64,000 nt of DNA. Origin: an uncultured Alphaproteobacteria bacterium. Its GTDB lineage: Bacteria; Pseudomonadota; Alphaproteobacteria; Rs-D84; CACZYB01. How positions within the stretch are numbered: the stretch's first letter is position 1; each line of letters opens with the position of its first letter. The notes below the pieces were generated by a model. It saw only the letters and a list, made by a program, of their open reading frames with translations. It searched no databases and was not told the DNA's origin. Shown here one piece after another: positions 1 through 64,000 of this stretch. The translations under genes were made by a program, and so were the position numbers. The stretch is from positions 11,003-75,002 of the forward strand of contig CALXYK010000007.1 in the NCBI GenBank assembly GCA_944392955.1, in the 5' to 3' direction.

Positions 1-1118
1 TCTTACTAGAAAAACCATACATAAATGAAAAATGGATATCAACTGGCGGAAATAGTAAAAATACCATCGGACATATAGGGGGGAAAAAATCATTTAAAAA
101 ACTTTTCTCTAAAAATATAGGTAAGGTAAATTCCACTCAACAAATTTTGTATTCTCCTGTGGCTAACAAAGATATTGTTTATACCATATCCGGAAACCTA
201 AAACTTACCGCATCAGATATAAAAACAGGTAAAACATTATGGGAAAAGGAAAAATTAAAAAATAATGATTTAATAAAATTTGGTGCACTTGCTCTTGATG
301 ATAACTATTTATATGTAATAACAAACAATTCCCAACTTTTAAAACTTGATGCTAAAACAGGAGAAATAATTTACAGTAAATATTTCAACACAACTCTTAA
401 ATCAGGTCTACAATTATGTAATAACATGTTGCTATTCATAGATGATTCAAACGAACTTTTTGCTGTTAATGCCCAAAACGGAGAAAAAGCATTTACACAT
501 AAATCTATGGAAGAATCTTCCTCTTTCATAAAAGGTTCAACCCCATTATGCATAAATGATAAAATAATTGCCACTTTTTCAAATGGTGAAATTCATATGA
601 TTATGCAGGACACCGCAACACCAATATGGCTAAGTTCTATATATAAGATAAGCCCTTCTAACATAAACAACATAACAGATATAGTTGCAAACCCTATCAC
701 GAACGGCAATATAGTTATAGTAAAAGGATATAATGATATAACAAAGGCAATAGATATAAACGAAGGTATGACTCTTTGGGAAAACAATAACGGAGGCATC
801 ACAACTCCAACACTATCCAACGATATAATGTTTGATATAAATAATAATAAAGTGTTATCTGCAACCGACATAATAACTGGGAAAATTATATGGGAAAGTA
901 AACTTCCTTCCACACCAAAGGAAATATTCTTTGATCCATTATTGGTAAACAATCAATTAATAATACCTATATCAAATGGAGAAATAATAAAATTTAATCC
1001 TTATACAGGAAGGCAAATATCTATTGATAAATTAACAAATAAAATAGATACAAATCCAATAGTTATAGAAGGCTACTTAATAATAATTTCTGACGGGAAT
1101 TTAGAAATTTTTAGTTAA
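1..1118 (+). CDS. PQQ-repeat beta-propeller lipoprotein, BamB-like (5' partial; frame is open from the window edge, so the TTG at 147 is only the first in-frame start)
   Basis: Repeated tGK.lW / aldaktGe..W blade motifs typical of PQQ-like propellers such as BamB. No stop codon in this frame between nt 3 and 146. Confidence 0.5.
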   Translation, partial: LLEKPYINEKWISTGGNSKNTIGHIGGKKSFKKLFSKNIGKVNSTQQILYSPVANKDIVYTISGNLKLTASDIKTGKTLWEKEKLKNNDLIKFGALALDDNYLYVITNNSQLLKLDAKTGEIIYSKYFNTTLKSGLQLCNNMLLFIDDSNELFAVNAQNGEKAFTHKSMEESSSFIKGSTPLCINDKIIATFSNGEIHMIMQDTATPIWLSSIYKISPSNINNITDIVANPITNGNIVIVKGYNDITKAIDINEGMTLWENNNGGITTPTLSNDIMFDINNNKVLSATDIITGKIIWESKLPSTPKEIFFDPLLVNNQLIIPISNGEIIKFNPYTGRQISIDKLTNKIDTNPIVIEGYLIIISDGNLEIFS

Positions 1119-2129
1119 AAACCTTTTTTTAAACTTCACCCAAAAACTTTCTGGTTGAGAGTCATATAGTTTTTGTAACACTGGATCATCAAAATAAAAT
1201 CCCTTATATCCCTTTAATTTTCTTAATACCTTTAAGAACTTTTTATACTCCTTATGATCTTCTTTCCACACTGTATATTTATCATACTCTTTACACATCT
1301 GAGAAGTATTCCAGTTTCTAAATCTCCAAAAATTAGCTGTCGCCCCTAATTTATTAGCAAGTTTTACAAATTTTACCATTTCGCGGTAATTCAAAGAACT
1401 TACAACAAACATCATATTGAAATATGGAATTTCTCCCTTTTTAACAAGCGAAGAAATCCATTTTAAATTTTTTATCACCCTATCAAAATTACTTCCCCTT
1501 ACTATTTTATCATATACCTTCTTGGATGCCGCATGAACGGATATATAAACAAAAGACATTCGTCCTAAGAATCCGAAATCACGACAATGTTCCTCATCAA
1601 ACAATAAACCATTACTAAGCACCATAAACTTAACATTTGGTTTTATTTCTAATATTTTTCTAACTAATAGTTTCATATGATTACTAGCAAAAACCTCTCC
1701 TCCTCCATTCAGATAAATAACTTTTACATTTTTACATATATCAATAAATCTATCCATAAATTTATTAAAATATTCTGTATTTTCTTTTGATTCATAAATA
1801 AAATCATCTCTACACATAACACATCTAACATTACATGCTTTAATATAAGAAAGATGAATAACTTCAGGATAAGAGGGATATAAATCCACCATCGTTTTAT
1901 AATCAAAATTCTTTGTACATAATGTTAAATCACACCCTTCGTATGTCTCTTTAATAACAGACTTCCTAAATTCTACTGCCTTTTCTCCATACCATATTTC
2001 TTCAAAAGTAGATTCAAAGATATTCCCAATACACTTCTTTTGAAGAGTTGGACAACAAAACCAACAACTTCCATTTAACTCCACTGCAAATCTAACAAAC
2101 GGTGCTTTACAACAAGATCTTTTAGTCAT
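1101..2129 (-). CDS. radical SAM protein, paralog A, with an N-terminal SPASM/twitch-like Cys-rich domain
   Basis: CNVRCVMC (CX3CX2C) at about residue 100. LNGGGE glycine-rich SAM motif. N-terminus CCKAPF...NGSCWFCC...CIGNIFESTFEEIWYG...FRKS...C-x4-C resembles the SPASM consensus (GNi..s..eiW.s....fR). About 80% aa identity to the upstream paralog. RBS GAGGAAG. Confidence 0.75.
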   Translation of the reverse strand: MTKRSCCKAPFVRFAVELNGSCWFCCPTLQKKCIGNIFESTFEEIWYGEKAVEFRKSVIKETYEGCDLTLCTKNFDYKTMVDLYPSYPEVIHLSYIKACNVRCVMCRDDFIYESKENTEYFNKFMDRFIDICKNVKVIYLNGGGEVFASNHMKLLVRKILEIKPNVKFMVLSNGLLFDEEHCRDFGFLGRMSFVYISVHAASKKVYDKIVRGSNFDRVIKNLKWISSLVKKGEIPYFNMMFVVSSLNYREMVKFVKLANKLGATANFWRFRNWNTSQMCKEYDKYTVWKEDHKEYKKFLKVLRKLKGYKGFYFDDPVLQKLYDSQPESFWVKFKKRFLTKNF

Positions 2130-2159
2130 TTAACTTCCTCTTTTTAAACAAAATAAAAA

Positions 2160-3182
2160 TTACAATTTCAAAAACCTCTTTTTAAACTTCACCCAAAAAC
2201 TTTCTGGTTGAAAGTCATATAGTTTTTGTAATACAGGATCATCAAAATAAAATCCCTTATATCCCTTTAATTTTCTTAATACCTTTAAGAATTTTTTATA
2301 TTCTTTATGATCTTTTTCCCATACTGTATATTTATCATATTCTTCACATATCTTAGAAACCTTATAATTTCTAAATCTCCAAAAAGTAGCCGTTGCACCT
2401 AATTTATTTGCAAGTTTTACAAATTTTACCATCTCACGGTAATTCAAAGAACTTACAACAAACATAATACTAAAATATGCAATTTCTTCCTTTTTCAAAA
2501 GTGATGAAATCCATTTTAAATTTTTTATCACCCTATCAAAATTACTTCCCCTTACTATTTTATCATATACCTTCTTGGATGCCGCATGAACAGATACAAA
2601 CACCCCTAACATTTTTCCTAGTACAGCGAAATCACGACAATGTTCCTCATCAAACAATAAACCATTACTATGTAAAATAAACTTAACATCCGGCTTTATT
2701 TCTAATATCTTCGTAACTAATAATTTCAAATGACTACTAACAAAAAATTCCCCTCCTCCATTCATATAAATTGTTTTAGCATTTTTACATATATCAATAA
2801 ATCTATCCATAAATTTATTAAAATATTCTGTATTTTCTTTTGATTCATAAATAAAATCATCTCTACACATAACACATCTAACATTACATGCTTTAACATG
2901 ACAAAACTGTATAACCTCTGGATAAGGAGGATATAAGTCCGGTAATATATCATCTTCAAAAAATTTTCTACACAAAGAAAAATCACACCCTTCATATGTT
3001 TCCTTAATAACAGATTTTCTAAATTCTACTGCCTTTTCCCCGTACCATATTTCTTCAAAAGTAGATTCAAAAATATTTCCTATACACTCCTTTTGCGAGC
3101 CTGAACAACAAAACCAACAATCACCACTTAATTCTATAGAAAACTTCACAAACGGGGCTTTACAACAAGTAAATTCGGACAT
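2160..3182 (-). CDS. radical SAM protein, paralog B (tandem duplicate of paralog A)
   Basis: Same CX3CX2C and GGGE motifs and the same N-terminal Cys-rich SPASM-like domain. Strong SD AGGAGGAGG lies inside the last codons of mnmG, so it is co-transcribed with mnmG. Confidence 0.75.
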   Translation of the reverse strand: MSEFTCCKAPFVKFSIELSGDCWFCCSGSQKECIGNIFESTFEEIWYGEKAVEFRKSVIKETYEGCDFSLCRKFFEDDILPDLYPPYPEVIQFCHVKACNVRCVMCRDDFIYESKENTEYFNKFMDRFIDICKNAKTIYMNGGGEFFVSSHLKLLVTKILEIKPDVKFILHSNGLLFDEEHCRDFAVLGKMLGVFVSVHAASKKVYDKIVRGSNFDRVIKNLKWISSLLKKEEIAYFSIMFVVSSLNYREMVKFVKLANKLGATATFWRFRNYKVSKICEEYDKYTVWEKDHKEYKKFLKVLRKLKGYKGFYFDDPVLQKLYDFQPESFWVKFKKRFLKL

Positions 3183-3190
3183 TCCTCCTC

Positions 3191-5032
3191 CTATTTTTTC
3201 ACATATTTTAGTAATGCAGTCAATGCCGCAGGTGTCATTCCAGGTATCCTAGAAGCACTTGCCAAAGTAGTAGGCTTTGACTTTTGTAATTTATATTTTA
3301 TTTCTAATGTTAAGCCACCTACTTTATTATAATCAATATCATCAGGAATTTTTAAATTTTGATCTTTTTTATAAGATAAAATATCTTGTTCCTGCCTTTT
3401 TAAATAACCCTGATATTTTCCTTCTATACCAACTTGTTTTATAGAAACATCATCAAAATCTGTAATCTCTGGAATTATAATTTTAAGCTTTTCTATATTC
3501 AAATCTGCATATTTTAAGGATTCATAAGCGTTACATCCAGCGGCACCACAACCTTCGCAATTTATCAATTTAAGCAATTTATTGTTAATTTTTTTACTTT
3601 TTAAAAAGTTTCTTAAAGTATCAAGTTGCTTCATCTTTTCAGTAAAGAAAATTTTTCTTTCATCACTAACTACACCTATTGCAATACCAATAGGGGTAAG
3701 TCTCTGATCTGCATTATCAGCCCTTATACTAAGTCTATATTCGGACCTTGCCGTAAACATACGATAAGGTTCATCTACCCCAAGTGTAGTAATATCATCC
3801 ACTAACACACCTATATATGCCTGACTTCTATCCAAAACAATTTCTTCTTGATTTTTCGCAAATAATCCAGCATTTATACCAGCTAAAATTCCCTGCGAAG
3901 CCGCCTCTTCATAGCCACTAGTTCCATTTATCTGTCCTGCAAAATAAAGTCCCTTTATCCTTTTAGATCTTAATGTAGGTTTTAACTCCCTTGCATCAAT
4001 AGCATCATACTCTATTGCATAACCATACCTAATTATTTTAACATTTTTTAAGCCTTTAATAGATCTTATAAAGGCATCTTGAACATCTTTTGGTAAAGAA
4101 GTAGAAATTCCATTAGGATAGATAACATCAGAATCATAACCTTCCTGCTCTAAAAAAACATGATGAGATTCGTGATGAGCAAACCTTACAACCTTATCTT
4201 CAATACTAGGGCAATACCTAGGTCCTATAGACTTTATCTGCCCATTATAAAGAGGTGTCCTATCTTTATTATCAGTAATAATTTTATGAGTAATTTTATT
4301 TGTGTAAGTAATATAACAAGGAAGTAGTTTTTGTGTTATTTTCTTTGTCATAAAGGAAAAAGGTTCCGGAGGATTATCACTCAACTGACATTCCAAATCG
4401 CTATAATCAATAGTTGCCTTAGAAAGCCTTGCCGGAGTTCCAGTTTTAAGTCGTAAAATCTCAAACCCGGCTTTTTTTAAAGATTCTGTAATTCCATAAC
4501 TGGCACTTTCTCCAACTCTACCACCAAAAGTTTTTTCTTCCCCCGTATGCATAACACCATTTAAAAAGGTTCCAGTCGTAACTACAACGGAAATACAATC
4601 AATAACACCTGTATTTTTTAAAACAACACCTTTAACCTCCAAAAACTTGTCATCAAATAATATCTCCACAGCCTCATCTTCTATTATAGTAAGATTTTTT
4701 TGACTTTCTAAGGTTTCACGGATTGCTTTTTTATACAAAGTTCTATCTGCCTGAGCCCTAGGTCCCTGAACAGCGGCACCTTTGGACGCATTTAAAACTC
4801 TAAATTGAGTACCTGCAAAATCAATAGCCTTTGCCATTACTCCATCTAAGGCATCAATCTCACGCACTAAGTGCCCTTTCCCTAACCCACCAATAGAAGG
4901 ATTACAGGACATTTCTCCTAAATTATTTTTTGAAAATGTAACTAACAAGGTTTTTAAACCTAACCTTGCCGAAGCAGCACATGCTTCAACACCGGCATGT
5001 CCGCCTCCTACAACTACTACATCATAATTCAT
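3191..5032 (-). CDS. mnmG: tRNA uridine 5-carboxymethylaminomethyl modification enzyme MnmG (GidA)
   Basis: N-terminal FAD-binding motif VVVVGGGHAGVEA. Length 613 aa. Full-length GidA-like sequence. Confidence 0.95.
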   Translation of the reverse strand: MNYDVVVVGGGHAGVEACAASARLGLKTLLVTFSKNNLGEMSCNPSIGGLGKGHLVREIDALDGVMAKAIDFAGTQFRVLNASKGAAVQGPRAQADRTLYKKAIRETLESQKNLTIIEDEAVEILFDDKFLEVKGVVLKNTGVIDCISVVVTTGTFLNGVMHTGEEKTFGGRVGESASYGITESLKKAGFEILRLKTGTPARLSKATIDYSDLECQLSDNPPEPFSFMTKKITQKLLPCYITYTNKITHKIITDNKDRTPLYNGQIKSIGPRYCPSIEDKVVRFAHHESHHVFLEQEGYDSDVIYPNGISTSLPKDVQDAFIRSIKGLKNVKIIRYGYAIEYDAIDARELKPTLRSKRIKGLYFAGQINGTSGYEEAASQGILAGINAGLFAKNQEEIVLDRSQAYIGVLVDDITTLGVDEPYRMFTARSEYRLSIRADNADQRLTPIGIAIGVVSDERKIFFTEKMKQLDTLRNFLKSKKINNKLLKLINCEGCGAAGCNAYESLKYADLNIEKLKIIIPEITDFDDVSIKQVGIEGKYQGYLKRQEQDILSYKKDQNLKIPDDIDYNKVGGLTLEIKYKLQKSKPTTLASASRIPGMTPAALTALLKYVKK

Positions 5033-5127
5033 TTTTATTTTTCAATACATTAAAAATAATATCTATAACAACAATTATAGATATTAAAAAAATAATAGCA
5101 ATTTATTTTTATATACAATCACACATA

Positions 5128-5904
5128 TTATCTAACTTTTTCCGATAACAAATCAGATATAATTGATGGTAATTTGGTAATATCTGACTTTTCTGATATA
5201 ATCACATCTGGATTATTACATTGCAAATGAAAGATGCTTACATATTTAGAAAACGCTGCACCAATAGATTTCATCCCCGCATTTTTAGCCATAACCATAT
5301 CACCCAATGAATCTCCAATCATAACGGCATTAGAAAGTTTTATTCCCAATTCCTGTGAAATATATTCAACTATCTGAGTATCAGGTTTATCTTTAAATTG
5401 TAATCCACCATCAGTTGCTTCTATAATGTCAAAACAACCTTCAACACCTTCATATTTTAGGAATTGCATTATAGAGTTCAAATCCCTAGAAGAAGCAATA
5501 GCCAAAGCAATATCAGTTTTTGCAAGTTCTAAAATGACATTTTTCATACCTGTAAAAAATTCCATTTGCTTAAAATATTTAGGTTCATTAAACAACTTTG
5601 TAACAAGAGGTTGAACATTTTCAGTATATATTTTTTTCTGTTCTTTCAAATTACGTCCCCAACCTAAATATTTTTTATCATATAACATAAAAAAGTTAGA
5701 AACTATATTATCATCATAAGGAAGACCATAAAAATCCAAAACAACTTTATTTATTTTATTAAAAACATGTTTTGATTTTACCAAAGTTTCATCAAAATCA
5801 AACACTACCAATTTATTTTTAGCTTTTTTTAGTCTGCTTATTACAAAATTATTAGATATATTAGATATATCTTTAAAAACCACTTTTTTTTCTATTGAAT
5901 TCAT
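5128..5904 (-). CDS. HAD-superfamily phosphatase (subfamily IA)
   Basis: Motif I VVFDFDETL. Motif IV GDSLGDMVMAKNAG. Confidence 0.65.
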   Translation of the reverse strand: MNSIEKKVVFKDISNISNNFVISRLKKAKNKLVVFDFDETLVKSKHVFNKINKVVLDFYGLPYDDNIVSNFFMLYDKKYLGWGRNLKEQKKIYTENVQPLVTKLFNEPKYFKQMEFFTGMKNVILELAKTDIALAIASSRDLNSIMQFLKYEGVEGCFDIIEATDGGLQFKDKPDTQIVEYISQELGIKLSNAVMIGDSLGDMVMAKNAGMKSIGAAFSKYVSIFHLQCNNPDVIISEKSDITKLPSIISDLLSEKVR

Positions 5905-5972
5905 TTTTATTTCCTACTATTATCTGTTTATATTATTTAAAATATGACGGATATTAAACAAAGGAATTTATT

Positions 5973-8900
5973 ATGTCAAGTAAAAATATTTATCCAGAAA
6001 CAAATAGCAAACCAAATTTCCCTAAAATAGAAGAGGAAATACTCTCCTTTTGGAATAAAAATAACATATTTCAACGCAGTATAGATGAAAGATCGGAAAA
6101 GGATGAATTTGTATTCTATGATGGTCCACCTTTTGCAAATGGATTACCTCATTATGGTCATGTTTTACAAAGTTTCACAAAGGATACTATTGCCCGTTAT
6201 CAAACAATGAAGGGAAAAAGAGTAAAAAGGCGTTGGGGATGGGACTGCCACGGGCTACCACCTGAATTAAAAACAGAAAAGGAATTGGGAATATCTGGCA
6301 AAAAAGCAATAGAAGAATTTGGTGTTGATAAATTCACCGATAAATGCCGCATAGATGTTTTAACTTATGCAAATGAATGGAAGGGAATAATAAACCGACT
6401 TGGACGTTGGGTTGATATGGACAATGCCTATAAAACAATGGATAAGGAATATTCTGAAAGTATTATATGGGCATTTAAACAATTATATGAAAAGGGACTA
6501 TTATACGAAGATTTTAGAATACTTCCATATTCATGGAGTGCAGAAACCCCATTATCAAATTTTGAGGTAAATCAGGCATACCAAGATAAAACAGACAATA
6601 CCGCAACCGTAAAATTTAACCTTGAAAATGGATTAACTCTTTTGGTATGGACAACAACACCTTGGACATTACCATCTAATTTAATGTTGGCAGTAGGTGA
6701 AGATATAACCTATTCAATATACGAATTAAACGGCGAAAAATTAGTTTTAGCAACATCCAGAGTAGATGCATACAAAAAGGAACTTGAAAAAGCAACTTTC
6801 ATAAAAGAAATAAAAGGAAAGGAACTAGTTGGATTACACTACACCCCACTTTTCCCTTACTTTGCAGATTACAGGGAAAAATATGATGCTTTTCAAGTAT
6901 TAAAGGCTGACTTTGTATCAACCGAAGACGGAACAGGTATAGTCCATATGGCACCTGGATTTGGTGAAGACGACTTTAACTTATGTAAAAGTTTCAGCCC
7001 TAACTTCCCTATCCTATGTCCAGTAGACGGCACCGGAAAATTCACCTCCGAAGTTCCTGATTTCAGTGGACAACAAGTTTTTGATACAAATGACGCTATC
7101 TTTAAAAGATTAAAAGAAGAAAACAAATTATTTAAAAAAGATCAACTAACCCACTCTTATCCATTTTGTTGGAGAACTGACAAACCTCTTATCTATAAAG
7201 CTATGAGTTCATGGTTTGTCCGTGTTGAACAAATAAAGGATAAATTAATAAAGGCAAATGAAACTATTACCTGGATACCTGAACATATAAAACATGGTCG
7301 ATTCGGTAAATGGTTAGAAGGAGCAAGGGATTGGTCCATATCCAGAAACAGATTCTGGGGTGCACCTCTACCTGTTTGGAAATCAACAGATCCTAAATAC
7401 CCAAGGATTGATGTTTTCGGCTCTATAAAGGAAATAGAAGAAGCATCAGGTATGAAGGTAACCGATTTACACAGACCACACATAGATAAAATTACATATC
7501 CAAATCCTGATGATCCTACTGGAAAATCCATGATGGTAAGGATTCCTGATGTATTTGATTGCTGGTTTGAAAGTGGCTCTATGCCATTTGCATCATGTCA
7601 TTATCCATTTGAAAACAAAGAATGGTTTGAAAAGAATTTTCCTGCTGATTTCATTACTGAGGCAACAGATCAAACTCGCGGTTGGTTTTATACACTAGTA
7701 GTCATGGGTGTAGCATTGTTTGACAAGGCACCTTTCAAAACTTGTGTATGCTCTGGTTTCGTTTTTGATGAAAAAGGGCAAAAACTATCAAAAAAACTGG
7801 GAAATTACTCCGAACCTACGGAATTTTTTAATAAATATGGCTCTGATTCTTTCCGTTGGCTATTATTATCTTCCCCATTATTAAGAGGTGAAATTGCAAA
7901 AATTTCAAAAGAAGGAACTGAGGTATCAGCCGTAACCAGAAAGGTCTTGATACCATACTATAATGCATATCACTTCTTTACACTATATGCAAATGCCGAT
8001 TCTATAAAGGCTGAATATAATACAACATCAAATGAATTGATGGATAGGTACATATTGGCTAAATTAGAAGAATTAAAAGAAATTGCAGATAAAACAATGT
8101 CAAATTATGATATTGCAACATTCTGTTCAGAGGTAGAAAGATTCCTTGATATCCTAAACAACTGGTATATCCGCCAATGTAGGGAACGATTCTGGGGAAC
8201 AAATGTATCAAAGGAAACCCAGATAAAGGCATTTAATACCCTTTACTCTGTTTTAATAAATATATCAAAAATCATGGCACCATTAATGCCATTTACAACA
8301 GAATATATCTATAAAAATCTTACAGGTGAGGATTCAGTGCATCTCACTTTCTATCCAAAGGCAAGTGGTAATAAAGAAGAAGATTTAATAACTTCTATGG
8401 ATACAATAATATCCATATGTTCAAGTGTAAAAACCCTAAGGGAAGAAGCATCTATCAGAAATCGTCAACCTTTACAAAGTTTGACTATCGCTTCACCAAA
8501 GGCAGAACATCTGAAAACATATACTGACATAATAAAAACAGAATGTAATGTCAAAGATGTTATTTTCACAACAGATATAGATAAATATGCTAAAAAGATT
8601 TTATACATCTATACACCAATAGTCGGTAAACGACTTGGCCGTGCCTTAGCTGAAATTCAAAAATCTGCAAAAGAAAATAACTACACAATAAAAGATGGAA
8701 TATGTTCTATTGCAGGTTATGAATTATTTAGTAATGAATATGAAATAAAGGTAGAGGTCCTTGGCAATTTCAAAGGTAAATCTACTTCTGATAATTCTGC
8801 TGTTGTATTATTAGATACAACAATAACACCAGAATTAAAAACCGAAGGTATCATCAGAAATTTCATAAGAAATATTCAAGAGGAAAGAAAGAATAAAGAT

Positions 8901-9086
8901 TTTAATATTTCCGATAGAATAAAGATATATTATAACTCTAATGACAATGAGATTATAAATGGTATCAATCTGTTCAAAGACGAAATAAGCTCTACAACCT
9001 TGGCAACAGATTTAATACAAACAGATAGCAAATGTAATGCCAATCTTGAAGATACCGATTTAACATTTGATATAGAAAAGGCATAA
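5973..9086 (+). CDS. ileS: isoleucyl-tRNA synthetase (type 2, eukaryote-like, about 1037 aa)
   Basis: Class I HYGH motif (PHYGH). KMSKS-like KLSKK. Length and overall similarity fit the IleRS type 2 typical of Rickettsiales. Confidence 0.93.
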   Translation: MSSKNIYPETNSKPNFPKIEEEILSFWNKNNIFQRSIDERSEKDEFVFYDGPPFANGLPHYGHVLQSFTKDTIARYQTMKGKRVKRRWGWDCHGLPPELKTEKELGISGKKAIEEFGVDKFTDKCRIDVLTYANEWKGIINRLGRWVDMDNAYKTMDKEYSESIIWAFKQLYEKGLLYEDFRILPYSWSAETPLSNFEVNQAYQDKTDNTATVKFNLENGLTLLVWTTTPWTLPSNLMLAVGEDITYSIYELNGEKLVLATSRVDAYKKELEKATFIKEIKGKELVGLHYTPLFPYFADYREKYDAFQVLKADFVSTEDGTGIVHMAPGFGEDDFNLCKSFSPNFPILCPVDGTGKFTSEVPDFSGQQVFDTNDAIFKRLKEENKLFKKDQLTHSYPFCWRTDKPLIYKAMSSWFVRVEQIKDKLIKANETITWIPEHIKHGRFGKWLEGARDWSISRNRFWGAPLPVWKSTDPKYPRIDVFGSIKEIEEASGMKVTDLHRPHIDKITYPNPDDPTGKSMMVRIPDVFDCWFESGSMPFASCHYPFENKEWFEKNFPADFITEATDQTRGWFYTLVVMGVALFDKAPFKTCVCSGFVFDEKGQKLSKKLGNYSEPTEFFNKYGSDSFRWLLLSSPLLRGEIAKISKEGTEVSAVTRKVLIPYYNAYHFFTLYANADSIKAEYNTTSNELMDRYILAKLEELKEIADKTMSNYDIATFCSEVERFLDILNNWYIRQCRERFWGTNVSKETQIKAFNTLYSVLINISKIMAPLMPFTTEYIYKNLTGEDSVHLTFYPKASGNKEEDLITSMDTIISICSSVKTLREEASIRNRQPLQSLTIASPKAEHLKTYTDIIKTECNVKDVIFTTDIDKYAKKILYIYTPIVGKRLGRALAEIQKSAKENNYTIKDGICSIAGYELFSNEYEIKVEVLGNFKGKSTSDNSAVVLLDTTITPELKTEGIIRNFIRNIQEERKNKDFNISDRIKIYYNSNDNEIINGINLFKDEISSTTLATDLIQTDSKCNANLEDTDLTFDIEKA

Positions 9087-9113
9087 AAAAACTGGGTTTT
9101 ACCCAGTTTTTTA
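9087..9113. terminator. bidirectional rho-independent terminator (ileS on + strand, hypothetical 9111..9602 on - strand)
   Basis: Perfect 7-bp stem ACTGGGT/ACCCAGT with a 3-nt loop. A-run upstream and T-run downstream. Confidence 0.7.
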
Positions 9114-9602
9114 ATGTTGGTAATCTGACACAACCTCTTTATATAACTTGTTTATTATTAATCCCCGTTTGGTAAGAAATGATTTTAAACCGAAAATTCT
9201 TCCTTGCATAATTTTACTAAACCTTTCTTCTGAAATACTTCCCAAAACAAAATTTAATACCACATCGGAAAAATGCTTTCTTTCTTCCATCATAGAAATA
9301 TTTCTCTCTGCTGCCTTTTCCCTAATATCCTGACTATTAAAAGATAAATAAGGAACAGGTCTTATATTCAAAACTGAAAAATTCTTATTATTTTCAACGA
9401 AACTGCCAAATAAAATTATATCACTTAAAGGTATTTTTCTTTTTTTAAGAATTTTATAGCAATTTTCATGTCCTAAAGCACATGTTTTCAAAGAATGTTT
9501 CCCATCAGAATCTATAAAATCCTGAGCAAAAAGAGTATGAACCTCCTCTAACTTACCGGAAAATTTATTAAAATATATAATAAAACTTGAAATATTGTTC
9601 AT
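9111..9602 (-). CDS. hypothetical protein
   Basis: 163-aa ORF with no motif I recognise. Start codon uncertain. Confidence 0.35.
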   Translation of the reverse strand: MNNISSFIIYFNKFSGKLEEVHTLFAQDFIDSDGKHSLKTCALGHENCYKILKKRKIPLSDIILFGSFVENNKNFSVLNIRPVPYLSFNSQDIREKAAERNISMMEERKHFSDVVLNFVLGSISEERFSKIMQGRIFGLKSFLTKRGLIINKLYKEVVSDYQH

Positions 9603-9730
9603 AATAAAATCCTATCTTAAATAATATAGGCAAATTATATAAACTGCTTAAATCATTTTGTCAATAAATAAATATAGTAATTCAAATAAAAATAGATTAA
9701 AATATAATAAAATAACAAAAGGAATATAAA

Positions 9731-10066
9731 ATGCCTCAACAATCAAAATTATATGCTATACTAACAAATGACCGAAACGAAAAATGCATATTGCTAACAC
9801 CTGAAAAACTTCCAAAAACACCTGCAATAAATCCCGAAATTCTATATGATGGAAAAAAACATGCTCTATTATATCGCTCTCCAAATGAAACAATAATCCT
9901 TGATTATATTCCTCCAACTCAACAAAAAATACTCAAAGATTTAAAAAGCATCTTAGTAGTAGAGTTTAATGTAAAAACAAAACAACCAATCCACGAATAT
10001 ATCGCAAAAATAACATCTACGAATAAAATCCCAGATATAGAAAAATTTATAACTATAAAAATATAG
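9731..10066 (+). CDS. hypothetical protein
   Basis: 111-aa ORF in a divergent intergenic context. No recognisable motif. Confidence 0.3.
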   Translation: MPQQSKLYAILTNDRNEKCILLTPEKLPKTPAINPEILYDGKKHALLYRSPNETIILDYIPPTQQKILKDLKSILVVEFNVKTKQPIHEYIAKITSTNKIPDIEKFITIKI

Positions 10067-10093
10067 GACATATCCATATATGCCCTATAAATT

Positions 10094-10585
10094 TTACTTT
10101 GTCTTTTTTATTTTAACCTTCTTGATTTTCTTTTTTGCCACCGGATCCTTTGGTAAATTTACTCTTAATACACCTTTTACAAAATCGGCACTAACCTTTT
10201 TAAAATCTATATCATCAGGCAAAGGTATAGTCCTGCTTATCATACCATAAGAACGTTCAGAAAAATAATGACCATCGCCTTTATTTTCAAAAGTATTTTT
10301 CTTCTCCCCTTTAATAGTTAAATAACCATCTTCTGATACACTAACTTCTACATCATCTTCATCAAGTCCTGGTAATTCAGCAGATACTTTTACAGCATCA
10401 TCTGTTTCTACTACTTCTATCTTAGGTTCTACAAGACTAAAATCCCCAACAGATGTTAAAGGATAATCCAAAATATTAAAGAAATTATCAAAAGCCCTAT
10501 TTATGTTATTTTTAAGTTCACCAACCTTTTTATTATAATTTTTTTGAGGAAGATTAGATTTCCCCATACATTTATTACATACCAT
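10094..10585 (-). CDS. small heat-shock protein, Hsp20/alpha-crystallin family (true start may be the internal Met at 10567)
   Basis: Alpha-crystallin domain: VETDDAVKVSAELPGLDEDDVEVSV...LTIKGEK...YGMISRTIPLP. Confidence 0.8.
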   Translation of the reverse strand: MVCNKCMGKSNLPQKNYNKKVGELKNNINRAFDNFFNILDYPLTSVGDFSLVEPKIEVVETDDAVKVSAELPGLDEDDVEVSVSEDGYLTIKGEKKNTFENKGDGHYFSERSYGMISRTIPLPDDIDFKKVSADFVKGVLRVNLPKDPVAKKKIKKVKIKKTK

Positions 10586-10686
10586 AATTTACCTCCCTAT
10601 AACACAAAACAAGCCACACACATGTATGTAATAATAACATAAAAGCAATTTCAATAAAATGAGTATATTTTCAAAAAGAATAAAAA

Positions 10687-10998
10687 CTAATAATTACTTT
10701 CTCTATCCTCATCAGAATAATAATTTGTCTTCGAAACAGTAGTTTCATCATTATCCATATCAAAAAACATTTCTAAATCAGAAAGATCAGCATTATCATC
10801 ATTAACATTCAAATCATCTATTTGTTTGTCAGTTTCCTTTATTTCTGTTTTTTTCTTTTTTCTAATAAACTCAACTTCATCTTCAATAGATAAGTTTTTA
10901 GAACATTTTGGGCATACAACCACTTCTTTATTCATATCATAAAACATGGCATTACAAAATGGACATATATGCTTTTTACCCCAACTATCTTTAACCAT
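10687..10998 (-). CDS. FYDLN_acid family zinc-ribbon protein (TIGR02300-like)
   Basis: CPFCNAMFYDMN...CPKC zinc ribbon followed by a highly acidic C-terminus. This family is common in alphaproteobacteria. Confidence 0.65.
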   Translation of the reverse strand: MVKDSWGKKHICPFCNAMFYDMNKEVVVCPKCSKNLSIEDEVEFIRKKKKTEIKETDKQIDDLNVNDDNADLSDLEMFFDMDNDETTVSKTNYYSDEDRESNY

Positions 10999-11072
10999 AA
11001 CTACCTCACGAATTAAAGGTTGACTAATTGGAAAAATACAATCATATATAAAAATGTCAAGAAAAATTTTAA

Positions 11073-11774
11073 CTACCAGTTATCACAAATTGAATTAACC
11101 CGTAAATATTCTGTATCAGTATCTAATTGAGAATTTTGTTCTAATATTTCCGTTTCCATTTTTTCCCTCAAAAGTAATATATTTGTATTTTCTGAAATAA
11201 TTTTATCTATTTTCTTAGCAACAACTTTTTCTGTAACATATTTTGGGAAATACATAACACCTAAATCATCAATTATATTTCTAAGTTCTTTTGCCAATAA
11301 ATTTCCATAATATTTAAGTTCTTTTTGATAAACATTTACATGTTGTTTCTCATGATTTTTAATCGCATTATATTCACAACTATCAACAGGATACTTACTA
11401 TCTATCAAAACATCTAATGATGGATAGCCAACAAAAAAATCAATAGAAGATAAATTTACACATACACCATCACCAACCTTATACCTGTCAAAGTCAAAAT
11501 CATATTTTATCTCTATATTTGCAACGGTAACTCCCATAGTTTTATCTGGATTATGTAATTTATCAAATTTTAAGATTTCACTTTTGGGAACAGATTTATA
11601 TAAGACATTACCATAATTTACCCTAGTTATTATATTAGGTTCTCTATAAAATCTATCACAACTTTCACCCGCCCAAACAGACAAAGAAAAAAAACAAAAC
11701 CCAGTGATTTTGATAAATTTTGGTATAATTTTATTTAAACGAGTCAAGATAAACCTCCACAAATTTATCTCCAT
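11073..11774 (-). CDS. DUF922-like putative secreted Zn metalloprotease (HExxH)
   Basis: N-terminal hydrophobic signal-like segment. HEKQH zinc-binding motif. The ORF overlaps the virB4 3' end by 44 nt, so the start is uncertain. Confidence 0.45.
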   Translation of the reverse strand: MEINLWRFILTRLNKIIPKFIKITGFCFFSLSVWAGESCDRFYREPNIITRVNYGNVLYKSVPKSEILKFDKLHNPDKTMGVTVANIEIKYDFDFDRYKVGDGVCVNLSSIDFFVGYPSLDVLIDSKYPVDSCEYNAIKNHEKQHVNVYQKELKYYGNLLAKELRNIIDDLGVMYFPKYVTEKVVAKKIDKIISENTNILLLREKMETEILEQNSQLDTDTEYLRVNSICDNW

Positions 11775-14178
11775 GAAGTTTTCTTAACTCTTCTACAAGT
11801 AATACCTGCTTTCTTCCACTATTAAATATCTGTAAATAAGGACCAAGTCCGGACAAATCAACATTCAATATAACAGATTCATCAATAGAAGGTTTTCTAA
11901 ACAATATTGCATACTTTAAGTCTTTAAAAATTTTACCTTGAATAAATGCCATTTCTTTCGGTGTCAGATTCCAACTTTCGTAATCTTCTACCATTGCCTG
12001 TGTATTACGGAAAAATATTTGTGTCTGACATTGGCCACGAATAACCTCACCTATACCAAGTTTATCTAAAACATTAGGTTGTTGGAATGCAGCAAGGTAT
12101 GCTTGTCTCTTTTTTCTACCTTCTTGAAGACCTATAACAAAATTATTTCTAAACTCAGGATTTTGCAACATAGGCGCTGTTTCATCAATAATAATCAAGG
12201 ATGGATCGCCTGTTCTCCCTGTTATATTTTGTATTCTATTCATAATATAACTTACCACTGCCGGAGCCAAAGTATTATCCTCAAATATATAAGTAAAATC
12301 AAATGCAGTAAATCTATTAGAAAGATCTAAATTATCTGACTCACTATTAAATAACAAACCATACTGAGAATCGTCAACCCAACGGAACAACTCTCTCCTC
12401 ATTTTTCCAGCGGGAGAAAAACAGGATTTGTATAAATTCTTCAAATTTCTTTTGCTTGGCTCTAAGTAATCAAATGCAGTAGTAACAGCTCTTGCAATTT
12501 CTGCCTCACTTGTTGCATCATTTACCAAAGTAATTTCTTTCAACCATCGTCTTAAAAAGGCCCTATTCTCAGGATTATCTTCTATTCTAAAAGGATTTAA
12601 ATGAGCAATAGTTCCCGTTTTTTTAACATCTTTATCCTTTGTATCACCCTCAAAATTTATATAGGACCCACCAATAGCATAAGTAAATATTTCTGCACCT
12701 CTATACCTATCAAAAAAGAAACACTTTAAATCTTTAAATCTTAATGCCTGTCCTGCCAAGAAAGAATATAGGGTTGTTTTACCCTGCCCCGTAGGGCCAA
12801 TTGCAACTGTATGAGCAACCGCAGTAGGTTCTTCCGACACATGAAATTCAAACTGATATGCCGTTCCTTGATAAGTAGGGAAAATTGTAATAGGACCTTC
12901 TCCCCAATCACACTTTGACAATCCCCCAGGTTGCCTTTCAAAATTAAAACTTGCCGCAACAGCCCTAGAAAGCATCTTATACATTCTAGGATATTTATCA
13001 TAAGTAGGGAATTGTGAAAACCAAGATGCTTGTGCCACCCAACCTTCACGAACAGGCGTAATTCCATAAAGACGACAAATTTTTTCTATCTCAAAAACAG
13101 CCTTATCTAAATCTTCCAATTTTTCAGCACTAACAAAAAAAGTTTCCGCATAATTAACCAAAGTTTGATGATCTTCGTCCCCCTGCTCTATCAATGCTAA
13201 CGCATCATCAAATTGCCTTAATACATCATAAGAAAATGTAGTAGAACTTGCCATCCTGCGCTGATTTATTAAAACCATTTGGGCTTTTAATTTTGAAATA
13301 GGAAATAAATTATGCAAAACAGTAATTTCAAAATTTTGTGATAATATATCTGATAACATCTGTTCATCTACGGAATTTGCTTGTTGTTTAATACCAACAA
13401 CAGACATATATTTAGTTTTATTTCCTGAACTAAACCTTATATAACCTTTATTACTAAAAAATACTTCATCAGATACCAATAATTCGGAAACACTATCATA
13501 AATTATATTATCCGAACTAGGATGAGGACGACTGATAGGATTTATTATATGAGCGAAGAATGTAAGTGGGCTTTCGGAATCTTTACTTCCCTCTTTTAAT
13601 ATTTTTACCCCAAAATTTGATAAGATAGCCTCTAAATTAGAGGTTGCCGTATCTAAATCCTTTAAGGCATCCTTTCTATCATTAACAGAAATAACTATAT
13701 AATGAGAATTAACAAATATCTCACTTTGTGCTTCATTCCACTTTTCGCTAATGTCCTTTAATATTTTATTATAATTATTTACTAACTTTTCATTATTTGT
13801 CTTCTCTCTTATAGTAAAAATTCTAGTTTCCACACTAATTTCAGAAAGACTATCAATCCATTTTTTCCGCTCTTCTAAAAAGTTCTGTATAACTTCTCTT
13901 TTTGCAAAAGCAATTGAAACACCCGAAACTTTAAAAACCCTTAACAAGGTTCCATTTAAACATAATACAGTCTTCTTATCATCTAAAATTCTTTCAAAAG
14001 GTAAATAATCAACCAACCTAGTATCAAAAGGTTTTGGTAAAAATAAGTTCATTTTCTGAGATAAAAAAACTACTACCAAAACAGATACAGCAATAACTGC
14101 AATTACTAAAAACAAGTAATATACATTTGAAAGACCAGATACTAAAACATTTTCTAAATTAAATTCCATATTCTGCAC
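11731..14178 (-). CDS. virB4: type IV secretion system ATPase VirB4
   Basis: 815 aa. Walker A GPTGQGKTT. N-terminal TM segment. Immediately downstream of virB3. Confidence 0.88.
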   Translation of the reverse strand: MQNMEFNLENVLVSGLSNVYYLFLVIAVIAVSVLVVVFLSQKMNLFLPKPFDTRLVDYLPFERILDDKKTVLCLNGTLLRVFKVSGVSIAFAKREVIQNFLEERKKWIDSLSEISVETRIFTIREKTNNEKLVNNYNKILKDISEKWNEAQSEIFVNSHYIVISVNDRKDALKDLDTATSNLEAILSNFGVKILKEGSKDSESPLTFFAHIINPISRPHPSSDNIIYDSVSELLVSDEVFFSNKGYIRFSSGNKTKYMSVVGIKQQANSVDEQMLSDILSQNFEITVLHNLFPISKLKAQMVLINQRRMASSTTFSYDVLRQFDDALALIEQGDEDHQTLVNYAETFFVSAEKLEDLDKAVFEIEKICRLYGITPVREGWVAQASWFSQFPTYDKYPRMYKMLSRAVAASFNFERQPGGLSKCDWGEGPITIFPTYQGTAYQFEFHVSEEPTAVAHTVAIGPTGQGKTTLYSFLAGQALRFKDLKCFFFDRYRGAEIFTYAIGGSYINFEGDTKDKDVKKTGTIAHLNPFRIEDNPENRAFLRRWLKEITLVNDATSEAEIARAVTTAFDYLEPSKRNLKNLYKSCFSPAGKMRRELFRWVDDSQYGLLFNSESDNLDLSNRFTAFDFTYIFEDNTLAPAVVSYIMNRIQNITGRTGDPSLIIIDETAPMLQNPEFRNNFVIGLQEGRKKRQAYLAAFQQPNVLDKLGIGEVIRGQCQTQIFFRNTQAMVEDYESWNLTPKEMAFIQGKIFKDLKYAILFRKPSIDESVILNVDLSGLGPYLQIFNSGRKQVLLVEELRKLHGDKFVEVYLDSFK

Positions 14179-14180
14179 CT

Positions 14181-14474
14181 CTATGCTGTAAATTTATTTC
14201 CATTTTCGCTCAACAAATTTTTAGTATGAGCCCTAATATTAGTCCTAGATGCAATAATATTATCAATATGAGGTTCTCTTTTACCTATTAAAACACACAA
14301 AAAATGTAAAACAACAAACGAAACAATACTCACCCAAATATACACACCTAAGTTAAGTATTAACAGAAGTAACATAAGCACAACAGAAACAGCCACATTC
14401 ATCATAAATAATCCGAACGGAGCATAAAAAATCTGCATAGGTTGAGCCACCGATTTAAGTAATTCCTCTTTCAA
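14181..14474 (-). CDS. virB3: type IV secretion system protein VirB3
   Basis: 97 aa with two TM helices. LLKSVAQPMQIFYAPFGLFMMN resembles the VirB3 L.rP..f.GVP motif. Abuts virB4. Confidence 0.7.
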   Translation of the reverse strand: MKEELLKSVAQPMQIFYAPFGLFMMNVAVSVVLMLLLLILNLGVYIWVSIVSFVVLHFLCVLIGKREPHIDNIIASRTNIRAHTKNLLSENGNKFTA

Positions 14475-14544
14475 AAGACCCCTCTTATAATATCAAATAT
14501 TACAGCCTAATTATACAAGGAAATAATAAATAATACAAGTATTT

Positions 14545-15105
14545 TTAGGAAGATAGTTTTTTATTTTTTCTTTGTAGACGATATCTTTCATACCTAAGTG
14601 TTATTCTGTAACCAATAATAGAAGAAATTATTGCCCATGGTAAACAACCTACTGCCATAGATACCCCCCAATCCTTTAACAAAATTTTAAATAGCAATAG
14701 CCATTTATCAACAAAACTTAATTCACCCATAAATGTATCTGTTACTATATGAGAAAGGCTTTCATACCCACTACTACTAGCAAAGTTTCCTCTCATTATC
14801 TGTCCTGTTATATAGAATACATAATAGGCAGGAATCATAGTAAATACATTTGTAAGCCATGTCCAAGCAATACCTAAAACCAACGAAAAATCTATTTTTA
14901 GAATACGTCTAAAAAATATCCAAGTCATAAAAACCAACCACATCTGTATTCCAACAAGTGGGGTCATAGCCCAAAAAAGCCCAACACCAACCCCCATCGC
15001 CTTCACCTCTGGTGGTAAATTAAGCCTTAACATAGGAACAACTAACCTCATTTTAAAGATTCTTTTTAAATTTTCCCAAAATGTGTATTTTTTATGCCTA
15101 GCCAT
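14545..15105 (-). CDS. DUF2062 family membrane protein
   Basis: N-terminal [17 protein letters not shown] followed by [24 protein letters not shown], typical of DUF2062. Confidence 0.55.
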
Positions 15106-15138
15106 AAATATCCCCTATAAATTGTATTAATAAAGTTT

Positions 15139-15213
15139 TGGCTGGGGTGGCTGGATTCGAACCAACGAATGGCGGTACCAGAAACCGCTGCCTTACCGCT
15201 TGGCGACACCCCA
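15139..15213 (-). tRNA. tRNA-Gln (anticodon CUG)
   Basis: 75-nt cloverleaf. Reverse complement is TGGGGTGTCGCCAAGCGGTAAGGCAGCGGTTTCTGGTACCGCCATTCGTTGGTTCGAATCCAGCCACCCCAGCCA, closely matching E. coli tRNA-Gln. CCA is encoded. Confidence 0.85.
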
Positions 15214-15263
15214 ACAATGATTAATAAATTATAAAATAATAATACATAAGTCAAGTTTAAGGT

Positions 15264-15998
15264 TTATTTTTTATCAAATTTTATCTTTGCCAAACAAAAA
15301 TCAATACTTTTATCATTATTTGATAACAAAAAATTTGAAGAATTACCTACTATATTACTTCTTACTAAAATCTTATCATCAGATAGTATTGCAGATTTTT
15401 TAAAATCAACCACAATATCAGATATATTAAAATCCGAATTCAACTTTTTAAACAGATTATCCTCTATCAAAGAGATATATACCGCATTATTCACATGATG
15501 ATTAACATCTACATCATCATAACGTAATATCTCAGAGGTACAAAATTCATCTGAAATATCAATTGATAATTTTTCTAAATCTACTCCTAAACTTTCACCA
15601 AATTGAATACTGGAACAATCAAACATACTTTTTATATTAACAGGTTTAAAATTAACTAAATCAACCATAACCCATTGACTAACTGCCTTAACTAATACAT
15701 TATTTTCAGCATCTTTAACAATAAATTCCCTTAATCCCATAGGCCCAATAAATTTACTAGGCCAAGTTTCTATGGAAATCTTAGTTTTTAATTGTGGTAA
15801 TTTATCAATAATAACATGATACTTTGAACAGACCCAAGCACAATTTTTACTTATACATTCTTCATACCCAAGTCCCAATTTATCAGCATGATCACCTGCT
15901 AATTCTTGAAAATAATCAAACAATGTTTTAAGTTTCATAGAACCAAACTGATTACATTGATAAGTTTTTAATTCAAATTTTTCGCTAAACTTCAACAT
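15264..15998 (-). CDS. acyl-ACP thioesterase (FatA/FatB-like, PF01643-type double hotdog)
   Basis: About 244 aa. Signature DVDVNHHVNNAVY (the NxHVNN motif) in the second hotdog half. Confidence 0.6.
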   Translation of the reverse strand: MLKFSEKFELKTYQCNQFGSMKLKTLFDYFQELAGDHADKLGLGYEECISKNCAWVCSKYHVIIDKLPQLKTKISIETWPSKFIGPMGLREFIVKDAENNVLVKAVSQWVMVDLVNFKPVNIKSMFDCSSIQFGESLGVDLEKLSIDISDEFCTSEILRYDDVDVNHHVNNAVYISLIEDNLFKKLNSDFNISDIVVDFKKSAILSDDKILVRSNIVGNSSNFLLSNNDKSIDFCLAKIKFDKK

Positions 15999-16013
15999 AA
16001 CAACCTCATTTAA

Positions 16014-16655
16014 TCAAAGATTTTTTTCAAATTTATTATGCATACATTTTATAATAGTTTTATGTATACCCGTAGTAATATCATAATATATATGTCTACC
16101 ATCACGCCTAGATACAACAAAACCATCATCTTTTAGTCGTTTTAAATATTGAGATAATTTCATTTGTTCTATATTAACACCCTTTGAAATATCAGAAACA
16201 CAACTTTCACCAAAAATAGCTAAGAACTCTAAAATACGCATTTTATCAATATGACAAAATAATTTTATTTGGTTAGCGACCATCATAGTAAAATCTCTTG
16301 GCAAAATAGCTTTGTAATTATCTACTAAAAAATCATAAGAATTAGCAATATAACCATACAATTTTCTGATACAATTAAACAAACTTGCAGGATATTCTCC
16401 ATCTAATGAGTAAAAGATAAATTTACCCTTTCTTTCACAACGAACCAAACCAGCATCTTTTAATTTTTTTAAATTCTGTGAAACTATCAGTTGTTCTTCT
16501 TTTATAGATTTTGCAATATTTAATACCGAAGAAGTTTGATAAATATCCAAAAATTCTACTATCCTTAACCTTATAGGATGTCCCAAATATGAAACTCCTT
16601 TAACTGCTTTTTTCATTAAATTTATAGGCAATTGTTTTTTCATTTCTTCACCCAA
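16014..16655 (-). CDS. transcriptional regulator with two tandem ArsR/SmtB-type winged-HTH domains
   Basis: Two repeats of the H.IRLrIvEFL...L..L.kaGlV pattern, at residues about 25-100 and 125-200. Confidence 0.55.
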   Translation of the reverse strand: MGEEMKKQLPINLMKKAVKGVSYLGHPIRLRIVEFLDIYQTSSVLNIAKSIKEEQLIVSQNLKKLKDAGLVRCERKGKFIFYSLDGEYPASLFNCIRKLYGYIANSYDFLVDNYKAILPRDFTMMVANQIKLFCHIDKMRILEFLAIFGESCVSDISKGVNIEQMKLSQYLKRLKDDGFVVSRRDGRHIYYDITTGIHKTIIKCMHNKFEKNL

Positions 16656-16779
16656 TAAGTATTATATATAACAATACTCCGAAGAAAATATTTTTCAATA
16701 TATTTATAAATTTTTACACTAAAAAAGAAACCTTAGAAAATATATTTGATATAATAAAAAAAATCTAGCTAACAGACTT

Positions 16780-16854
16780 TGGCTGGGGTGGCTGGATTCG
16801 AACCAACGAATGGCGGAACCAAAACCCGCTGCCTTACCACTTGGCGACACCCCA
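16780..16854 (-). tRNA. tRNA-Gln (anticodon UUG)
   Basis: 75 nt. Differs from the 15139..15213 copy at about five positions including the anticodon (TTTTGGT loop). CCA is encoded. Confidence 0.85.
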
Positions 16855-16914
16855 ATAAATTACTGGCTATTCTAATACAATATACTAAAAAATCAAGTAA
16901 AAAATATAAAACTA

Positions 16915-17127
16915 TCAATCAATTATACTAAATCTATCTACTAATACACCATTTATATCTTTTACTTTCTCACTAAACATAACCAAAGGCCTTGCCCAAA
17001 TTTTACCATCACTAACTGATTTATATATAACTAAATCTTCCATAGTTTCTGTATGCTTAGCAAATGTAATTATCTCATAAACATTTCCTTTATAATGTTT
17101 ATATTTTTTACCTATTTCTACCGACAT
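16915..17127 (-). CDS. DUF1653 family protein
   Basis: YKHYKGNVYEI...AKHTET...VIYKS pattern. 70 aa. Overlaps the upstream Nudix gene by 10 nt. Confidence 0.55.
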   Translation of the reverse strand: MSVEIGKKYKHYKGNVYEIITFAKHTETMEDLVIYKSVSDGKIWARPLVMFSEKVKDINGVLVDRFSIID

Positions 17128-17615
17128 ATATTTTTTTCCAATAAAATTTTCAAAGCAAACAATGTGTTTTTATTAAATTGAGCAGGATTATTAAGAATTT
17201 CTTTCCTCAAAGTATCAATATTAAATTCTACTATACTTTGTATTTCTTCTTCATCAGGATAATAAGGTCCATCATTTATTGCAAGAAATACTTTATGAAA
17301 TGATTTTTGTTTTCCATCTTTAAAATGTGGAAAATAAGCTATTTCTTCTTGCAATTCAACAGAAACACCTAATTCTTCTATTGTTTCCCTAACTGCTGCA
17401 TGTTCATAACTTTCAAAAAAATTAACATGACCACCAGCAGAATAACCTATTCTTTCTTTTTTATCTTTTAACAAAGATTTCTTTGAAAGTAATATATTTC
17501 CATTACTTTTTATAATAATAACAGCAGCAATACGTTTAATTTCATCAGTAATCTGATAGTGATACAACCCATCTATTACTTTATCTTTATTATCTACAAT
17601 AGCAATTTTTTTCAT
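17118..17615 (-). CDS. Nudix hydrolase
   Basis: Nudix box GGHVNFFESYEHAAVRETIEELGV. ATG at 17615 preferred over the TTG at 17627. Confidence 0.75.
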   Translation of the reverse strand: MKKIAIVDNKDKVIDGLYHYQITDEIKRIAAVIIIKSNGNILLSKKSLLKDKKERIGYSAGGHVNFFESYEHAAVRETIEELGVSVELQEEIAYFPHFKDGKQKSFHKVFLAINDGPYYPDEEEIQSIVEFNIDTLRKEILNNPAQFNKNTLFALKILLEKNICR

Positions 17616-17629
17616 TTTTGTTAACAAAT

Positions 17630-17801
17630 TGTTAATAACCTGTTAATAAGTTATAAAATAAGATAACAAAAAAATCAATTAACATTTTTATAAACATGTT
17701 AATAAAAAACATAAATATATAAAACTTGTTAATAATTAAATAAAAAATCCCGTAAATTCAGGGATTTTAATATATTTAAAAATTTTATATTCTGTTAATA
17801 A
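17630..17801. repeat. five copies of TGTTAATAA in the Nudix-parB intergenic region (at 17630, 17641, 17697, 17727, 17793)
   Basis: Direct reading of the sequence. The first two copies are 11 bp apart and form TTAA-N7-TTAA. Confidence 0.6.
17736..17767 (-). terminator. rho-independent terminator for parB
   Basis: Stem AAATCCC/GGGATTT with a 9-nt loop, followed on the minus strand by TTTTTTATTT. Confidence 0.6.
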
Positions 17802-17856
17802 ATAATAATATAAAAAATAATAAACAAATTCACAAGACCAACAAAAACATTATTAT

Positions 17857-18735
17857 TTATATATTATTTAATTTAGTTGTTATATTATTAAGCTCAGACA
17901 AATCATTAAACTTAATAATAATTTCACCTTTTTTACCTTTAAGTTTAATATCTACTTTTGCATTCAATATATTAGATATATTTTCTTTGATTGATATAAG
18001 TTCTTCATTAACTTTGGAAATATTAAGTTGTTTAATATTCTTTTTATTTTTAATTATTTTTTCTGCTTGTTTAACTGTTAAGTTTCCTTCTATTATAGAT
18101 TTAGCTTGTTCCAAAGGATTTTTTACGCCTATTAAACTTCTTGCCATACTATAAGATAATGATCCATCATCTACCATATTTTGAACTTTTTGTGGTAAAG
18201 ATAATAATCTTAAAACATTTGCTACATAAGAACGACTTTTATTTACTATTTTTGATATATCTTCCTGTGTATAATTATAAACATTTATTAGATTTTTATA
18301 ACCATTTGCTTCTTCTATTGGTGAAAGATTTTCTCTTTGTAAATTTTCTATCAAACTTATTTCAAAAGTTTCTGTATCATTTAATTCTTTTATTATAACA
18401 GGGATTTCATATATACCAGCAAGATTTGCTGCTCTCCATCTTCTTTCTCCTGCTATTATTTCATACATATTAGGTTGATTTTTTATTGATCTTACTAAAA
18501 TAGGTTGTAAAACTCCATTTTTTTCAATAGAAAAAGCCAGCTCTTTTAATTGTTCTTCACTAAAATTTTTTCTAGGTTGATTTTTATTAGGTATTATATT
18601 TGATATTGGTATATATTTTACATCATTTGTATTTTCATTAGTATTATTAGTTGGATTTTGAAAAACAGGAACTTCTTGTTGTTTATTTTCAAAAAAAGTA
18701 GATAAACCTTTTCCTAATCTTGATTCTATTTTCAT
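17857..18735 (-). CDS. parB: chromosome partitioning protein ParB
   Basis: ParB box GERRWRAA. HTH region. Downstream of parA. Confidence 0.9.
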   Translation of the reverse strand: MKIESRLGKGLSTFFENKQQEVPVFQNPTNNTNENTNDVKYIPISNIIPNKNQPRKNFSEEQLKELAFSIEKNGVLQPILVRSIKNQPNMYEIIAGERRWRAANLAGIYEIPVIIKELNDTETFEISLIENLQRENLSPIEEANGYKNLINVYNYTQEDISKIVNKSRSYVANVLRLLSLPQKVQNMVDDGSLSYSMARSLIGVKNPLEQAKSIIEGNLTVKQAEKIIKNKKNIKQLNISKVNEELISIKENISNILNAKVDIKLKGKKGEIIIKFNDLSELNNITTKLNNI

Positions 18736-18758
18736 AATTTTTACTCCATTAAAAATTT

Positions 18759-19562
18759 TTATGCAACTTGTTGTAAAAGATCATTTTTATTTAAAAATTC
18801 AGCAGCTAAATTTATATAAGCTTGACTTCCCATACAATCTAAATCATATAAAATAACTGGTTTTCCATGAGAAGGAGCCTCTGAAATTCTAACATTTCTA
18901 GGAATAACTGTATTAAATACAAGTTCACCAAAACATTTTCTTACATCATCTTCTACAAGTTCTGATAATTTATTTCTTCTATCATACATAGTAAGTAATA
19001 CACCTTCTATTTGTAAATTTTTATTAAAATTTTGTTGAACAAGTTGTATTGTGTTCATAAGATGACTTACTCCTTCTAATGCAAAAAATTCACATTGTAA
19101 AGGAATCATAACAGAGTCAGAAGCACACAAAGCATTTAATGTTAAGAATCCCAAAGCAGGTGGGCAATCTATTAAAATATAATCATATCCGGCTAAAAAC
19201 GAATTTTTTTCAAATAAATGTCTTAATTTTAATGTTTTATCATCTATATTTGATAATTCTATTTCTGCTGCTGATAAATCTATAGAAGCAGGAATTACAT
19301 CAAGATTTTTTATTTTTGTTGTATGTATTGCTTCGTGAAAATTATTTTTATTAAATAAAAGAGAATAAATATCTTTTATTCTATCATCTTGTTCTATACC
19401 TAAACCTGTGCTTGCATTTCCTTGTGGATCAAAGTCTATAACTAAAACTTTTTTATCAACAGTTGCAAGTGCAGTTGCTAAATTTATAGCAGTTGTTGTT
19501 TTTCCAACCCCGCCTTTTTGATTAGTTATTGATATTATTTTTGTATTTTGAAATATATTCAT
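18759..19562 (-). CDS. parA: chromosome partitioning ATPase ParA
   Basis: Deviant Walker A KGGVGKTT. Length 267 aa. Confidence 0.9.
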   Translation of the reverse strand: MNIFQNTKIISITNQKGGVGKTTTAINLATALATVDKKVLVIDFDPQGNASTGLGIEQDDRIKDIYSLLFNKNNFHEAIHTTKIKNLDVIPASIDLSAAEIELSNIDDKTLKLRHLFEKNSFLAGYDYILIDCPPALGFLTLNALCASDSVMIPLQCEFFALEGVSHLMNTIQLVQQNFNKNLQIEGVLLTMYDRRNKLSELVEDDVRKCFGELVFNTVIPRNVRISEAPSHGKPVILYDLDCMGSQAYINLAAEFLNKNDLLQQVA

Positions 19563-19722
19563 TTTTCCTCCTAAAAGATACTAACTATAAATAAAAATAC
19601 ACTTTTAAAAAGTATATTTCAATATATTTTTAAATTTTTTTATAGTTTAAAAGAATAATTTTATATTACAAAGTAATAAAAATAACATTTAACATTTTGT
19701 TTTTACTAATAATATTAAAGAT

Positions 19723-19738
19723 TGTTTCATGTGAAACA
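19723..19738. promoter_or_regulatory. parS-like centromere site TGTTTCATGTGAAACA
   Basis: 16-bp near-palindrome matching the parS consensus tGTTNCACGTGAAACa with one central mismatch. Lies between rsmG and parA. Confidence 0.6.
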
Positions 19739-19773
19739 ATTTTAGTTAAAAATAAATTTTTGTATAAAATATT

Positions 19774-20334
19774 TTATTTTTTATAAATATTATAAATTTT
19801 TACTATATATCCATTGTTTTTTTTGAATAATTCATAATCAAAATACCAGTTATTTTTTGCAATATCTATCTCTTTATTTATATTTAGGCCCTTTAATAAA
19901 AACATTTCAGTATTTTTATTTATGATACTATTAACTAAACTTAAAAAATTATCTAACGGAGCAAAAGCTCTACCTATTATACAATTTATATTGTTATTAT
20001 TTATATTTTCAATTCTATCATTTATAATATTAGTATCAGTGTTATATATTCTTTTTATCTCTTTTAAGAAAAAACATTTCCTTTCATCGGATTCAACACA
20101 AGTAATATTTTTTATACCATAAACTGATAAAACCATACCAGGAAAACCGGCTCCGCTACCTATATCATATATACTATTTTTATTTTTTACAAAATCATAT
20201 AAAGATAAACTATCTAAAAAATGTCTATCCCATAAATTATTTACAGAATTTGGACTTATTAGATTTATACTTTTTTGCCATTTTAGTAAAGTATTTATAT
20301 AATTATCAAAAAGTTTTTTATCAAATTTATTCAT
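19774..20334 (-). CDS. rsmG: 16S rRNA (guanine527-N7)-methyltransferase RsmG (GidB)
   Basis: SAM-binding motif DIGSGAGFPG. Conserved rsmG-parA-parB gene order. Confidence 0.9.
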   Translation of the reverse strand: MNKFDKKLFDNYINTLLKWQKSINLISPNSVNNLWDRHFLDSLSLYDFVKNKNSIYDIGSGAGFPGMVLSVYGIKNITCVESDERKCFFLKEIKRIYNTDTNIINDRIENINNNNINCIIGRAFAPLDNFLSLVNSIINKNTEMFLLKGLNINKEIDIAKNNWYFDYELFKKNNGYIVKIYNIYKK

Positions 20335-20407
20335 CTTTTATACTTTTTTTTTAATCAAAATTATGATACAATTATTACAATAATATAATAAAGGAATATA
20401 GAATATT

Positions 20408-22138
20408 ATGAATAATAAAACAATAAAAAATTGTATATCTTATATTTTTGTTATTCTTTTTATATCATTTATTATCTTTATAAAATTTTTTGAAGAAGGT
20501 GATATAAAAGAAATTAAGAAAGGTGTAATTAGTAATATACCCGAAAATAAATATGGGTTATATTTATCAAGTTTCCATGCAAATCAAATAGCAGATTATG
20601 GAAGATTGTTATCTTTTTATGATGAAGCGGTAAAACAAAATGATAAAGATTTTCTTGGAAAATTACTGGTTTTACATTCTATGAATAGCAATAGTGATGA
20701 TATATTTAAATTAGCACAAGAAGAATACAAAAAAGATAAAACCAATATAATTCCTGTTATGTATATTAGTAATCATTATTTTGTGAAAAAAGACTATAAA
20801 AAATCTATGGAATTATTAAATAGTATAAAAGGTAAAGGTGATAATTTTGTTATAAAGTTATTAAAATCATGGGTTCTTATGGGACAAAAACAATATGATC
20901 AAGCAAAATTATTATTAGAAAAAGATTTAGATGATGATAAAAATAAAATTTTTAAAAAATACTTATTGATGCATTTGGCTGCTGAAAATGAAATATCAGG
21001 AGATATAAAAAAGGCAAAACAACTTTATGAAGAAATTTTAAAATCTGAAAATATCAATTTATTTGATTTAGAAAATATATCAGCATTTTTTATAAAACAG
21101 AAAGATAAAAACAAAGCAATAGAAATAATAAAGGATTATTACAAAAAATCGCCGGATTCAGTATCTGCTTTATCATTTTTAAAAAGTATAGAAAATAACA
21201 CTTATATACCATCAGGAATAGATAGTGTAAATAAGGGTATGGCAAAGGCTATTTTTGATGTATCTAATATAATTAACTTTGTATTTACTTCTACACAAGA
21301 TTTAACACTTATGTATTTATCTATGATAATAGAATTATATCCAGAGTTTTATATGGCAAAATTGATGCAAGCCGAATTATATAAAAGTATAGGTAATTCA
21401 GAACTATTTTTAAGTATTACTGATTCAATTCCTACCACACATTATCTATATATAACAGGGCAATTAAATAAGATTTTATTTTCATCTAATGAAAATAACG
21501 ATTATAATACTATATCAAATATGTATGAACAATTAGCGTTAAAATATCCGGATTATCCGCAAATATATATAAGAATGGGTAATTTTTATAGGGAAAAGTA
21601 TGATTATAAAAAATCTTTAGAGGCTTTTTCACAGGCAATAAAATATGCAAGTGATAATACTCTATTATCAAATATTTATTTTGCTAAGGCTCAGGTTTAT
21701 GATATATTAAAAGACAAGGAAAATACAAAATTAAATCTGGAAAAAGCATATAAGCTTAATAATAAAACCGCACCTTTCTTAAATTATTATGGTTATTTTT
21801 TAATCATAAACGAAATAGATATGGATAAGGGAATCTTACTAATTAGTGAAGCATTAACAAAAGATGCCTTTAATTCTTATTACTTAGATAGTTACGGCTG
21901 GGCTTTGTTTAAAAGAGGAGAAATAGAAAAAGCTATAAATATTCTTGAATTAGCAAAATCAATCAATCCGATAAATCCGGTTATTATAAATCATTTAGCC
22001 GATGCATATTGGGAAAACAACAGAAAGCAAGAAGCAATATACGAATGGCAAAAAGTTTTATCTTTAAAAAAATATGATAGTGTAACTGAGCCAATAGATT
22101 ATAAAGAAATCAAAAGAAAAATAAACAGAGGTTTATAA
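20408..22138 (+). CDS. TPR-repeat membrane-anchored protein
   Basis: N-terminal TM anchor. Multiple W-LG-Y/A..A...F..A TPR-like repeats. Confidence 0.55.
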   Translation: MNNKTIKNCISYIFVILFISFIIFIKFFEEGDIKEIKKGVISNIPENKYGLYLSSFHANQIADYGRLLSFYDEAVKQNDKDFLGKLLVLHSMNSNSDDIFKLAQEEYKKDKTNIIPVMYISNHYFVKKDYKKSMELLNSIKGKGDNFVIKLLKSWVLMGQKQYDQAKLLLEKDLDDDKNKIFKKYLLMHLAAENEISGDIKKAKQLYEEILKSENINLFDLENISAFFIKQKDKNKAIEIIKDYYKKSPDSVSALSFLKSIENNTYIPSGIDSVNKGMAKAIFDVSNIINFVFTSTQDLTLMYLSMIIELYPEFYMAKLMQAELYKSIGNSELFLSITDSIPTTHYLYITGQLNKILFSSNENNDYNTISNMYEQLALKYPDYPQIYIRMGNFYREKYDYKKSLEAFSQAIKYASDNTLLSNIYFAKAQVYDILKDKENTKLNLEKAYKLNNKTAPFLNYYGYFLIINEIDMDKGILLISEALTKDAFNSYYLDSYGWALFKRGEIEKAINILELAKSINPINPVIINHLADAYWENNRKQEAIYEWQKVLSLKKYDSVTEPIDYKEIKRKINRGL

Positions 22139-24145
22139 TTATCTATAAGTATATGCATCAGAAAAAGAACATACTTCTATGTTATCAGGAGGAAGTTCTT
22201 GGAGGAATATAGAAGGTAGGTTTTGTTGCCATTGCCCAAATACATATCTATTACCAGCATAATATATTTCTACTACTTTTTTTGCTCTTGTTAAACCTAC
22301 ATAGGCAAGTCTTCTTTCTTCTTCAACAGAACTTGCCATACCTTCGGACATAGATTTTTCACTTGGGAATATTCCCATTTCCCATCCAGGTAAAAATACT
22401 ATATCAAATTCCAGTCCTTTTGCAGCATGTAGTGTCATCAAAGATACAAAATTATTATCTTCAATAGTTGTTTGATTACTTTCCGTAAATAATGTTATAT
22501 ATTCAAGAAATTCATTTATAGTTTCAAATCTTTCTTTTATAGTTCCAAGTAGATCACTTATGTTTTGTAATTTTGCTTCTGCTTCCACTTTTTTTGAATT
22601 TTGCCACATTTCCACATAACCAGAATCATTTAAGATAGTTTGAACTACTTCTGCATGTGTAGGGTTTTTATCATCTAATAAATCTTCTTTTTGTCCGTTA
22701 TACATTAACCTCCATTTATAAAAATCATCTATAAATTTTTGTAAGTTTATAGATACTTTTCCGGTTATTTGTTTAGATTTTAACAACATTTCTGTTGATT
22801 GGAACAAAGAAACTTTGTGTTGTCTTGCAAAGTCAGATATTTGTTTTAATGTTTTATCACCCACACCTCTTTTAGGTACATTTATTATTCTTTCAAACGA
22901 TAAATTATCCTGAGGATAAACAAGCAATCTTAAATAAGCTATTACGTCTTTTATTTCTTGTCTTTCATAGAAACGTAAACCACCTATAATTTTGTAGGGA
23001 ATCCCGGCACTAATTAACCTTTCTTCAAATAACCTAGTTTGATATCCAGCCCTAACAAGTATAGCCATTTCCGATAATTTAAAACCTTTTCTTTGATACA
23101 TTTCTATTTTATCTACTATCTGTATCGCTTCTTCATCACCGGTCCACACACCGGTTATTTGAATTTTCTTTGCATCAGTATCATTTACCATATTAGGGCA
23201 GGGTTTAAGTTCTTTTCCAAGCCTGTCTTTATTTTTAGATATAAGAAACGAGGCTGCTTTTAATATATGTGTAGTAGAGCGATAGTTTGTTTCCAGCCTT
23301 ATTATAACAGCATTTTCAAAATCATTTTCAAAGTGTAAAATATTTTCTATCTCTGCACCTCTCCAAGAGTAAATAGATTGATCATCATCACCAACACAAC
23401 AAATATTATGATGAAAATCAGATAGTAGTTTTAAAAGCCTGTATTGAACAGCATTGGTATCTTGATACTCATCAACCATTATATACTTAAATTTTTTTTG
23501 ATATTTTTCTAAAATAGCTGGATTTTTTTCAAAAATCATCAATGGATAAAGTAATAAATCCCCAAAATCAACAGCATTTAATTCTTTTAATTTATCCTGA
23601 TATACTTTATATATTTCCAATAATCGTCCATTTATAGTATCTACATCAATCATTTTAATATTATTATCATCAAAATAAAAACCTTTATCTTTTAACCGAG
23701 CAATATTATCCAATACAATAGCCGGAGACCATTTTTTAGTATCTATCATAAGGTCTTCTTCCATAACTTTTTTAATCAATAACTTTTGATCATTTTCATC
23801 AAATATAATAAAATTAGGTTTTAGGCCGGCTAATTCAGTATATCTTTTTAATATTTTAAGCCCAACAGCATGAAAAGTTCCTATCCACAAACTATCTACA
23901 TTATCACCTATCATTTTTTTTATTCGCGATTTCATCTCATTTGCTGCCTTATTAGTAAAAGTCACAGCAAGTATTTGCCAGGGCATAGCCAGTCCATTTT
24001 GTATTATATAAGCAATCCTAGAAGTAAGAACTCTTGTTTTCCCGGTTCCTGCGCCGGATAACACTAACAAGGGTCCGTCTGTTGTTTCAACGGCAACCTT
24101 TTGTTCAGCATTCAACTTATTAAACCAATCAGGTATAATATTCAT
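22139..24145 (-). CDS. uvrD: UvrD/Rep-family ATP-dependent DNA helicase
   Basis: Motif I GAGTGKTRVL. Motif II VDEYQDTN. Motif VI VGLTRAKK. 668 aa. Confidence 0.8.
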   Translation of the reverse strand: MNIIPDWFNKLNAEQKVAVETTDGPLLVLSGAGTGKTRVLTSRIAYIIQNGLAMPWQILAVTFTNKAANEMKSRIKKMIGDNVDSLWIGTFHAVGLKILKRYTELAGLKPNFIIFDENDQKLLIKKVMEEDLMIDTKKWSPAIVLDNIARLKDKGFYFDDNNIKMIDVDTINGRLLEIYKVYQDKLKELNAVDFGDLLLYPLMIFEKNPAILEKYQKKFKYIMVDEYQDTNAVQYRLLKLLSDFHHNICCVGDDDQSIYSWRGAEIENILHFENDFENAVIIRLETNYRSTTHILKAASFLISKNKDRLGKELKPCPNMVNDTDAKKIQITGVWTGDEEAIQIVDKIEMYQRKGFKLSEMAILVRAGYQTRLFEERLISAGIPYKIIGGLRFYERQEIKDVIAYLRLLVYPQDNLSFERIINVPKRGVGDKTLKQISDFARQHKVSLFQSTEMLLKSKQITGKVSINLQKFIDDFYKWRLMYNGQKEDLLDDKNPTHAEVVQTILNDSGYVEMWQNSKKVEAEAKLQNISDLLGTIKERFETINEFLEYITLFTESNQTTIEDNNFVSLMTLHAAKGLEFDIVFLPGWEMGIFPSEKSMSEGMASSVEEERRLAYVGLTRAKKVVEIYYAGNRYVFGQWQQNLPSIFLQELPPDNIEVCSFSDAYTYR

Positions 24146-24251
24146 TTTTTTTACTCGTTTGTTTTAATTATGTTCTATTATATAAATATAGAAAAAATCT
24201 TTCAATAATAAATTTACAAAGTATAAAAACCGGCTTTTTCAGTATTTTTTA

Positions 24252-25040
24252 TTATCTATTTAATAACTCATTAAAGCCTTTTTCTACTATATCATGACAA
24301 TAAAGAGCCAATTCTTTCCTATTATTAAAACCAGTAGAAATATCAATAGGATCGTGAAATATTACTTCAATAGTAAAAGGTGTATGTTTCATAGCATTTA
24401 CAAGATGCTCTACTAATCCTTGATCTTTCAAATACCATGCAAAATTGTGCCTATCTTCATCTGACATTCTTTTTTTACCCTGATATACATAGGCAATAGA
24501 AATAGGTTGTATTGTTATTTGATTTTCAAGTTTTTTACCTATATGATTTTCAAACATAGCAAACAAAGAACTTTTGAAAGGTAAAACTTCGTTTCCATCA
24601 GTAGAAGTTCCCTCAGGAAATACTAACAAAGGTAAAGATCTATTCTCAAACTCTTTTTCTATTAAATTTACCTCTCTACCAGCCTTCATTTTATCTCTTG
24701 AAATATAAACGGTATTTCCCAGCCTTGTAATAATACCAAATATAGGCCAATTTTTTACATCATCTTTTGAAATAAAGTTGGTTTTTATCAAAGAACCCAG
24801 TGCAAATATATCAAAATATGAGTTATGATTACAAATCAATAATAAATTTTTTATGTTTGCCAGTTTCCCTCTTTTGACTTTTATTCTTATTCCAAGCATA
24901 AAACAAACTACCTTAAAATACATTTGGTTATACCACGGAGCAAAGATTTTAGTCTTGCTTACTAACCAAAGTATAGGCATCATAACAATCATCCACAAAA
25001 GTAATAAGGTTATCCTTATATAAGCAAAAAGAGTTTTCAT
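24252..25040 (-). CDS. plsC: 1-acyl-sn-glycerol-3-phosphate acyltransferase (PlsC-like)
   Basis: HX4D motif NHNSYFD. FPEGT motif. N-terminal TM. Confidence 0.65.
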   Translation of the reverse strand: MKTLFAYIRITLLLLWMIVMMPILWLVSKTKIFAPWYNQMYFKVVCFMLGIRIKVKRGKLANIKNLLLICNHNSYFDIFALGSLIKTNFISKDDVKNWPIFGIITRLGNTVYISRDKMKAGREVNLIEKEFENRSLPLLVFPEGTSTDGNEVLPFKSSLFAMFENHIGKKLENQITIQPISIAYVYQGKKRMSDEDRHNFAWYLKDQGLVEHLVNAMKHTPFTIEVIFHDPIDISTGFNNRKELALYCHDIVEKGFNELLNR

Positions 25041-25056
25041 AACTTATCCTTTTAAA

Positions 25057-25515
25057 CTAATTAGCATTTGCAGGTTTAACTTCTTCGGGCTTTTTTGCTT
25101 CTACTTTACTAAAATCAATAGGAGCAAGCACAAAAGGAGGGAACCCACTATCTTTTGTTAAATCAGTCACAACACTTCTTGCAAAAGGGAATAAATACGA
25201 AGGAACTTTTTTCATTAAAATTTCGGTATTTTCTTCCTTTGAATTATCTTTGTTTACTGCAATCATAGCACTATAAGAAAGTTCAACTAGATATAAAACC
25301 CTGTCTTTTAATGAGTTTTTAACAGTTAAATGTAAATTCGATTCAAAAAGATTTTCACCAGAAGGTACGGCTTTTATTTCAAAAGAAATTTCTATGTTAG
25401 GCTTTTCTTCTATCTTCTCAAAAAATATTTGAGGTGAATTAGGTGCCTCAAAAGACAAATCCTTTATAAATTGATTTAATATTTCAAATTTTTTTTGCTC
25501 TGTTTTTTCAGTCAT
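25057..25515 (-). CDS. secB: protein-export chaperone SecB
   Basis: KDLSFEAPNSPQIF matches E. coli SecB KDISFEAPNAPHVF. 152 aa. Confidence 0.8.
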   Translation of the reverse strand: MTEKTEQKKFEILNQFIKDLSFEAPNSPQIFFEKIEEKPNIEISFEIKAVPSGENLFESNLHLTVKNSLKDRVLYLVELSYSAMIAVNKDNSKEENTEILMKKVPSYLFPFARSVVTDLTKDSGFPPFVLAPIDFSKVEAKKPEEVKPANAN

Positions 25516-25611
25516 TTTATTTTTTCCTTTAAATTTGTTTTTTTATATACTATATATAATATATAAGAAGTAAAACTAATAAAACAAGAAAAATTTTAAT
25601 TTAGGTGCAAT

Positions 25612-26268
25612 ATGAGTTCATTGAATTACTTTGATATAATAATAATGATTTTATTCTTAATAGTTTCATTTTCTGTGTATAAGACTTTAAAGTCAGATAA
25701 TCCCGATATGGATTTCCCTCCATTTCCAGATTCTAAAGGGCAATCTACCAAACTTATCAGGGTGTTAAAAACTCATAATAAGCAGGAATATTGTCTTGAT
25801 GATACTATTCAACCTGATACAGCAGAACAGAAAGTAGAAAAATTATTAAAGGTTGATAAAACATTTGATACTTTATCATTTATGCTACATGCAAAAGCGG
25901 AGTTTGAGTATATTTTAAAACATTTTTGTGAGAAAGACATGAAGTCTCTTAAATCAAAAATCTCTCAAAATGTTTACGATACTTTTGAAAATAGTATAAA
26001 AGAATTGGAAAAACATAAATATTCCATATGTTCGGAAATTATAAGATTTAAAAAAGTGGCGATAAAGGACATAAAAGTTGCTAAAAATTATGCAAATGTG
26101 ATAGTAGAATTTATAACAGAACAAACAGGTGTTATAAAGGATAATTCTGGTAAAATAATAAAAGGTGATGATAATAAAATAGATACAATAAAAGATGTTT
26201 GGTGTTTTTCTAAAAATTTAATATCTAAAAATTCACAGTGGGTACTAAGTGCTACAATAGAAGCTTAA
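25612..26268 (+). CDS. Tim44-like domain membrane protein (the conserved alphaproteobacterial neighbour of secB)
   Basis: N-terminal TM. Length about 218 aa. Divergent arrangement with secB. Confidence 0.45.
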   Translation: MSSLNYFDIIIMILFLIVSFSVYKTLKSDNPDMDFPPFPDSKGQSTKLIRVLKTHNKQEYCLDDTIQPDTAEQKVEKLLKVDKTFDTLSFMLHAKAEFEYILKHFCEKDMKSLKSKISQNVYDTFENSIKELEKHKYSICSEIIRFKKVAIKDIKVAKNYANVIVEFITEQTGVIKDNSGKIIKGDDNKIDTIKDVWCFSKNLISKNSQWVLSATIEA

Positions 26269-26279
26269 CGGGGGTTAAT

Positions 26280-26459
26280 ATGTTTAATAAAAAAATAACA
26301 TTGGGTAGTTCAAGAAGACGAGAAGGTCTTTCTAAGGCAAAAATATTATGGATTATAGCATTTGTTGTTTTAGTGTTTTTATCTATTTGGCAAATGCCTG
26401 TTTCTCAAACTACTATATCAGAAAATATAACATTACCAACACCAACAGAAATAAAGTAA
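26280..26459 (+). CDS. small single-TM membrane protein (hypothetical)
   Basis: 59 aa starting at an ATG preceded by a GGGGG SD. Contains a KILWIIAFVVLVFLSIW TM segment. The longer 26238 start in the ORF track is unlikely. Confidence 0.3.
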   Translation: MFNKKITLGSSRRREGLSKAKILWIIAFVVLVFLSIWQMPVSQTTISENITLPTPTEIK

Positions 26460-26536
26460 AAATTCATTTTTTCTATTTACATTATTTTTTTCGTATGGTA
26501 AATTTTCCTTTATATTAACTACAAAGGGAAAATAGC

Positions 26537-27106
26537 ATGTCATATTCAAATTTTTCAGAATTAAAAACAGATTTAACAATAAAAATGGAAAAGGCTGTTG
26601 AAATCTTAAAACGCGATTTATCAGGTTTAAGGACAGGTAGAGCTTCTGTTAATTTATTAGATAGTATAATGGTTATGGCATACGGAACGCCAACACCTAT
26701 AAATCAGGTTGCAAGTGTTTCTACACCGGAAGCTCGTTTAATTTGTGTATCTGTTTGGGATAAATCACTTGCTCCAGCAGTAGAAAAAGCCATCAGAGAT
26801 TCTGATTTAGGCTTAAATCCTGCATCTGATGGAAGTTTAGTTCGTATTCCTATACCTGCATTAACAGAAGAAAGAAGAAAGGAACTTTCTAAAATTGCAA
26901 GTGGTTATGCAGAACAAAGTAAAATTTCAGTAAGAAATATTCGTCGTGATGGTATGGAGTCTGTAAAATCTATGGAAAAGGATAAACTTATCTCCGAAGA
27001 TGATAAAAAATCATACGAAGATGAAATACAAAAACTAACTGATAAAACTATTGCTGAGATAGATAAACATTTCGCAGATAAACAAAAAGATATTATGACA
27101 ATATAA
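26537..27106 (+). CDS. frr: ribosome recycling factor
   Basis: 189 aa. VRNIRRDG motif. frr-uppS-cdsA order. Confidence 0.93.
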   Translation: MSYSNFSELKTDLTIKMEKAVEILKRDLSGLRTGRASVNLLDSIMVMAYGTPTPINQVASVSTPEARLICVSVWDKSLAPAVEKAIRDSDLGLNPASDGSLVRIPIPALTEERRKELSKIASGYAEQSKISVRNIRRDGMESVKSMEKDKLISEDDKKSYEDEIQKLTDKTIAEIDKHFADKQKDIMTI

Positions 27107-27115
27107 GGATAAACA

Positions 27116-27826
27116 ATGGATCAGGAATTAAAAATTCCAGAACATATTGCCATAATAATGGATGGCAACGGAAGATGGGCAAAAAGTAAAGGTTTGCCAA
27201 GAAGTGTCGGCCATACAAATGGTGCAAAGGCATTACAAAGGGTTGTAGAAGCCTGTAAAAAATATAATATAAAAACACTTACTGTTTTTGCATTTTCTAC
27301 TGAAAATTGGGGACGACCAAAGGAAGAAGTTGACTTCCTTATGAATTTATTTTCACGATATTTAACAAATCAGTTTGATAAACTAATAGAAAATAAAATC
27401 AAATTTAATGTATTAGGGGACAAATCCCGTTTCTCGCCTGAAATACAGGAAAAGATGATTAAATTAGAAAATGCGACAAAGGATTTTAATGAATTTACAT
27501 TAAATGTTGCAATGAATTATGGTGGACATGCGGAAATAGTAAAGGCTACAAAAGAAATTGCACAGGAAGTAAAGGAAGGTAAAATCGCAGTAGAAGATAT
27601 AAACGAAGAATTATTTGAAAATCATCTTTATACAAAGGGGCAGTCCGCACCTGATTTAATAATAAGGACAAGTGGGGAGCAACGATTAAGTGGTTTCTTA
27701 CTATGGCAATCATCTTATTCTGAATTGTATTTTCCAAAAATACATTTTCCAGATTTTGATGAAGAACAAATAAAACTAGCAATAGAAGAGTATACAAAAA
27801 GGGATAGACGTTATGGAAAAGTTTAA
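27116..27826 (+). CDS. uppS: undecaprenyl diphosphate synthase
   Basis: HIAIIMDGNGRWA and other cis-prenyltransferase motifs. Confidence 0.93.
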   Translation: MDQELKIPEHIAIIMDGNGRWAKSKGLPRSVGHTNGAKALQRVVEACKKYNIKTLTVFAFSTENWGRPKEEVDFLMNLFSRYLTNQFDKLIENKIKFNVLGDKSRFSPEIQEKMIKLENATKDFNEFTLNVAMNYGGHAEIVKATKEIAQEVKEGKIAVEDINEELFENHLYTKGQSAPDLIIRTSGEQRLSGFLLWQSSYSELYFPKIHFPDFDEEQIKLAIEEYTKRDRRYGKV

Positions 27827-28670
27827 GGAAATTTTTACAGGTACTAACAAAAGACTTCGTATCACAACTGCGACAATAATGCTTTTGCTCGCATATTTAA
27901 TTATAAAGATAGGCTTTTGGGGGTTTTCAGCATTATGTTTAATAGTTTCATTTGCAATGATTTATGAGTTTAATAACATATTTGGTAGAAAAGGTAGTAA
28001 AAAATTTATATGGGATACAATAAGTATATGTGGAACATTAACTGCATTTTGTCTTAACAAAGTATTTTGGAATCTTCCTAATTACTATTTTTCTTCTATA
28101 TTAGTATGCTTATTTTGTATTTCTATGCTTATTAATATCGCATTGGATAGAAAACACTGGCTTTTAGAAAGTTTACCACCTATTTATATAGGTTTTGGAA
28201 TAATGTCCATTTTATATTCATATATTTATTCAAGTATAATGGCTGTGTTATATATGTTTATAATTACCATTTCTACCGATACAGGTGCATTTTTTATAGG
28301 TTGCAGTTTAAAAGGTCCAAAACTTTGGCCTAAAATCAGCCCTAAAAAAACATGGAGTGGAGCAATAGGAGGAGTCCTTTGTGCATTTACTTTTGGAACT
28401 GCCTTTATCATTAGTATGTTGTGGGGTGCAGGTAGTAATAATTTTAATACTGTTGCCCTTTGGGGTATGATAAGCATTGTGTTATCAATAATCTCAGAAT
28501 GTGGTGATTTATTTGAATCCTGGATAAAAAGACTTAACGATGTTAAAGATTCCAGCCAGTTAATACCTGGACATGGTGGTTTTTTAGATAGGTTTGATAG
28601 TATTTTATTTGTAGCTCCAATAATGGCTCTTATCCTAGCATTTTGTAATATAGGGGCTTTTATTCTATAA
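27813..28670 (+). CDS. cdsA: phosphatidate cytidylyltransferase
   Basis: Polytopic membrane protein. C-terminal KR.......S..IPGHGGFLDRFDS CTP-transferase signature. Confidence 0.85.
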   Translation: MEKFKEIFTGTNKRLRITTATIMLLLAYLIIKIGFWGFSALCLIVSFAMIYEFNNIFGRKGSKKFIWDTISICGTLTAFCLNKVFWNLPNYYFSSILVCLFCISMLINIALDRKHWLLESLPPIYIGFGIMSILYSYIYSSIMAVLYMFIITISTDTGAFFIGCSLKGPKLWPKISPKKTWSGAIGGVLCAFTFGTAFIISMLWGAGSNNFNTVALWGMISIVLSIISECGDLFESWIKRLNDVKDSSQLIPGHGGFLDRFDSILFVAPIMALILAFCNIGAFIL

Positions 28671-28697
28671 TACTAAAAGACATCGCCAACAATAATA

Positions 28698-29117
28698 TTA
28701 TCTTTCCCTTTTAAAGTGGCAATTACAATAAGTACAAAATTGGAAAGCATTTTTATATTTACAATATTTTCTATTAAACTTTAAAGAACAAGTTTTATAA
28801 AAATTGCTAACAATATCTTTTATTTCTTTATTGTATTGTTTTCTTTCAATAGTATTTTCTTTTGGTAGTCCATTATTTTTATTATATATTCCTGCATCTT
28901 TACAACTTTTACATCCATCTGTATCAAATCCATCGCAATTACCACCTAAATATTCAGGACAAGCAGATTTATAAGTATATATTTCATTAATAGAGTTAGA
29001 AACTATTTCTATTTCAGAGAGTAAGATATCTATTTCTTTACTAGAAAGTTGTATATCATCTATTTTTTCATTAGATACAGGATTAGATTGATTTTTATTT
29101 TTTATATTTTTTTTCAT
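28698..29117 (-). CDS. cysteine-rich hypothetical protein (10 Cys, no signal peptide)
   Basis: 139-aa ORF. CPEY...GNCDGFDTDGCKSCKD...CTYCNCH. Confidence 0.35.
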   Translation of the reverse strand: MKKNIKNKNQSNPVSNEKIDDIQLSSKEIDILLSEIEIVSNSINEIYTYKSACPEYLGGNCDGFDTDGCKSCKDAGIYNKNNGLPKENTIERKQYNKEIKDIVSNFYKTCSLKFNRKYCKYKNAFQFCTYCNCHFKRER

Positions 29118-29138
29118 TTTTCTAACCTTTATAAGAAT

Positions 29139-30683
29139 TTAATTTAAAAAATTAACAGGAGCAGGGGATATAACTTTTGTTTTTGTGACACTACCACCAA
29201 CAATTTCTTTTATATCCATATTTCTTTCACTTGCACCATTGGATTTAAACCTAAAACTTCCGTTTATTCCTGTCCAACCATTAGGATTAAGTAAGTCATC
29301 TTTTTCAATTACACCATCTTTTTCTAAAGAGTTAACAAGGGATACTGCATCATAGGCCAAAGATGCAATTTTAATAGGTTTTCTTTTAAAATAGTTTCTA
29401 TATGCATTATCAAATTGACCTGTATATTTTGTAGATACAGAAGGATACCAAGCCCCACGGAAAGCCCTTTCTGTATAAATTTTAGAGTTTTCTAATTGTG
29501 ATGTTCCAAGATATTTTATCCTATCTGGGTGTACATCATAATACATTAACGAAGATCCTATCATCAATACGTCATTTATATCATCACCAAAAACAAATAT
29601 TGCTTCATATTCAGGATCAGAAATAGTAGTTTGTTTTTCTAAATCCTCCAAAGTTTTTTCCAAAAATGAAACTTCATCATCTGTTGAAAAATATTGTTCT
29701 AAATCATAGGCAACAGCATATTCATCAGGATTTTCATCTTTAAGTTTTACTAAGTAATCAAAACGTTCCTTTGCTGCTTTTTTATATTCATTATACTCAT
29801 TAACTCTATTATCAAAGTCAGAAATTTCCTTTACTGCAGCCATAAGATCATTTTTCTTTTTCGTGGTGTATTTGTTTTCAGCAACTACCTCAGCATTATA
29901 GGCAGATACATATTTTTTAAAGTTATCTAAAACAAAGTTTCCAGAATCCGAGTCAGATACTATAACACCAAATTTGGTAATACCATTTTGCACAGCAAAT
30001 TCAACTATTCTTTTTATTTGTTGTTCCATCAAAAAGCCGATAGAAAAAACATTTCTTGATAAAACATTTGTATCAGTTGTAAAGGAAATAATAGGAGTAT
30101 CATCAACTGCACTTTTAGCTCCCTTAACTTCATCTGCGAACAAAGGTCCAACTATTACATCTGCGCCTTCGCTAATAGCATTATGAACCTTTTCTTTTGC
30201 ATCTTCGTATGTTCCATTTGAGTTATAAAATTGCAAAATAGTATTTTCGGATTTTGCATCAAACAATGCCATAGTAGCAGCATTTTTCAAATCTTCCGCA
30301 GCCTGAGGATTTTGTGCTTCAACAGGCAAAATAACAGCAATCCTTAATATTCCATCATCTTTTTCCATTTGTATATTTTCTTCAACCGCGCTTATAGTTA
30401 TATCAGGTGTATAAGAAGTAAAAGTCTTATTACTTTGAGGTAAAGAAGCAGTTTTATAAGAAGAAAAATCAAATAATTTTCTAATAGTTTCACTTGTTTC
30501 TGGATAAGAGGAATATAAGGCTTGTTTCTGAACATCTTCAATAGGAGCAGTCATTTTACTTCTATCCCCAAGTTGAAGTTTTTGAGGCTTGTTAATTGCC
30601 TTTGGCACACCATTATATGTTGCACAAGCACTTAATATAAAAAACAAAGATAATAATAGACGATTCAATAAAAATTTAAACAT
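29139..30683 (-). CDS. LpoA-like lipoprotein (periplasmic-binding-protein fold; putative penicillin-binding protein activator)
   Basis: Lipobox LSAC. Type-1 periplasmic-binding-like motifs (RIAVILP, GADVIVGPLF, KFGVIV). Divergent from rsmI as in E. coli lpoA-rsmI. Confidence 0.45.
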   Translation of the reverse strand: MFKFLLNRLLLSLFFILSACATYNGVPKAINKPQKLQLGDRSKMTAPIEDVQKQALYSSYPETSETIRKLFDFSSYKTASLPQSNKTFTSYTPDITISAVEENIQMEKDDGILRIAVILPVEAQNPQAAEDLKNAATMALFDAKSENTILQFYNSNGTYEDAKEKVHNAISEGADVIVGPLFADEVKGAKSAVDDTPIISFTTDTNVLSRNVFSIGFLMEQQIKRIVEFAVQNGITKFGVIVSDSDSGNFVLDNFKKYVSAYNAEVVAENKYTTKKKNDLMAAVKEISDFDNRVNEYNEYKKAAKERFDYLVKLKDENPDEYAVAYDLEQYFSTDDEVSFLEKTLEDLEKQTTISDPEYEAIFVFGDDINDVLMIGSSLMYYDVHPDRIKYLGTSQLENSKIYTERAFRGAWYPSVSTKYTGQFDNAYRNYFKRKPIKIASLAYDAVSLVNSLEKDGVIEKDDLLNPNGWTGINGSFRFKSNGASERNMDIKEIVGGSVTKTKVISPAPVNFLN

Positions 30684-30747
30684 AATTCTCGCTTTTTTTT
30701 AAAAATGTGTTAGTATGAAAATATATGAGATATAATAGAATAAGATT

Positions 30748-31620
30748 TTGAATAAGACAAGTAAAATGAAACAAAATAATGAAAATATTTTAAGATCTGG
30801 TCTGTATATAGTTTCTACACCAATAGGAAACCTAAAAGATATCACTTTCAGGGCGATAGAAACATTACAGCAAAGTGATTTAATTGCCTGTGAGGATACC
30901 CGAGTATCAAAGATTCTATTAGAAAAATATGGAATAAAAACACCTACTATAAGTATTCACAATTATAATGAGGCAGATAAAATTGATTATATAAAAAAAC
31001 AACTATCACTTAACAAGGTTGTTTCTCTTATCTCTGATGCGGGGACACCTTTAATATCCGATCCTGGTTATAAGTTATCAAGTGAGTTAAGAAAATCTGG
31101 ATTCTATGTAACTGTTGTCCCAGGTCCTACTTCGCCTATTGCAGGACTTACCTTATCAGGTTTTCCTACTAACAGATTTTTATTTATAGGCTTCGTTCCT
31201 GCTAAGGTTAATGAAAGGGAAAGTTTTTTTAAAGATGTAGTTAATGAAAAAGGAACAATCATATTTTTTGAAACTGCTAACAGATTATTAGATACATTAT
31301 CAGTAATAAAAAAGGTATTTGGTGAAAGGGAAATCGCAATAATCAGGGAAATTAGCAAAATCTATGAAGATGTTCAAAGGGGGCAAATTTCCGATATAAT
31401 AAGACATTTTGAACAAACACCTGCAAAAGGTGAGATAGTTGGACTTATAAAAGGCCACGAAGATACGGAAACTATCAACGAAACAGAAATAAAAAATATG
31501 TTAGAATTTCTTTTATCAAAGATGAGTTTAAAGGATGCAAGTGAATTTATCGGAAATACATTTTCCATTTCAAAAAAAATAGTTTATAATATAGGTATAA
31601 AATTAAAACAGGAGGGTTAA
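30748..31620 (+). CDS. rsmI: 16S rRNA (cytidine1402-2'-O)-methyltransferase RsmI
   Basis: Tetrapyrrole-methylase fold motifs GLYIVSTPIGNLKDIT...ACEDTR. Confidence 0.85.
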   Translation: MNKTSKMKQNNENILRSGLYIVSTPIGNLKDITFRAIETLQQSDLIACEDTRVSKILLEKYGIKTPTISIHNYNEADKIDYIKKQLSLNKVVSLISDAGTPLISDPGYKLSSELRKSGFYVTVVPGPTSPIAGLTLSGFPTNRFLFIGFVPAKVNERESFFKDVVNEKGTIIFFETANRLLDTLSVIKKVFGEREIAIIREISKIYEDVQRGQISDIIRHFEQTPAKGEIVGLIKGHEDTETINETEIKNMLEFLLSKMSLKDASEFIGNTFSISKKIVYNIGIKLKQEG

Positions 31621-31621
31621 A

Positions 31622-32290
31622 ATGAAAAAAACATCATATATGATAGGATTAAGTTTGGCTGTGTTTACATTGATTCTAAATTCCAATTTAGCTTTATCAT
31701 CATCGGCTGAAAACGAATTAACAGCAGATCAAAAATCAGTTTCCGAAGTAAATACAACTAAGGAAAATTCAGACGATTCTGACAAAGATTTAAAAACAGA
31801 ATTAAATGATGTAGCAAAAAAAATTGGTAATAAAAAAGCCGCATTAAATACAACAATAAATTTTAATAGTCCGGCTGATACAGATAATCTAAGTAAGGAG
31901 GCAAAGGATTATCTTGATAATTTAAAAGATTGTAAAGAATACAAGGCAAAATTTCAATCTACAAGGGATTCTTCTGATTCGGAAAAGGAAATTATAGGTC
32001 AGGAAGATAATGTATGTAAGACAAGGGAAATTTTTGCTGATGGTAAAGAGTTAACCTGTGCTTTCCCAATGGATAGGATAAGTGAGGTAGTAGATTACTA
32101 TACAGGAGTTTTTTCAAACCAAATAGGGGGCAAATACAATATTGACCTTGATATGAAATTCCCAGAGATAAATTTTTCAGACTTATCCTCGGATAAATTG
32201 GATTTAGATGTAAAATTTGAATTGCCAAAAGTAAAAATAGATAAGGTAAAAAGCCCAGTTGAAGAACTAATAGAGGAAGTTTGTAAATAA
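31622..32290 (+). CDS. secreted hypothetical protein
   Basis: Signal peptide MKKTSYMIGLSLAVFTLILNSNLALS. Tightly packed between rsmI and smpB. Confidence 0.4.
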   Translation: MKKTSYMIGLSLAVFTLILNSNLALSSSAENELTADQKSVSEVNTTKENSDDSDKDLKTELNDVAKKIGNKKAALNTTINFNSPADTDNLSKEAKDYLDNLKDCKEYKAKFQSTRDSSDSEKEIIGQEDNVCKTREIFADGKELTCAFPMDRISEVVDYYTGVFSNQIGGKYNIDLDMKFPEINFSDLSSDKLDLDVKFELPKVKIDKVKSPVEELIEEVCK

Positions 32291-32772
32291 TGGTAAAACA
32301 AACACGACAACATTTTATTTCATCGGGACTTGTCTCTGAAAACAGGAAGGCAAGATTCAATTATGCAATAAGCGAAACTTTTGAAGCAGGGCTTTGCCTA
32401 ACAGGTCCCGAAGTAAAAAGCCTCAGACAAGGTAGGGTGAATATAACAGACGGCTTTATTACCCCCGAAGGCAATAATATGATTGTCAATAATATTACAA
32501 TAGGCAAATATGATAATAGCGATGGTTTTACTATTCACACTGAAAAACGAAAAAGACAACTTCTATTAAATAAAAAAGAAATAAAAAGGTTAATAGGTTT
32601 ATATAGTAAGGAACATATAACAATAGTCCCATTAAAACTATATTTTACAGAAAAAGGAATTGCCAAACTTTTAATAGGGGTTGGTGTTGGTAAGAACAAA
32701 GTTGATAAAAGGGAAATTATAAAACAAAGGGATTGGAACAGGGAAAAAGCCCGTTTAATGAAACATAAATAG
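32290..32772 (+). CDS. smpB: SsrA-binding protein SmpB
   Basis: ENRKARFNYAISETFEAGLCLTGPEVKSLR matches the SmpB core. Confidence 0.9.
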   Translation: MVKQTRQHFISSGLVSENRKARFNYAISETFEAGLCLTGPEVKSLRQGRVNITDGFITPEGNNMIVNNITIGKYDNSDGFTIHTEKRKRQLLLNKKEIKRLIGLYSKEHITIVPLKLYFTEKGIAKLLIGVGVGKNKVDKREIIKQRDWNREKARLMKHK

Positions 32773-32825
32773 TTTTTCTTGATTTTTAAAAGTAATTAAG
32801 TTATAAGAATATAGTTTTATGTTAT

Positions 32826-32903
32826 GGCGAATGTAGCTCAGTTGGTTAGAGCGCCAGTTTGTGGTACTGGATGCCGCCAGTTCGAATCTGGTCATTCGCC
32901 CCA
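32826..32903 (+). tRNA. tRNA-His (anticodon GUG) with genomically encoded G-1
   Basis: GGCGAATG...anticodon loop TTGTGGT...CATTCGC-C-CCA. G-1 pairs with discriminator C73. Confidence 0.88.
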
Positions 32904-32918
32904 TTTCAAATATGTTTT

Positions 32919-33872
32919 CTAAAACAAATTATTTTGAATTTCTCTTTCCTGAATACGGATAGATTTTGTTGCCTTCATATTTATAATAAGATCGTATCTA
33001 TCTACAACAATTTTTACAACAAAGTATATAGATAATAACAATACTAAATAAAAGAATATTTTTTGAAATTTAAGATATAAATTTTCTTTTACAAAATCAA
33101 AATTGTTTTTAGACGCATTATAAACATCTTTAAAACACACTTTGTTTTTTCTTTCATTAAATGCATTTTTAAATGAATCTGTTGCAATATAATTTATATT
33201 ATGAATATTCCTGTTTGATACAAAAGAAAGCAAAATCAATGCGGGCCAAGATATTACTTTCTTATATTGACTTAATGCCAAAGCAGAATTTGAAATATAC
33301 AATACATATTTCATTCCTTCAATGAAGGATAAATGTCTTATCTTATAAGTTTTAAGTAGATACTTTTTAAATCCAGTTAGTGATTTTGATTTTAGGTTTT
33401 TTTTAATAGAATTTCTTCCTGATAATATAACTTTTAACGAAGGAATTACCTTTATCAACGAAAAAAGATTTACTAATTGTTCAGTTGTTAAATTATGTGC
33501 ATCATCAATAACCAGTATAGTATTTTTTCCCTCACAATAAAGATTCTGTAATTTTGCGAAAACACTTTCAATATTTTTATGATTTTCTGCACCTATCTGC
33601 TCGGCAATAGATTTTATGATATTAGATTTTTCATTAGCCTTTATAAAAACAACAACTTCGTTATTTTTAATAGTGTTAATAATAAGGTTAATCAATACAC
33701 TTTTCCCAACACCTTTATTTCCTGTAATAAGAAAGACCCCATTATAAAATCTACAACCATTTGTTATTTCAGAAAGTATTTTAAGGTGCTTCTTTCTAGG
33801 ATATAGATAGGAAAAAGTATCATCAGTAGGAAAAGGTATATTATCAAAATGAAAATGTTCTAAATAAGTCAT
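32919..33872 (-). CDS. AAA+ ATPase, GspA/ExeA-like (AAA_22), with a C-terminal TM segment
   Basis: Walker A GNKGVGKS. Walker B LVIDDAH. TM helix IFFYLVLLLSIYFVVKIVV near the C-terminus. Confidence 0.55.
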   Translation of the reverse strand: MTYLEHFHFDNIPFPTDDTFSYLYPRKKHLKILSEITNGCRFYNGVFLITGNKGVGKSVLINLIINTIKNNEVVVFIKANEKSNIIKSIAEQIGAENHKNIESVFAKLQNLYCEGKNTILVIDDAHNLTTEQLVNLFSLIKVIPSLKVILSGRNSIKKNLKSKSLTGFKKYLLKTYKIRHLSFIEGMKYVLYISNSALALSQYKKVISWPALILLSFVSNRNIHNINYIATDSFKNAFNERKNKVCFKDVYNASKNNFDFVKENLYLKFQKIFFYLVLLLSIYFVVKIVVDRYDLIINMKATKSIRIQEREIQNNLF

Positions 33873-33958
33873 ATTAAATCCTTCTTGAAAAATTATTCAA
33901 ATTGTTTTATAAGTATAAATAAACTAAAAAATAAAAACAAGAAAAAGGTGTTATATAA

Positions 33959-34207
33959 ATGGAAAAAGAAGAATTATTGGAATTCAAAGGCACAGTTATA
34001 GATAAACTTCCAAATGCAATGTTTAAGGTTGAACTTGAAAACGGACATCAAGTTATTGCACATACCGCTGGAAAAATGAGAAAGTTCAGAATATGGGTTA
34101 TGGTAGGCGATGTTGTTAATATAGAAATGACTCCATACGATTTAACCAAAGGTCGTATTACTTTCAGATATAAGGATAAACAAGGCACAATAAAAGAAGA
34201 ATTATAA
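33959..34207 (+). CDS. infA: translation initiation factor IF-1
   Basis: S1-like fold. [25 protein letters not shown]...[15 protein letters not shown]. Confidence 0.9.
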
Positions 34208-34218
34208 CAGAGGAAAAG

Positions 34219-35508
34219 ATGGAAATAGAAAAATTATTTATCAAAAGGATGAAGGAATTACCATCAGATGCAACTACACCAGGCCATAGATTAGCATTAA
34301 AGGGTGGCTATATCCATCAAACAGGTTCAGGTCTTTATACTTACTCTCCTCTTGGGTTCAAGGTTCTTAAAAATATAGAAGACATTATAAGGCAGGAATT
34401 AGATGCAATAGGATGCCAGGAAATGAATATGCCTATTGTTTCTCCACTTTCATTATGGAAGGAAACAGGACGCGAAAATATTGATGTTTTGTTAAAGTTT
34501 AAGATTCGTTCAGGAATGGATGCAGTCGTAAATCCTACACACGAAGAAATAGTTACTGATTATGTAAGAAATGTCCTTCAAAGTTATAAACAATTACCAC
34601 TATCACCATCATCACTTTGTCTTTACCAGATACAAACAAAGTATAGGGATGAATTAAGGGCAAGGGCAGGGCTGATTCGTTGTAGGGAATTTATGATGAA
34701 GGATGCATACTCCTTTAATATTTCATGGGAAGATTTAGATTCTTTCTATAACATTATGTTAAATGCATATCATAAAATATATAAAAGATTAGGTCTAGAT
34801 AATGTAATAGATATTTTGGCTCCTACCGGTGATATGGGAGGTAAAATATCCCACGAATTTCAAATGATAAGTGATATAGGTGAAGATACTATTTACATTT
34901 GTTCATCTTGTGATTACAGGGCTAATAAAGAGGTATTAACTGATGCCGATGCCGAAGATATTTTGATATGTCCAAAATGTGGAAATAAACTTAAAAAACT
35001 AAGGGGTGTAGAGGTTGGAAATATTTTCCAATTAGGTGATAAATACACAAAATCAATGGGAGTAAGTTATCTTGATCAGGAAGGTAAAAAGCAAACTCCT
35101 ATTATGGGATGTTATGGTATAGGTGTTAGCCGAGTTTTTGGGTGCCTATTGGAACAAAGTTGTGATGAATCAAAGGCTGTGTTTAATTTAGAAGTCGCTC
35201 CGTATAAGGTTCATATAATTTCAATAGGTGATGAACAAGCAAAAACTTTGGCAAATGATTTATACAACTATCTTTTGTCCGCTGGTATAGAAACTATGAT
35301 AGATACAACCGATGACAGGGCTGGTTCAAAATTCGCAAATGCAGATTTAATTGGTGCACCAATAAGGGTTATAGTAAGTCCTAAAAATATAGAACATGGT
35401 GTAGTTGAAATGAAATATTCAGGACTACAAAAACAATATCCTGATACATTTAAAATAGATGAGGTAAAGGATAAAATAATAGAAATTATAAAGGATAACC
35501 AAGGTTAA
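34219..35508 (+). CDS. proS: prolyl-tRNA synthetase (short alpha-type without editing domain; contains a CxxC...CxxC zinc-ribbon-like insert)
   Basis: HRLALKGGYIHQTGSGLYTYSPLGFKVLKNIE matches ProRS motif 1. Class II motifs 2 and 3. 429 aa. Confidence 0.88.
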   Translation: MEIEKLFIKRMKELPSDATTPGHRLALKGGYIHQTGSGLYTYSPLGFKVLKNIEDIIRQELDAIGCQEMNMPIVSPLSLWKETGRENIDVLLKFKIRSGMDAVVNPTHEEIVTDYVRNVLQSYKQLPLSPSSLCLYQIQTKYRDELRARAGLIRCREFMMKDAYSFNISWEDLDSFYNIMLNAYHKIYKRLGLDNVIDILAPTGDMGGKISHEFQMISDIGEDTIYICSSCDYRANKEVLTDADAEDILICPKCGNKLKKLRGVEVGNIFQLGDKYTKSMGVSYLDQEGKKQTPIMGCYGIGVSRVFGCLLEQSCDESKAVFNLEVAPYKVHIISIGDEQAKTLANDLYNYLLSAGIETMIDTTDDRAGSKFANADLIGAPIRVIVSPKNIEHGVVEMKYSGLQKQYPDTFKIDEVKDKIIEIIKDNQG

Positions 35509-35535
35509 ACATTATATAATTTTATATATAAATTA

Positions 35536-35572
35536 AGGATATAAAATAAGTTTTTATATCCTATTTTTTTTC
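35536..35572 (+). terminator. rho-independent terminator after proS (the hairpin also covers the stop of the convergent J-protein gene)
   Basis: 11-bp stem AGGATATAAAA/TTTTATATCCT with a TAAG loop, followed by TTTTTTTT. Confidence 0.7.
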
Positions 35573-36118
35573 AATTTTTTTAAGTAAAATAGAATAATTT
35601 TCAACTACTTTTTTAAACATTTCTTCTGCATTTTTTGATCCCGCATTTAAATCAGGATGATATTTTTTTACCAAGATTTTATACTTAGATTTCAGTTGTA
35701 TTTTGGTATATGGAAATTCTATTTCAAAAAATTTTAGGGCTTCTAATTCCTCTAAGGAAAGTTTTGGTACATTTACAAAATTTGAATTATTAGTATGATT
35801 TCCCGGTCTTTTTCTTAAAAACTTATCATAAATTTCAAATGGATCTTCTAACTTACCTTGACTTGCTAATTTATCAAGGGATATACCAAATTTCCAACTA
35901 GGACTATGCCATGTTTCATCAAGTTTGTTTTCTCTTTCTATTTCTTCTTGTGTCATACCATCATAGTAATTCCACATTTTATTATATTCAGAAACATGTT
36001 TAAGACAAAACCAATAATAATCTTTTAATTGCCTATCTTTTGGTGCGCGAAACTCTCCTTCGGCTTCACAACCAGGATGTTCACATTTTCTAAAAATTTT
36101 TTCCTCTTTTTTTAACAT
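35561..36118 (-). CDS. J-domain protein with an N-terminal Cys-rich zinc-finger region
   Basis: C-terminal J domain with KYHPDLNAG (HPD). N-terminal CEHPGCEAEGEFRAP...YWFCLKH. Confidence 0.65.
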   Translation of the reverse strand: MLKKEEKIFRKCEHPGCEAEGEFRAPKDRQLKDYYWFCLKHVSEYNKMWNYYDGMTQEEIERENKLDETWHSPSWKFGISLDKLASQGKLEDPFEIYDKFLRKRPGNHTNNSNFVNVPKLSLEELEALKFFEIEFPYTKIQLKSKYKILVKKYHPDLNAGSKNAEEMFKKVVENYSILLKKIEKK

Positions 36119-36165
36119 AATCTTTTAATTATATAAAATTTTGATTATAAAAACAAGGGCAGTAG

Positions 36166-37077
36166 TTATTTTTTTAACATATTGGCTAATGGATGGTTTT
36201 GTTCTATTACTGATTTTAACCTATCAGACATTATATGAGTATAAATTTGTGTAGTTGAAATATCAGAGTGTCCCAACATAGTCTGCACGGCCCTTAAATC
36301 AGCCCCTCCCGCAATAAGATGAGAGGCAAAAGAATGCCTAAATACATGAGGAGAAACTTTTGAAGGGTTTATTCCTGCAAGTACGGAAATTTTTTTTAAG
36401 TTTTTATAAAAAGCATCTCTCGTCTGGTGTCCGCTTAAACTATTAGATGGAAACATAAAGGACGAAGTTTTCCCCTTTGGAATAAAAGTTTTCCTAACCT
36501 TGCAATATTCCTTAAATAATTGAATTGTTTTTTCGTTTAAAGGCACTAATCTTTCCTTTGCTCCTTTCCCCATAACTTCAATATATTCCGATTTTATTAT
36601 AGATTTAAAAGGTAATGATACTAATTCTGAAACACGCAATCCCGTAGCATACAAAAGTTCCATTTGAAACTCTAATCTTATACCAGAAGCCGAATTTATA
36701 TTCTTTGCTGTTTGTATTAACTTTTCTATTTCCTCTTTACTAAGGTATTTAGGTAAAGATTTTCCAATCTTAGGTGAAAATATTCCGGATACAGGATTCT
36801 CAATTATCTTAGATTCAGATAATAAAAATAAATAAAAAGAATTGATAACAGATAATTTTCTGGCCTGAGATTTTGCGGATAATCCATTTTCCCTTAAATA
36901 AGCAAGATAATATTTTATATCAGCCTTTTTTACATTTTCTAATAATTTTATATTACATTCGGCGCTAATAAAATCTTTAAAATGATTCAAATCAGAAAGA
37001 TAGGCCTGCACAGTATTTTTTGCAACACCATGTTCTGCGACCATCATTTCTAAGTATTTTTTAAAAAGTTCATCCAT
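36166..37077 (-). CDS. xerD: site-specific tyrosine recombinase XerD
   Basis: C-terminal R..HxxR...Y catalytic motifs HVFRHSFASHL and LGHSDISTTQIYTH. Confidence 0.85.
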   Translation of the reverse strand: MDELFKKYLEMMVAEHGVAKNTVQAYLSDLNHFKDFISAECNIKLLENVKKADIKYYLAYLRENGLSAKSQARKLSVINSFYLFLLSESKIIENPVSGIFSPKIGKSLPKYLSKEEIEKLIQTAKNINSASGIRLEFQMELLYATGLRVSELVSLPFKSIIKSEYIEVMGKGAKERLVPLNEKTIQLFKEYCKVRKTFIPKGKTSSFMFPSNSLSGHQTRDAFYKNLKKISVLAGINPSKVSPHVFRHSFASHLIAGGADLRAVQTMLGHSDISTTQIYTHIMSDRLKSVIEQNHPLANMLKK

Positions 37078-37133
37078 ACGGATATTATATAAATTTTTAC
37101 ATAAAAATAAAAGTAAAAATAAATATTTTGGAA

Positions 37134-37925
37134 CTAGTGTTTATCAAAATAAAGGTTTCCTTTTTCCTTTATAGTATTTCTTTTGAATCCTTTATCCATA
37201 AATATAGTAACAGTTTCATCAACCATTTTAGGATTTCCACATAAAAACACATGAAAATTTTCAGGAGAAATACTAACACCTAACTTCTTTTCTACAACTC
37301 CATTTGTAATTAAGGATTGAGCATGTCCCTTATACCCATTCCATTCCACACCCAATTCCTGTTCCGATCTTGAAACAATAGGGAAATAATGGAAATAAGG
37401 TGATTTTTTTTCTAGTTCTTCTAATTCACCCTTAAAGCCAAGTTCATAGGTATGTCTTGCCCCGTGGATAAGAGCTACTTGCCTTTTACCATTTAAAATT
37501 TCATCTTTGTGTTCGCGAATAATACTTACAAATGGCGCAATACCAGTTCCAGTACTGATAAATATCAAGTTATCTGTATCACTTACACCATCAAAATTCA
37601 TTAACCCAGCAGGTTTTTCACCCATAAATATTTCATCGCCAGCTTTAAGACTAAATAACCTAGGAGTAAGTTTACCCTCTTTTACAAGGACTATATAAAA
37701 TTCCACCTGATCTTGTGAAGGAGAAGATGTAATAGAGTAAGCACGTTTATGCCATAATCCATCAAGGTCATTTTTATCATCAGGCAAAGCTAAAACTGCA
37801 AATTGACCAGCCTTAAAATTAAACTTTTGTCCGTTTTTAAATTCAATAAAGAATAACTTTATTTCAGGAGTTATATCCTTAATATTTTTTACAATTGCAT
37901 TGTATTGCATAATAACAAACCTCAC
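37134..37925 (-). CDS. fpr: ferredoxin-NADP(+) reductase
   Basis: FAD-binding RAYSITS motif. NAD(P)-binding GTGIAPF motif. 263 aa. Confidence 0.75.
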   Translation of the reverse strand: MRFVIMQYNAIVKNIKDITPEIKLFFIEFKNGQKFNFKAGQFAVLALPDDKNDLDGLWHKRAYSITSSPSQDQVEFYIVLVKEGKLTPRLFSLKAGDEIFMGEKPAGLMNFDGVSDTDNLIFISTGTGIAPFVSIIREHKDEILNGKRQVALIHGARHTYELGFKGELEELEKKSPYFHYFPIVSRSEQELGVEWNGYKGHAQSLITNGVVEKKLGVSISPENFHVFLCGNPKMVDETVTIFMDKGFKRNTIKEKGNLYFDKH

Positions 37926-38096
37926 ATTATTATAATAGTTGAAAAGTCATTTTAATTTAAAAGTAAAAAAAAATCAATTGCAAAAAATAAAATTATGTGT
38001 TATACAGAAAATATACACTAAAAAAATTCAACAAAAGCACTAGAATCTATTACGATTCTGTGGCTTTATTTTTTTTAATTAGTTAGGAGGTATAAA

Positions 38097-38573
38097 ATGA
38101 TGGATAAAATCCCTATGACTCCAAATGGATTATTGAAATTAGAAGAAGAATTAAAAAATTTAAAATACAATGAACGCCCTGCTATAATACAGGCAATATC
38201 TGAGGCACGTGCATTAGGTGATCTATCAGAAAATGCAGAATACCATAGTGCAAAGGAAAAACAAGGCTTTATAGAAGGCAGAATTTCTTATTTAGAAAGT
38301 ATTATAGGTTCAGCCGAAGTAATAGATCCTAAAAAAATGTCGGGTGATGTTGTAAGATTCAGTGCAACAGTTACAATAGTAGATGTTGAAACAGATGAAG
38401 AAAAAGTTTACCAAATAGTTGGTAAAGAAGAAGCTGATTTAGAACATGGTAAAATTTCTTTTGATAGTCCTATTGCCCGTGCATTGATAGGTAAATCAAA
38501 AGGCGAGGAAATAACCGTTGTATCTCCAAAAGGTCCAAGGGATTATGAAATAATAAGTGTAGAATATAAATAA
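38097..38573 (+). CDS. greA: transcription elongation factor GreA
   Basis: 158 aa. GDLSENAEYHSAKE motif. Confidence 0.95.
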   Translation: MMDKIPMTPNGLLKLEEELKNLKYNERPAIIQAISEARALGDLSENAEYHSAKEKQGFIEGRISYLESIIGSAEVIDPKKMSGDVVRFSATVTIVDVETDEEKVYQIVGKEEADLEHGKISFDSPIARALIGKSKGEEITVVSPKGPRDYEIISVEYK

Positions 38574-38582
38574 GAGTAAAAA

Positions 38583-38702
38583 ATGGGTAAACGTATATTA
38601 TTACTGATATTAGTTTTGTTTTCCATAACTGCATGTGGTGTAAAGGGAAGCCTTTCAAAACCAGAAAATGCAACTTACAGAAGGACTTACCCTAAATACT
38701 AA
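38583..38702 (+). CDS. small lipoprotein, LptM(YifL)-like (39 aa; absent from the ORF track)
   Basis: MGKRILLLILVLFSITACGVKGSLSKPENATYRRTYPKY. Lipobox ITAC followed by GVKGSL resembles E. coli LptM TGCGLKGPL. Begins 10 nt after the greA stop. Confidence 0.45.
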   Translation: MGKRILLLILVLFSITACGVKGSLSKPENATYRRTYPKY

Positions 38703-38728
38703 TAGGTTTTTCATCTTTTTTAAAAATC

Positions 38729-38757
38729 TTGACTCTTTTTCAAAAAAAACTTATATA
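38729..38757 (+). promoter_or_regulatory. putative sigma70-type promoter for rpoH (TTGACT-N17-TATATA)
   Basis: ATCTTGACTCTT motif, also present upstream of rpsB. About 25 nt upstream of the rpoH start. Confidence 0.4.
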
Positions 38758-38779
38758 ATAAAAGAGTGGTAGGTAGATT

Positions 38780-39706
38780 ATGGAAAAAAATCATTCAAAC
38801 AAAATGCTTTCAAAATCAGTCAATTTTTCCCTTTCTGGTGGATTACCTGCATCAGTTAATGATGGGGGTATAGGTTCTTATATAAATATGGTCAAAAACA
38901 TACCACATCTTTCACCAGAGGAAGAATACGAACTTGCGGTTAAGGTGCAAAAGGAACATGATTTAGAAGCCGCGGAAAAACTTATTAAATCCAATTTATT
39001 TTTAGTAGTCGCTACTGCATTTGAGTATAAGGGATACGGACTTCCTATATCAGATATCATATCCGAAGGAAACATTGGACTTATGAAGGCAGTTAAAAAG
39101 TTTGATCCTGATAAGGGGTTTAAATTATCCACATATGCCCTTTGGTGGATAAGGGCGACAATAAACGAGTTTATACTTTCATCATGGAGTTTGGTAAAAA
39201 TAGGGACACAGGCTGCACAAAAAAAATTATTTTTTAGTCTTAAAAAAATAAAGGCTAAATTGGGAATTTACCACGATTCTGACCTAACACCAGCAGAAAC
39301 AAAGCAAGTTGCCAAGGATCTATCCGTAAGTGAAGAAGATGTAATAGAAATGAATCGCAGGGTTAGTAAAGATAGTTCCTTAAACAAAGTTATTTCCGAA
39401 GATAATACAGAGGGTGTAAATATGCTTGTGTCTGATACCCCTAATTCTGAGGAAATTATGGCAAACGAAGAAATTAAAAAATTAAGAACAAAAATGTTAA
39501 AGGAGGCAATGAATTCCTTAAATCCTAGGGAACAGCTTATCATATCTCGCCGTCGTTTAACAGAAGAACCCGCAACATTGGACGATTTATCTATTGAACT
39601 AAAAATCAGTAAGGAAAGGGTTCGTCAAATAGAAAACAGGGCTATGGAAAAACTATCCTTATCACTATTAAAATCAAAAAATAAACTATTAGGTAATAAT
39701 AACTAA
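38780..39706 (+). CDS. rpoH: RNA polymerase sigma-32 factor RpoH
   Basis: Sigma-70 regions 2 and 4. RpoH-box-like QLIISRRRL...TL. 308 aa. Confidence 0.88.
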   Translation: MEKNHSNKMLSKSVNFSLSGGLPASVNDGGIGSYINMVKNIPHLSPEEEYELAVKVQKEHDLEAAEKLIKSNLFLVVATAFEYKGYGLPISDIISEGNIGLMKAVKKFDPDKGFKLSTYALWWIRATINEFILSSWSLVKIGTQAAQKKLFFSLKKIKAKLGIYHDSDLTPAETKQVAKDLSVSEEDVIEMNRRVSKDSSLNKVISEDNTEGVNMLVSDTPNSEEIMANEEIKKLRTKMLKEAMNSLNPREQLIISRRRLTEEPATLDDLSIELKISKERVRQIENRAMEKLSLSLLKSKNKLLGNNN

Positions 39707-39721
39707 ATATTACATTAGTAA

Positions 39722-40687
39722 TTACACTATATCTGTAATAGCACGAATGTTTCCTTCTCGGCCTATTTGAACAACACGCAAACTTTTTTTCATTTGTTCC
39801 AAAGCCTTTTCTTGGTTAAGGTTAGGAAATGTATGAATTATTCTATCAATAAATGCCTTATATGCAGATTCAGGGGATTCTGCATGTATAGTTGAATAAA
39901 AGTGTTTGTGTCCAGTGTTCATCAACTCCCATATAGTAGCAGCATTTTCCGTAGATATTTCGCCCCCCATTATTGCATCTGGTGTCATTCTTACTACTAA
40001 ATCTATAACATCTTTATAGGAAAATTGGTTTGTTTGTTGAGTTCGTGATAATATTAAATGGACATGATTTTGTTGAGGCACTATTAACTCTCTACTATCT
40101 TCAATAGTTATTACCCTTAAATTAGGAGATAAAAGTTTTAATATATTATTTAAAAAAGTTGTTTTTCCAGTAGCGGTCGCACCACTTATAAGTATATGAT
40201 CGCCATTTGCAATATATTGCATAAGCCTTTCATATGGATCTTCTGATAATTCAATATTTTGAGATTTTAATTTTGTTAATTCCTCTCCTTTTACAAGTCC
40301 ATAATCAGAAAAGTTAAAATCTACTACCTCTTTTTTAGTCCTAATTGCAATAGCAATACCACCTTCTATATCATCATTATTATACAGGACATTTTTACCC
40401 ATAATTCCGGTAAATCTTTCATCACCAGGCAAGGTTGCATATACAACAGGAGTTCCTTCCACGGGGTCAAAAGGTACCTCATAAGAATTTGCAATAATAT
40501 ACATTACATCAGTTAAGTATTGTTTTGATAAGTTTTCATCTTTTTCCATTACCCAAGGGATTTCTCTCCTCCCGCGAAGCCTAAGCCATATTTCACCAGC
40601 CCTGTCCACGGCCACTTCTTCAATATTTGATTGCAAATACCAATTAGATAGATATTTCAAAGTAGAAAGTAAAACTTCATTAGCCAT
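39722..40687 (-). CDS. virB11: type IV secretion ATPase VirB11 (start at MANEVLL; the 64-codon upstream extension in the ORF track is spurious)
   Basis: Walker A GATATGKTT. VirB11/TrbB-family motifs. Confidence 0.85.
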   Translation of the reverse strand: MANEVLLSTLKYLSNWYLQSNIEEVAVDRAGEIWLRLRGRREIPWVMEKDENLSKQYLTDVMYIIANSYEVPFDPVEGTPVVYATLPGDERFTGIMGKNVLYNNDDIEGGIAIAIRTKKEVVDFNFSDYGLVKGEELTKLKSQNIELSEDPYERLMQYIANGDHILISGATATGKTTFLNNILKLLSPNLRVITIEDSRELIVPQQNHVHLILSRTQQTNQFSYKDVIDLVVRMTPDAIMGGEISTENAATIWELMNTGHKHFYSTIHAESPESAYKAFIDRIIHTFPNLNQEKALEQMKKSLRVVQIGREGNIRAITDIV

Positions 40688-40821
40688 AATTCCCTCACAT
40701 AATAATTTATACAACAAATTTAAGTAATAAACAATAAAAAACATACAAAATCTTTTTTTATACTTTAATAAATAAGATTTTTTTGATATAATACAAAGAA
40801 GTATAAAAGGGGTAAAAATAA

Positions 40822-41718
40822 ATGATAGTTCGTAAAAAAACTTTAACCGAAGAAGAAGTAAAAGAAATAAACGATACATTAGATATAATAGACATATCTA
40901 TTTATGATCTTCTTGTAAAAAGGAAGGAGTTAAGAAAAGCATTAGATACAAATAACAAAAAAAGCCTTTACGATTTATCAACTGAAATTTCAAACTCTAT
41001 TCAAAAAATAACATCTCAACGTAAATATGATAAGGATATTTTAAAATTTACGGCAGGCATTTTAAATAATAGTAATTTATATGGTAGAAATTTTGATATA
41101 GGTATTCAAATTAAAAAAGAGGCAGTATCGTATTTCAATAAAGTTTATTCAAACATAAGGAATTTTTTAAATTTTTTTCCTTCATTAAATTATAAGGCTT
41201 TTTCAAAACACACTGATATTATAGATGGAATAAAAACAAACCCTAATATGTTAGCATCTATTCCATCAACTAAAACAAACCCAAAGGATGTATGGTGGAT
41301 TTCTCTATTATCCCCAGAACAAAAAAACATAAAAATAATAAACAAATTTCCGTTAATAGAAGACGATACAAAAGACGAAGATTATCTGATAGGTAAAACT
41401 TCTACTTATTATGGATTTGATAGAAGTATAATAGTAGTTGCTACTTCGGAAACTATTACTAATAATTGGTTAAAAACCGCATTACACAAGGCTAATATTC
41501 CACTATATAAAATAATAGATTCAACTGCGATTTTTAATGGAACTGTTTTACATTTAATAGAAATTTCTAAAAAAATTTTATCAGATCAGGATTTTGTATT
41601 CAAACTAAACGAGACAATAAATGGAATAAATATAAGGTTTGCAGGTTATTTGGGCGGTTATTTTCTTCCATTGTTGGATAAGGATAAGATTGTTAAATTT
41701 CAACAAAATTTTAATTAA
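40822..41718 (+). CDS. hypothetical protein with a chorismate-mutase-like N-terminal helix motif
   Basis: EEVKEINDTLDIIDISIYDLLVKRKELRKAL resembles the AroQ LR..ID.ID..L..LL..R signature. The remaining 200 aa is unassigned. Confidence 0.35.
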   Translation: MIVRKKTLTEEEVKEINDTLDIIDISIYDLLVKRKELRKALDTNNKKSLYDLSTEISNSIQKITSQRKYDKDILKFTAGILNNSNLYGRNFDIGIQIKKEAVSYFNKVYSNIRNFLNFFPSLNYKAFSKHTDIIDGIKTNPNMLASIPSTKTNPKDVWWISLLSPEQKNIKIINKFPLIEDDTKDEDYLIGKTSTYYGFDRSIIVVATSETITNNWLKTALHKANIPLYKIIDSTAIFNGTVLHLIEISKKILSDQDFVFKLNETINGINIRFAGYLGGYFLPLLDKDKIVKFQQNFN

Positions 41719-41757
41719 AATACTTTATTTTCTAAAAAAATATAGTATAAGGTATAT

Positions 41758-42870
41758 ATGCAGATAAAAAAATATAATATTCTTTATAGATTTTTAGCAG
41801 TCCATTTCTTGAAATCATTTGGAATGGTGTTTTTTTGCATATCTGGAATAATTGCATTATTTTCAATAATAAATAACTCAAAATCTTTTGCGAATAAATC
41901 AGTAAACATTCCATTTACAGTTACATCACAATTTGCACTTTTAGATGTTTTTTATACATTAAATACAACACTTCCACTATCTGTATTATTGGCTAGTATT
42001 TTAACATTTTGGAGATTATCACGATCATCTGAATTAACAGTTATCCGTTCAATAGGATTATCCGTTTGGCAGTTCATAAGCCCTATATTACTAGTTTGTA
42101 TTTCAATAGGTGTGTTAAATATGATGGTGCTAAGTCCAATAAATTCTGCCCTTCAAAAAAGGATATCTAGACTAAGTTATAAATACGAAGTTAGCCATTC
42201 TAACCCACTTCTTTTTTCACAACGGGGATTATGGTTAAAGGAAAAATCCGATTTCATTCAATCCTTTATAAACATAGAATATGTAAAAAAAACAGGGAAG
42301 AGTTTAAGCGGTAAAAATGTTATAATATTCATAACTGATTTAAAAAATAATTTTATAAAAAGGATAGAGGCGGAAACCGCAACACTAAACGATAAAAGTT
42401 TTTCCCTTGAAAATGTAAAGATGATAGACCCAAGGTTATTCACAGAAACATACGAACATTACGAATATCCAACAAGTTTGACCGTTGATAAGATAGAGGA
42501 AAATTCCTCAGCCCCAGAAACTTTTTCTTTCTGGGAATTACCAGGATTTATAGACTTTTTTGAAAAGGCAGGTTTTTCGGCAAGAAAACATAAATCTTAC
42601 TTTTATACGTTATTGTTTATGCCATTAACATTATGTGCTATGCTTTTGGTTGGCGCAATATTTTCTATTTCTCCGAAAAGGAATCAAAGCAACCTTATCC
42701 TTAAATTATCTGGTGGAGTGTTGTTAGGATTCGGTATATTCTTCTTTGAACAAGTTATAAAGGCAATGGGGGCATCAGGAAGGATATCTTTATTCACCTC
42801 TTCGGTAAGTGTTCCAATAATTGCAATTTTAATTTGTGTCACCGTATTACTTTATCACGAGGACGGCTAA
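41758..42870 (+). CDS. LptF/LptG-family LPS export permease (YjgP/YjgQ)
   Basis: N-terminal ILYRFLAVHFLKSF...FFCISGIIALF. Six TM segments with a periplasmic insert. 370 aa. Confidence 0.7.
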   Translation: MQIKKYNILYRFLAVHFLKSFGMVFFCISGIIALFSIINNSKSFANKSVNIPFTVTSQFALLDVFYTLNTTLPLSVLLASILTFWRLSRSSELTVIRSIGLSVWQFISPILLVCISIGVLNMMVLSPINSALQKRISRLSYKYEVSHSNPLLFSQRGLWLKEKSDFIQSFINIEYVKKTGKSLSGKNVIIFITDLKNNFIKRIEAETATLNDKSFSLENVKMIDPRLFTETYEHYEYPTSLTVDKIEENSSAPETFSFWELPGFIDFFEKAGFSARKHKSYFYTLLFMPLTLCAMLLVGAIFSISPKRNQSNLILKLSGGVLLGFGIFFFEQVIKAMGASGRISLFTSSVSVPIIAILICVTVLLYHEDG

Positions 42871-42871
42871 A

Positions 42872-43699
42872 ATGTTTAAAGAGGGGATTTTTTCATTTTT
42901 AGTTTTGTTATTTTTTTTCCTTACTCCTAATTTAGTAAGAGGTGCTGATTTACGTATTATCAATTATACTATTATGCCATCTATTGGTAAATTAAGTGGT
43001 TATTTAGAAGGTAATACTTCTTATAAAAAAAATTATATTGGTGGATTTCACAATCTTGCAAAAATACTTTTTCCAGCCGAAGATATTTCTCTGAATTACA
43101 TTCCTTATAATAGTTATGATAAGGCTTTACAACAAACAATGATATATAATAATTCTGACAACAATCCTGAAATTATTTTAGGAGCCCTTTTTGACGAAGA
43201 TAAACTGGAATACCTAGAATACATTCCAATACCCATATATACAGATTATAAGGTAGTAGTTTTAAAAAAAGAGAATTTACCATCAAACATAGGTGAATTT
43301 AAAAAAAATTTACAGGCTTTAATAGACAACCTTTCACAAAATAAGAAAGGTGTTATAATAAAATCTCAAAATTTCAAAGAAATAGAAGGTAAAATCTATG
43401 ATACGTCAAATACTATTGATGAAGCCATGGAAAAGGTTTTTTTAGAAAACAGATATCTTATCACGACTTGGTCTTCTATTTCTGATTATATAGAAAGGAA
43501 TAAAAAAGTTGGTAAACTTAATACACTAAGTATATTACAATATCCTAAAAATTCCGTTTATTATTTTATAGCATTAAATAAAAATTCAAAACTTCTTTCT
43601 ACCAAAACAACGGATGGAAAATTGTTTATAGATGATATTACTGATAAATTAAATTTAATAATCCAAAGTTCAGAAATAAATAAAATACTAGAAAATTAA
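42872..43699 (+). CDS. secreted hypothetical protein
   Basis: Start MFKEGIFSFLVLLFFFLTPNLVRGA, 2 nt after the permease stop. Signal peptide. Confidence 0.4.
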   Translation: MFKEGIFSFLVLLFFFLTPNLVRGADLRIINYTIMPSIGKLSGYLEGNTSYKKNYIGGFHNLAKILFPAEDISLNYIPYNSYDKALQQTMIYNNSDNNPEIILGALFDEDKLEYLEYIPIPIYTDYKVVVLKKENLPSNIGEFKKNLQALIDNLSQNKKGVIIKSQNFKEIEGKIYDTSNTIDEAMEKVFLENRYLITTWSSISDYIERNKKVGKLNTLSILQYPKNSVYYFIALNKNSKLLSTKTTDGKLFIDDITDKLNLIIQSSEINKILEN

Positions 43700-43755
43700 A
43701 ACTCTCTTGCATAAAAAAAAAATATATTATAACATATCCAATATGGAGAGAGAGT

Positions 43756-44556
43756 TTGAAAATAAATAAATTATTACCATTGTTATTAAGTTTCTGTTTT
43801 TTTTCTGTTCAACCCACATTTGCACAGGAATTTATGGATATGGAAAATACAGAAGAAAATTTAGAATTTATTGACGATTCTGGTAATATAGAGGAATACG
43901 AAGATTATATAGAAGAAGGGCAAGAGGAGTATATAGTTTCTGACTTAAATAACAGGGTAAAATATTTTGATATAGCAGGTGTTATGTTAGGTCAAGATTT
44001 AGAAAAGGTCAAAGAGGCCTTAAAGGATAGAAAATACAAACAAACAGATATAGAATATACAATTCCAGAGTATTTTAGGTATAACTATGATGCTATATGT
44101 AGAGAAAAAGATATAGTTATCCCAGAAAACCTTGATGCATGTATAAAAGGTTTGGCTAAAAAGGATAAGATGGAATACATTTCCAGAGTTGACTTTACAA
44201 AACATGATACAGAGGAAAATATCAGTGTTTATTTTACCAGCCCTATAACAGATAACAAAGTTTGGAAGGTTGTTTATACTAACAAAGTTAATGAAAAATA
44301 CGGACCTGCAAAAAATTTCCAATATCAAAGGGAAGAGCGGAGAAGGGCATTTTGGTATTATGTTTTATCTAAATACGGACAACCAAATGTTGAACCTAAC
44401 CGCTGGGTTTATGATATAAACGACAATCTAAGTGAAGGGCTGACTGCTAATTTCGGAAGTTTGGAATTATCTAATCCTAAGCAAAATGCCTTTGATATCA
44501 GTGAATCTGTAACACAGGCACGCCGTGATTTCAAATATACAGATTATTCATTTTAA
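43756..44556 (+). CDS. secreted hypothetical protein (acidic N-terminal region)
   Basis: Signal peptide MKINKLLPLLLSFCFFSVQPTFAQE. Confidence 0.4.
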   Translation: MKINKLLPLLLSFCFFSVQPTFAQEFMDMENTEENLEFIDDSGNIEEYEDYIEEGQEEYIVSDLNNRVKYFDIAGVMLGQDLEKVKEALKDRKYKQTDIEYTIPEYFRYNYDAICREKDIVIPENLDACIKGLAKKDKMEYISRVDFTKHDTEENISVYFTSPITDNKVWKVVYTNKVNEKYGPAKNFQYQREERRRAFWYYVLSKYGQPNVEPNRWVYDINDNLSEGLTANFGSLELSNPKQNAFDISESVTQARRDFKYTDYSF

Positions 44557-44603
44557 TTAAATGAATTTATACGGGAAATCATATAGTTAAGTTTAAAAAC
44601 ATC

Positions 44604-44632
44604 TTGACTCTTGTTCATTGTTGATATAAAAT
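44604..44632 (+). promoter_or_regulatory. putative sigma70-type promoter for the rpsB-tsf operon (TTGACT-N17-TAAAAT)
   Basis: Shares ATCTTGACTCTT with the rpoH upstream region. About 140 nt upstream of rpsB. Confidence 0.4.
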
Positions 44633-44770
44633 CCGAACATCTTTATTTACTTAAAGATAAATACACATATCAGTATTGGTTATCTTTTGACTTTCAATTG
44701 AGCCTTTTAGTCCGATAAATGTCGGTAAACTGATAGAGGAAATAACTAATAAAAAAGAAAGGATAAAAAA

Positions 44771-45529
44771 ATGACATTTCCAAAATTTACAATGAAAGAA
44801 CTTATAGAAGCAGGTTGCCACTTTGGTCACCACACAAGAAGATGGAATCCAAAAATGGCACCATACATCTTTGGTGTAAAAGATAAAATTCATATAATAG
44901 ATTTACAAAAAACAGTTCCTATGTTGCATGCTGCTCTTATGGCATTAAGAAATACTGCATCACAGGGTGGAAAAATCTTGTTTGTAGGTACAAAACGTCA
45001 AGCACAAGATATAATCAAAGAAGCAGCAGAAGTTTGCGGACAATCATACATAAACACCCGCTGGTTAGGTGGAATGCTTACAAACTGGAAAACAGTTGTT
45101 AATTCAATAAAAAAACTTAAAAAGTTAGAAGCAGATATTGCAAATGCAGATAAACTAGGCCTTACAAAAAAAGAAATTGCAAAAATGGAATTAGATTACA
45201 AAAAACTTAATTCTGTTTTAGGTGGAGTTCTTGATATGAACGGCGCTCCTGATATGATATTTATCATAGATGCAAGTAAGGAAGATTTAGCAATAACCGA
45301 GGCAAACAAACTTGGTATTCCAGTAGTTGCAGTTTGTGATACTAATGCTGATCCATCAAATGTTGATTATGTGATCCCAGGAAACGATGATGCGATAAAG
45401 GCTATAAAACTTTATACAGATTTAGCAGTAAAAGCAATACTAGATGGATTAGAAGAACAACTTAAAAAATCAGGTGCAGATCTTGGATCCGCATTAAATC
45501 CAAAAGTAGAAACAAAAAAGGGAGAATAA
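44771..45529 (+). CDS. rpsB: 30S ribosomal protein S2
   Basis: LIEAGCHFGHHTRRWNPKM conserved N-terminus. Confidence 0.95.
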   Translation: MTFPKFTMKELIEAGCHFGHHTRRWNPKMAPYIFGVKDKIHIIDLQKTVPMLHAALMALRNTASQGGKILFVGTKRQAQDIIKEAAEVCGQSYINTRWLGGMLTNWKTVVNSIKKLKKLEADIANADKLGLTKKEIAKMELDYKKLNSVLGGVLDMNGAPDMIFIIDASKEDLAITEANKLGIPVVAVCDTNADPSNVDYVIPGNDDAIKAIKLYTDLAVKAILDGLEEQLKKSGADLGSALNPKVETKKGE

Positions 45530-45531
45530 TA

Positions 45532-46407
45532 ATGGCAGAAATAACAGCAAGTTTAGTAAAAGAACTAAGGGAAAGAACTGGTGCCGGTATGATGGATTGT
45601 AAAAAGGCACTAACCGAAGCAGATGGTAACATAGAAAATGCTATTGATATTTTAAGGAAAAAGGGTCTTTCAAAAGCAGCAAAAAAAGGTGATAGAGAAG
45701 CATCTGCCGGTGTTGTTGCTGTAAAAGTAGAAGGTAACAAAGGAATAGTTGTAGAAGTAAATTCAGAAACCGACTTTGTTGCAAGAAATGAAAAATTCCA
45801 AACATTTGTAGGTAAGGTTGCGGATGTTGCATTTGCTGCAAATGGAAACCTAGAAAAAATTATGGAATCAGAAATTGATGGTGTTCCAGCAAAAGATGAA
45901 CTTGCAAATCAAATAGCAACAATTGGTGAAAACTTAAATATCCGTAGAAGTGATATTGTAGAAGTTTCCAATGGTGCAGTTATTTCCTATGTTCATAACA
46001 AAGTAGCAGATAACGAAGGTTTAATTGCAGTTCTTGTTGGAATAGAATCCAGTGCTGATGTTTCAAAAATAAAAGAAGTTGGCGAAACAATAGCAATGCA
46101 CATAGCAGCATCATCTCCACTATTTCTAAATATTGCAGATGTTGATCCTGCTGCTTTGGAAAGGGAAAAATCAATATTCCGTGAAACAGCATTGCAATCT
46201 GGAAAACCTGCTGAAATAGTAGAAAAAATGATTAACGGCAGAATCAATAAATACTACGAAGAAGTGGTTCTTAACGAACAGGCATTTTTCATGGAACCTT
46301 CAAAGAAAGTAAAGGATATAGTTGCTTCTATCGGCGGTGATGCAAAAATTACTAAATATGTAAGATTTGCAGTAGGAGAAGGTGTAGAACACAAAGAAGA
46401 AGCCTAA
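45532..46407 (+). CDS. tsf: elongation factor Ts
   Basis: ITASLVKELRERTGAGMMDCKKAL UBA-like N-terminus. Confidence 0.95.
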   Translation: MAEITASLVKELRERTGAGMMDCKKALTEADGNIENAIDILRKKGLSKAAKKGDREASAGVVAVKVEGNKGIVVEVNSETDFVARNEKFQTFVGKVADVAFAANGNLEKIMESEIDGVPAKDELANQIATIGENLNIRRSDIVEVSNGAVISYVHNKVADNEGLIAVLVGIESSADVSKIKEVGETIAMHIAASSPLFLNIADVDPAALEREKSIFRETALQSGKPAEIVEKMINGRINKYYEEVVLNEQAFFMEPSKKVKDIVASIGGDAKITKYVRFAVGEGVEHKEEA

Positions 46408-46426
46408 ATCAATATTTAATTTACAA

Positions 46427-46457
46427 TAAAAACCCTCATTCAACTGAGGGTTTTTTA
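46427..46457 (+). terminator. rho-independent terminator of rpsB-tsf
   Basis: Stem CCCTCA/TGAGGG with loop TTCAAC, followed by TTTTTT. Confidence 0.75.
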
Positions 46458-46869
46458 ATGATTTATATGAAAAGGGGTGGGGCGTCCGTATGCGTTATCA
46501 GACACCCCATAAAAAATCAAAAAATATATCAAATAAAGGTCGGGAGAGTTGAAAGATCATAAACAAGCAATGATTCCATAGGTTTCGAAGTAGAAATACT
46601 CCTGTTTTATAACTATGGCTCCCCAACCACAAAGTTGAGGAATATAACTAGGCTATTAAATATATTTATAAAATATATAAAATAGCAATTACGATGTTAT
46701 CCTACATCGCTTGTTTCAAAAGGCCTTTCACAACCCCGTATCAAATGATACTAATACAGGTTTTTCCTGCATCTAAGGACAATATAAAAGAAAAATAAAA
46801 CAATGTAAAGTATTTTTTATCTTTTTCTTGAAAAATAATATAATATATAGTAAAAGTTGAATCTAAGAT

Positions 46870-46946
46870 GGGTGTATAGCTCAGTTGGCTAGAGCGTTAC
46901 GTTGACATCGTAGAGGTCGGTGGTTCGAGCCCACTTACACCCACCA
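46870..46946 (+). tRNA. tRNA-Val (anticodon GAC)
   Basis: GGGTGTATAGCTCAGTTGGCTAGAGC...anticodon loop TTGACAT...GGTTCGAGCC...TACACCC-A-CCA. CCA is encoded. Confidence 0.88.
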
Positions 46947-46974
46947 TATATAGAATTTATAAGAAGGATTTAAT

Positions 46975-47277
46975 ATGAATCGACAAGGACAAGATAAAAT
47001 TATCTATAACACTGATTTCTTAAACACAAACCTAAGGGTTTCAAGATTATATATCAACGGACAATTAGTAAATATCTTTTTAAATAGGGATTATATAATC
47101 AATGGTAAAACAAAAAAATTTGAAATCTGTTTCACTAGCGATTCAAACGAAAAATTACAAACAGAAGAACACTTTGTAAATGGGAAACTGGTTACTCAGT
47201 TTAATTGTGATACCAGCATAACTCCTACAATGAAACAAGTTAATAGCTATATTTTATCTAATTCAAAAACAAAATAG
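46975..47277 (+). CDS. hypothetical protein
   Basis: 100-aa ORF with no recognisable motif. Confidence 0.3.
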   Translation: MNRQGQDKIIYNTDFLNTNLRVSRLYINGQLVNIFLNRDYIINGKTKKFEICFTSDSNEKLQTEEHFVNGKLVTQFNCDTSITPTMKQVNSYILSNSKTK

Positions 47278-47285
47278 GCTGGTTT

Positions 47286-47759
47286 TTATATATATTTTCT
47301 ATTATGAGCATGACATATCGCCATAGCAAGAGCATCTCCTGCATGTTCAGAGTCTATTTTAGGTTTATTAAGTAAAACACCCACCATCATTTGTATTTGC
47401 TCTTTTGTTGCATGCCCCACCCCCACAACAGATTTTTTTATAAGGTTAGGTTCATACTCAAAAACTGGTATTTTTAATAAAGAGGGGGTTAAAATAGCAA
47501 TACCGCGAGCTTGTCCTAATTTTAAAGTAGATTCGGGATTTATGTTTACGAACACCTTTTCCACAGCAACTTCATCAGGTTTATATATATTAAGGACTTC
47601 TATCAGTTTATTGTGTATTTCAACAAGTCTTTCTGGCAAAGTCTGTTTTTCATTTATTTTCAGTGTTCCATTTGCGATATGGTTAAATTGGTTATCAACA
47701 AATTCTATCACACCCCAACCATTAAACCTTAAACCAGGATCTATGCCCATAATTATCAT
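47286..47759 (-). CDS. ruvC: crossover junction endodeoxyribonuclease RuvC
   Basis: IIMGIDPGLRFNGWGV catalytic N-terminus. 157 aa. Confidence 0.9.
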   Translation of the reverse strand: MIIMGIDPGLRFNGWGVIEFVDNQFNHIANGTLKINEKQTLPERLVEIHNKLIEVLNIYKPDEVAVEKVFVNINPESTLKLGQARGIAILTPSLLKIPVFEYEPNLIKKSVVGVGHATKEQIQMMVGVLLNKPKIDSEHAGDALAMAICHAHNRKYI

Positions 47760-47761
47760 AT

Positions 47762-48625
47762 TTATTCCACTATTTCATAATTATCAGGATTTGACATAAC
47801 CTTTCTAATCAATTGATTATTATGATAATGCCCACCCTTAAAGTTTTTATAAAGTCCAATAATAGAATGCCCCAGGACGTACAAATCGCCAACTGCATCA
47901 AGAATTTTGTGAAAAACAAATTCGTTTTCCATTCTTAATCCTTCGGGATTTAAGATATTATTTTCATCAACTGCAATACCGCTATTAAGTGTTGCACCTA
48001 AACACAAACCTTTTGAATGTAAGTATTCAACATCGGACATTCTTGCAAAAGTTCTCGCCTTACAAATAATATTTTTATAATTCTCAGTATTCAAATCAAT
48101 TACTTCGTGTTCTATTCCAATAGGTTTTATACTTTTATAATCAATCATTACATCAAGGGTAAGGATATTTTTTATATTTGGTTCTATTGAAACTTTTCCA
48201 TTTTCATCACTAAATTCAACTTTTTTTAAAATTTTAATAAATTTTTTAGGAGCATTTTGTTCTAAAAAGCCGGCTTTTTCTTCGATTTCTTTTAATAAAG
48301 GTTCCGAAGACCCGTCTTGTATAGGGATTTCTTCATCATCTGTTTTGATAATTAAATTATCTATTCCCAAGCCATGTATAGATGATATTAAATGTTCAAT
48401 AGTTTTTACATTTACTCCATCTTTTTCCCCTATACAAGTATATCCGGTTTCACCAAAAACATTATCAAGGTTCAGTTTGTATTTTTTCCCTTTAATTTCA
48501 AATATTATTCCTGTATCAACATCAGCAGGACAAAGTTCAATAGAGTTTAAGGTTCCCTTATGCTGACCTATCCCAGAAAAAGAAATTTTATTTTTTATAG
48601 TTTTTTGATTTTGCATTTTTGGCAC
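47762..48625 (-). CDS. lpxC: UDP-3-O-acyl-N-acetylglucosamine deacetylase LpxC
   Basis: GIGQHKG...ELCPAD N-terminal motifs. HxxEH-type zinc-ligand region. Confidence 0.85.
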   Translation of the reverse strand: MPKMQNQKTIKNKISFSGIGQHKGTLNSIELCPADVDTGIIFEIKGKKYKLNLDNVFGETGYTCIGEKDGVNVKTIEHLISSIHGLGIDNLIIKTDDEEIPIQDGSSEPLLKEIEEKAGFLEQNAPKKFIKILKKVEFSDENGKVSIEPNIKNILTLDVMIDYKSIKPIGIEHEVIDLNTENYKNIICKARTFARMSDVEYLHSKGLCLGATLNSGIAVDENNILNPEGLRMENEFVFHKILDAVGDLYVLGHSIIGLYKNFKGGHYHNNQLIRKVMSNPDNYEIVE

Positions 48626-49871
48626 CTTTCTTTTTACACAAAGAGTTTTTTATTCCCCATCTATCGTGGACCCAAAACCATTGCGAAGGATTTTCTTTAA
48701 TCCAGCCCTCTATAATATCATTTATTTTTTGCATAGTTTTTATGGTATCGTTATCCTTGTTTTTAGATTTAAAAGGCATAAAAGGTTTATGGAATATGAT
48801 TTTATGATGTATTCCATTTACTCTTACTATCTGAACTGGTAAAATAGGACAATCAAAATGAGAAGATAATTTTGCAATACCAACAGGTGTTTTTACATCA
48901 ACACCAAAGAATTTAGTTTTAATTCCTGTCTGGAAATTTTGATCAGGAATTGCAAGTATTGCACTACCACTCATCAATATTTTCATTGCATCTCTGGTGC
49001 CATTTTGGGTATTAGGAACGAACTTTAACTTTCCTATACCATTACCAAAAGATTTAGTAATAATGTTATTAGTAAGATTATTGCTAGGATACTTATATAT
49101 AATTGAACAAGGAGCCTTATGCAAAGCAAAAGGTATAGCAATAAATCCCATAGTTCCAGAATGAGATAAACAAACAACATAAGGTTTATTTTTAAGTTCT
49201 TCTAAAATTTCGTCATTTTCAAAAGTAAGATATTTATCATAATTTCTATATATATATTGGAAATGAGCAGGTTCTGCGGTATATCGTCCTAAATTTTCCC
49301 ATACCTGTTTTCTAATTTTTTTTCTTTCTGCCAAAGATTTTTTTGGAAATGCAATTTTAAGGTTGGCATCTATCAGTTTATTATATTTTCCTTGGGTTTT
49401 TCCTATTAAAATTCCAATTTTCCCACCCAACCACGAAGCAAAAGTCGGAGGCAATAATTTAAATAATAAATAAAATACATGGGCAAAAAATGCTTCCAAT
49501 GGATGAGAAATAAATTTTTTAAAGAAAGTCTTTTTCTTATAAGGGAAGGATTTTTTATCCTCAAAATCTAAAACTGCACCTATTAATAATAACACATACA
49601 AAGTTTTTGCAAATATTGTTAGATTTCCCCTATCAAAATAAAATTTTTCTATTACCGTGAAACAACAAAGGAAAAATAAAACAAAATCTATCAAAGAAAA
49701 TAAATAGATTTTTTTTCGTTGTATAGATTGTTTTGCATATGCGATATAAGCAGGAAAGAAAACAAACAAAAACAATAAAATAAAAGAAGTAAAAGTTAAT
49801 TTTACTGGTAAAGTAGGGAGTAAATCAAAACTAAACTTATCCCATAAAGATTCTAAAAACATAATAACCAC
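48588..49871 (-). CDS. lipid A biosynthesis acyltransferase (LpxL/HtrB family) with a roughly 110-aa N-terminal TM extension
   Basis: LPLAT motifs LSHSGTMGF and AIPDQN (the PDQ motif). 427 aa. Confidence 0.6.
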   Translation of the reverse strand: MVIMFLESLWDKFSFDLLPTLPVKLTFTSFILLFLFVFFPAYIAYAKQSIQRKKIYLFSLIDFVLFFLCCFTVIEKFYFDRGNLTIFAKTLYVLLLIGAVLDFEDKKSFPYKKKTFFKKFISHPLEAFFAHVFYLLFKLLPPTFASWLGGKIGILIGKTQGKYNKLIDANLKIAFPKKSLAERKKIRKQVWENLGRYTAEPAHFQYIYRNYDKYLTFENDEILEELKNKPYVVCLSHSGTMGFIAIPFALHKAPCSIIYKYPSNNLTNNIITKSFGNGIGKLKFVPNTQNGTRDAMKILMSGSAILAIPDQNFQTGIKTKFFGVDVKTPVGIAKLSSHFDCPILPVQIVRVNGIHHKIIFHKPFMPFKSKNKDNDTIKTMQKINDIIEGWIKENPSQWFWVHDRWGIKNSLCKKKGAKNAKSKNYKK

Positions 49872-49949
49872 ACCTTTCTATTTTTACTTTTACTTTTACC
49901 TTAAATTCTGTTATAATACAAGGGAAAAATAAAATTTATTGGAGAAAAA

Positions 49950-50360
49950 ATGACAACACAAACAAAACATTTATCCGAAGATATGCAGAAAGTAATTCTT
50001 AAATCCACTGCAAAAATAACCGCGGGATATTTTTCGAATAATGAGGTAAAGGAAAACAAAATTTCCAGTATAATAGAAAATGTATACAGCACTCTTGTTT
50101 CTATTTCTGATAAAACTTCAAGTTATGCTTTGACTCCATTCGTTGATATAAAAGATTCTGTTAAACCTGATTATATAGTTTGTTTAGAAGATGGTAAAAA
50201 ATTAAAAATGTTAAAACGATACCTAAAAGCCAAATTCAATATGTCAGAATCAGAATATAAGGAAAAGTGGGGACTTCCACGGGATTATCCTATGATTGCC
50301 CCTAATTATGCAAAAAAACGTTCTATGTTAGCAAAAAAAAGTGGACTAGGGCAAAGATAA
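49950..50360 (+). CDS. MucR/Ros-family transcriptional regulator (zinc ligands largely replaced)
   Basis: C-terminus IVCLEDGKKLKMLKRYL...YKEKWGLPRDYPMIAPNYAKKRSMLAKKSGLGQR aligns to Ros87 IVCLECGGSFKSLKRHL...[25 protein letters not shown]. Confidence 0.8.
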   Translation: MTTQTKHLSEDMQKVILKSTAKITAGYFSNNEVKENKISSIIENVYSTLVSISDKTSSYALTPFVDIKDSVKPDYIVCLEDGKKLKMLKRYLKAKFNMSESEYKEKWGLPRDYPMIAPNYAKKRSMLAKKSGLGQR

Positions 50361-50444
50361 CCTATAAACACTCTTGAATTTTTAAGATAAATTTACTATA
50401 TAAAGCGTTATAACGTTATTATAGAAACAATTAGGATATCTTAA

Positions 50445-51587
50445 ATGTCAAAATCAGATTATTATGACTTATTAGGTGTTTCAAAAAGTGCATCTGCTGA
50501 TGAAATAAAAAAAGCATATCGTAAAATGGCTATGAAATACCATCCCGATAGAAATCAAGGAAATAAAGAAGCAGAAGCCAAGTTCAAGGAGATAAACGAA
50601 GCTTATGAGGTATTAAAGGATCCTCAGAAAAAGGCAGCATACGATCAATTTGGTCATTCTGCTTTTGAAAATGGTATGGGTGGTGCCGGTTCCCGAGGTG
50701 GATTTGGTGGATTTAATTCAGGTGGTTTTGATTTTAATTTTGGCGAAGGTTCTGGCTTTTCAGATATATTTTCTGATATTTTTTCAGATTTTATGGGTGG
50801 CAGTAATGCAAGAAGGGGCTCCGCAAGAAATAAAGGTCAAGATTTAAGATCCGATATAGTAATAACATTAGAAGAAGCATTCAAGGGAACATCTAAAACT
50901 CTTTCTTTCCGTCGTAATGGCAAATGTTCCAAATGTAATGGAAAGGGGGGTGAAAATGTTTCTACCTGTTCAAAATGTAAAGGTGCAGGTGTTATAAATA
51001 TAAGGCAAGGTTTTTTCATGACACAACAGGTATGTCCTGAATGTGGAGGAACCGGATTTATTGTAAAAAATCCATGTCATAATTGTAATGGTTCAGGAAT
51101 AGAAGTTGAAAATAAAACATTAGAGATAAAAATCCCCGCTGGTGTTGATAATGGAACAAAATTAAGAATAAATGGTGAAGGCGAAGCAGGTTTAGGAGGA
51201 AGTCCATCTGGTGATTTATATGTTTATATTATAGTTAAACCAAGCAAAGTTTTCACAAGAGAAGGTAAAAATTTATTTATAAATGTCCCTATATCATTTA
51301 CCGAGGCGGCATTAGGTGGCACAATAGAGGTTCCTATAATAGAAGGTGGCAAATCCGAAGTCCGAATTCCAAAGGGTATTCAAACAGGTGAAAAATTAAG
51401 GATGAGAGGCAAAGGAATGCCAGGTATAAATTCTTCAATAAGAGGGGATATGTTCCTTGATATAGTAGTTGAAACCCCTACAAAATTAACATCAAGACAA
51501 GAAGAATTGTTAAAAGAATTTGAAGAGGACAGAAGAAAGAACGGAAATTCAAAAAAATTCTTTGACAAAATAAAAGATTGGTTGTAA
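50445..51587 (+). CDS. dnaJ: chaperone DnaJ
   Basis: J domain with HPD. G/F region. Four CxxCxGxG repeats. 380 aa. Confidence 0.95.
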
Positions 51588-51625
51588 TCTTTGTCTAATA
51601 TAATTTAAATATTTAGGAAAAGATT

Positions 51626-52228
51626 ATGAATACTAAGAAAAAAGAGCATTTAATAGTTGATTGTGATGGAGTCCTTTTGGATCCCGTCCTTGGCTTTCTT
51701 AAATGGTTTTTGCTTCGTTTTCCTAATATAGATATAGTTAAAATTTTAAAAGGCAATGAGAATTTTTTCAATTATTGTATAGAATTATTTTATGAAAGTG
51801 ATGATTTCAAAAAAATCCCCATGATAAAGTCCGCAAAAAATCCAATACTATATTTAAAAGATTATTATAAATTAGATGTAGTTACATCTTGTGGTTCCAG
51901 TCAAAAAATTAAACAGGATAGAATTTCAAACCTTGAAAAATTATATGGAAAAAATACTTTTAATGAAATACATATTTTACCACTTGCTTATTCTAAACAG
52001 GATATTTATTCAAATTATGAAAAGCAAACCATAATAATAGATGATGAAATTACAAATATAAAAGATGCCGAAGACATAGGATACAAAAATGTTTATTTAA
52101 TGAAATACTATCCTTTTATAAGACAGGTATATTATAATTCATCTTATAATAAAACAAACAGAAAAAAACCAAATTATAATTGGAATCAAATAGTCAGTAT
52201 AATAAAACAAAAACACTTACAAAAATAA
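51626..52228 (+). CDS. HAD-like hydrolase (5'(3')-nucleotidase-like)
   Basis: HAD motif I IVDCDGVLLD. Confidence 0.4.
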   Translation: MNTKKKEHLIVDCDGVLLDPVLGFLKWFLLRFPNIDIVKILKGNENFFNYCIELFYESDDFKKIPMIKSAKNPILYLKDYYKLDVVTSCGSSQKIKQDRISNLEKLYGKNTFNEIHILPLAYSKQDIYSNYEKQTIIIDDEITNIKDAEDIGYKNVYLMKYYPFIRQVYYNSSYNKTNRKKPNYNWNQIVSIIKQKHLQK

Positions 52229-52232
52229 AGTA

Positions 52233-53627
52233 TTAGTATCCAGTCATTATCTGTTCAAACAATTCCTTTACCGTAGGGATAAAAGTTCCATTTTTATAAA
52301 AAGGATCAGTTTTAAACCTGTACGATATTTGACCAGAAAATAATAAACTATTATCAATATCAGATGTATGAGAGGCAATTTGTAAACTTTTTTGAATACA
52401 AAAGCTTCTTGGGTCTGGTTTTATATTCAAATTACCTCTTTGATCCCAGCCAGAAAACATACATGCAGACAAACAACCAACACAATTTTTCATATCAGTT
52501 ATTATGTCACTATATCTTTTAGGTGTTAAGAATAATAACGTATCAGAAGGAGTTTTCATAACACTTGAAAATCCATTTTCTATAAAGTTTTTAAATTTTT
52601 CTTTATCAGATTCGTTTATATAAACCGTTTTATTTAAGGATTTTATTTCAACAGGCACAGAAAATGCTTCATCTGTATTTTCTTCTTTAAATGATATTTG
52701 CCTTGTAAGTTGATCTTCCAATTCCTTTAATAATTTATTTTCAATTGCAGAAGAGTAAAGTCCAGTTGGAGAAAACCTTTGTAATTTTACCTCTCCCTTT
52801 TCAACATTTAAAAATTTCTTTTTTATATTATCAGACAACGGAGATTCAACAGTAACCATGGGTCTAGTTCCAAATTGAAAGGCAACAGGACCTATTTCAT
52901 CATTATTCATGTAATCAAGCCATTCCGAAAGCCACCAAATTCCGCCAGCAATAATAATAGGAACACTTTTAAGCCCTACCTCATTCATAAATTTTCGTAT
53001 TTCTATAAGACGTTGCATAGGTTTTTCAGGAGCATTAGGATTGTCGCTATTAGAAAGTCCATTATGTCCCCCTGCTACCCATGGATCTTCATATATAACG
53101 GCCCCAATCCACTCTTTAAATCTGCTGTAAGAACGTTTCCACAAAAGTTGTAAAACCCTTACAGAAGAAATGATAGGATTAAAGAAAACTTTATTTTCAG
53201 CACAAATATCGGCCAATTTAAAAGGCATTCCAGCCCCACAAGATATAGCTTTAATAGTTCCCTTTGCCTTTTCAAGAACGGATTTAAGTAATTCTTGTGA
53301 TCCACCTTGTTCCCAAAGGACATTCATAAATACAAGTCCATTTCCCCTTGACTCTTCGTGGGCAATTTTTGCCTGATCAAGACAGCCTTTTATCCCAAAG
53401 TCTATTAATTCCCTTTGTTTTTCAGCTCTACTTTTGCCTTTGAAAATAGGAGAAATAAACTTTCCATCTTCATCATAAAAATCAGGATTAACACCAGAAA
53501 AGGTTCCTGCCCCACCACAATTTGCCCACCTTCCTGAGGTAATTCCTGTTGATACATTTATTCCTTTACCACCTTCTATCAAAGGTAATATTTCTTTTCC
53601 TGCAATAAGTACACTATTTAAATTCAT
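52233..53627 (-). CDS. NMO-family FMN-dependent oxidoreductase (nitronate monooxygenase / FabK-like enoyl reductase fold), 464 aa with a C-terminal CxxC...C motif
   Basis: PIIIAGGI TIM-barrel FMN-binding motif. GAGMPF motif. C-terminal CVGCLSAC. Confidence 0.5.
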   Translation of the reverse strand: MNLNSVLIAGKEILPLIEGGKGINVSTGITSGRWANCGGAGTFSGVNPDFYDEDGKFISPIFKGKSRAEKQRELIDFGIKGCLDQAKIAHEESRGNGLVFMNVLWEQGGSQELLKSVLEKAKGTIKAISCGAGMPFKLADICAENKVFFNPIISSVRVLQLLWKRSYSRFKEWIGAVIYEDPWVAGGHNGLSNSDNPNAPEKPMQRLIEIRKFMNEVGLKSVPIIIAGGIWWLSEWLDYMNNDEIGPVAFQFGTRPMVTVESPLSDNIKKKFLNVEKGEVKLQRFSPTGLYSSAIENKLLKELEDQLTRQISFKEENTDEAFSVPVEIKSLNKTVYINESDKEKFKNFIENGFSSVMKTPSDTLLFLTPKRYSDIITDMKNCVGCLSACMFSGWDQRGNLNIKPDPRSFCIQKSLQIASHTSDIDNSLLFSGQISYRFKTDPFYKNGTFIPTVKELFEQIMTGY

Positions 53628-53778
53628 ACAAAACCCTTTTTTAAATTCTAAAACATCCTAACAAATAAAATAAAATAAGTCAAAACAAATAAATAAATTT
53701 TAATAGAAATATTTTCCTCTATTGCAAAATAAGTGTAATAAGTTATATAATATAAAAAATTAACAAAGGGTTAAATAT

Positions 53779-55254
53779 ATGAAATCATTTTTAGATTATT
53801 TTTTAATAGATAATACCAGTCTTTTTATGGGTATATCATCTTGTTTTCTATTTATATTAGGACTTATTAATACATTTGTTTTAATATACAAAAGATATAA
53901 TAAGAACAAGGATTTATCAAAAATAAAAGATTCTGACAGGGAATATAAATCTTCTCAATTAATAAACTTATTTTTAGGAAGTATTACATTACTATTTTTA
54001 GGGGTAATAAAATATGATTATTTTTTAAGTTTAGATGATACTTTAAATTCTTTATGGATATTATTTGCAATAATTTTAATGAATATAGTTTTCAAAACTT
54101 GTTTAATTTTTGCAAAAATAAAGGAAAAATATACACCTATTAAAAATACTTTTTTAAGATTAGTTGATAATTTTGTTATGGCAATAACAATAACACTTGG
54201 TTCATCAATTATAGCATCGCAAATTCCAATAGTTGAAATTTCAAAATTTTTCGGAACAGATGTATTAAGGTTTGATTTGATAAATTTGCCATTTTTACTT
54301 ATTACAAGTTTTATAATAAGTTCATCAATCAGTTTATTGCTACAAAGTTTTTTTATAAAGTTTTCAGATGATACAAGGACAAATATAAATGATTTTTTAA
54401 ATACAATAATACCGATACTGATAACTTTGATAATTACTATTTTTTATCCATTATCATATAATATGCTGATGGTAATTTCAATAGGGGCTTTATCTAAATA
54501 TATATTAGAAAAGGTTTCAACATTTATAAATAATAGGAAATTATTAGGTAAAAAAACTACACCTATTTTAAAAGTGTTATATCCTATTTCTAATATACTT
54601 TTTTCAAGTTTTTTTGATATAGCGGTAATAACGATTTTAGTTTTCAGTTGTTTAAATTATGCTGGTTTTTATGGTATTACTATTACATCATTAGGGTTAA
54701 TAAGTTCATTTATATTAACATCTAACATAAATATATACGAACACAAATCCGAAGTTTATAAGTACATAGCAAAAACAATAAACAATATTGCATTGTTTTA
54801 CATATTTTTTGAGACATTAGAATTTATATATAAAACTCAAATAAATATAAATATATTTTCAGATAATGTCATAATAGGTTTATTTACCAGTATAGTATTT
54901 ACAATTTTTAATACTTTAAAGATAATAAATTTGATAAAATATGTAAATATGCAAACTTCACGAATATATATTGCGATTCGCACGCTTTTATACATAATTT
55001 TATTTACTGCTTGTATTTCATATTTATTACCATATATAAACTATGAATTACTTGGTTCATTAGTATTAGGTTTAATTTTAATTACATCATTTATTTCAGT
55101 TTTACTAAATAATGCGATAGAGGTTTATAGTTTACAAAATAACAAAGATACAGTGGTATGCACCACATTAAAAAATTCAGTATTACCTTTAACAAATCAA
55201 ATAACGACAATATTAATAATAATAACAATATTACTTTTACCAATAATAAAATAG
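53779..55254 (+). CDS. polytopic integral membrane protein (hypothetical, at least 10 predicted TM segments)
   Basis: 491-aa ORF that is hydrophobic throughout. Translationally coupled to the downstream HD-domain gene. Confidence 0.4.
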   Translation: MKSFLDYFLIDNTSLFMGISSCFLFILGLINTFVLIYKRYNKNKDLSKIKDSDREYKSSQLINLFLGSITLLFLGVIKYDYFLSLDDTLNSLWILFAIILMNIVFKTCLIFAKIKEKYTPIKNTFLRLVDNFVMAITITLGSSIIASQIPIVEISKFFGTDVLRFDLINLPFLLITSFIISSSISLLLQSFFIKFSDDTRTNINDFLNTIIPILITLIITIFYPLSYNMLMVISIGALSKYILEKVSTFINNRKLLGKKTTPILKVLYPISNILFSSFFDIAVITILVFSCLNYAGFYGITITSLGLISSFILTSNINIYEHKSEVYKYIAKTINNIALFYIFFETLEFIYKTQININIFSDNVIIGLFTSIVFTIFNTLKIINLIKYVNMQTSRIYIAIRTLLYIILFTACISYLLPYINYELLGSLVLGLILITSFISVLLNNAIEVYSLQNNKDTVVCTTLKNSVLPLTNQITTILIIITILLLPIIK

Positions 55255-55262
55255 GTGGAATA

Positions 55263-56033
55263 ATGAACAATATTTACGAAGCAACGAAATTGATAGGAGA
55301 TACCTATTCAGAACAGATTAAAAATCAAAGTCCAGAAGTTATAAAATACTTAGTCCATAAGTTAAAACATACATTCGGAGTAAGTTATGAAATTATGAAT
55401 ATATTTTATGCTGAAAAAGATTTATATTCATCATTTTCAGATACAGAAAAGGAATTAGTAGAACTTTCAGGAATCCTTCATGATTTAGGAAGATTTTATC
55501 AACATTCAGATGGGCATATACTGGATAATCATATTTTTAATCACGGGAAATATGCAGTAGATTTATTATCCAAAATAGAAAGGTTTAATAATCCAATACT
55601 TTTATTTGCAATAGAATCTCATAATGGATTAGCAATAAATTACGATAATCCTTTTTATAAACAATTATCGGAACAGGATAAATATACAGCAATGCAAATC
55701 GCAAAATTATTAAGAGATGCAGATAAACTTGAAAACATAAAGTTTTTTATCTACAACGGTATGCCTGCATTAGTTGCAGATAATGATAAGGGGACATTAT
55801 CCGATTCGGTGAAAGAAGCATTAAAAAATCATAAGCAAGTTGATTATAAAATCATACAAACAAAAAGTGACAGGGTTACAAATGGTCTTTCTTGGATAAA
55901 TGATATATATTTTGACAGCACAAAAAAAATTATAAAAGATATTGGTTTTATAGAAAAGGGAATACAGGTTGCTAAATTATATGGTGCGACTGAGCAAGAT
56001 TGTGAATTTTTAAAGGAAGTCTTGGTGATATAA
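55263..56033 (+). CDS. HD-domain phosphohydrolase
   Basis: HDLGR...H...D motifs. ATG at 55263 preceded by GGTGGA SD. The upstream 35 codons in the ORF track are low-complexity N-runs. Confidence 0.6.
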   Translation: MNNIYEATKLIGDTYSEQIKNQSPEVIKYLVHKLKHTFGVSYEIMNIFYAEKDLYSSFSDTEKELVELSGILHDLGRFYQHSDGHILDNHIFNHGKYAVDLLSKIERFNNPILLFAIESHNGLAINYDNPFYKQLSEQDKYTAMQIAKLLRDADKLENIKFFIYNGMPALVADNDKGTLSDSVKEALKNHKQVDYKIIQTKSDRVTNGLSWINDIYFDSTKKIIKDIGFIEKGIQVAKLYGATEQDCEFLKEVLVI

Positions 56034-56034
56034 T

Positions 56035-56724
56035 ATGGATAATATACATAAGCAAAAGACATTTTTTGGTCGTCGTAAAGGTAAGGGGATGAGTAAGGCA
56101 AAGGAACTTTTACTTGAAGATTATTTGCCAAAATTTGGGATTACTCTTCCATTAAACGGGACAATAGATTTTTCTAAGTTATTTGATTTCAAACCTAAAA
56201 AATATGTATTTGAAATAGGTTATGGCGACGGCGAGCATATAGTAAATATGGCCCTTAAAAATCCAGACATTGCTTTTATAGGAACCGAAGTTTTTATAAA
56301 TGGAAATGCCTCTTTGATAAAAAAGATTATTGCTAATGACATTAAAAATATCCGTGTTTTTCCAGATGATGTCAATTTACTTTTCCCATATCTTCCAGAT
56401 GAAATTTTCTCCACTATATTTATTTTATATCCTGATCCTTGGCCTAAAAACAGAAACGAAGAAAGACGAATGATTAACAAAAATAATATAGAAATATTTT
56501 CAAAATTATTAAAACATGATGGAAACCTTGTTGTAGTAAGTGATCACCCTGTTTATATACCTTGGGTTTTAATGGTTATGTCAAAGCAAAATAACTTTTT
56601 GTGGACCGCGGAAAAATCTTCTGACTTTACAAATCCACCTCTTGATTGGGAAACGACAAAGTATGAAAGAAAAGCAATTTCAGAAAACAGAAAACCAATT
56701 TATCTTAATTTTATAAAAAAATAA
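56035..56724 (+). CDS. trmB: tRNA (guanine46-N7)-methyltransferase TrmB
   Basis: FEIGYGDGEH SAM-binding motif. 229 aa. Confidence 0.88.
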   Translation: MDNIHKQKTFFGRRKGKGMSKAKELLLEDYLPKFGITLPLNGTIDFSKLFDFKPKKYVFEIGYGDGEHIVNMALKNPDIAFIGTEVFINGNASLIKKIIANDIKNIRVFPDDVNLLFPYLPDEIFSTIFILYPDPWPKNRNEERRMINKNNIEIFSKLLKHDGNLVVVSDHPVYIPWVLMVMSKQNNFLWTAEKSSDFTNPPLDWETTKYERKAISENRKPIYLNFIKK

Positions 56725-56800
56725 AGAAAGTTATTGAAAAATCAATATGAAATGAGGTAATATATAAAAGAATTAAATTTATATTGATAAGGAAATAAAA

Positions 56801-57844
56801 ATGAAGTTTGAAATGAAAAAAAGTTTGTCTTTATTGGCAGTAGTTTTAATATCATCTTTCGGATGCACTTCATCGGATATTGATAAGGAAATACCTTTAT
56901 CATCAGAGTCATTGGTAGACCAAGGTGTAGTGTACAAAAGTGAAACTGTAAAGGTTGATGTTGAAAAAATTTCCGTGCCAAAGGCAAATCTTGATTCTCC
57001 TACAACTGATACCGAACTTTCAGAGGAAGAAGTAGAAAAAACCAAAGTAGTTGAAACAACAACACCAGTTAAACAAAAGGAAGAGGTTGCACAACCAACT
57101 CAAACTTCATCAAATGAAACAGATTCTTCAAAGGCAGATATTAAAAATACTCAAAAAGAAAACACTGCTGATTCAAAGGAAGAAATAAAAGTAATAGTTC
57201 CTCCACCTGCTGAAAATGATTCTACTATCAATTTTGTAGAAAGTTCATATACAACAACAAATGCAGGAAGGTCATCTGATGACATTGCTTTTGAAATGGC
57301 AGTTATGCAGGCAGAACGAAGAAGAGGTATTACCCCTTCTAAAAAGGTTGAACAAAAGGTTCAATCTGCAACTTCTGTTTCTGAGAATACAACATCATCT
57401 GTTTTGGTAAAAGATGATAACATGTTGGTTGCAAAATCCAGTTTTGATAAAAAGTTAAAAGTAAAACCTTTGGAAAAGGAAAGAAATATAACTTTTTTAA
57501 GTACTATCGTTTATCATTCAAATACAAAGGCCGACATTTCATCAAAGGATATGAAGGCATTAAAAAATGTTGTTAAATTTGCAAAGGAACACGATGGTAT
57601 AATCAGGGTTGTTGGAAATTCATCCAGTCGTTCAAAGAATATGAAGGAAATAGAAAACAAAATTGCGAATTTTGATCTTTCGTTATTAAGGGCACAAAGG
57701 ATAAAGGATGCACTTGTTAAATATGGTTTCCCATCTGATAAAATATTTATAAGTGCAGTATCAGATACAGAAAAAATTGTTGAAGAAAATATGCCTATAA
57801 ACGAAGCAATAAACAGAAGAACAGAAATTTACATAAATTATTAA
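56801..57844 (+). CDS. OmpA-family lipoprotein (peptidoglycan-associated, Pal-like C-terminal domain)
   Basis: Lipobox SSFGC. Low-complexity acidic linker. C-terminal OmpA-like domain with NRRTEI. Confidence 0.7.
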   Translation: MKFEMKKSLSLLAVVLISSFGCTSSDIDKEIPLSSESLVDQGVVYKSETVKVDVEKISVPKANLDSPTTDTELSEEEVEKTKVVETTTPVKQKEEVAQPTQTSSNETDSSKADIKNTQKENTADSKEEIKVIVPPPAENDSTINFVESSYTTTNAGRSSDDIAFEMAVMQAERRRGITPSKKVEQKVQSATSVSENTTSSVLVKDDNMLVAKSSFDKKLKVKPLEKERNITFLSTIVYHSNTKADISSKDMKALKNVVKFAKEHDGIIRVVGNSSSRSKNMKEIENKIANFDLSLLRAQRIKDALVKYGFPSDKIFISAVSDTEKIVEENMPINEAINRRTEIYINY

Positions 57845-57851
57845 CAAGATA

Positions 57852-57880
57852 AAGGTAGTTATTGCTACCTTTTTTATTTT
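57852..57880 (+). terminator. rho-independent terminator
   Basis: Stem AGGTAG/CTACCT with loop TTATTG, followed by TTTTTATTTT. Confidence 0.7.
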
Positions 57881-57902
57881 ACATATAGAGAGAGAATATT
57901 AG

Positions 57903-59705
57903 ATGATTAAATCCCCGATGGATGATAGTCAGACTTTTTTAGTGGACGAAAATACATCAGTTAATAAATTTCGTTGGCGTTTGTTGAAAAACGATGAACG
58001 CCAGATTATGTCGCTTTCGCAAAAATATAATTTGCCGGATATAATATCAAAAATTATATGTTCAAGAAATATTTCAATAGACGAGGCAAAGGATTACATA
58101 AATCCACAAATTAAAAATTTACTTCCTTCACCTTTTATTTTAAAAGATATGGATAAGGCAGTATCCCGAATCGTATCCGCTATATACAAAGGTGAAAGCA
58201 TAGGTATATTCGGAGATTATGATGTTGATGGTGCGACATCTACTGCAATTTTATACAGGTTTTTATATGATGTAGGGGTAAAACACATCTACATTCATAT
58301 TCCCGACCGACAAACCGAAGGCTATGGACTAAACACAGATGGGTTAAAGGAATTACAAAAAAAAGGTGCAAGTTTAGTTGTGGCTGTTGATTGTGGAATA
58401 ACAGGCTTTGATGCGGTTGATATGGCTAATCAAATGAATTTAGATATAGTAATAGCCGATCACCATGAATCCGAAGTTAAGGTTCCCGATGCCATAGCGG
58501 TAGTAGATCCCAAAAGGATAGATGACGATTCCCACCTTAATTACCTGGCTGCGTGCGGAGTAGTATTTTTACTAACTGTTGCATTGAATAAAACATTAAG
58601 GGACGAAGGATATTATAAGGAAAAGGGTATTTCAGAACCTGATTTATTTTCATATTTGGATTTAGTCGCATTGGGAACTGTTTGCGATGTCGTCCCTTTG
58701 ATAGGTGTCAACAGGGCATTTGTTTCCGTTGGTATAAAGGTTATGGCAAAACGACAAAATGTAGGGTTAAAGGCCTTATGTGATATTTCTGGTGTTAATA
58801 CCAGCCCAACCGTATACCATCTTGGTTATATATTAGGGCCAAGGATAAATGCAGGTGGCAGGGTTGGAAATTCAGCAATAAGTGCGGATCTTTTAACAAC
58901 ACGAAATCCTTTGACTGCTGATAATTTAGCAACCAAATTAAATAATTTTAATATAGAAAGAAAAGATATAGAGGCAAATGTATTAAGAGAGGCATTTGAA
59001 AAGGTAAGTTCAGAACTTAAACCTGATGATAATTTTATATTCATAAGTGGTCATAATTGGCATACAGGTGTAATAGGTATAATAGCAGGTAGGATAAAGG
59101 AAAGATACAATCTTCCAACATGTGTTGCAACCATAGATGAAAATGGTATTGCAAACGGAAGTGGGCGTAGCATTCCAGAAATAGATTTAGGAACTGCTAT
59201 TATCAAGGCAAAGGAAATGGGAATTTTGACCGAAGGTGGTGGCCATTCTATGGCTGCTGGTTTTACCTTATCCCAAGACAAGATAGAGGAGTTCAAAAAA
59301 TTTCTTCATAATTATGTAGAACACAGCACCCAATCACAAAAAATAATTCCTGTCTTAAATATAGATTCTGTAATTGATATAACAGGTATAAACAGCGAGT
59401 TAATAAAAAAACTTTCAATTTTAGAACCTTTTGGAACTGCAAATGACGAACCTAGATTTGCAATTTTGCATGCAAAATTAACAGGCAGTGATGCCCTTAA
59501 TGGAGGTCATATAAGATGTTATTTTGCATCTGATAATGGACGAAGCATTTCTGCAATCTGTTATAAATGTATAGATACAGAAATGGGTGAAATTTTATTA
59601 AGTGAAATAGGAAACAGATTTAACTTAGCAGGAAAGATTCGTTCTAATGAATGGAACGGAAAGAAACACATACAATTTATAATAGAAGATATTGCAAAGG
59701 AATAA
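57903..59705 (+). CDS. recJ: single-stranded-DNA-specific exonuclease RecJ
   Basis: DHH motifs GDYDVDGATS, DHH, and DHHE. 600 aa. Confidence 0.93.
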   Translation: MIKSPMDDSQTFLVDENTSVNKFRWRLLKNDERQIMSLSQKYNLPDIISKIICSRNISIDEAKDYINPQIKNLLPSPFILKDMDKAVSRIVSAIYKGESIGIFGDYDVDGATSTAILYRFLYDVGVKHIYIHIPDRQTEGYGLNTDGLKELQKKGASLVVAVDCGITGFDAVDMANQMNLDIVIADHHESEVKVPDAIAVVDPKRIDDDSHLNYLAACGVVFLLTVALNKTLRDEGYYKEKGISEPDLFSYLDLVALGTVCDVVPLIGVNRAFVSVGIKVMAKRQNVGLKALCDISGVNTSPTVYHLGYILGPRINAGGRVGNSAISADLLTTRNPLTADNLATKLNNFNIERKDIEANVLREAFEKVSSELKPDDNFIFISGHNWHTGVIGIIAGRIKERYNLPTCVATIDENGIANGSGRSIPEIDLGTAIIKAKEMGILTEGGGHSMAAGFTLSQDKIEEFKKFLHNYVEHSTQSQKIIPVLNIDSVIDITGINSELIKKLSILEPFGTANDEPRFAILHAKLTGSDALNGGHIRCYFASDNGRSISAICYKCIDTEMGEILLSEIGNRFNLAGKIRSNEWNGKKHIQFIIEDIAKE

Positions 59706-59707
59706 AA

Positions 59708-61036
59708 ATGAAAAAAATACTAATTATAACCTGTCTTGTAATTTTTAGTTCAATAAAAATAGTTTATTCGCAAAATGCCCCAGCATTAAAGGAGTTAACC
59801 GAAGCACCTGAGGAAATAGAAGGTTATAATGCAAAAGAATTTAATGAGTGGTTAGAGGATTTTAAGGAAAAGGCAAGGAAAAAATATAAAATAAGTCAAA
59901 AGACGTTAGATACAGCATTTAAAAATATAAAGTATAATCCAAAGGTAATAAAATCAGACAGAAAACAACCAGAGTTTATGAGGACTTTTTGGAAATATTT
60001 TGATAGTGCCCTTAAACCAGAAAGGGTTGCCGATGGTCGTATAATGTTAAAAAAATACAAGACATTATTAAAAAATGTTTCTGAAAAATATGGTGTTCCA
60101 AAGGAAATAATAGTTGCCTTTTGGGGTATGGAAACATATTACGGAAAAATATTGGGTAATTATAATATAATAGATTCTTTAACTACATTGGCATTTGATC
60201 CACGAAGGACGGACTTTTTCTCTTCGGAGTTAATCCAAGCATTAAAAATAATAGATGCGGGCCATATGAAACCATCACAGATGATAGGTTCATGGGCTGG
60301 TGCATTTGGTAATTTCCAGTTTTTACCATCTACTTTTAACAGGTATGCAGTTGATGGTGATGGCGACGGCAAAATAAATCTTATAAGTAATATATCAGAT
60401 GCTATGCATTCAGCAGGCAACTATTTATCAAAAATGGGTTGGGATAAAAAATACCGTTGGGGTCGCCCAGTATTGATAGCAAAGGATGATAAAAAAATTT
60501 GGGAATATGTTAATTCAAATGAATGGGAACCATTAAGTTTTTTCCGTTCACTAGGTGTAAAACAATTAGATGGAAACCTAGTTGCAAACAAAGATATAAA
60601 GGCAAGTTTAATAGCCCCAAACGGAGTAGAAGGTCCAGTTTTCATTGTATATAATAACTTTAAACTTATAATGAATTGGAATGCCTCAACTAACTATGCT
60701 CTTTCAATAGGTCTATTATCAGATGCCTTAAAAACAGATACAATTCCTATATTTGATAGGCCTGAAAATTGGGATAAAATGCAGGCTATGAGTACAAATC
60801 AAATACGACAAATCCAAGAAAAACTTGCCTCACTTGATATTTACGATTCAAAGGCAACTGGTTTATATGGTAAAAAAACTATGAAGGCTATAAAAAAGTA
60901 TCAAAAAAAGTTATTAGATGGTGATGAAGATGTCTCAAAAACAGGAAAGGAAATCACATTTTACAAATCTGGAAAGCCAGTAATTCCAGATGGTTACCCT
61001 TCGTTTGATTTATACGAACAAATGTTTGATAAATAA
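59708..61036 (+). CDS. lytic murein transglycosylase (MltB-like) with a C-terminal peptidoglycan-binding-like domain
   Basis: Signal peptide MKKILIITCLVIFSS. MltB-family motifs (FWGMETYYG, GAFGNFQFLPSTF). Confidence 0.7.
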   Translation: MKKILIITCLVIFSSIKIVYSQNAPALKELTEAPEEIEGYNAKEFNEWLEDFKEKARKKYKISQKTLDTAFKNIKYNPKVIKSDRKQPEFMRTFWKYFDSALKPERVADGRIMLKKYKTLLKNVSEKYGVPKEIIVAFWGMETYYGKILGNYNIIDSLTTLAFDPRRTDFFSSELIQALKIIDAGHMKPSQMIGSWAGAFGNFQFLPSTFNRYAVDGDGDGKINLISNISDAMHSAGNYLSKMGWDKKYRWGRPVLIAKDDKKIWEYVNSNEWEPLSFFRSLGVKQLDGNLVANKDIKASLIAPNGVEGPVFIVYNNFKLIMNWNASTNYALSIGLLSDALKTDTIPIFDRPENWDKMQAMSTNQIRQIQEKLASLDIYDSKATGLYGKKTMKAIKKYQKKLLDGDEDVSKTGKEITFYKSGKPVIPDGYPSFDLYEQMFDK

Positions 61037-61079
61037 AAATGTTTCGTATATAATATTAATAATCAAACAGGAATTATAA

Positions 61080-64000
61080 ATGGCAAATGTTTTTAATATA
61101 TCTCCTCGCTACCCTTTTCTAGATGTGTTGGCTAGATATATATTAGAAACTAGCAAACAATCAAATATAAACATAGCAAATGATATAGTTTTATTACCGA
61201 CTCGTAGAGCATGTCGCCGGTTAAAAGAGATATTTTTTGAGTTAAAAGGACAAGAAGCAACTCTCCTTCCAAAAATTTTACCATTGGGTGATGTTGATGA
61301 AGATGGAGTTTCATTTATAGATTATGCCAATGATGATCTTATAACAGATTTGCCACCAGCAATAAGTAATATAGAAAGAAATTTACTATTATCTTATTTT
61401 ATAAAAAAATATAATGAACAAATTACAGAGGAACAGGCCTATTCTTTGGCAGTTGATTTATCTCACCTTATGAATACGGTAGAGATGGAGGAGTTAAATT
61501 TTTCCAACCTTAAAAACATAGTTCCAGAGGAATTTTCGGAACATTGGCAAAATACATTAAAATTTTTAACTATTATAACCGAAGAATTTCCCAAAATATT
61601 AAAAGAATTTAACTTATTAAATCCTGTTGATAGGAATGTAAAACTAATAAAAAAACAAATAGAATTTTGGAAATTATATCCTCCACATGGTCGTATTTTC
61701 GCAGCAGGTTCAACCGGTTCTTTGGTTCCCATTTCTGAAATGTTAGTATATATTAGCAATCTTAAAAATGGTTTTTTAATATTACCTGGACTTGATAAAA
61801 ATATCTCAGATTCTGATTTTGAATTACTAACATCTGATTTTCCATTTACAAATCAAAATCATCCGCAATATGGCCTATTAAAATTATTAAAAAAATTAGA
61901 TATCAAAATATCCGAAATCCCTGAATTACCATTGTTTAAGGATTATAAAGATATAAGTTCTTCTGACAGGGAATTTCTATCCAGTAAAATAATGATTTTG
62001 CCAGATATGCATGATAGTTGGCAGAATATGCCCAAATTAGAAGATAGTGTATTAGATGGTGTTTCTGAAATCAGATTGGATAACGAAGCAGAAGAGGTTT
62101 TTGCAATTTCATGTTTATTAAGGAAAAGTGTTGCAGAAAATAAAAAAACGATACTTATTACACCAGACAGAAAAATTGCGAAATCAGTATCCAGTGAACT
62201 TAAAAGATGGAACATAATAGTAGATGATTCCGCCGGTGTCCCAGCCAGTGATACAACCACTGGTAATTATATTATTTTGCTATTAAAAATGTTGTATAAT
62301 GATTTTTCCCCTTATTCATTATTATCAGTTTTAAAACACGAATATACTCGTATCAATTATGATAAAGAGACTCTAAATAATTTAACAGAAAAGTTAGAAA
62401 CAAAATTTCTAAGGGAAAATAGTTGTATTGATAATTTAGAAAAACTTTTATCATTAACAGAAACAGATTCTGATATACACAACTTATTGTTATCAATAAA
62501 AACTATAACATCTGAATTTTATTCTTTAATGCAAAACGAAGATAAATACCCACTTTATGAATTATTGAAAAAACACATAGAGTTAGTTGAAAAATTTGTT
62601 TCATATTCTGATATAAATACCTCTGAAATTTTATGGGCAACTGATTTACACTCTTCGTTATCAGAGGAGTTAGGCATCCTATTAAATTCATTGAAAGCAA
62701 TACAAATAGATAATCTTCCAATAGATAAGATGACTGCGAATGCATATTTTAAGTTTATTTCAAATTACCTATTATCTTTAAAACTTCGCCCAAGTATAAA
62801 TACACATCCCAATATTGCAATAATGAATTCCATAGAAGCCAGATTGATGGATGCAGATTTATATATTATGTCAGGTTTAAACGAAGATATTTTCCCAAGG
62901 GTAAATAGTGATGATCCATGGATGAATCGCCCTATGAAAGCGAAGTTTAAATTACCACTTCCCGAAAGAAAAGTTGGATTATCTTCTCACGATTTCGTTG
63001 AGTTTTTCTGTAAAAAAAATGTAATTATGACTTATGCATCAAAGATGGATAATACCAGCATGATGACATCTCGTTGGCTTACAAAACTATCTGCAATAGT
63101 GGATATAGGACACATAGTTTGGAAAGATGAGGTAAGTAAAGAAGTTTTATCATGGATAAACAAAGATAAGGAATATAAGAAAAAGGAACTTTGTAAAAGG
63201 CCATCTCCTTGTCCTCCTTTGTATGCACGACCTGATACTTTATCTGCCACCTGGATAGAAAAATGGTATAGGGATCCGTATATAGTATATGCTGGTAAAA
63301 TACTTGATTTAAAAAAATTATTTGAAATAAATCAAGAAGTAAGTTTTAGAGAGTTTGGAAATATAATTCACGAAAGTTTAGAAGAATTTAAAAAGAAAAA
63401 TTTATCTTCATATGATTCGTTAATAGATATTATGATAAGAAAATCATTACCATATAAAACTATTGCACAAATAGATTTTTGGTATTCAAAATTCAAAGTT
63501 ATTGCAAAATGGTTTGTTGATTATGAAAGGCAGTTAAAGGATATAGTCAACATTTCCTTTTTAGAAGAAACTGGCGAATATCAAATTACACCTACATTTA
63601 AAATTACCGCTAAGGCAGATCGTATAGATATTTTAAATGATTTCGGAGCTTGTATTTATGATTATAAAACAGGATCTGTTCCGAAACAAAAAGATGTGGA
63701 AACATATTCTCCACAACTTCCAATAGAAGCCATAATCCTACAAAATCAAGGTTTTAAAAATATTAAAATAAAACCTAAATATATAAATTTCAGGTATATA
63801 AAATTAGATGGTAAAGATAAAAAAACACTACCTAACAAATTAAATACATCGGAAAACGATGAAATAATTAAAACTACTATAAACAATTTAAAAGAAACAA
63901 TATCCGAGTTTTCAAAAGAAACTACACCATATATCTCTCGCCCTAATCCTGATAAGACAGGACATTTAATAGAAACATATTCTGAATACACTCATCTTGC
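61080..64000 (+). CDS. addB: double-strand break repair protein AddB (alphaproteobacterial type), 3' partial at the window edge
   Basis: Open frame from the ATG at 61080 to the window end (missing from the ORF track because it has no stop). C-terminal RecB-like nuclease motif ADRIDIL...IYDYKTG. Confidence 0.7.
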   Translation, partial: MANVFNISPRYPFLDVLARYILETSKQSNINIANDIVLLPTRRACRRLKEIFFELKGQEATLLPKILPLGDVDEDGVSFIDYANDDLITDLPPAISNIERNLLLSYFIKKYNEQITEEQAYSLAVDLSHLMNTVEMEELNFSNLKNIVPEEFSEHWQNTLKFLTIITEEFPKILKEFNLLNPVDRNVKLIKKQIEFWKLYPPHGRIFAAGSTGSLVPISEMLVYISNLKNGFLILPGLDKNISDSDFELLTSDFPFTNQNHPQYGLLKLLKKLDIKISEIPELPLFKDYKDISSSDREFLSSKIMILPDMHDSWQNMPKLEDSVLDGVSEIRLDNEAEEVFAISCLLRKSVAENKKTILITPDRKIAKSVSSELKRWNIIVDDSAGVPASDTTTGNYIILLLKMLYNDFSPYSLLSVLKHEYTRINYDKETLNNLTEKLETKFLRENSCIDNLEKLLSLTETDSDIHNLLLSIKTITSEFYSLMQNEDKYPLYELLKKHIELVEKFVSYSDINTSEILWATDLHSSLSEELGILLNSLKAIQIDNLPIDKMTANAYFKFISNYLLSLKLRPSINTHPNIAIMNSIEARLMDADLYIMSGLNEDIFPRVNSDDPWMNRPMKAKFKLPLPERKVGLSSHDFVEFFCKKNVIMTYASKMDNTSMMTSRWLTKLSAIVDIGHIVWKDEVSKEVLSWINKDKEYKKKELCKRPSPCPPLYARPDTLSATWIEKWYRDPYIVYAGKILDLKKLFEINQEVSFREFGNIIHESLEEFKKKNLSSYDSLIDIMIRKSLPYKTIAQIDFWYSKFKVIAKWFVDYERQLKDIVNISFLEETGEYQITPTFKITAKADRIDILNDFGACIYDYKTGSVPKQKDVETYSPQLPIEAIILQNQGFKNIKIKPKYINFRYIKLDGKDKKTLPNKLNTSENDEIIKTTINNLKETISEFSKETTPYISRPNPDKTGHLIETYSEYTHL

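Follow-up and report, generated by a model that had tools for sequence, protein, structure and literature searches.

Tandem radical SAM genes encoding a twitch domain ahead of the core, downstream of mnmG in an uncultured alphaproteobacterium

Near the start of the window (the whole 64,000-nucleotide stretch of DNA analyzed here), two adjacent radical SAM genes lie on the minus strand directly downstream of mnmG. The first, rSAM_A (2160..3182; 340 aa), encodes an N-terminal twitch domain, a radical SAM core, and a family-specific C-terminal helical region, as delineated from the open reading frame list, Pfam matches, and an AF2 model. The second, rSAM_B (1101..2129; 342 aa), is a tandem paralogue for which the open reading frame list and Pfam give the same architecture. 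The two are separated by a 30-nt spacer (2130..2159, minus strand) that carries GAGGAAG upstream of the rSAM_B ATG. The mnmG gene (3191..5032; 613 aa), assigned from its open reading frame and synteny, is itself preceded by a gene for a HAD-family hydrolase (5128..5904), a conserved syntenic neighbour also encoded on the minus strand. On the other side, a convergent plus-strand gene for a BamB-like beta-propeller protein, truncated by the window edge (1..1118), overlaps rSAM_B by 18 nt at its 3' end. A third copy of the radical SAM gene was sought within the 64-kb window, and none was found.

The initial annotation placed the ribosome-binding site of rSAM_A within the end of mnmG, and this is what we find. 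The site AGGAGGAGG (3192-3184) overlaps the TAG stop codon of mnmG (3193-3191), together occupying 3184..3193 on the minus strand, and is followed by the rSAM_A ATG at 3182-3180. There are no terminator-like sites within positions 900-6100, and a promoter scan was uninformative because its matches were at chance level. Judging from this arrangement, mnmG and the two radical SAM genes are probably co-transcribed.

Both proteins match the Pfam SPASM model (PF13186) at residues 7-66 with scores of 38.2 and 34.5 bits, above the gathering cutoff of 21.5, as had been claimed for the N-terminal region. The Radical_SAM match (PF04055; 54.0 and 50.9 bits, cutoff 29.5) follows at residues 95-257. On the minus strand, the rSAM_A core spans 2412..2900 and its twitch domain (residues 7-71, delimited by cysteine conservation and alignment with BtrN) spans 2970..3164; the corresponding positions in rSAM_B are 1359-1847 and 1917-2111. 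The CX3CX2C and GGGE motifs reported for both genes are present, as CNVRCVMC (C99-X3-C103-X2-C106; nt 2865-2888, minus strand, in rSAM_A) and NGGGE at residues 141-145, and the core cysteines are kept in 105 of 106 family representatives.

The N-terminal domain has the pattern C7-X12-G20-X4-C25(C26) ... C66-X4-C71, which satisfies the CX9-15GX4C hairpin motif, and its residues 11-68 align with positions 254-313 of the DynA SPASM profile. Four of these cysteines are near-invariant, being kept in 100-104 of 106 diverse representatives (C26 is kept in 91). A SPASM domain proper binds two auxiliary clusters through a seven-cysteine pattern that includes CX2CX5CX3C. That two-cluster pattern is absent from the N-terminal domain, where only C66-X4-C71 follows the helix, and four cysteines are near-invariant; the domain is therefore a one-cluster twitch and not a full SPASM domain. 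The label "SPASM-like" given initially thus holds at the level of the SPASM/twitch family, and not for the two-cluster type, by cysteine count. C7, C25, C66, and C71 are the presumed ligands, so that the domain is predicted to hold, probably, one fully ligated auxiliary [4Fe-4S] cluster. The AF2 model of rSAM_A (pLDDT 91.8, pTM 0.88) suggests a confident single body in which the twitch domain and core are packed in a fixed manner.

SPASM and twitch domains have been described as C-terminal extensions of the core (PMC9012708), whereas here the twitch domain (7-71) precedes the core (95-257). The closest solved relative by sequence is BtrN (family profile E 1.6e-19), a 2-deoxy-scyllo-inosamine dehydrogenase (PDB 4M7S/4M7T) that acts on a sugar-like substrate and is the prototype twitch radical SAM enzyme. 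Its auxiliary cluster is a probable electron acceptor (PMC9012708). The core and twitch modules of BtrN are both homologous to those of the window proteins and align with them in swapped order. C7, C25, and C71 align with the auxiliary-cluster cysteines of BtrN, and both combine a Cys-hairpin-Cys with a distal cysteine pair, as expected where a single auxiliary cluster is ligated entirely by Cys. The likeness has limits: the twitch domain is C-terminal in BtrN and N-terminal in the window proteins, the distal pair is CX2C in BtrN and CX4C here, the window proteins carry an extra C-terminal region of ~80 aa, overall identity is low, and the window has no aminoglycoside gene cluster. After BtrN come the viperins, with an alignment that reaches the C-terminal extension, then BlsE and DesII; the substrates of these nearest relatives with solved structures are sugars or nucleotides. 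Canonical SPASM enzymes (anSME, PqqE, MftC, SuiB, CteB) share PF13186, the CX9-15GX4C motif, and the same type of core, but the domain in the window proteins is N-terminal and lacks CX2CX5CX3C, and these proteins have neither an RRE nor a peptide substrate gene. Given the missing motif, one auxiliary cluster is expected, as opposed to two in canonical SPASM enzymes. As aligned, with SPASM ahead of Radical_SAM and the BtrN modules reversed, the twitch/core order is the opposite of that in every solved or characterised SPASM/twitch enzyme, in agreement with the swapped order originally proposed.

This order is not exceptional in the databases, contrary to what was first thought. At least 1,947 representative clusters (50% identity clustering, E<=1e-30) show it, with a uniform N-terminal twitch, and NCBIfam already contains a sister family, N_Twi_rSAM (NF033640). 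That profile also has the twitch-then-core order and aligns in unbroken collinear fashion (profile positions ~4 to ~305) with both the N-domain and the core of the L068 and L020 relatives; 78 of 95 family representatives match it at E<=1e-10. The window proteins reach 54.3 and 53.4 bits against a cutoff of 170 bits, and even the best of the 95 representatives (E 1.7e-31) is still under the cutoff. By these scores, NF033640 is a sister family and the window proteins are not members. The layout is thus real and common in databases, and the family is large and uncharacterised. We know of no characterised member of this family or of NF033640, so the pair does not fall within a known enzyme for which such an N-terminal domain would be typical. 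Literature searches on N-terminal SPASM/twitch domains or circular permutation of SPASM returned nothing relevant, and those on twitch domain-containing radical SAM proteins returned only C-terminal twitch enzymes. Mechanistic knowledge of SPASM/twitch enzymes all comes from proteins with the auxiliary domain after the core. Here, a family of thousands has the opposite order and a BtrN-like four-cysteine twitch, and its characterisation would test whether the position and role of the auxiliary cluster survive permutation.

Members of the family typically occur in tandem, in gut Melainabacteria as arrays of 10 or more genes, and because such arrays are the rule the duplication in the window is not the oddity it was taken for. 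In sister genomes the slot downstream of mnmG holds 1-4 copies (1, 2, or 4), and additional copies occur elsewhere in the same genomes. Paralogues group by genome, and among clade relatives the radical SAM proteins are 44-53% identical, compared with 77-86% for MnmG and IleRS. With their fast divergence, by-genome grouping, and variable copy number, the radical SAM genes behave as accessory genes. The relatives were recovered from the gut, as metagenome sequences and MAGs (Hadza humans, deer, rumen), and the "reduced endosymbiont-like genome" of the initial annotation is therefore not established.

The reading that best accounts for the evidence overall, which we hold tentatively and at slightly less than even confidence, is that the pair are N-twitch radical SAM tandem paralogues that tailor a sugar or glycan and occupy an mnmG-linked slot without taking part in mnmG chemistry. 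Within the family, fusions join the radical SAM protein to class-I methyltransferases (four cases), FkbM, a polysaccharide pyruvyl transferase, and GT1, and operon partners include GT2, GT4, GT25, and a nucleotide-sugar dehydrogenase. In two loci (L089 and L091) a GT2 gene overlaps the start of the radical SAM gene, together with an SDR and a methyltransferase. The operon of a Paracoccus relative encodes GT25 together with a second glycosyltransferase and a nucleotide-sugar dehydrogenase; in Ca. Manganitrophus, genes for an ABC exporter, a phosphatase, and kinase-like proteins accompany five glycosyltransferase genes. These fusions and operons point to sugar or glycan tailoring more than to tRNA modification, although they are drawn from relatives of 25-42% identity and subfamily functions may differ. 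No glycosyltransferase or sugar-nucleotide genes adjoin the window pair or occur in the visible syntenic block, no glycan genes were found in the large Melainabacteria arrays, and a literature search on SPASM radical SAM proteins with glycosyltransferases and O-antigen returned nothing relevant.

Under the sugar or glycan reading, the core cluster would cleave SAM to give a 5'-deoxyadenosyl radical, which would take a hydrogen atom from a substrate that may be of the sugar or nucleotide-sugar type. The putative twitch cluster could then serve as an electron acceptor or conduit, by analogy with BtrN, and the outcome may be an oxidation or epimerisation-type tailoring of a cell-surface glycan. 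Co-transcription and cluster binding are predictions, as are the class of substrate and the type of reaction. In this clade the genes occupy a slot of variable copy number (1-4) and would probably be read from the mnmG transcript, with no part in mnmG chemistry. Characterisation would probably reveal that gut bacteria carry out a new kind of anaerobic chemistry on sugars or glycans.

An alternative is that the radical SAM enzymes act after MnmEG in wobble-uridine modification, standing in for MnmC(o) or MnmL/YhcC without needing oxygen and without being orthologous to them, and performing a BtrN-like two-electron oxidation of cmnm5 to nm5(s2)U or making another xm5U variant. We consider this unlikely, although the position of the genes gives it some substance. 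The mnmG-rSAM junction is on the same strand with a gap of -14 to +29 nt in all clade relatives, no terminator separates the genes, and the linkage is kept where the downstream flank differs (L014-L016), which hints at more than hitch-hiking. The conserved linkage that the initial annotation asked about thus extends across this clade of gut Alphaproteobacteria, with 1-4 copies, and tight linkage does not extend outside it. There is also a precedent in MnmL/YhcC (YtqA, of the mnm5s2U pathway), a radical SAM enzyme with a genomic tie to the MnmEG pathway that demodifies cmnm5s2U anaerobically, a rationale that would suit the anaerobic gut habitat. MnmL/YhcC, however, is a separate family (COG1242, PF16199, IPR005911) that clusters with mnmM and not mnmG, and identity with it was rejected as neither PF16199 (Pfam) nor TIGR01212 (NCBIfam) gave a match to our proteins at E<=10. 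The repeated fusions with class-I methyltransferases recall the logic of MnmL-MnmM and MnmC, but they are located in GT2/SDR operons. One tandem pair in Melainabacteria lies next to trmFO, whose product is a GidA paralogue; we set this adjacency aside as functional evidence and regard it as a possible coincidence because the genes are convergent, not operonic, and represent a single independent event, which is not unlikely among ~45 loci. No RNA-binding domain was detected, and 1-4 copies with further copies in the same genomes would be odd for a housekeeping tRNA enzyme. The RNA-modification role first suggested is therefore weaker than the sugar or glycan role, since the genes evolve much faster than mnmG, vary in copy number, do not encode MnmL, and have fusions and operons of the glycan type. 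The feature noted in the window is real, but it is not unique and does not make a good case for an RNA-modification operon. A broader version of the tRNA proposal is also distinctly improbable. It would make the N-twitch family a true circular permutant of BtrN that arose via tandem duplication and fusion, the mnmG-linked copies an oxygen-independent xm5U34 branch non-orthologous to MnmC and MnmL, and the arrays of 10 or more genes in gut Melainabacteria a novel type of diversifying battery of radical enzymes.

Most characterised SPASM/twitch enzymes are peptide or protein maturases, and a role of this kind (RiPP, anSME-like, or metalloenzyme maturase) seems to us very doubtful for the window pair. 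The top NCBIfam matches to the core are maturases (W_rSAM_matur, rSAM_Geo_metal, mycofactocin, HxsC), the structural neighbours include SkfB, CteB, and SuiB, and some RiPP loci have clusters of multiple paralogues. Against this, the matches are restricted to the core and reach 54-71 bits, far short of cutoffs of 170-400; a single auxiliary cluster is expected instead of two, no protease or exporter lies nearby, and the fusion partners are glycan enzymes and not peptide-handling proteins. The lack of a precursor-peptide gene noted earlier is confirmed: the gaps around the pair measure 8 and 30 nt, and neither the window nor the gaps within arrays contain a conserved peptide-sized open reading frame. 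With these small ORFs and an RRE/PqqD domain (Pfam) both absent, a RiPP maturase was rejected.

A nucleotide-modifying antiviral enzyme resembling prokaryotic viperins, with the arrays as defence islands, is very improbable: among solved relatives viperins rank second, their alignment reaching into the C-terminal extension, and family expansions, rapid evolution, and weak pVip PADLOC matches fit such a role, but these matches (32-42 bits, profile positions 2-160 of 257; 36-37 bits over 2-159 for the window proteins) are confined to the generic core, NF038283 scores 32.7 bits against a 180-bit cutoff, viperins have no auxiliary cluster, the neighbourhoods showed neither phage nor defence genes, and a search of phage genomes gave no hits, so that we rejected a pVip or defence role.

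The two window genes also bear on how such copies evolve. They form the adjacent minus-strand pair originally described as ~80% identical with long identical stretches; both open reading frames are present, with 81% protein identity over 338 aa and 85% DNA identity, and the identical tracts go beyond chance. The longest measure 117, 86, 56, and 44 nt, while the maximum in 20,000 codon-position-preserving shuffles was 93 nt. On the minus strand, the 117-nt tract lies at 2780..2896 in rSAM_A (1727-1843 in rSAM_B) and is a probable gene-conversion tract, and the 86-nt tract lies at 2506..2591 (1453-1538 in rSAM_B). Synonymous differences between the genes are zero in codons 101-120 and 201-220. 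The mosaic seen in a relative (L094) was downgraded as proof of gene conversion because collapse of a repeat during metagenome assembly would give an identical pattern. By sequence comparison, rSAM_A and rSAM_B are probably tandem paralogues specific to their lineage, with partial identity maintained by gene conversion, and the slot of 1-4 copies after mnmG, with its putative conversion tracts, offers a compact natural case of concerted evolution of enzyme paralogues.

Two adjoining minus-strand genes encode the radical SAM proteins rSAM_A (2160..3182, 340 aa) and rSAM_B (1101..2129, 342 aa). Their ungapped alignment spans 338 residues at 81% identity (85% at the DNA level), close to the 80% given in the initial annotation. 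Both carry a Pfam SPASM domain (PF13186) at residues 7-66 (38.2 and 34.5 bits; cutoff 21.5 bits), followed by Radical_SAM (PF04055) at residues 95-257. The reversed order is directly visible in alignments to enzymes of the usual order. With rSAM_A as single query, the C-terminal twitch of BtrN (2-deoxy-scyllo-inosamine dehydrogenase, the prototype twitch enzyme; residues 177-234) aligns to residues 15-73, and its core (15-135) to residues 98-214. When a profile built from 95 diverse relatives is used instead, no other solved protein comes near the score of BtrN (E 1.6e-19), which again matches in two swapped stretches (profile 89-215 to BtrN 18-144; profile 4-86 to BtrN 165-249). Residues 11-68 are likewise covered by the SPASM region of DynA (profile positions 254-313 of 356). 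The domain order first read from the sequence is real, and opposite to that of every characterised SPASM/twitch enzyme.

The N-terminal domain has the pattern C7-X12-G20-X4-C25 (plus C26), a helix, then C66-X4-C71. Among 106 representatives (one per 50%-identity cluster), C7, C25, C66, and C71 are present in 100, 104, 103, and 104, respectively, C26 in 91, and the core cysteines in 105. C7, C25, and C71 align with the cluster cysteines of BtrN, whereas the CX2CX5CX3C block of full SPASM domains is missing. Based on this four-cysteine pattern, the domain is probably of the twitch type, with a single auxiliary cluster ligated entirely by cysteines.

SPASM/twitch domains are described as C-terminal extensions and occur in about 165,000 genes (PMC9012708). 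Literature searches turned up no paper describing an N-terminal version. In an exhaustive search with the family profile, the number of matching representatives was 49,127 at E<=1e-3 and 19,691 at E<=1e-10, and it was still 1,947 at E<=1e-30. Among the 150 best, almost every alignment begins at profile position 3-6 and so takes in the twitch. NCBIfam holds a curated family, NF033640 ('N_Twi_rSAM'), whose profile (positions 4-305) is collinear over the N-domain and core of the relatives. The window proteins score just 53-54 bits against it, and the best of 95 relatives also misses its 170-bit cutoff; their family is therefore a sister of NF033640 without a curated model of its own. Source annotations of the relatives are generic (e.g., 'SPASM domain-containing protein' or 'radical SAM protein'). 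The layout, initially taken to be exceptional, is thus already common in sequence databases, and the pair is a fresh case of a known, uncharacterised kind. The initial observation is confirmed and its interpretation partly supported; the most intriguing leads are the N-twitch biochemistry, the persistent junction with mnmG, and the radical SAM arrays of gut Melainabacteria.

The wider family offers clues to function. In its long representatives, the N-twitch rSAM module is fused to a class-I methyltransferase (P0038, P0085, P0156, and P0033, the last with two radical SAM modules), an FkbM methyltransferase (P0048), a polysaccharide pyruvyl transferase (P0098), or a GT1 glycosyltransferase (P0160). 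Relatives at loci L089 and L091 (41-42% identity) lie in SDR / C2185-like / GT2 / rSAM (/ methyltransferase / rSAM) operons, where the GT2 stop overlaps the rSAM start. Two annotated plasmid relatives (25% identity over residues 5-333) occur in polysaccharide loci. The Paracoccus plasmid relative adjoins GT25, a second glycosyltransferase, and a nucleotide-sugar dehydrogenase; a Ca. Manganitrophus relative lies amid five glycosyltransferases, kinase-like genes, a phosphatase, and an ABC exporter. Among solved relatives, the nearest have as substrates an aminocyclitol (BtrN), nucleotides (viperins, which align into the C-terminal extension as well), or nucleotide-linked sugars (BlsE and DesII). 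Operon contexts and fusions point the same way, to a putative role in sugar or glycan chemistry.

We tentatively favor, at somewhat below even odds, a sugar- or glycan-tailoring mechanism. The core cluster would cleave SAM reductively, and the 5'-deoxyadenosyl radical would take a hydrogen atom from a substrate of the sugar or nucleotide-sugar type. By analogy with BtrN, for whose auxiliary cluster such a role has been proposed (PMC9012708), the four-Cys twitch cluster may accept or relay an electron. The outcome would be an oxidation or epimerisation-type step on a surface glycan. Paralogues do differ among strains in number and in sequence, as expected of surface-structure genes. On this reading, the site after mnmG would be a permissive, well-expressed insertion slot.

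At this site, mnmG (3191..5032, minus strand) lies directly upstream of rSAM_A. Its TAG stop (3193-3191) overlaps AGGAGGAGG (3192-3184), the ribosome-binding site of rSAM_A (ATG at 3182), which was initially placed inside the last mnmG codons. rSAM_B starts 30 nt past the rSAM_A stop, preceded by a GAGGAAG motif, and its last 18 nt overlap the 3' end of a convergent gene, BamB-like and cut off at the window's left edge. No terminator-like sites occur in 900-6100, and promoter-like matches are at chance level; a single mnmG-rSAM transcript is therefore plausible. Within this clade of gut Alphaproteobacteria (human Hadza, deer, and rumen MAGs), relatives share the block IleRS / HAD, mnmG, rSAM(xN) / BamB-like, TPR_21, RNase PH / ZapA, Mitofilin. 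Without exception, mnmG and rSAM are -14 to +29 nt apart, and the junction is kept even where PBP1/FolD replaces the downstream flank.

Such linkage could mean that the enzymes act, independently of oxygen, in the xm5U34 pathway, in line with the RNA-modification role first suggested. We regard this main rival as unlikely, and the role as less supported than one on sugars or glycans. Between clade genomes, identity is 44-53% for the rSAM genes, 77-82% for mnmG, and 78-86% for IleRS, a faster divergence that counts against a functional tie. Further copies lie at unrelated sites in the same genomes (L013, L019, and L036), and more distant members elsewhere, e.g., after skp/ompH or convergent with trmFO. 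The known radical SAM enzyme of the pathway, MnmL/YhcC, belongs to a different family (COG1242/PF16199) and is ruled out as the identity of the window proteins, which give no signal for it. A peptide or protein maturase is a weaker reading still: we found neither precursor-peptide candidates, in agreement with the initial annotation, nor RRE domains. Viperins are among the solved relatives, but a viperin-like enzyme is likewise a weaker candidate, the pVip match being weak and confined to the core.

The usual partners of mnmG are rsmG-parA-parB. In the window this operon (17857-20334, minus strand; rsmG (GidB) 19774-20334, parA 18759-19562, parB 17857-18735) is detached, about 15 kb away, and the rSAM genes take the position after mnmG that is commonly held by rsmG. 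Upstream of mnmG, a HAD-family hydrolase (5128-5904, minus strand), syntenic in all relatives, is only 45-52% identical, diverging as fast as the rSAM genes though it lies between the slow IleRS and mnmG. In Melainabacteria-type genomes, a tandem N-twitch pair (L020 6834-10287; L022 2765-6251; L004 1-1562) stops 4-10 nt short of a convergent trmFO. As trmFO is a GidA paralogue, two phyla have GidA-family tRNA enzymes next to N-twitch genes; the trmFO adjacency may be coincidence, as it represents a single independent event in about 45 loci.

The longest identical tracts between rSAM_A and rSAM_B are 117 and 86 nt, against a null maximum of 93 nt in 20,000 shuffles that preserve the codon-position distribution of differences. 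Synonymous differences are zero in codons 101-120 and 201-220 and about 3-5 per 20 codons elsewhere. Together these support gene conversion, bearing out the initial suggestion of recent duplication or conversion. In a sister strain (L094, 1526-3607), the same two genes do not differ between nt ~300 and ~1000, where both are of A-type over 361-660 and of B-type over 661-960; their 5' 300 nt stay copy-specific. This mosaic fits conversion with switch points in identical tracts, but repeat collapse in metagenome assembly would look alike. The single copy of relative L092 (6001-7029), A-like at its 5' end and B-like at its 3' end, is the product to be expected of unequal crossover. Copy number in the slot is one in L001, L006, and L012, two in the window (which has no third copy), L017, and L094, and four in L003. 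Paralogues cluster by genome in a neighbour-joining tree, which together with the sister-genome copy patterns shows that expansion is lineage-specific or homogenised, a habit of the family.

The census (ORF calling plus family HMM) counts 150 members in 88 loci. Tandem copies, initially deemed unusual, are typical, and Melainabacteria/Gastranaerophilales loci hold at least 10 back-to-back paralogues of two N-Cys-rich subfamilies. Gut arrays (L033 1201-16234; L043 12-14881; L021 6917-16715; L044 4759-13910; both strands) consist almost wall-to-wall of ~330-aa paralogues; the CX12GX4C twitch signature marks one of the two subfamilies and is missing from the other. The arrays are bordered by housekeeping genes without glycosyltransferase or peptide genes. 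Some database proteins join two to four N-twitch rSAM modules in one chain (P0033, 1188 aa; P0115, 1565 aa; P0034-P0037), sometimes with a methyltransferase; these may be genuine fusions or tandem genes left unsplit. They bear on the possible origin of the permuted order. 'Duplicate, fuse, trim' is the classical route to circular permutation, and, speculatively, a BtrN-like ancestor could have been permuted in this way from the raw material that the family's tandem arrays and its fused double modules, P0033 among them, provide.

In Ruegeria (L068 9001-9960, minus strand), the gene after the distant family member is convergent to it and encodes another radical SAM protein (319 aa), one that lacks the N-twitch; a 612-aa cyclase/TPR protein is present too, a context unlike the glycan and mnmG settings. 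Within the window, 16001-22000 has a G+C of 0.23-0.24 (about 0.29 overall) and holds an ArsR/MarR-type regulator, parAB-rsmG, and a TPR protein. The window also encodes a type IV secretion ATPase of the VirB4 type (11731-14178, minus strand), which, like the Mitofilin/Mic60-like gene of the relatives' syntenic block (L001 14495-15589), is consistent with a small-genome alphaproteobacterium of animal gut metagenomes.

Follow-up and report, generated by a model that had tools for sequence, protein, structure and literature searches.

The segment around a pair of glutamine tRNA genes in this gut-associated, uncultured alphaproteobacterium is probably inherited, ordinary chromosome that holds no recent island. 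In the window, i.e., the whole 64,000-nucleotide stretch of DNA that was analysed, the two tRNA-Gln genes bracket the gene of an acyl-ACP thioesterase and that of a tandem ArsR-type regulator (hereafter ArsR2), each located where an earlier note on this DNA had placed it. The host genome has a GC content of ~29%, and the surroundings form a housekeeping block with mnmG, ileS, virB3/4, parAB, rsmG, uvrD, plsC, secB, frr, uppS, and cdsA. According to Pfam, the conserved downstream flank is a DUF2062 membrane protein (14545-15105, minus strand), followed by VirB3 (14181-14474) and VirB4 (11731-14178), and the conserved upstream flank is a DUF1653 protein (16915-17127, minus strand), upstream of which lie genes for a NUDIX protein, ParB, ParA, and RsmG/GidB. 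A DnaA-box scan for oriC near gidB revealed no cluster there.

Both tRNA genes are located on the minus strand and comprise 75 nt including the encoded CCA, with tRNA-Gln(CUG) at 15139-15213 and tRNA-Gln(UUG) at 16780-16854. Their positions and identities, as first proposed from the letters, were confirmed by ARAGORN and by the Rfam model RF00005 (55.7 and 56.4 bits, respectively; gathering score 29). They feature the characteristics of bacterial tRNA-Gln, i.e., the cloverleaf, a CUG or UUG anticodon, U1-A72, and G73 followed by the encoded CCA (...CCCCA-G-CCA), and tRNA-Gln(UUG) has a G31-U39 pair in this species. The two genes differ at 5 positions, and the likeness between them stops 2-4 nt past the gene ends. 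The pair is old, with each isoacceptor having its own orthologue in relatives: orthologues of tRNA-Gln(CUG) with 0-3 differences were found in the loci L001, L003, L090-L093, L095, and L097, and those of tRNA-Gln(UUG) in L003, L091, L093, and L095. As the glutamine isoacceptors of the organism, tRNA-Gln(UUG) would serve CAA and CAG and tRNA-Gln(CUG) would serve CAG, which accounts for 24% of the glutamine codons. The anticodon loops read UUCUGGU in tRNA-Gln(CUG) and UUUUGGU in tRNA-Gln(UUG), so that the G at position 37 described before is present in both; its standing as an oddity was lost, because the tRNA-Gln of Sinorhizobium, Azospirillum, Sphingobium, and Methylobacterium likewise carry G37 (4/4 alphaproteobacterial genera checked by alignment). 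E. coli and Priestia feature A37 in the same alignment. The G37 of both tRNAs is presumably methylated by TrmD.

The gene order around the thioesterase is shared with four relatives (L003, L091, L093, and L095), which feature ParB, DUF1653, tRNA-Gln(UUG), thioesterase, tRNA-Gln(CUG), DUF2062, and VirB3/VirB4 in succession, with thioesterases that are 54-62% identical to that of the window. A further relative, L096, keeps the order of DUF2062, VirB3, and VirB4, with no tRNA beside its thioesterase, and in L001 the thioesterase is relocated, so that these two loci break the clade pattern. The earlier note had named orthologues in the same synteny across related alphaproteobacteria as the observation that would speak against its imported cassette, and for the thioesterase exactly this was found in the four relatives. 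The evidence for clade synteny rests on metagenome contigs, since the window's own clade is absent among the listed matches of a scan of GTDB species representatives, the best of which is 38% identical.

The companion genes of the thioesterase are far less constant. Among the genomes examined, the tandem ArsR gene stands at the tRNA-Gln site in this species only, where it ends 15 nt ahead of the thioesterase gene and is probably co-transcribed with it, and the relatives feature in its place a 4HBT thioesterase, an M78-like gene, or an ADP-ribosylglycohydrolase or DUF2798 gene. Since these companions vary around a fixed thioesterase, the interval enclosed by and adjoining the tRNA pair is to be regarded as a small turnover hot spot and not as an integrated island. 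Thus, of the proposed tRNA-bounded imported cassette, the import fails on the constant place of the thioesterase in four relatives, and the turnover of the interval with a species-specific ArsR2 stands. A search of the window for the genes that neighbour ArsR2 elsewhere, the 4HBT partner, the M78-like gene, ADP-ribosylglycohydrolase, rubrerythrin, and FtsK found none of them. The only matches in this search were rSAM-SPASM paralogues.

tRNA genes are classic integration sites. Islands associated with them share with the present locus a short, tRNA-bordered interval whose gene content varies among relatives. Such islands further possess an integrase and an att repeat at the tRNA 3' end, whereas the window features neither of these, no compositional shift, and a core gene whose place is conserved. 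No integrase or recombinase was found beside the tRNA-Gln genes, as all open reading frames from 11.7 to 20.3 kb fall into other families, and no attL/attR-like direct repeat of a partial tRNA was detected, the sole tRNA repeat consisting of two complete genes for different isoacceptors. The suggestion that the two genes might be compositionally foreign did not hold against the 60 open reading frames of the window, which served as reference: GC content (0.26 vs. a window mean of 0.295±0.037) and GC3 (0.15-0.16 vs. 0.19±0.045) of the thioesterase and ArsR2 genes are both within 1 SD, and their codon usage matches that of the flanks. Recent horizontal transfer, or an island, was accordingly rejected, as composition and synteny speak against it and both integrase and att repeat are missing, and a recent import of the thioesterase is largely refuted.

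The thioesterase itself (15264-15998, minus strand; 244 aa) was assigned to the TE14 family of double-hotdog acyl-ACP thioesterases by Pfam (PF01643 and PF20791), with 81 bits for the N-terminal domain Acyl-ACP_TE (8e-23; cut-off 23.7) and 40.8 bits for the C-terminal domain Acyl-ACP_TE_C (3e-10; cut-off 21). The family profile matches seven solved structures (7hqq, 2own, 8p8k, 4gak, 2ess, 5x04, and 9mqf; E 1e-36 to 2e-29), and the alignment to these acyl-ACP thioesterases spans ~210-240 residues. Thus, the FatA/FatB-type assignment made from the sequence alone was borne out by both Pfam domains and by the profile matches. With plant FatA/FatB (7hqq, 5x04), L. plantarum 2OWN, and B. thetaiotaomicron 2ESS, the protein shares the two-hotdog architecture and the DxNxHVNN motif, here within DVDVNHHVNN. 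A different hotdog family (YbgC/4HBT, MenI) for the NxHVNN protein, which by the earlier note's own statement would have refuted it, was considered and rejected; no alternative scored above threshold, the NCBIfam scores being 24.8 vs. 68.7 bits for YbgC/FadM and 16.2 vs. 225.

In UcFatB, the catalytic residues are D281/N283/H285 and E319 (PMC9659231, Table 2). D164, N166, H168, and N170 of the thioesterase are invariant in 90 aligned sequences, and the fourth catalytic position (E319 of UcFatB, ~34 residues past the His in a YRRE-C motif) is occupied by Ser202. According to a residue census, serine is found at this position in 11/11 thioesterases of the clade, and proline, serine, or glycine in 20 of 24 gut-alphaproteobacterial ones; the glutamate is kept in 46/55 other bacterial sequences as well as in plant FatA and in L. 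plantarum. The RREC of plant and bacterial TE14 enzymes, with the catalytic glutamate and its neighbouring cysteine, corresponds to KKSA with Ser-Ala in the window. Due to this replacement of Glu by Ser, the activity may be weak or altered, and true substrate and rate could differ. As judged from the conserved residues, the enzyme most likely hydrolyses acyl-ACP of type II fatty acid synthesis to free fatty acid and holo-ACP by means of Asp164/Asn166/His168. A plausible physiological analogue would be a weak constitutive enzyme that frees fatty acids, as proposed for TesS of S. pneumoniae and TesE of E. faecalis (PMC10449490), which supply the Fak/PlsY route (PMC10449490). With regard to FakA/B and PlsX/PlsY, the window features only PlsC-like and CdsA genes.

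The note had further regarded a thioesterase of this type as atypical of alphaproteobacteria, a view that is contradicted by related enzymes in at least 24 other species of gut and rumen Alphaproteobacteria. In a neighbour-joining tree, the thioesterases of the window clade form one group with 100% bootstrap, which joins the thioesterases of 24 metagenome-assembled genomes of gut and rumen Alphaproteobacteria at 60% bootstrap. The next branch is formed by Oscillospiraceae, a link with 19% bootstrap. Judged by these sequence relationships, the thioesterase would not be foreign to the gut-alphaproteobacterial lineage, with a moderate support of the grouping (60% bootstrap). In the available portion of Jing et al. 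(2011; PMC3176148), the taxa listed under bacterial subfamilies E-J do not include those of this branch.

The regulator ArsR2 (16014-16643, minus strand; 209 aa) belongs to the ArsR/SmtB family. The program-called open reading frame, 16014-16655, opens at TTG 16655, and the likely true start is ATG 16643. Its two ArsR-type winged-helix domains, as recognized before, were recovered as two stretches each by Pfam HTH_5 (7.8e-15), NCBIfam HTH_metalloreg (2.5e-32), and NF033788 (110.5 bits; cut-off 55), and comprise residues ~1-105 and ~106-209. The halves are 33% identical to each other (E 5e-17), and the gene contains a DNA-level repeat of 73% identity (16116-16192 vs. 16443-16519, minus strand, 327 nt apart), which is a trace of domain duplication. 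More than 311 homologues of ~214 aa were found at 59-76% identity, with genomic positions that vary, the count (> 300) referring to sequence clusters at 90% identity, and more distant tandem relatives exist beyond this family of ~60% identity. Neither a tandem ArsR structure in the PDB nor a relevant description of a tandem or single-chain ArsR in the literature was found in the searches.

An AlphaFold2 model of ArsR2 reached a pLDDT of 91.6 and a pTM of 0.85, the latter suggesting that the predicted arrangement of the domains is fixed. Each half matches SqrR, CzrA, SmtB, or HlyU in Foldseek with a target-normalised TM score of 0.7-0.86 and an rmsd of 1.4-2.8 Å, and thus shares the canonical winged helix of the ArsR/SmtB repressors (SqrR 6o8k, CzrA 1r1u, SmtB 1r1t, HlyU 3jth, BigR 3pqj). 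Whereas the solved members of this family are all homodimers of ~100-120 aa, ArsR2 consists of two diverged copies fused in a 209-aa chain. Paired winged-helix domains in one chain that mimics a dimer are likewise found in SarS (PDB 1p4x) and other two-domain SarA-family proteins of Staphylococcus. SarS is the top full-length Foldseek match of ArsR2 (TM 0.27, rmsd 17 Å, 12% identity) but belongs, unlike ArsR2, to the SarA/MarR-like winged-helix family; as the superposition is poor, the likeness is one of analogy and not of a homologous fusion. On the basis of the model, ArsR2 probably folds as an intramolecular pseudo-dimer that would bind a two-half-site operator as a monomer.

With regard to sensing, ArsR2 lacks an alpha-3 CxC in either half and, according to the alignment, also the alpha-5 His/Asp/Glu set of SmtB/CzrA and the cysteine pair of SqrR/BigR. 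A persulfide sensor of the SqrR/BigR type was therefore rejected, as SqrR is the best PDB match but its cysteine pair is not kept: a glutamate of ArsR2 faces the cysteine of MIMCYLA, and the match stops short of the C-terminal cysteine. Instead, the family alignment features invariant Cys91, His194, and Cys200, with one conserved cysteine per half in the last helix of each; these two cysteines and His194 probably form the site at which a metal or a thiol-reactive signal is sensed. A relative with 41% identity (P0155) carries CVC in its second half.

Several other readings of the locus have to be weighed against inherited chromosome with a conventional thioesterase. One of them holds that ArsR2 and the thioesterase form a dedicated two-gene module, in which ArsR2 responds to a signal related to lipids or stress and thereby governs the expression of the thioesterase. 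The genes share the strand and are separated by a spacer of 15 nt from the ArsR2 stop codon (TGA) to the thioesterase ATG (15999-16013, minus strand), in which a Shine-Dalgarno-like GAGG is located 5 nt ahead of the ATG; this spacing suggests that both may be co-transcribed and translationally coupled. The arrangement recurs in another three metagenome samples from the same species and is thus stable in four. Moreover, an imperfect palindrome (GTATTGTTATATATAATAC, 16677-16659) is located just upstream of ArsR2 and overlaps the -10 element of a candidate promoter (TTGAAA-16-TATTGT, 16698-16671; with the palindrome 16659-16698, minus strand), and is possibly an autoregulatory operator. In DNA as rich in AT as this, sites resembling promoters are no more frequent than expected by chance. 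TATA-rich palindromes are also present upstream of ArsR2 in L008 and L106, and a search for a common operator motif upstream of the ArsR2 genes yielded merely AT-rich palindromes of the TATA type, which are indistinguishable from background. A terminator scan found none. The adjacency of the two genes recurs in no other genome examined, which argues against a dedicated module, as do the neighbourhoods of ArsR2 elsewhere: in the closest low-GC relative it is located between rubrerythrin and ftsK, and in three independent loci of higher-GC (37-43%) gut Alphaproteobacteria it adjoins a conserved Cys-rich three-gene cluster. From this gene order, the cluster looks more like a putative regulon of ArsR2 than the thioesterase does. 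On balance, a dedicated module is conceivable but doubtful.

Somewhat less probable, and on the whole unlikely, is that the thioesterase-like protein does not terminate chains in vivo, i.e., that its substrate is a different thioester (acyl-CoA, 3-ketoacyl-ACP with the formation of methylketones, or an acyl-enzyme) or that it is an esterase of weak side activity like TesS/TesE. The Ser202 in place of the glutamate of plant FatA/FatB (PMC9659231) and of 46/55 other bacterial sequences would fit this, as would the highly conserved YbgC-like 4HBT thioesterase (67-92% identity) that is the convergent partner of the thioesterase gene in 6/10 clade loci and suggests a shared pathway. Among the TE14 enzymes of bacteria, many yield 3-ketoacyl products and methylketones (PMC3176148), and the authors of the TesE/TesS study suspect the thioesterase activity to be a side reaction (PMC10449490). 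Nevertheless, the Asp/Asn/His network and the N-terminal domain with the acyl pocket are fully conserved, both thioesterase Pfam domains are well over threshold, and no alternative family is comparable, with YbgC/FadM far below its cut-off.

A more specific combination is conjectural and clearly improbable. Here, the thioesterase would represent a distinct TE14 branch of gut Alphaproteobacteria with Ser, Pro, or Gly in place of the catalytic Glu and with a changed mechanism or substrate, and would in this species be controlled by ArsR2 as a single-chain pseudo-dimeric repressor, which would respond to a thiol-reactive or metal signal through a single asymmetric site of Cys91/Cys200/His194 where its domains meet.

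The recent acquisition of a two-gene cassette from Firmicutes or Bacteroidetes, integrated at a tRNA-Gln gene with the second tRNA-Gln as a duplicated or carried-in attachment site, is very improbable: it would profit from the general role of tRNA genes as integration sites, the variable genes next to the thioesterase, the presence of ArsR2 at this site in one species only, the Oscillospiraceae as next branch, and the fact that plants, Firmicutes, and Bacteroidetes are the best-known sources of TE14 enzymes (PMC3176148), but is opposed by the same tRNA-Gln pair flanking thioesterases of only 54-62% identity in four relatives, by a GC content, a GC3, and a codon fit that deviate by less than 1 SD from those of the window genes, by the lack of an integrase, a partial-tRNA repeat, and any likeness that extends further than 2-4 nt past the tRNA gene ends, by tRNAs that are different isoacceptors with an orthologue each, by nearest thioesterases that are gut-alphaproteobacterial with an Oscillospiraceae link of 19% bootstrap, and by an ArsR2 family that is ~60% identical across the same gut alphaproteobacterial radiation.

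For genome biology, the inherited segment carries little weight, in that the alphaproteobacterial thioesterase, the G37 of tRNA-Gln, and the bracketing by tRNA genes are all typical of the lineage. A modest interest remains in the two tRNA-Gln genes as anchors of a small hot spot at which genes turn over, and in the two proteins. A TE14 clade without the canonical catalytic glutamate in uncultured gut Alphaproteobacteria is of possible interest for enzyme engineering and classification, and ArsR2 belongs to a widespread, uncharacterised family of single-chain tandem ArsR proteins with a distinctive conserved cysteine pair. If true, control of the thioesterase by ArsR2 would tie redox or metal stress to the release of fatty acids from ACP.

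Every detail of the arrangement described in the earlier note, i.e., two tRNA-Gln genes on one strand flanking two open reading frames, was reproduced with ARAGORN, the Rfam tRNA model and ORF analysis. ARAGORN found four tRNA genes in the whole window, two of them for tRNA-Gln on the minus strand, tRNA-Gln(CUG) at 15139-15213 and tRNA-Gln(UUG) at 16780-16854, with 55.7 and 56.4 bits against the Rfam model (gathering score 29). Both are 75 nt long, encode CCA and differ at five positions, and their likeness ends 2-4 nt beyond the gene ends. From 11.7 to 20.3 kb every gene lies on the minus strand, in the transcription order RsmG/GidB, ParA, ParB, NUDIX hydrolase, DUF1653, tRNA-Gln(UUG), the tandem ArsR regulator ArsR2, acyl-ACP thioesterase, tRNA-Gln(CUG), DUF2062, VirB3, and VirB4. 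Further out, BamB, two paralogous radical-SAM/SPASM genes, MnmG, a HAD hydrolase, IleRS, and Hsp20 are found on one side and a TPR protein, UvrD, a PlsC-type acyltransferase, SecB, a Tim44-like protein, RRF, UppS, and CdsA on the other; these surroundings are core chromosome. The window has a GC content of 29.4%, and its gene order recurs in three other metagenome assemblies of the same species. The closest MnmG homologs are 69-83% identical, some being labeled 'Alphaproteobacteria bacterium' MAGs, followed by 'Rickettsiales bacterium' (61-63%) and then Kiloniella (56-57%).

Further features of this chromosome segment were recorded. The radical-SAM/SPASM genes adjoining mnmG (1101-2129 and 2160-3182, minus strand) are tandem paralogs and share about 40% identity with a radical-SAM/SPASM gene directly after tRNA-Gln(CUG) in the related locus L003 (6364-7401). 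The Tim44-like domain protein (25612-26268, plus strand, 1.9e-31) adjoins secB in a conserved-looking arrangement. An intergenic region of about 780 nt (55255-56034) with four DnaA-box-like sites (55496, 55566, 55747, and 56034; one mismatch to TTATCCACA) may be a replication origin, and clustered sites of this kind were absent from the parAB-gidB region near 20.3 kb. A strongly AT-rich stretch (19500-20750, 16-20% GC) with a local sign change of the GC skew covers the divergent junction between rsmG/gidB (minus) and the 576-aa TPR protein (plus).

The thioesterase (15264-15998, minus strand, 244 aa) had been assigned to the FatA/FatB type, which is borne out by Pfam Acyl-ACP_TE (8e-23) and Acyl-ACP_TE_C (3e-10) and by near full-length matches of its family profile to solved structures, namely plant FatA 7hqq (1.3e-36), L. 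plantarum 2OWN, 8p8k, 4GAK, B. thetaiotaomicron 2ESS, UcFatB 5X04, and 9MQF. The enzyme thus belongs to ThYme family TE14, whose bacterial members, expressed in E. coli, release C4-C16 acids and 3-keto products (PMC3176148). The catalytic centre of UcFatB comprises D281/N283/H285/E319/C320 (PMC9659231, Table 2); in the alignment, D164/N166/H168 of the window protein are present and invariant, and E319-C320 correspond to S202-A203. The enzyme most likely hydrolyzes acyl-ACP to free fatty acid, and a weak or modified activity is a real possibility because the catalytic Glu is missing. The acyl-ACP thioesterases TesS and TesE are weak enzymes that serve physiologically to feed the Fak/PlsY route (PMC10449490); lipid-pathway genes seen in the window are those of PlsC and CdsA.

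The thioesterase, of a family which the earlier note held to be untypical of alphaproteobacteria, is not foreign to this lineage. A scan of GTDB species representatives yielded at least 524 confirmed relatives, the best 24 of which all come from Alphaproteobacteria MAGs of gut or rumen (27-38% identity), with the thioesterase not adjoining tRNA-Gln in these 24 loci. Next among the matches listed, at 33% or less, were Desulfobacteraceae, spirochaetes, Ignavibacteria, Bacteroidales, Bacillota, and others. In a neighbor-joining tree of 90 sequences, the window clade (11 close sequences, bootstrap 100) and the gut-alphaproteobacterial group were sisters; monophyly of both together received 60% support, a link to Oscillospiraceae only 19%. 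Moreover, the catalytic-Glu position is occupied by Ser in 11/11 sequences of the window clade, by Pro, Ser or Gly in 20/24 of the gut-alphaproteobacterial group and by Glu in 46/55 others, a replacement which, as a shared derived character, supports the grouping. The gene is therefore unusual for the class as a whole yet typical of this gut radiation, and any transfer from anaerobes is ancient.

The reading of the interval as a recently imported two-gene cassette, integrated at a tRNA-Gln gene, is not supported. A word-index search with the thioesterase gave 22 matches in all, including 15 full-length ones (55-62% identity) which group closely as a single clade drawn from metagenomes of gut and rumen, one being annotated 'MAG: Alphaproteobacteria bacterium'. 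In L003, the order is RsmG, ParA, ParB, DUF1653, tRNA-Gln(UUG), thioesterase, 4HBT and M78-like (both on the opposite strand), tRNA-Gln(CUG), rSAM-SPASM, DUF2062, VirB3, and VirB4. L091 and L093 share this core, with an additional ADP-ribosylglycohydrolase in L093, and L095 features DUF1653, tRNA-Gln(UUG), DUF2798, thioesterase, tRNA-Gln(CUG), DUF2062, and VirB3. The thioesterase thus keeps its flanking tRNA-Gln pair in these four loci, and on the short contigs L090, L092, and L097 it is followed by tRNA-Gln(CUG). Exceptions are L096, where it directly precedes DUF2062, VirB3, and VirB4 without a tRNA, and L001, where it lies near TIM and SurA with tRNA-Gln(CUG) 3.4 kb away. As each isoacceptor gene is conserved as its own separate ortholog (identical or at most three differing positions across loci), the bracket is ancestral to the clade.

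The constant resident of this bracket is the thioesterase; its companions differ between loci. A YbgC-like 4HBT thioesterase (67-92% identity) abuts it as a convergent neighbor in 6/10 clade loci (L003:5199-5594, L090:779-1174, L091:8733-9128, L092:878-1276, L093:3943-4341, and L097:1094-1492), followed in L003, L091, L092, and L093 by an M78/IrrE-like gene of about 170-180 aa; both are absent from the 64-kb window. Just past tRNA-Gln(CUG), L097 carries a HipA-family toxin kinase and a 324-aa gene (3248-4411), a pair that is further evidence of accessory genes gathering around this tRNA.

Sliding-window GC over the interval (0.25-0.29) equals that of the flanks. GC, GC3 and synonymous-codon log-likelihood are 0.262, 0.160 and -0.75 for the thioesterase and 0.263, 0.150 and -0.76 for ArsR2, with means over 60 window ORFs of 0.295±0.037, 0.19±0.045 and -0.84±0.11. 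There is no integrase around the interval, and apart from the two complete tRNA genes no meaningful direct repeat occurs. A scan for terminator-like sites gave none, and promoter-like sites are as frequent as expected by chance. On these four lines of evidence (GC, codon usage, integrase and repeats, terminator and promoter scan), the interval is not an island, and horizontal transfer is unsupported.

The anticodon loops TTCTGGT and TTTTGGT had been read correctly; the supposed oddity of their G37 is not supported, since, in an alignment with tRNA-Gln genes from large alphaproteobacterial replicons, all four genera compared (Sinorhizobium, Azospirillum, Sphingobium, and Methylobacterium) carry TTTTGGT, with A37 in E. 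coli and Priestia. By inference, G37 is methylated to m1G37 by TrmD, whose gene is present in the relative L006. The retention of both isoacceptors is unsurprising, as 24% of the Gln codons counted over 24 window genes are CAG.

The proposed two ArsR-type domains in one chain were verified for ArsR2 (ORF 16014-16655, minus strand; 209 aa from the ATG at 16643, where all homologs start), as HTH_5 and NCBIfam HTH_metalloreg (110 bits vs. a cut-off of 55) each match in two separate stretches. The two halves share 33% identity (E 5e-17), and a 77-nt repeat still shows the duplication at the DNA level. Each half resembles the single-domain ArsR/SmtB proteins SqrR, CzrA, SmtB, HlyU, and BigR; no tandem form occurs among solved structures, the only full-length Foldseek analog being two-domain SarS with a poor TM score. 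The AlphaFold2 model (31-sequence alignment) reached pLDDT 91.6 and pTM 0.85, values which would be consistent with a single-chain pseudo-dimer of fixed inter-domain packing. Invariant residues include H22-P23, C91, H194, and C200; of these, C91 and C200 correspond to each other in position, each within the last helix of its half. The protein lacks the canonical CxC, alpha-5 and SqrR sites. The family comprises more than 311 sequence clusters (about 214 aa, 59-76% identical), and when 1.84 billion representatives were searched exhaustively, additional tandem relatives emerged with identities as low as about 28%, one of them carrying a CVC motif. This tandem ArsR family is widespread and uncharacterised.

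In the window, 15 nt containing GAGG separate the ArsR2 stop from the thioesterase ATG, so that both genes are probably co-transcribed in this species. The link is species-specific: in L104, the closest low-GC relative (76% identity, 29% GC), ArsR2 lies between rubrerythrin and ftsK, and in L006 it adjoins rplS, trmD, and rimM. In L004, L008/L009, and L106, it stands beside a conserved three-gene cluster, located at L004:5036-5990, L008:4790-5899, and L106:1803-3289, three independent loci from gut Alphaproteobacteria with a higher GC content (37-43%). The cluster encodes a protein of about 191 aa with a C-terminal VDCCIE (73-76% identical across loci), a membrane protein of about 167 aa whose N-terminus carries the motif NPACxVCT (in L008 and L106 only) and a thioredoxin/glutaredoxin-like protein of 122-128 aa with CxxC (L004 and L106 only), none with a Pfam match above threshold and none encoded in the window. 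It is likely the regulon of the tandem ArsR family, involving metal or thiol chemistry, and a better candidate than the thioesterase.

Besides, a 542-nt metagenome contig (P0016) encodes a predicted 143-aa protein joining thioesterase residues 1-66 to ArsR2 residues 135-208. Its junction, a shared 10-nt microhomology TATTGATAAA ('..IDK'), connects window 15801-15998 to 16017-16241 in reversed genomic order, which the junction of a tandem duplication or of a circle, or else a chimeric assembly, would produce; found on one tiny contig only, the fusion is probably an artefact. Adjoining one ArsR2 homolog, an RVT_1 reverse transcriptase, a bAvd-like accessory protein and DUF2201/VWA-like genes (L004:6855-12645 and L005:984-6774) look like a diversity-generating retroelement.

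The family assignments of the earlier note are right, and its horizontal-transfer and tRNA-oddity readings are not supported. At this locus the thioesterase is conserved and the cargo beside it turns over locally; what remains besides is a TE14 branch without the catalytic Glu together with a widespread, uncharacterised tandem ArsR family.
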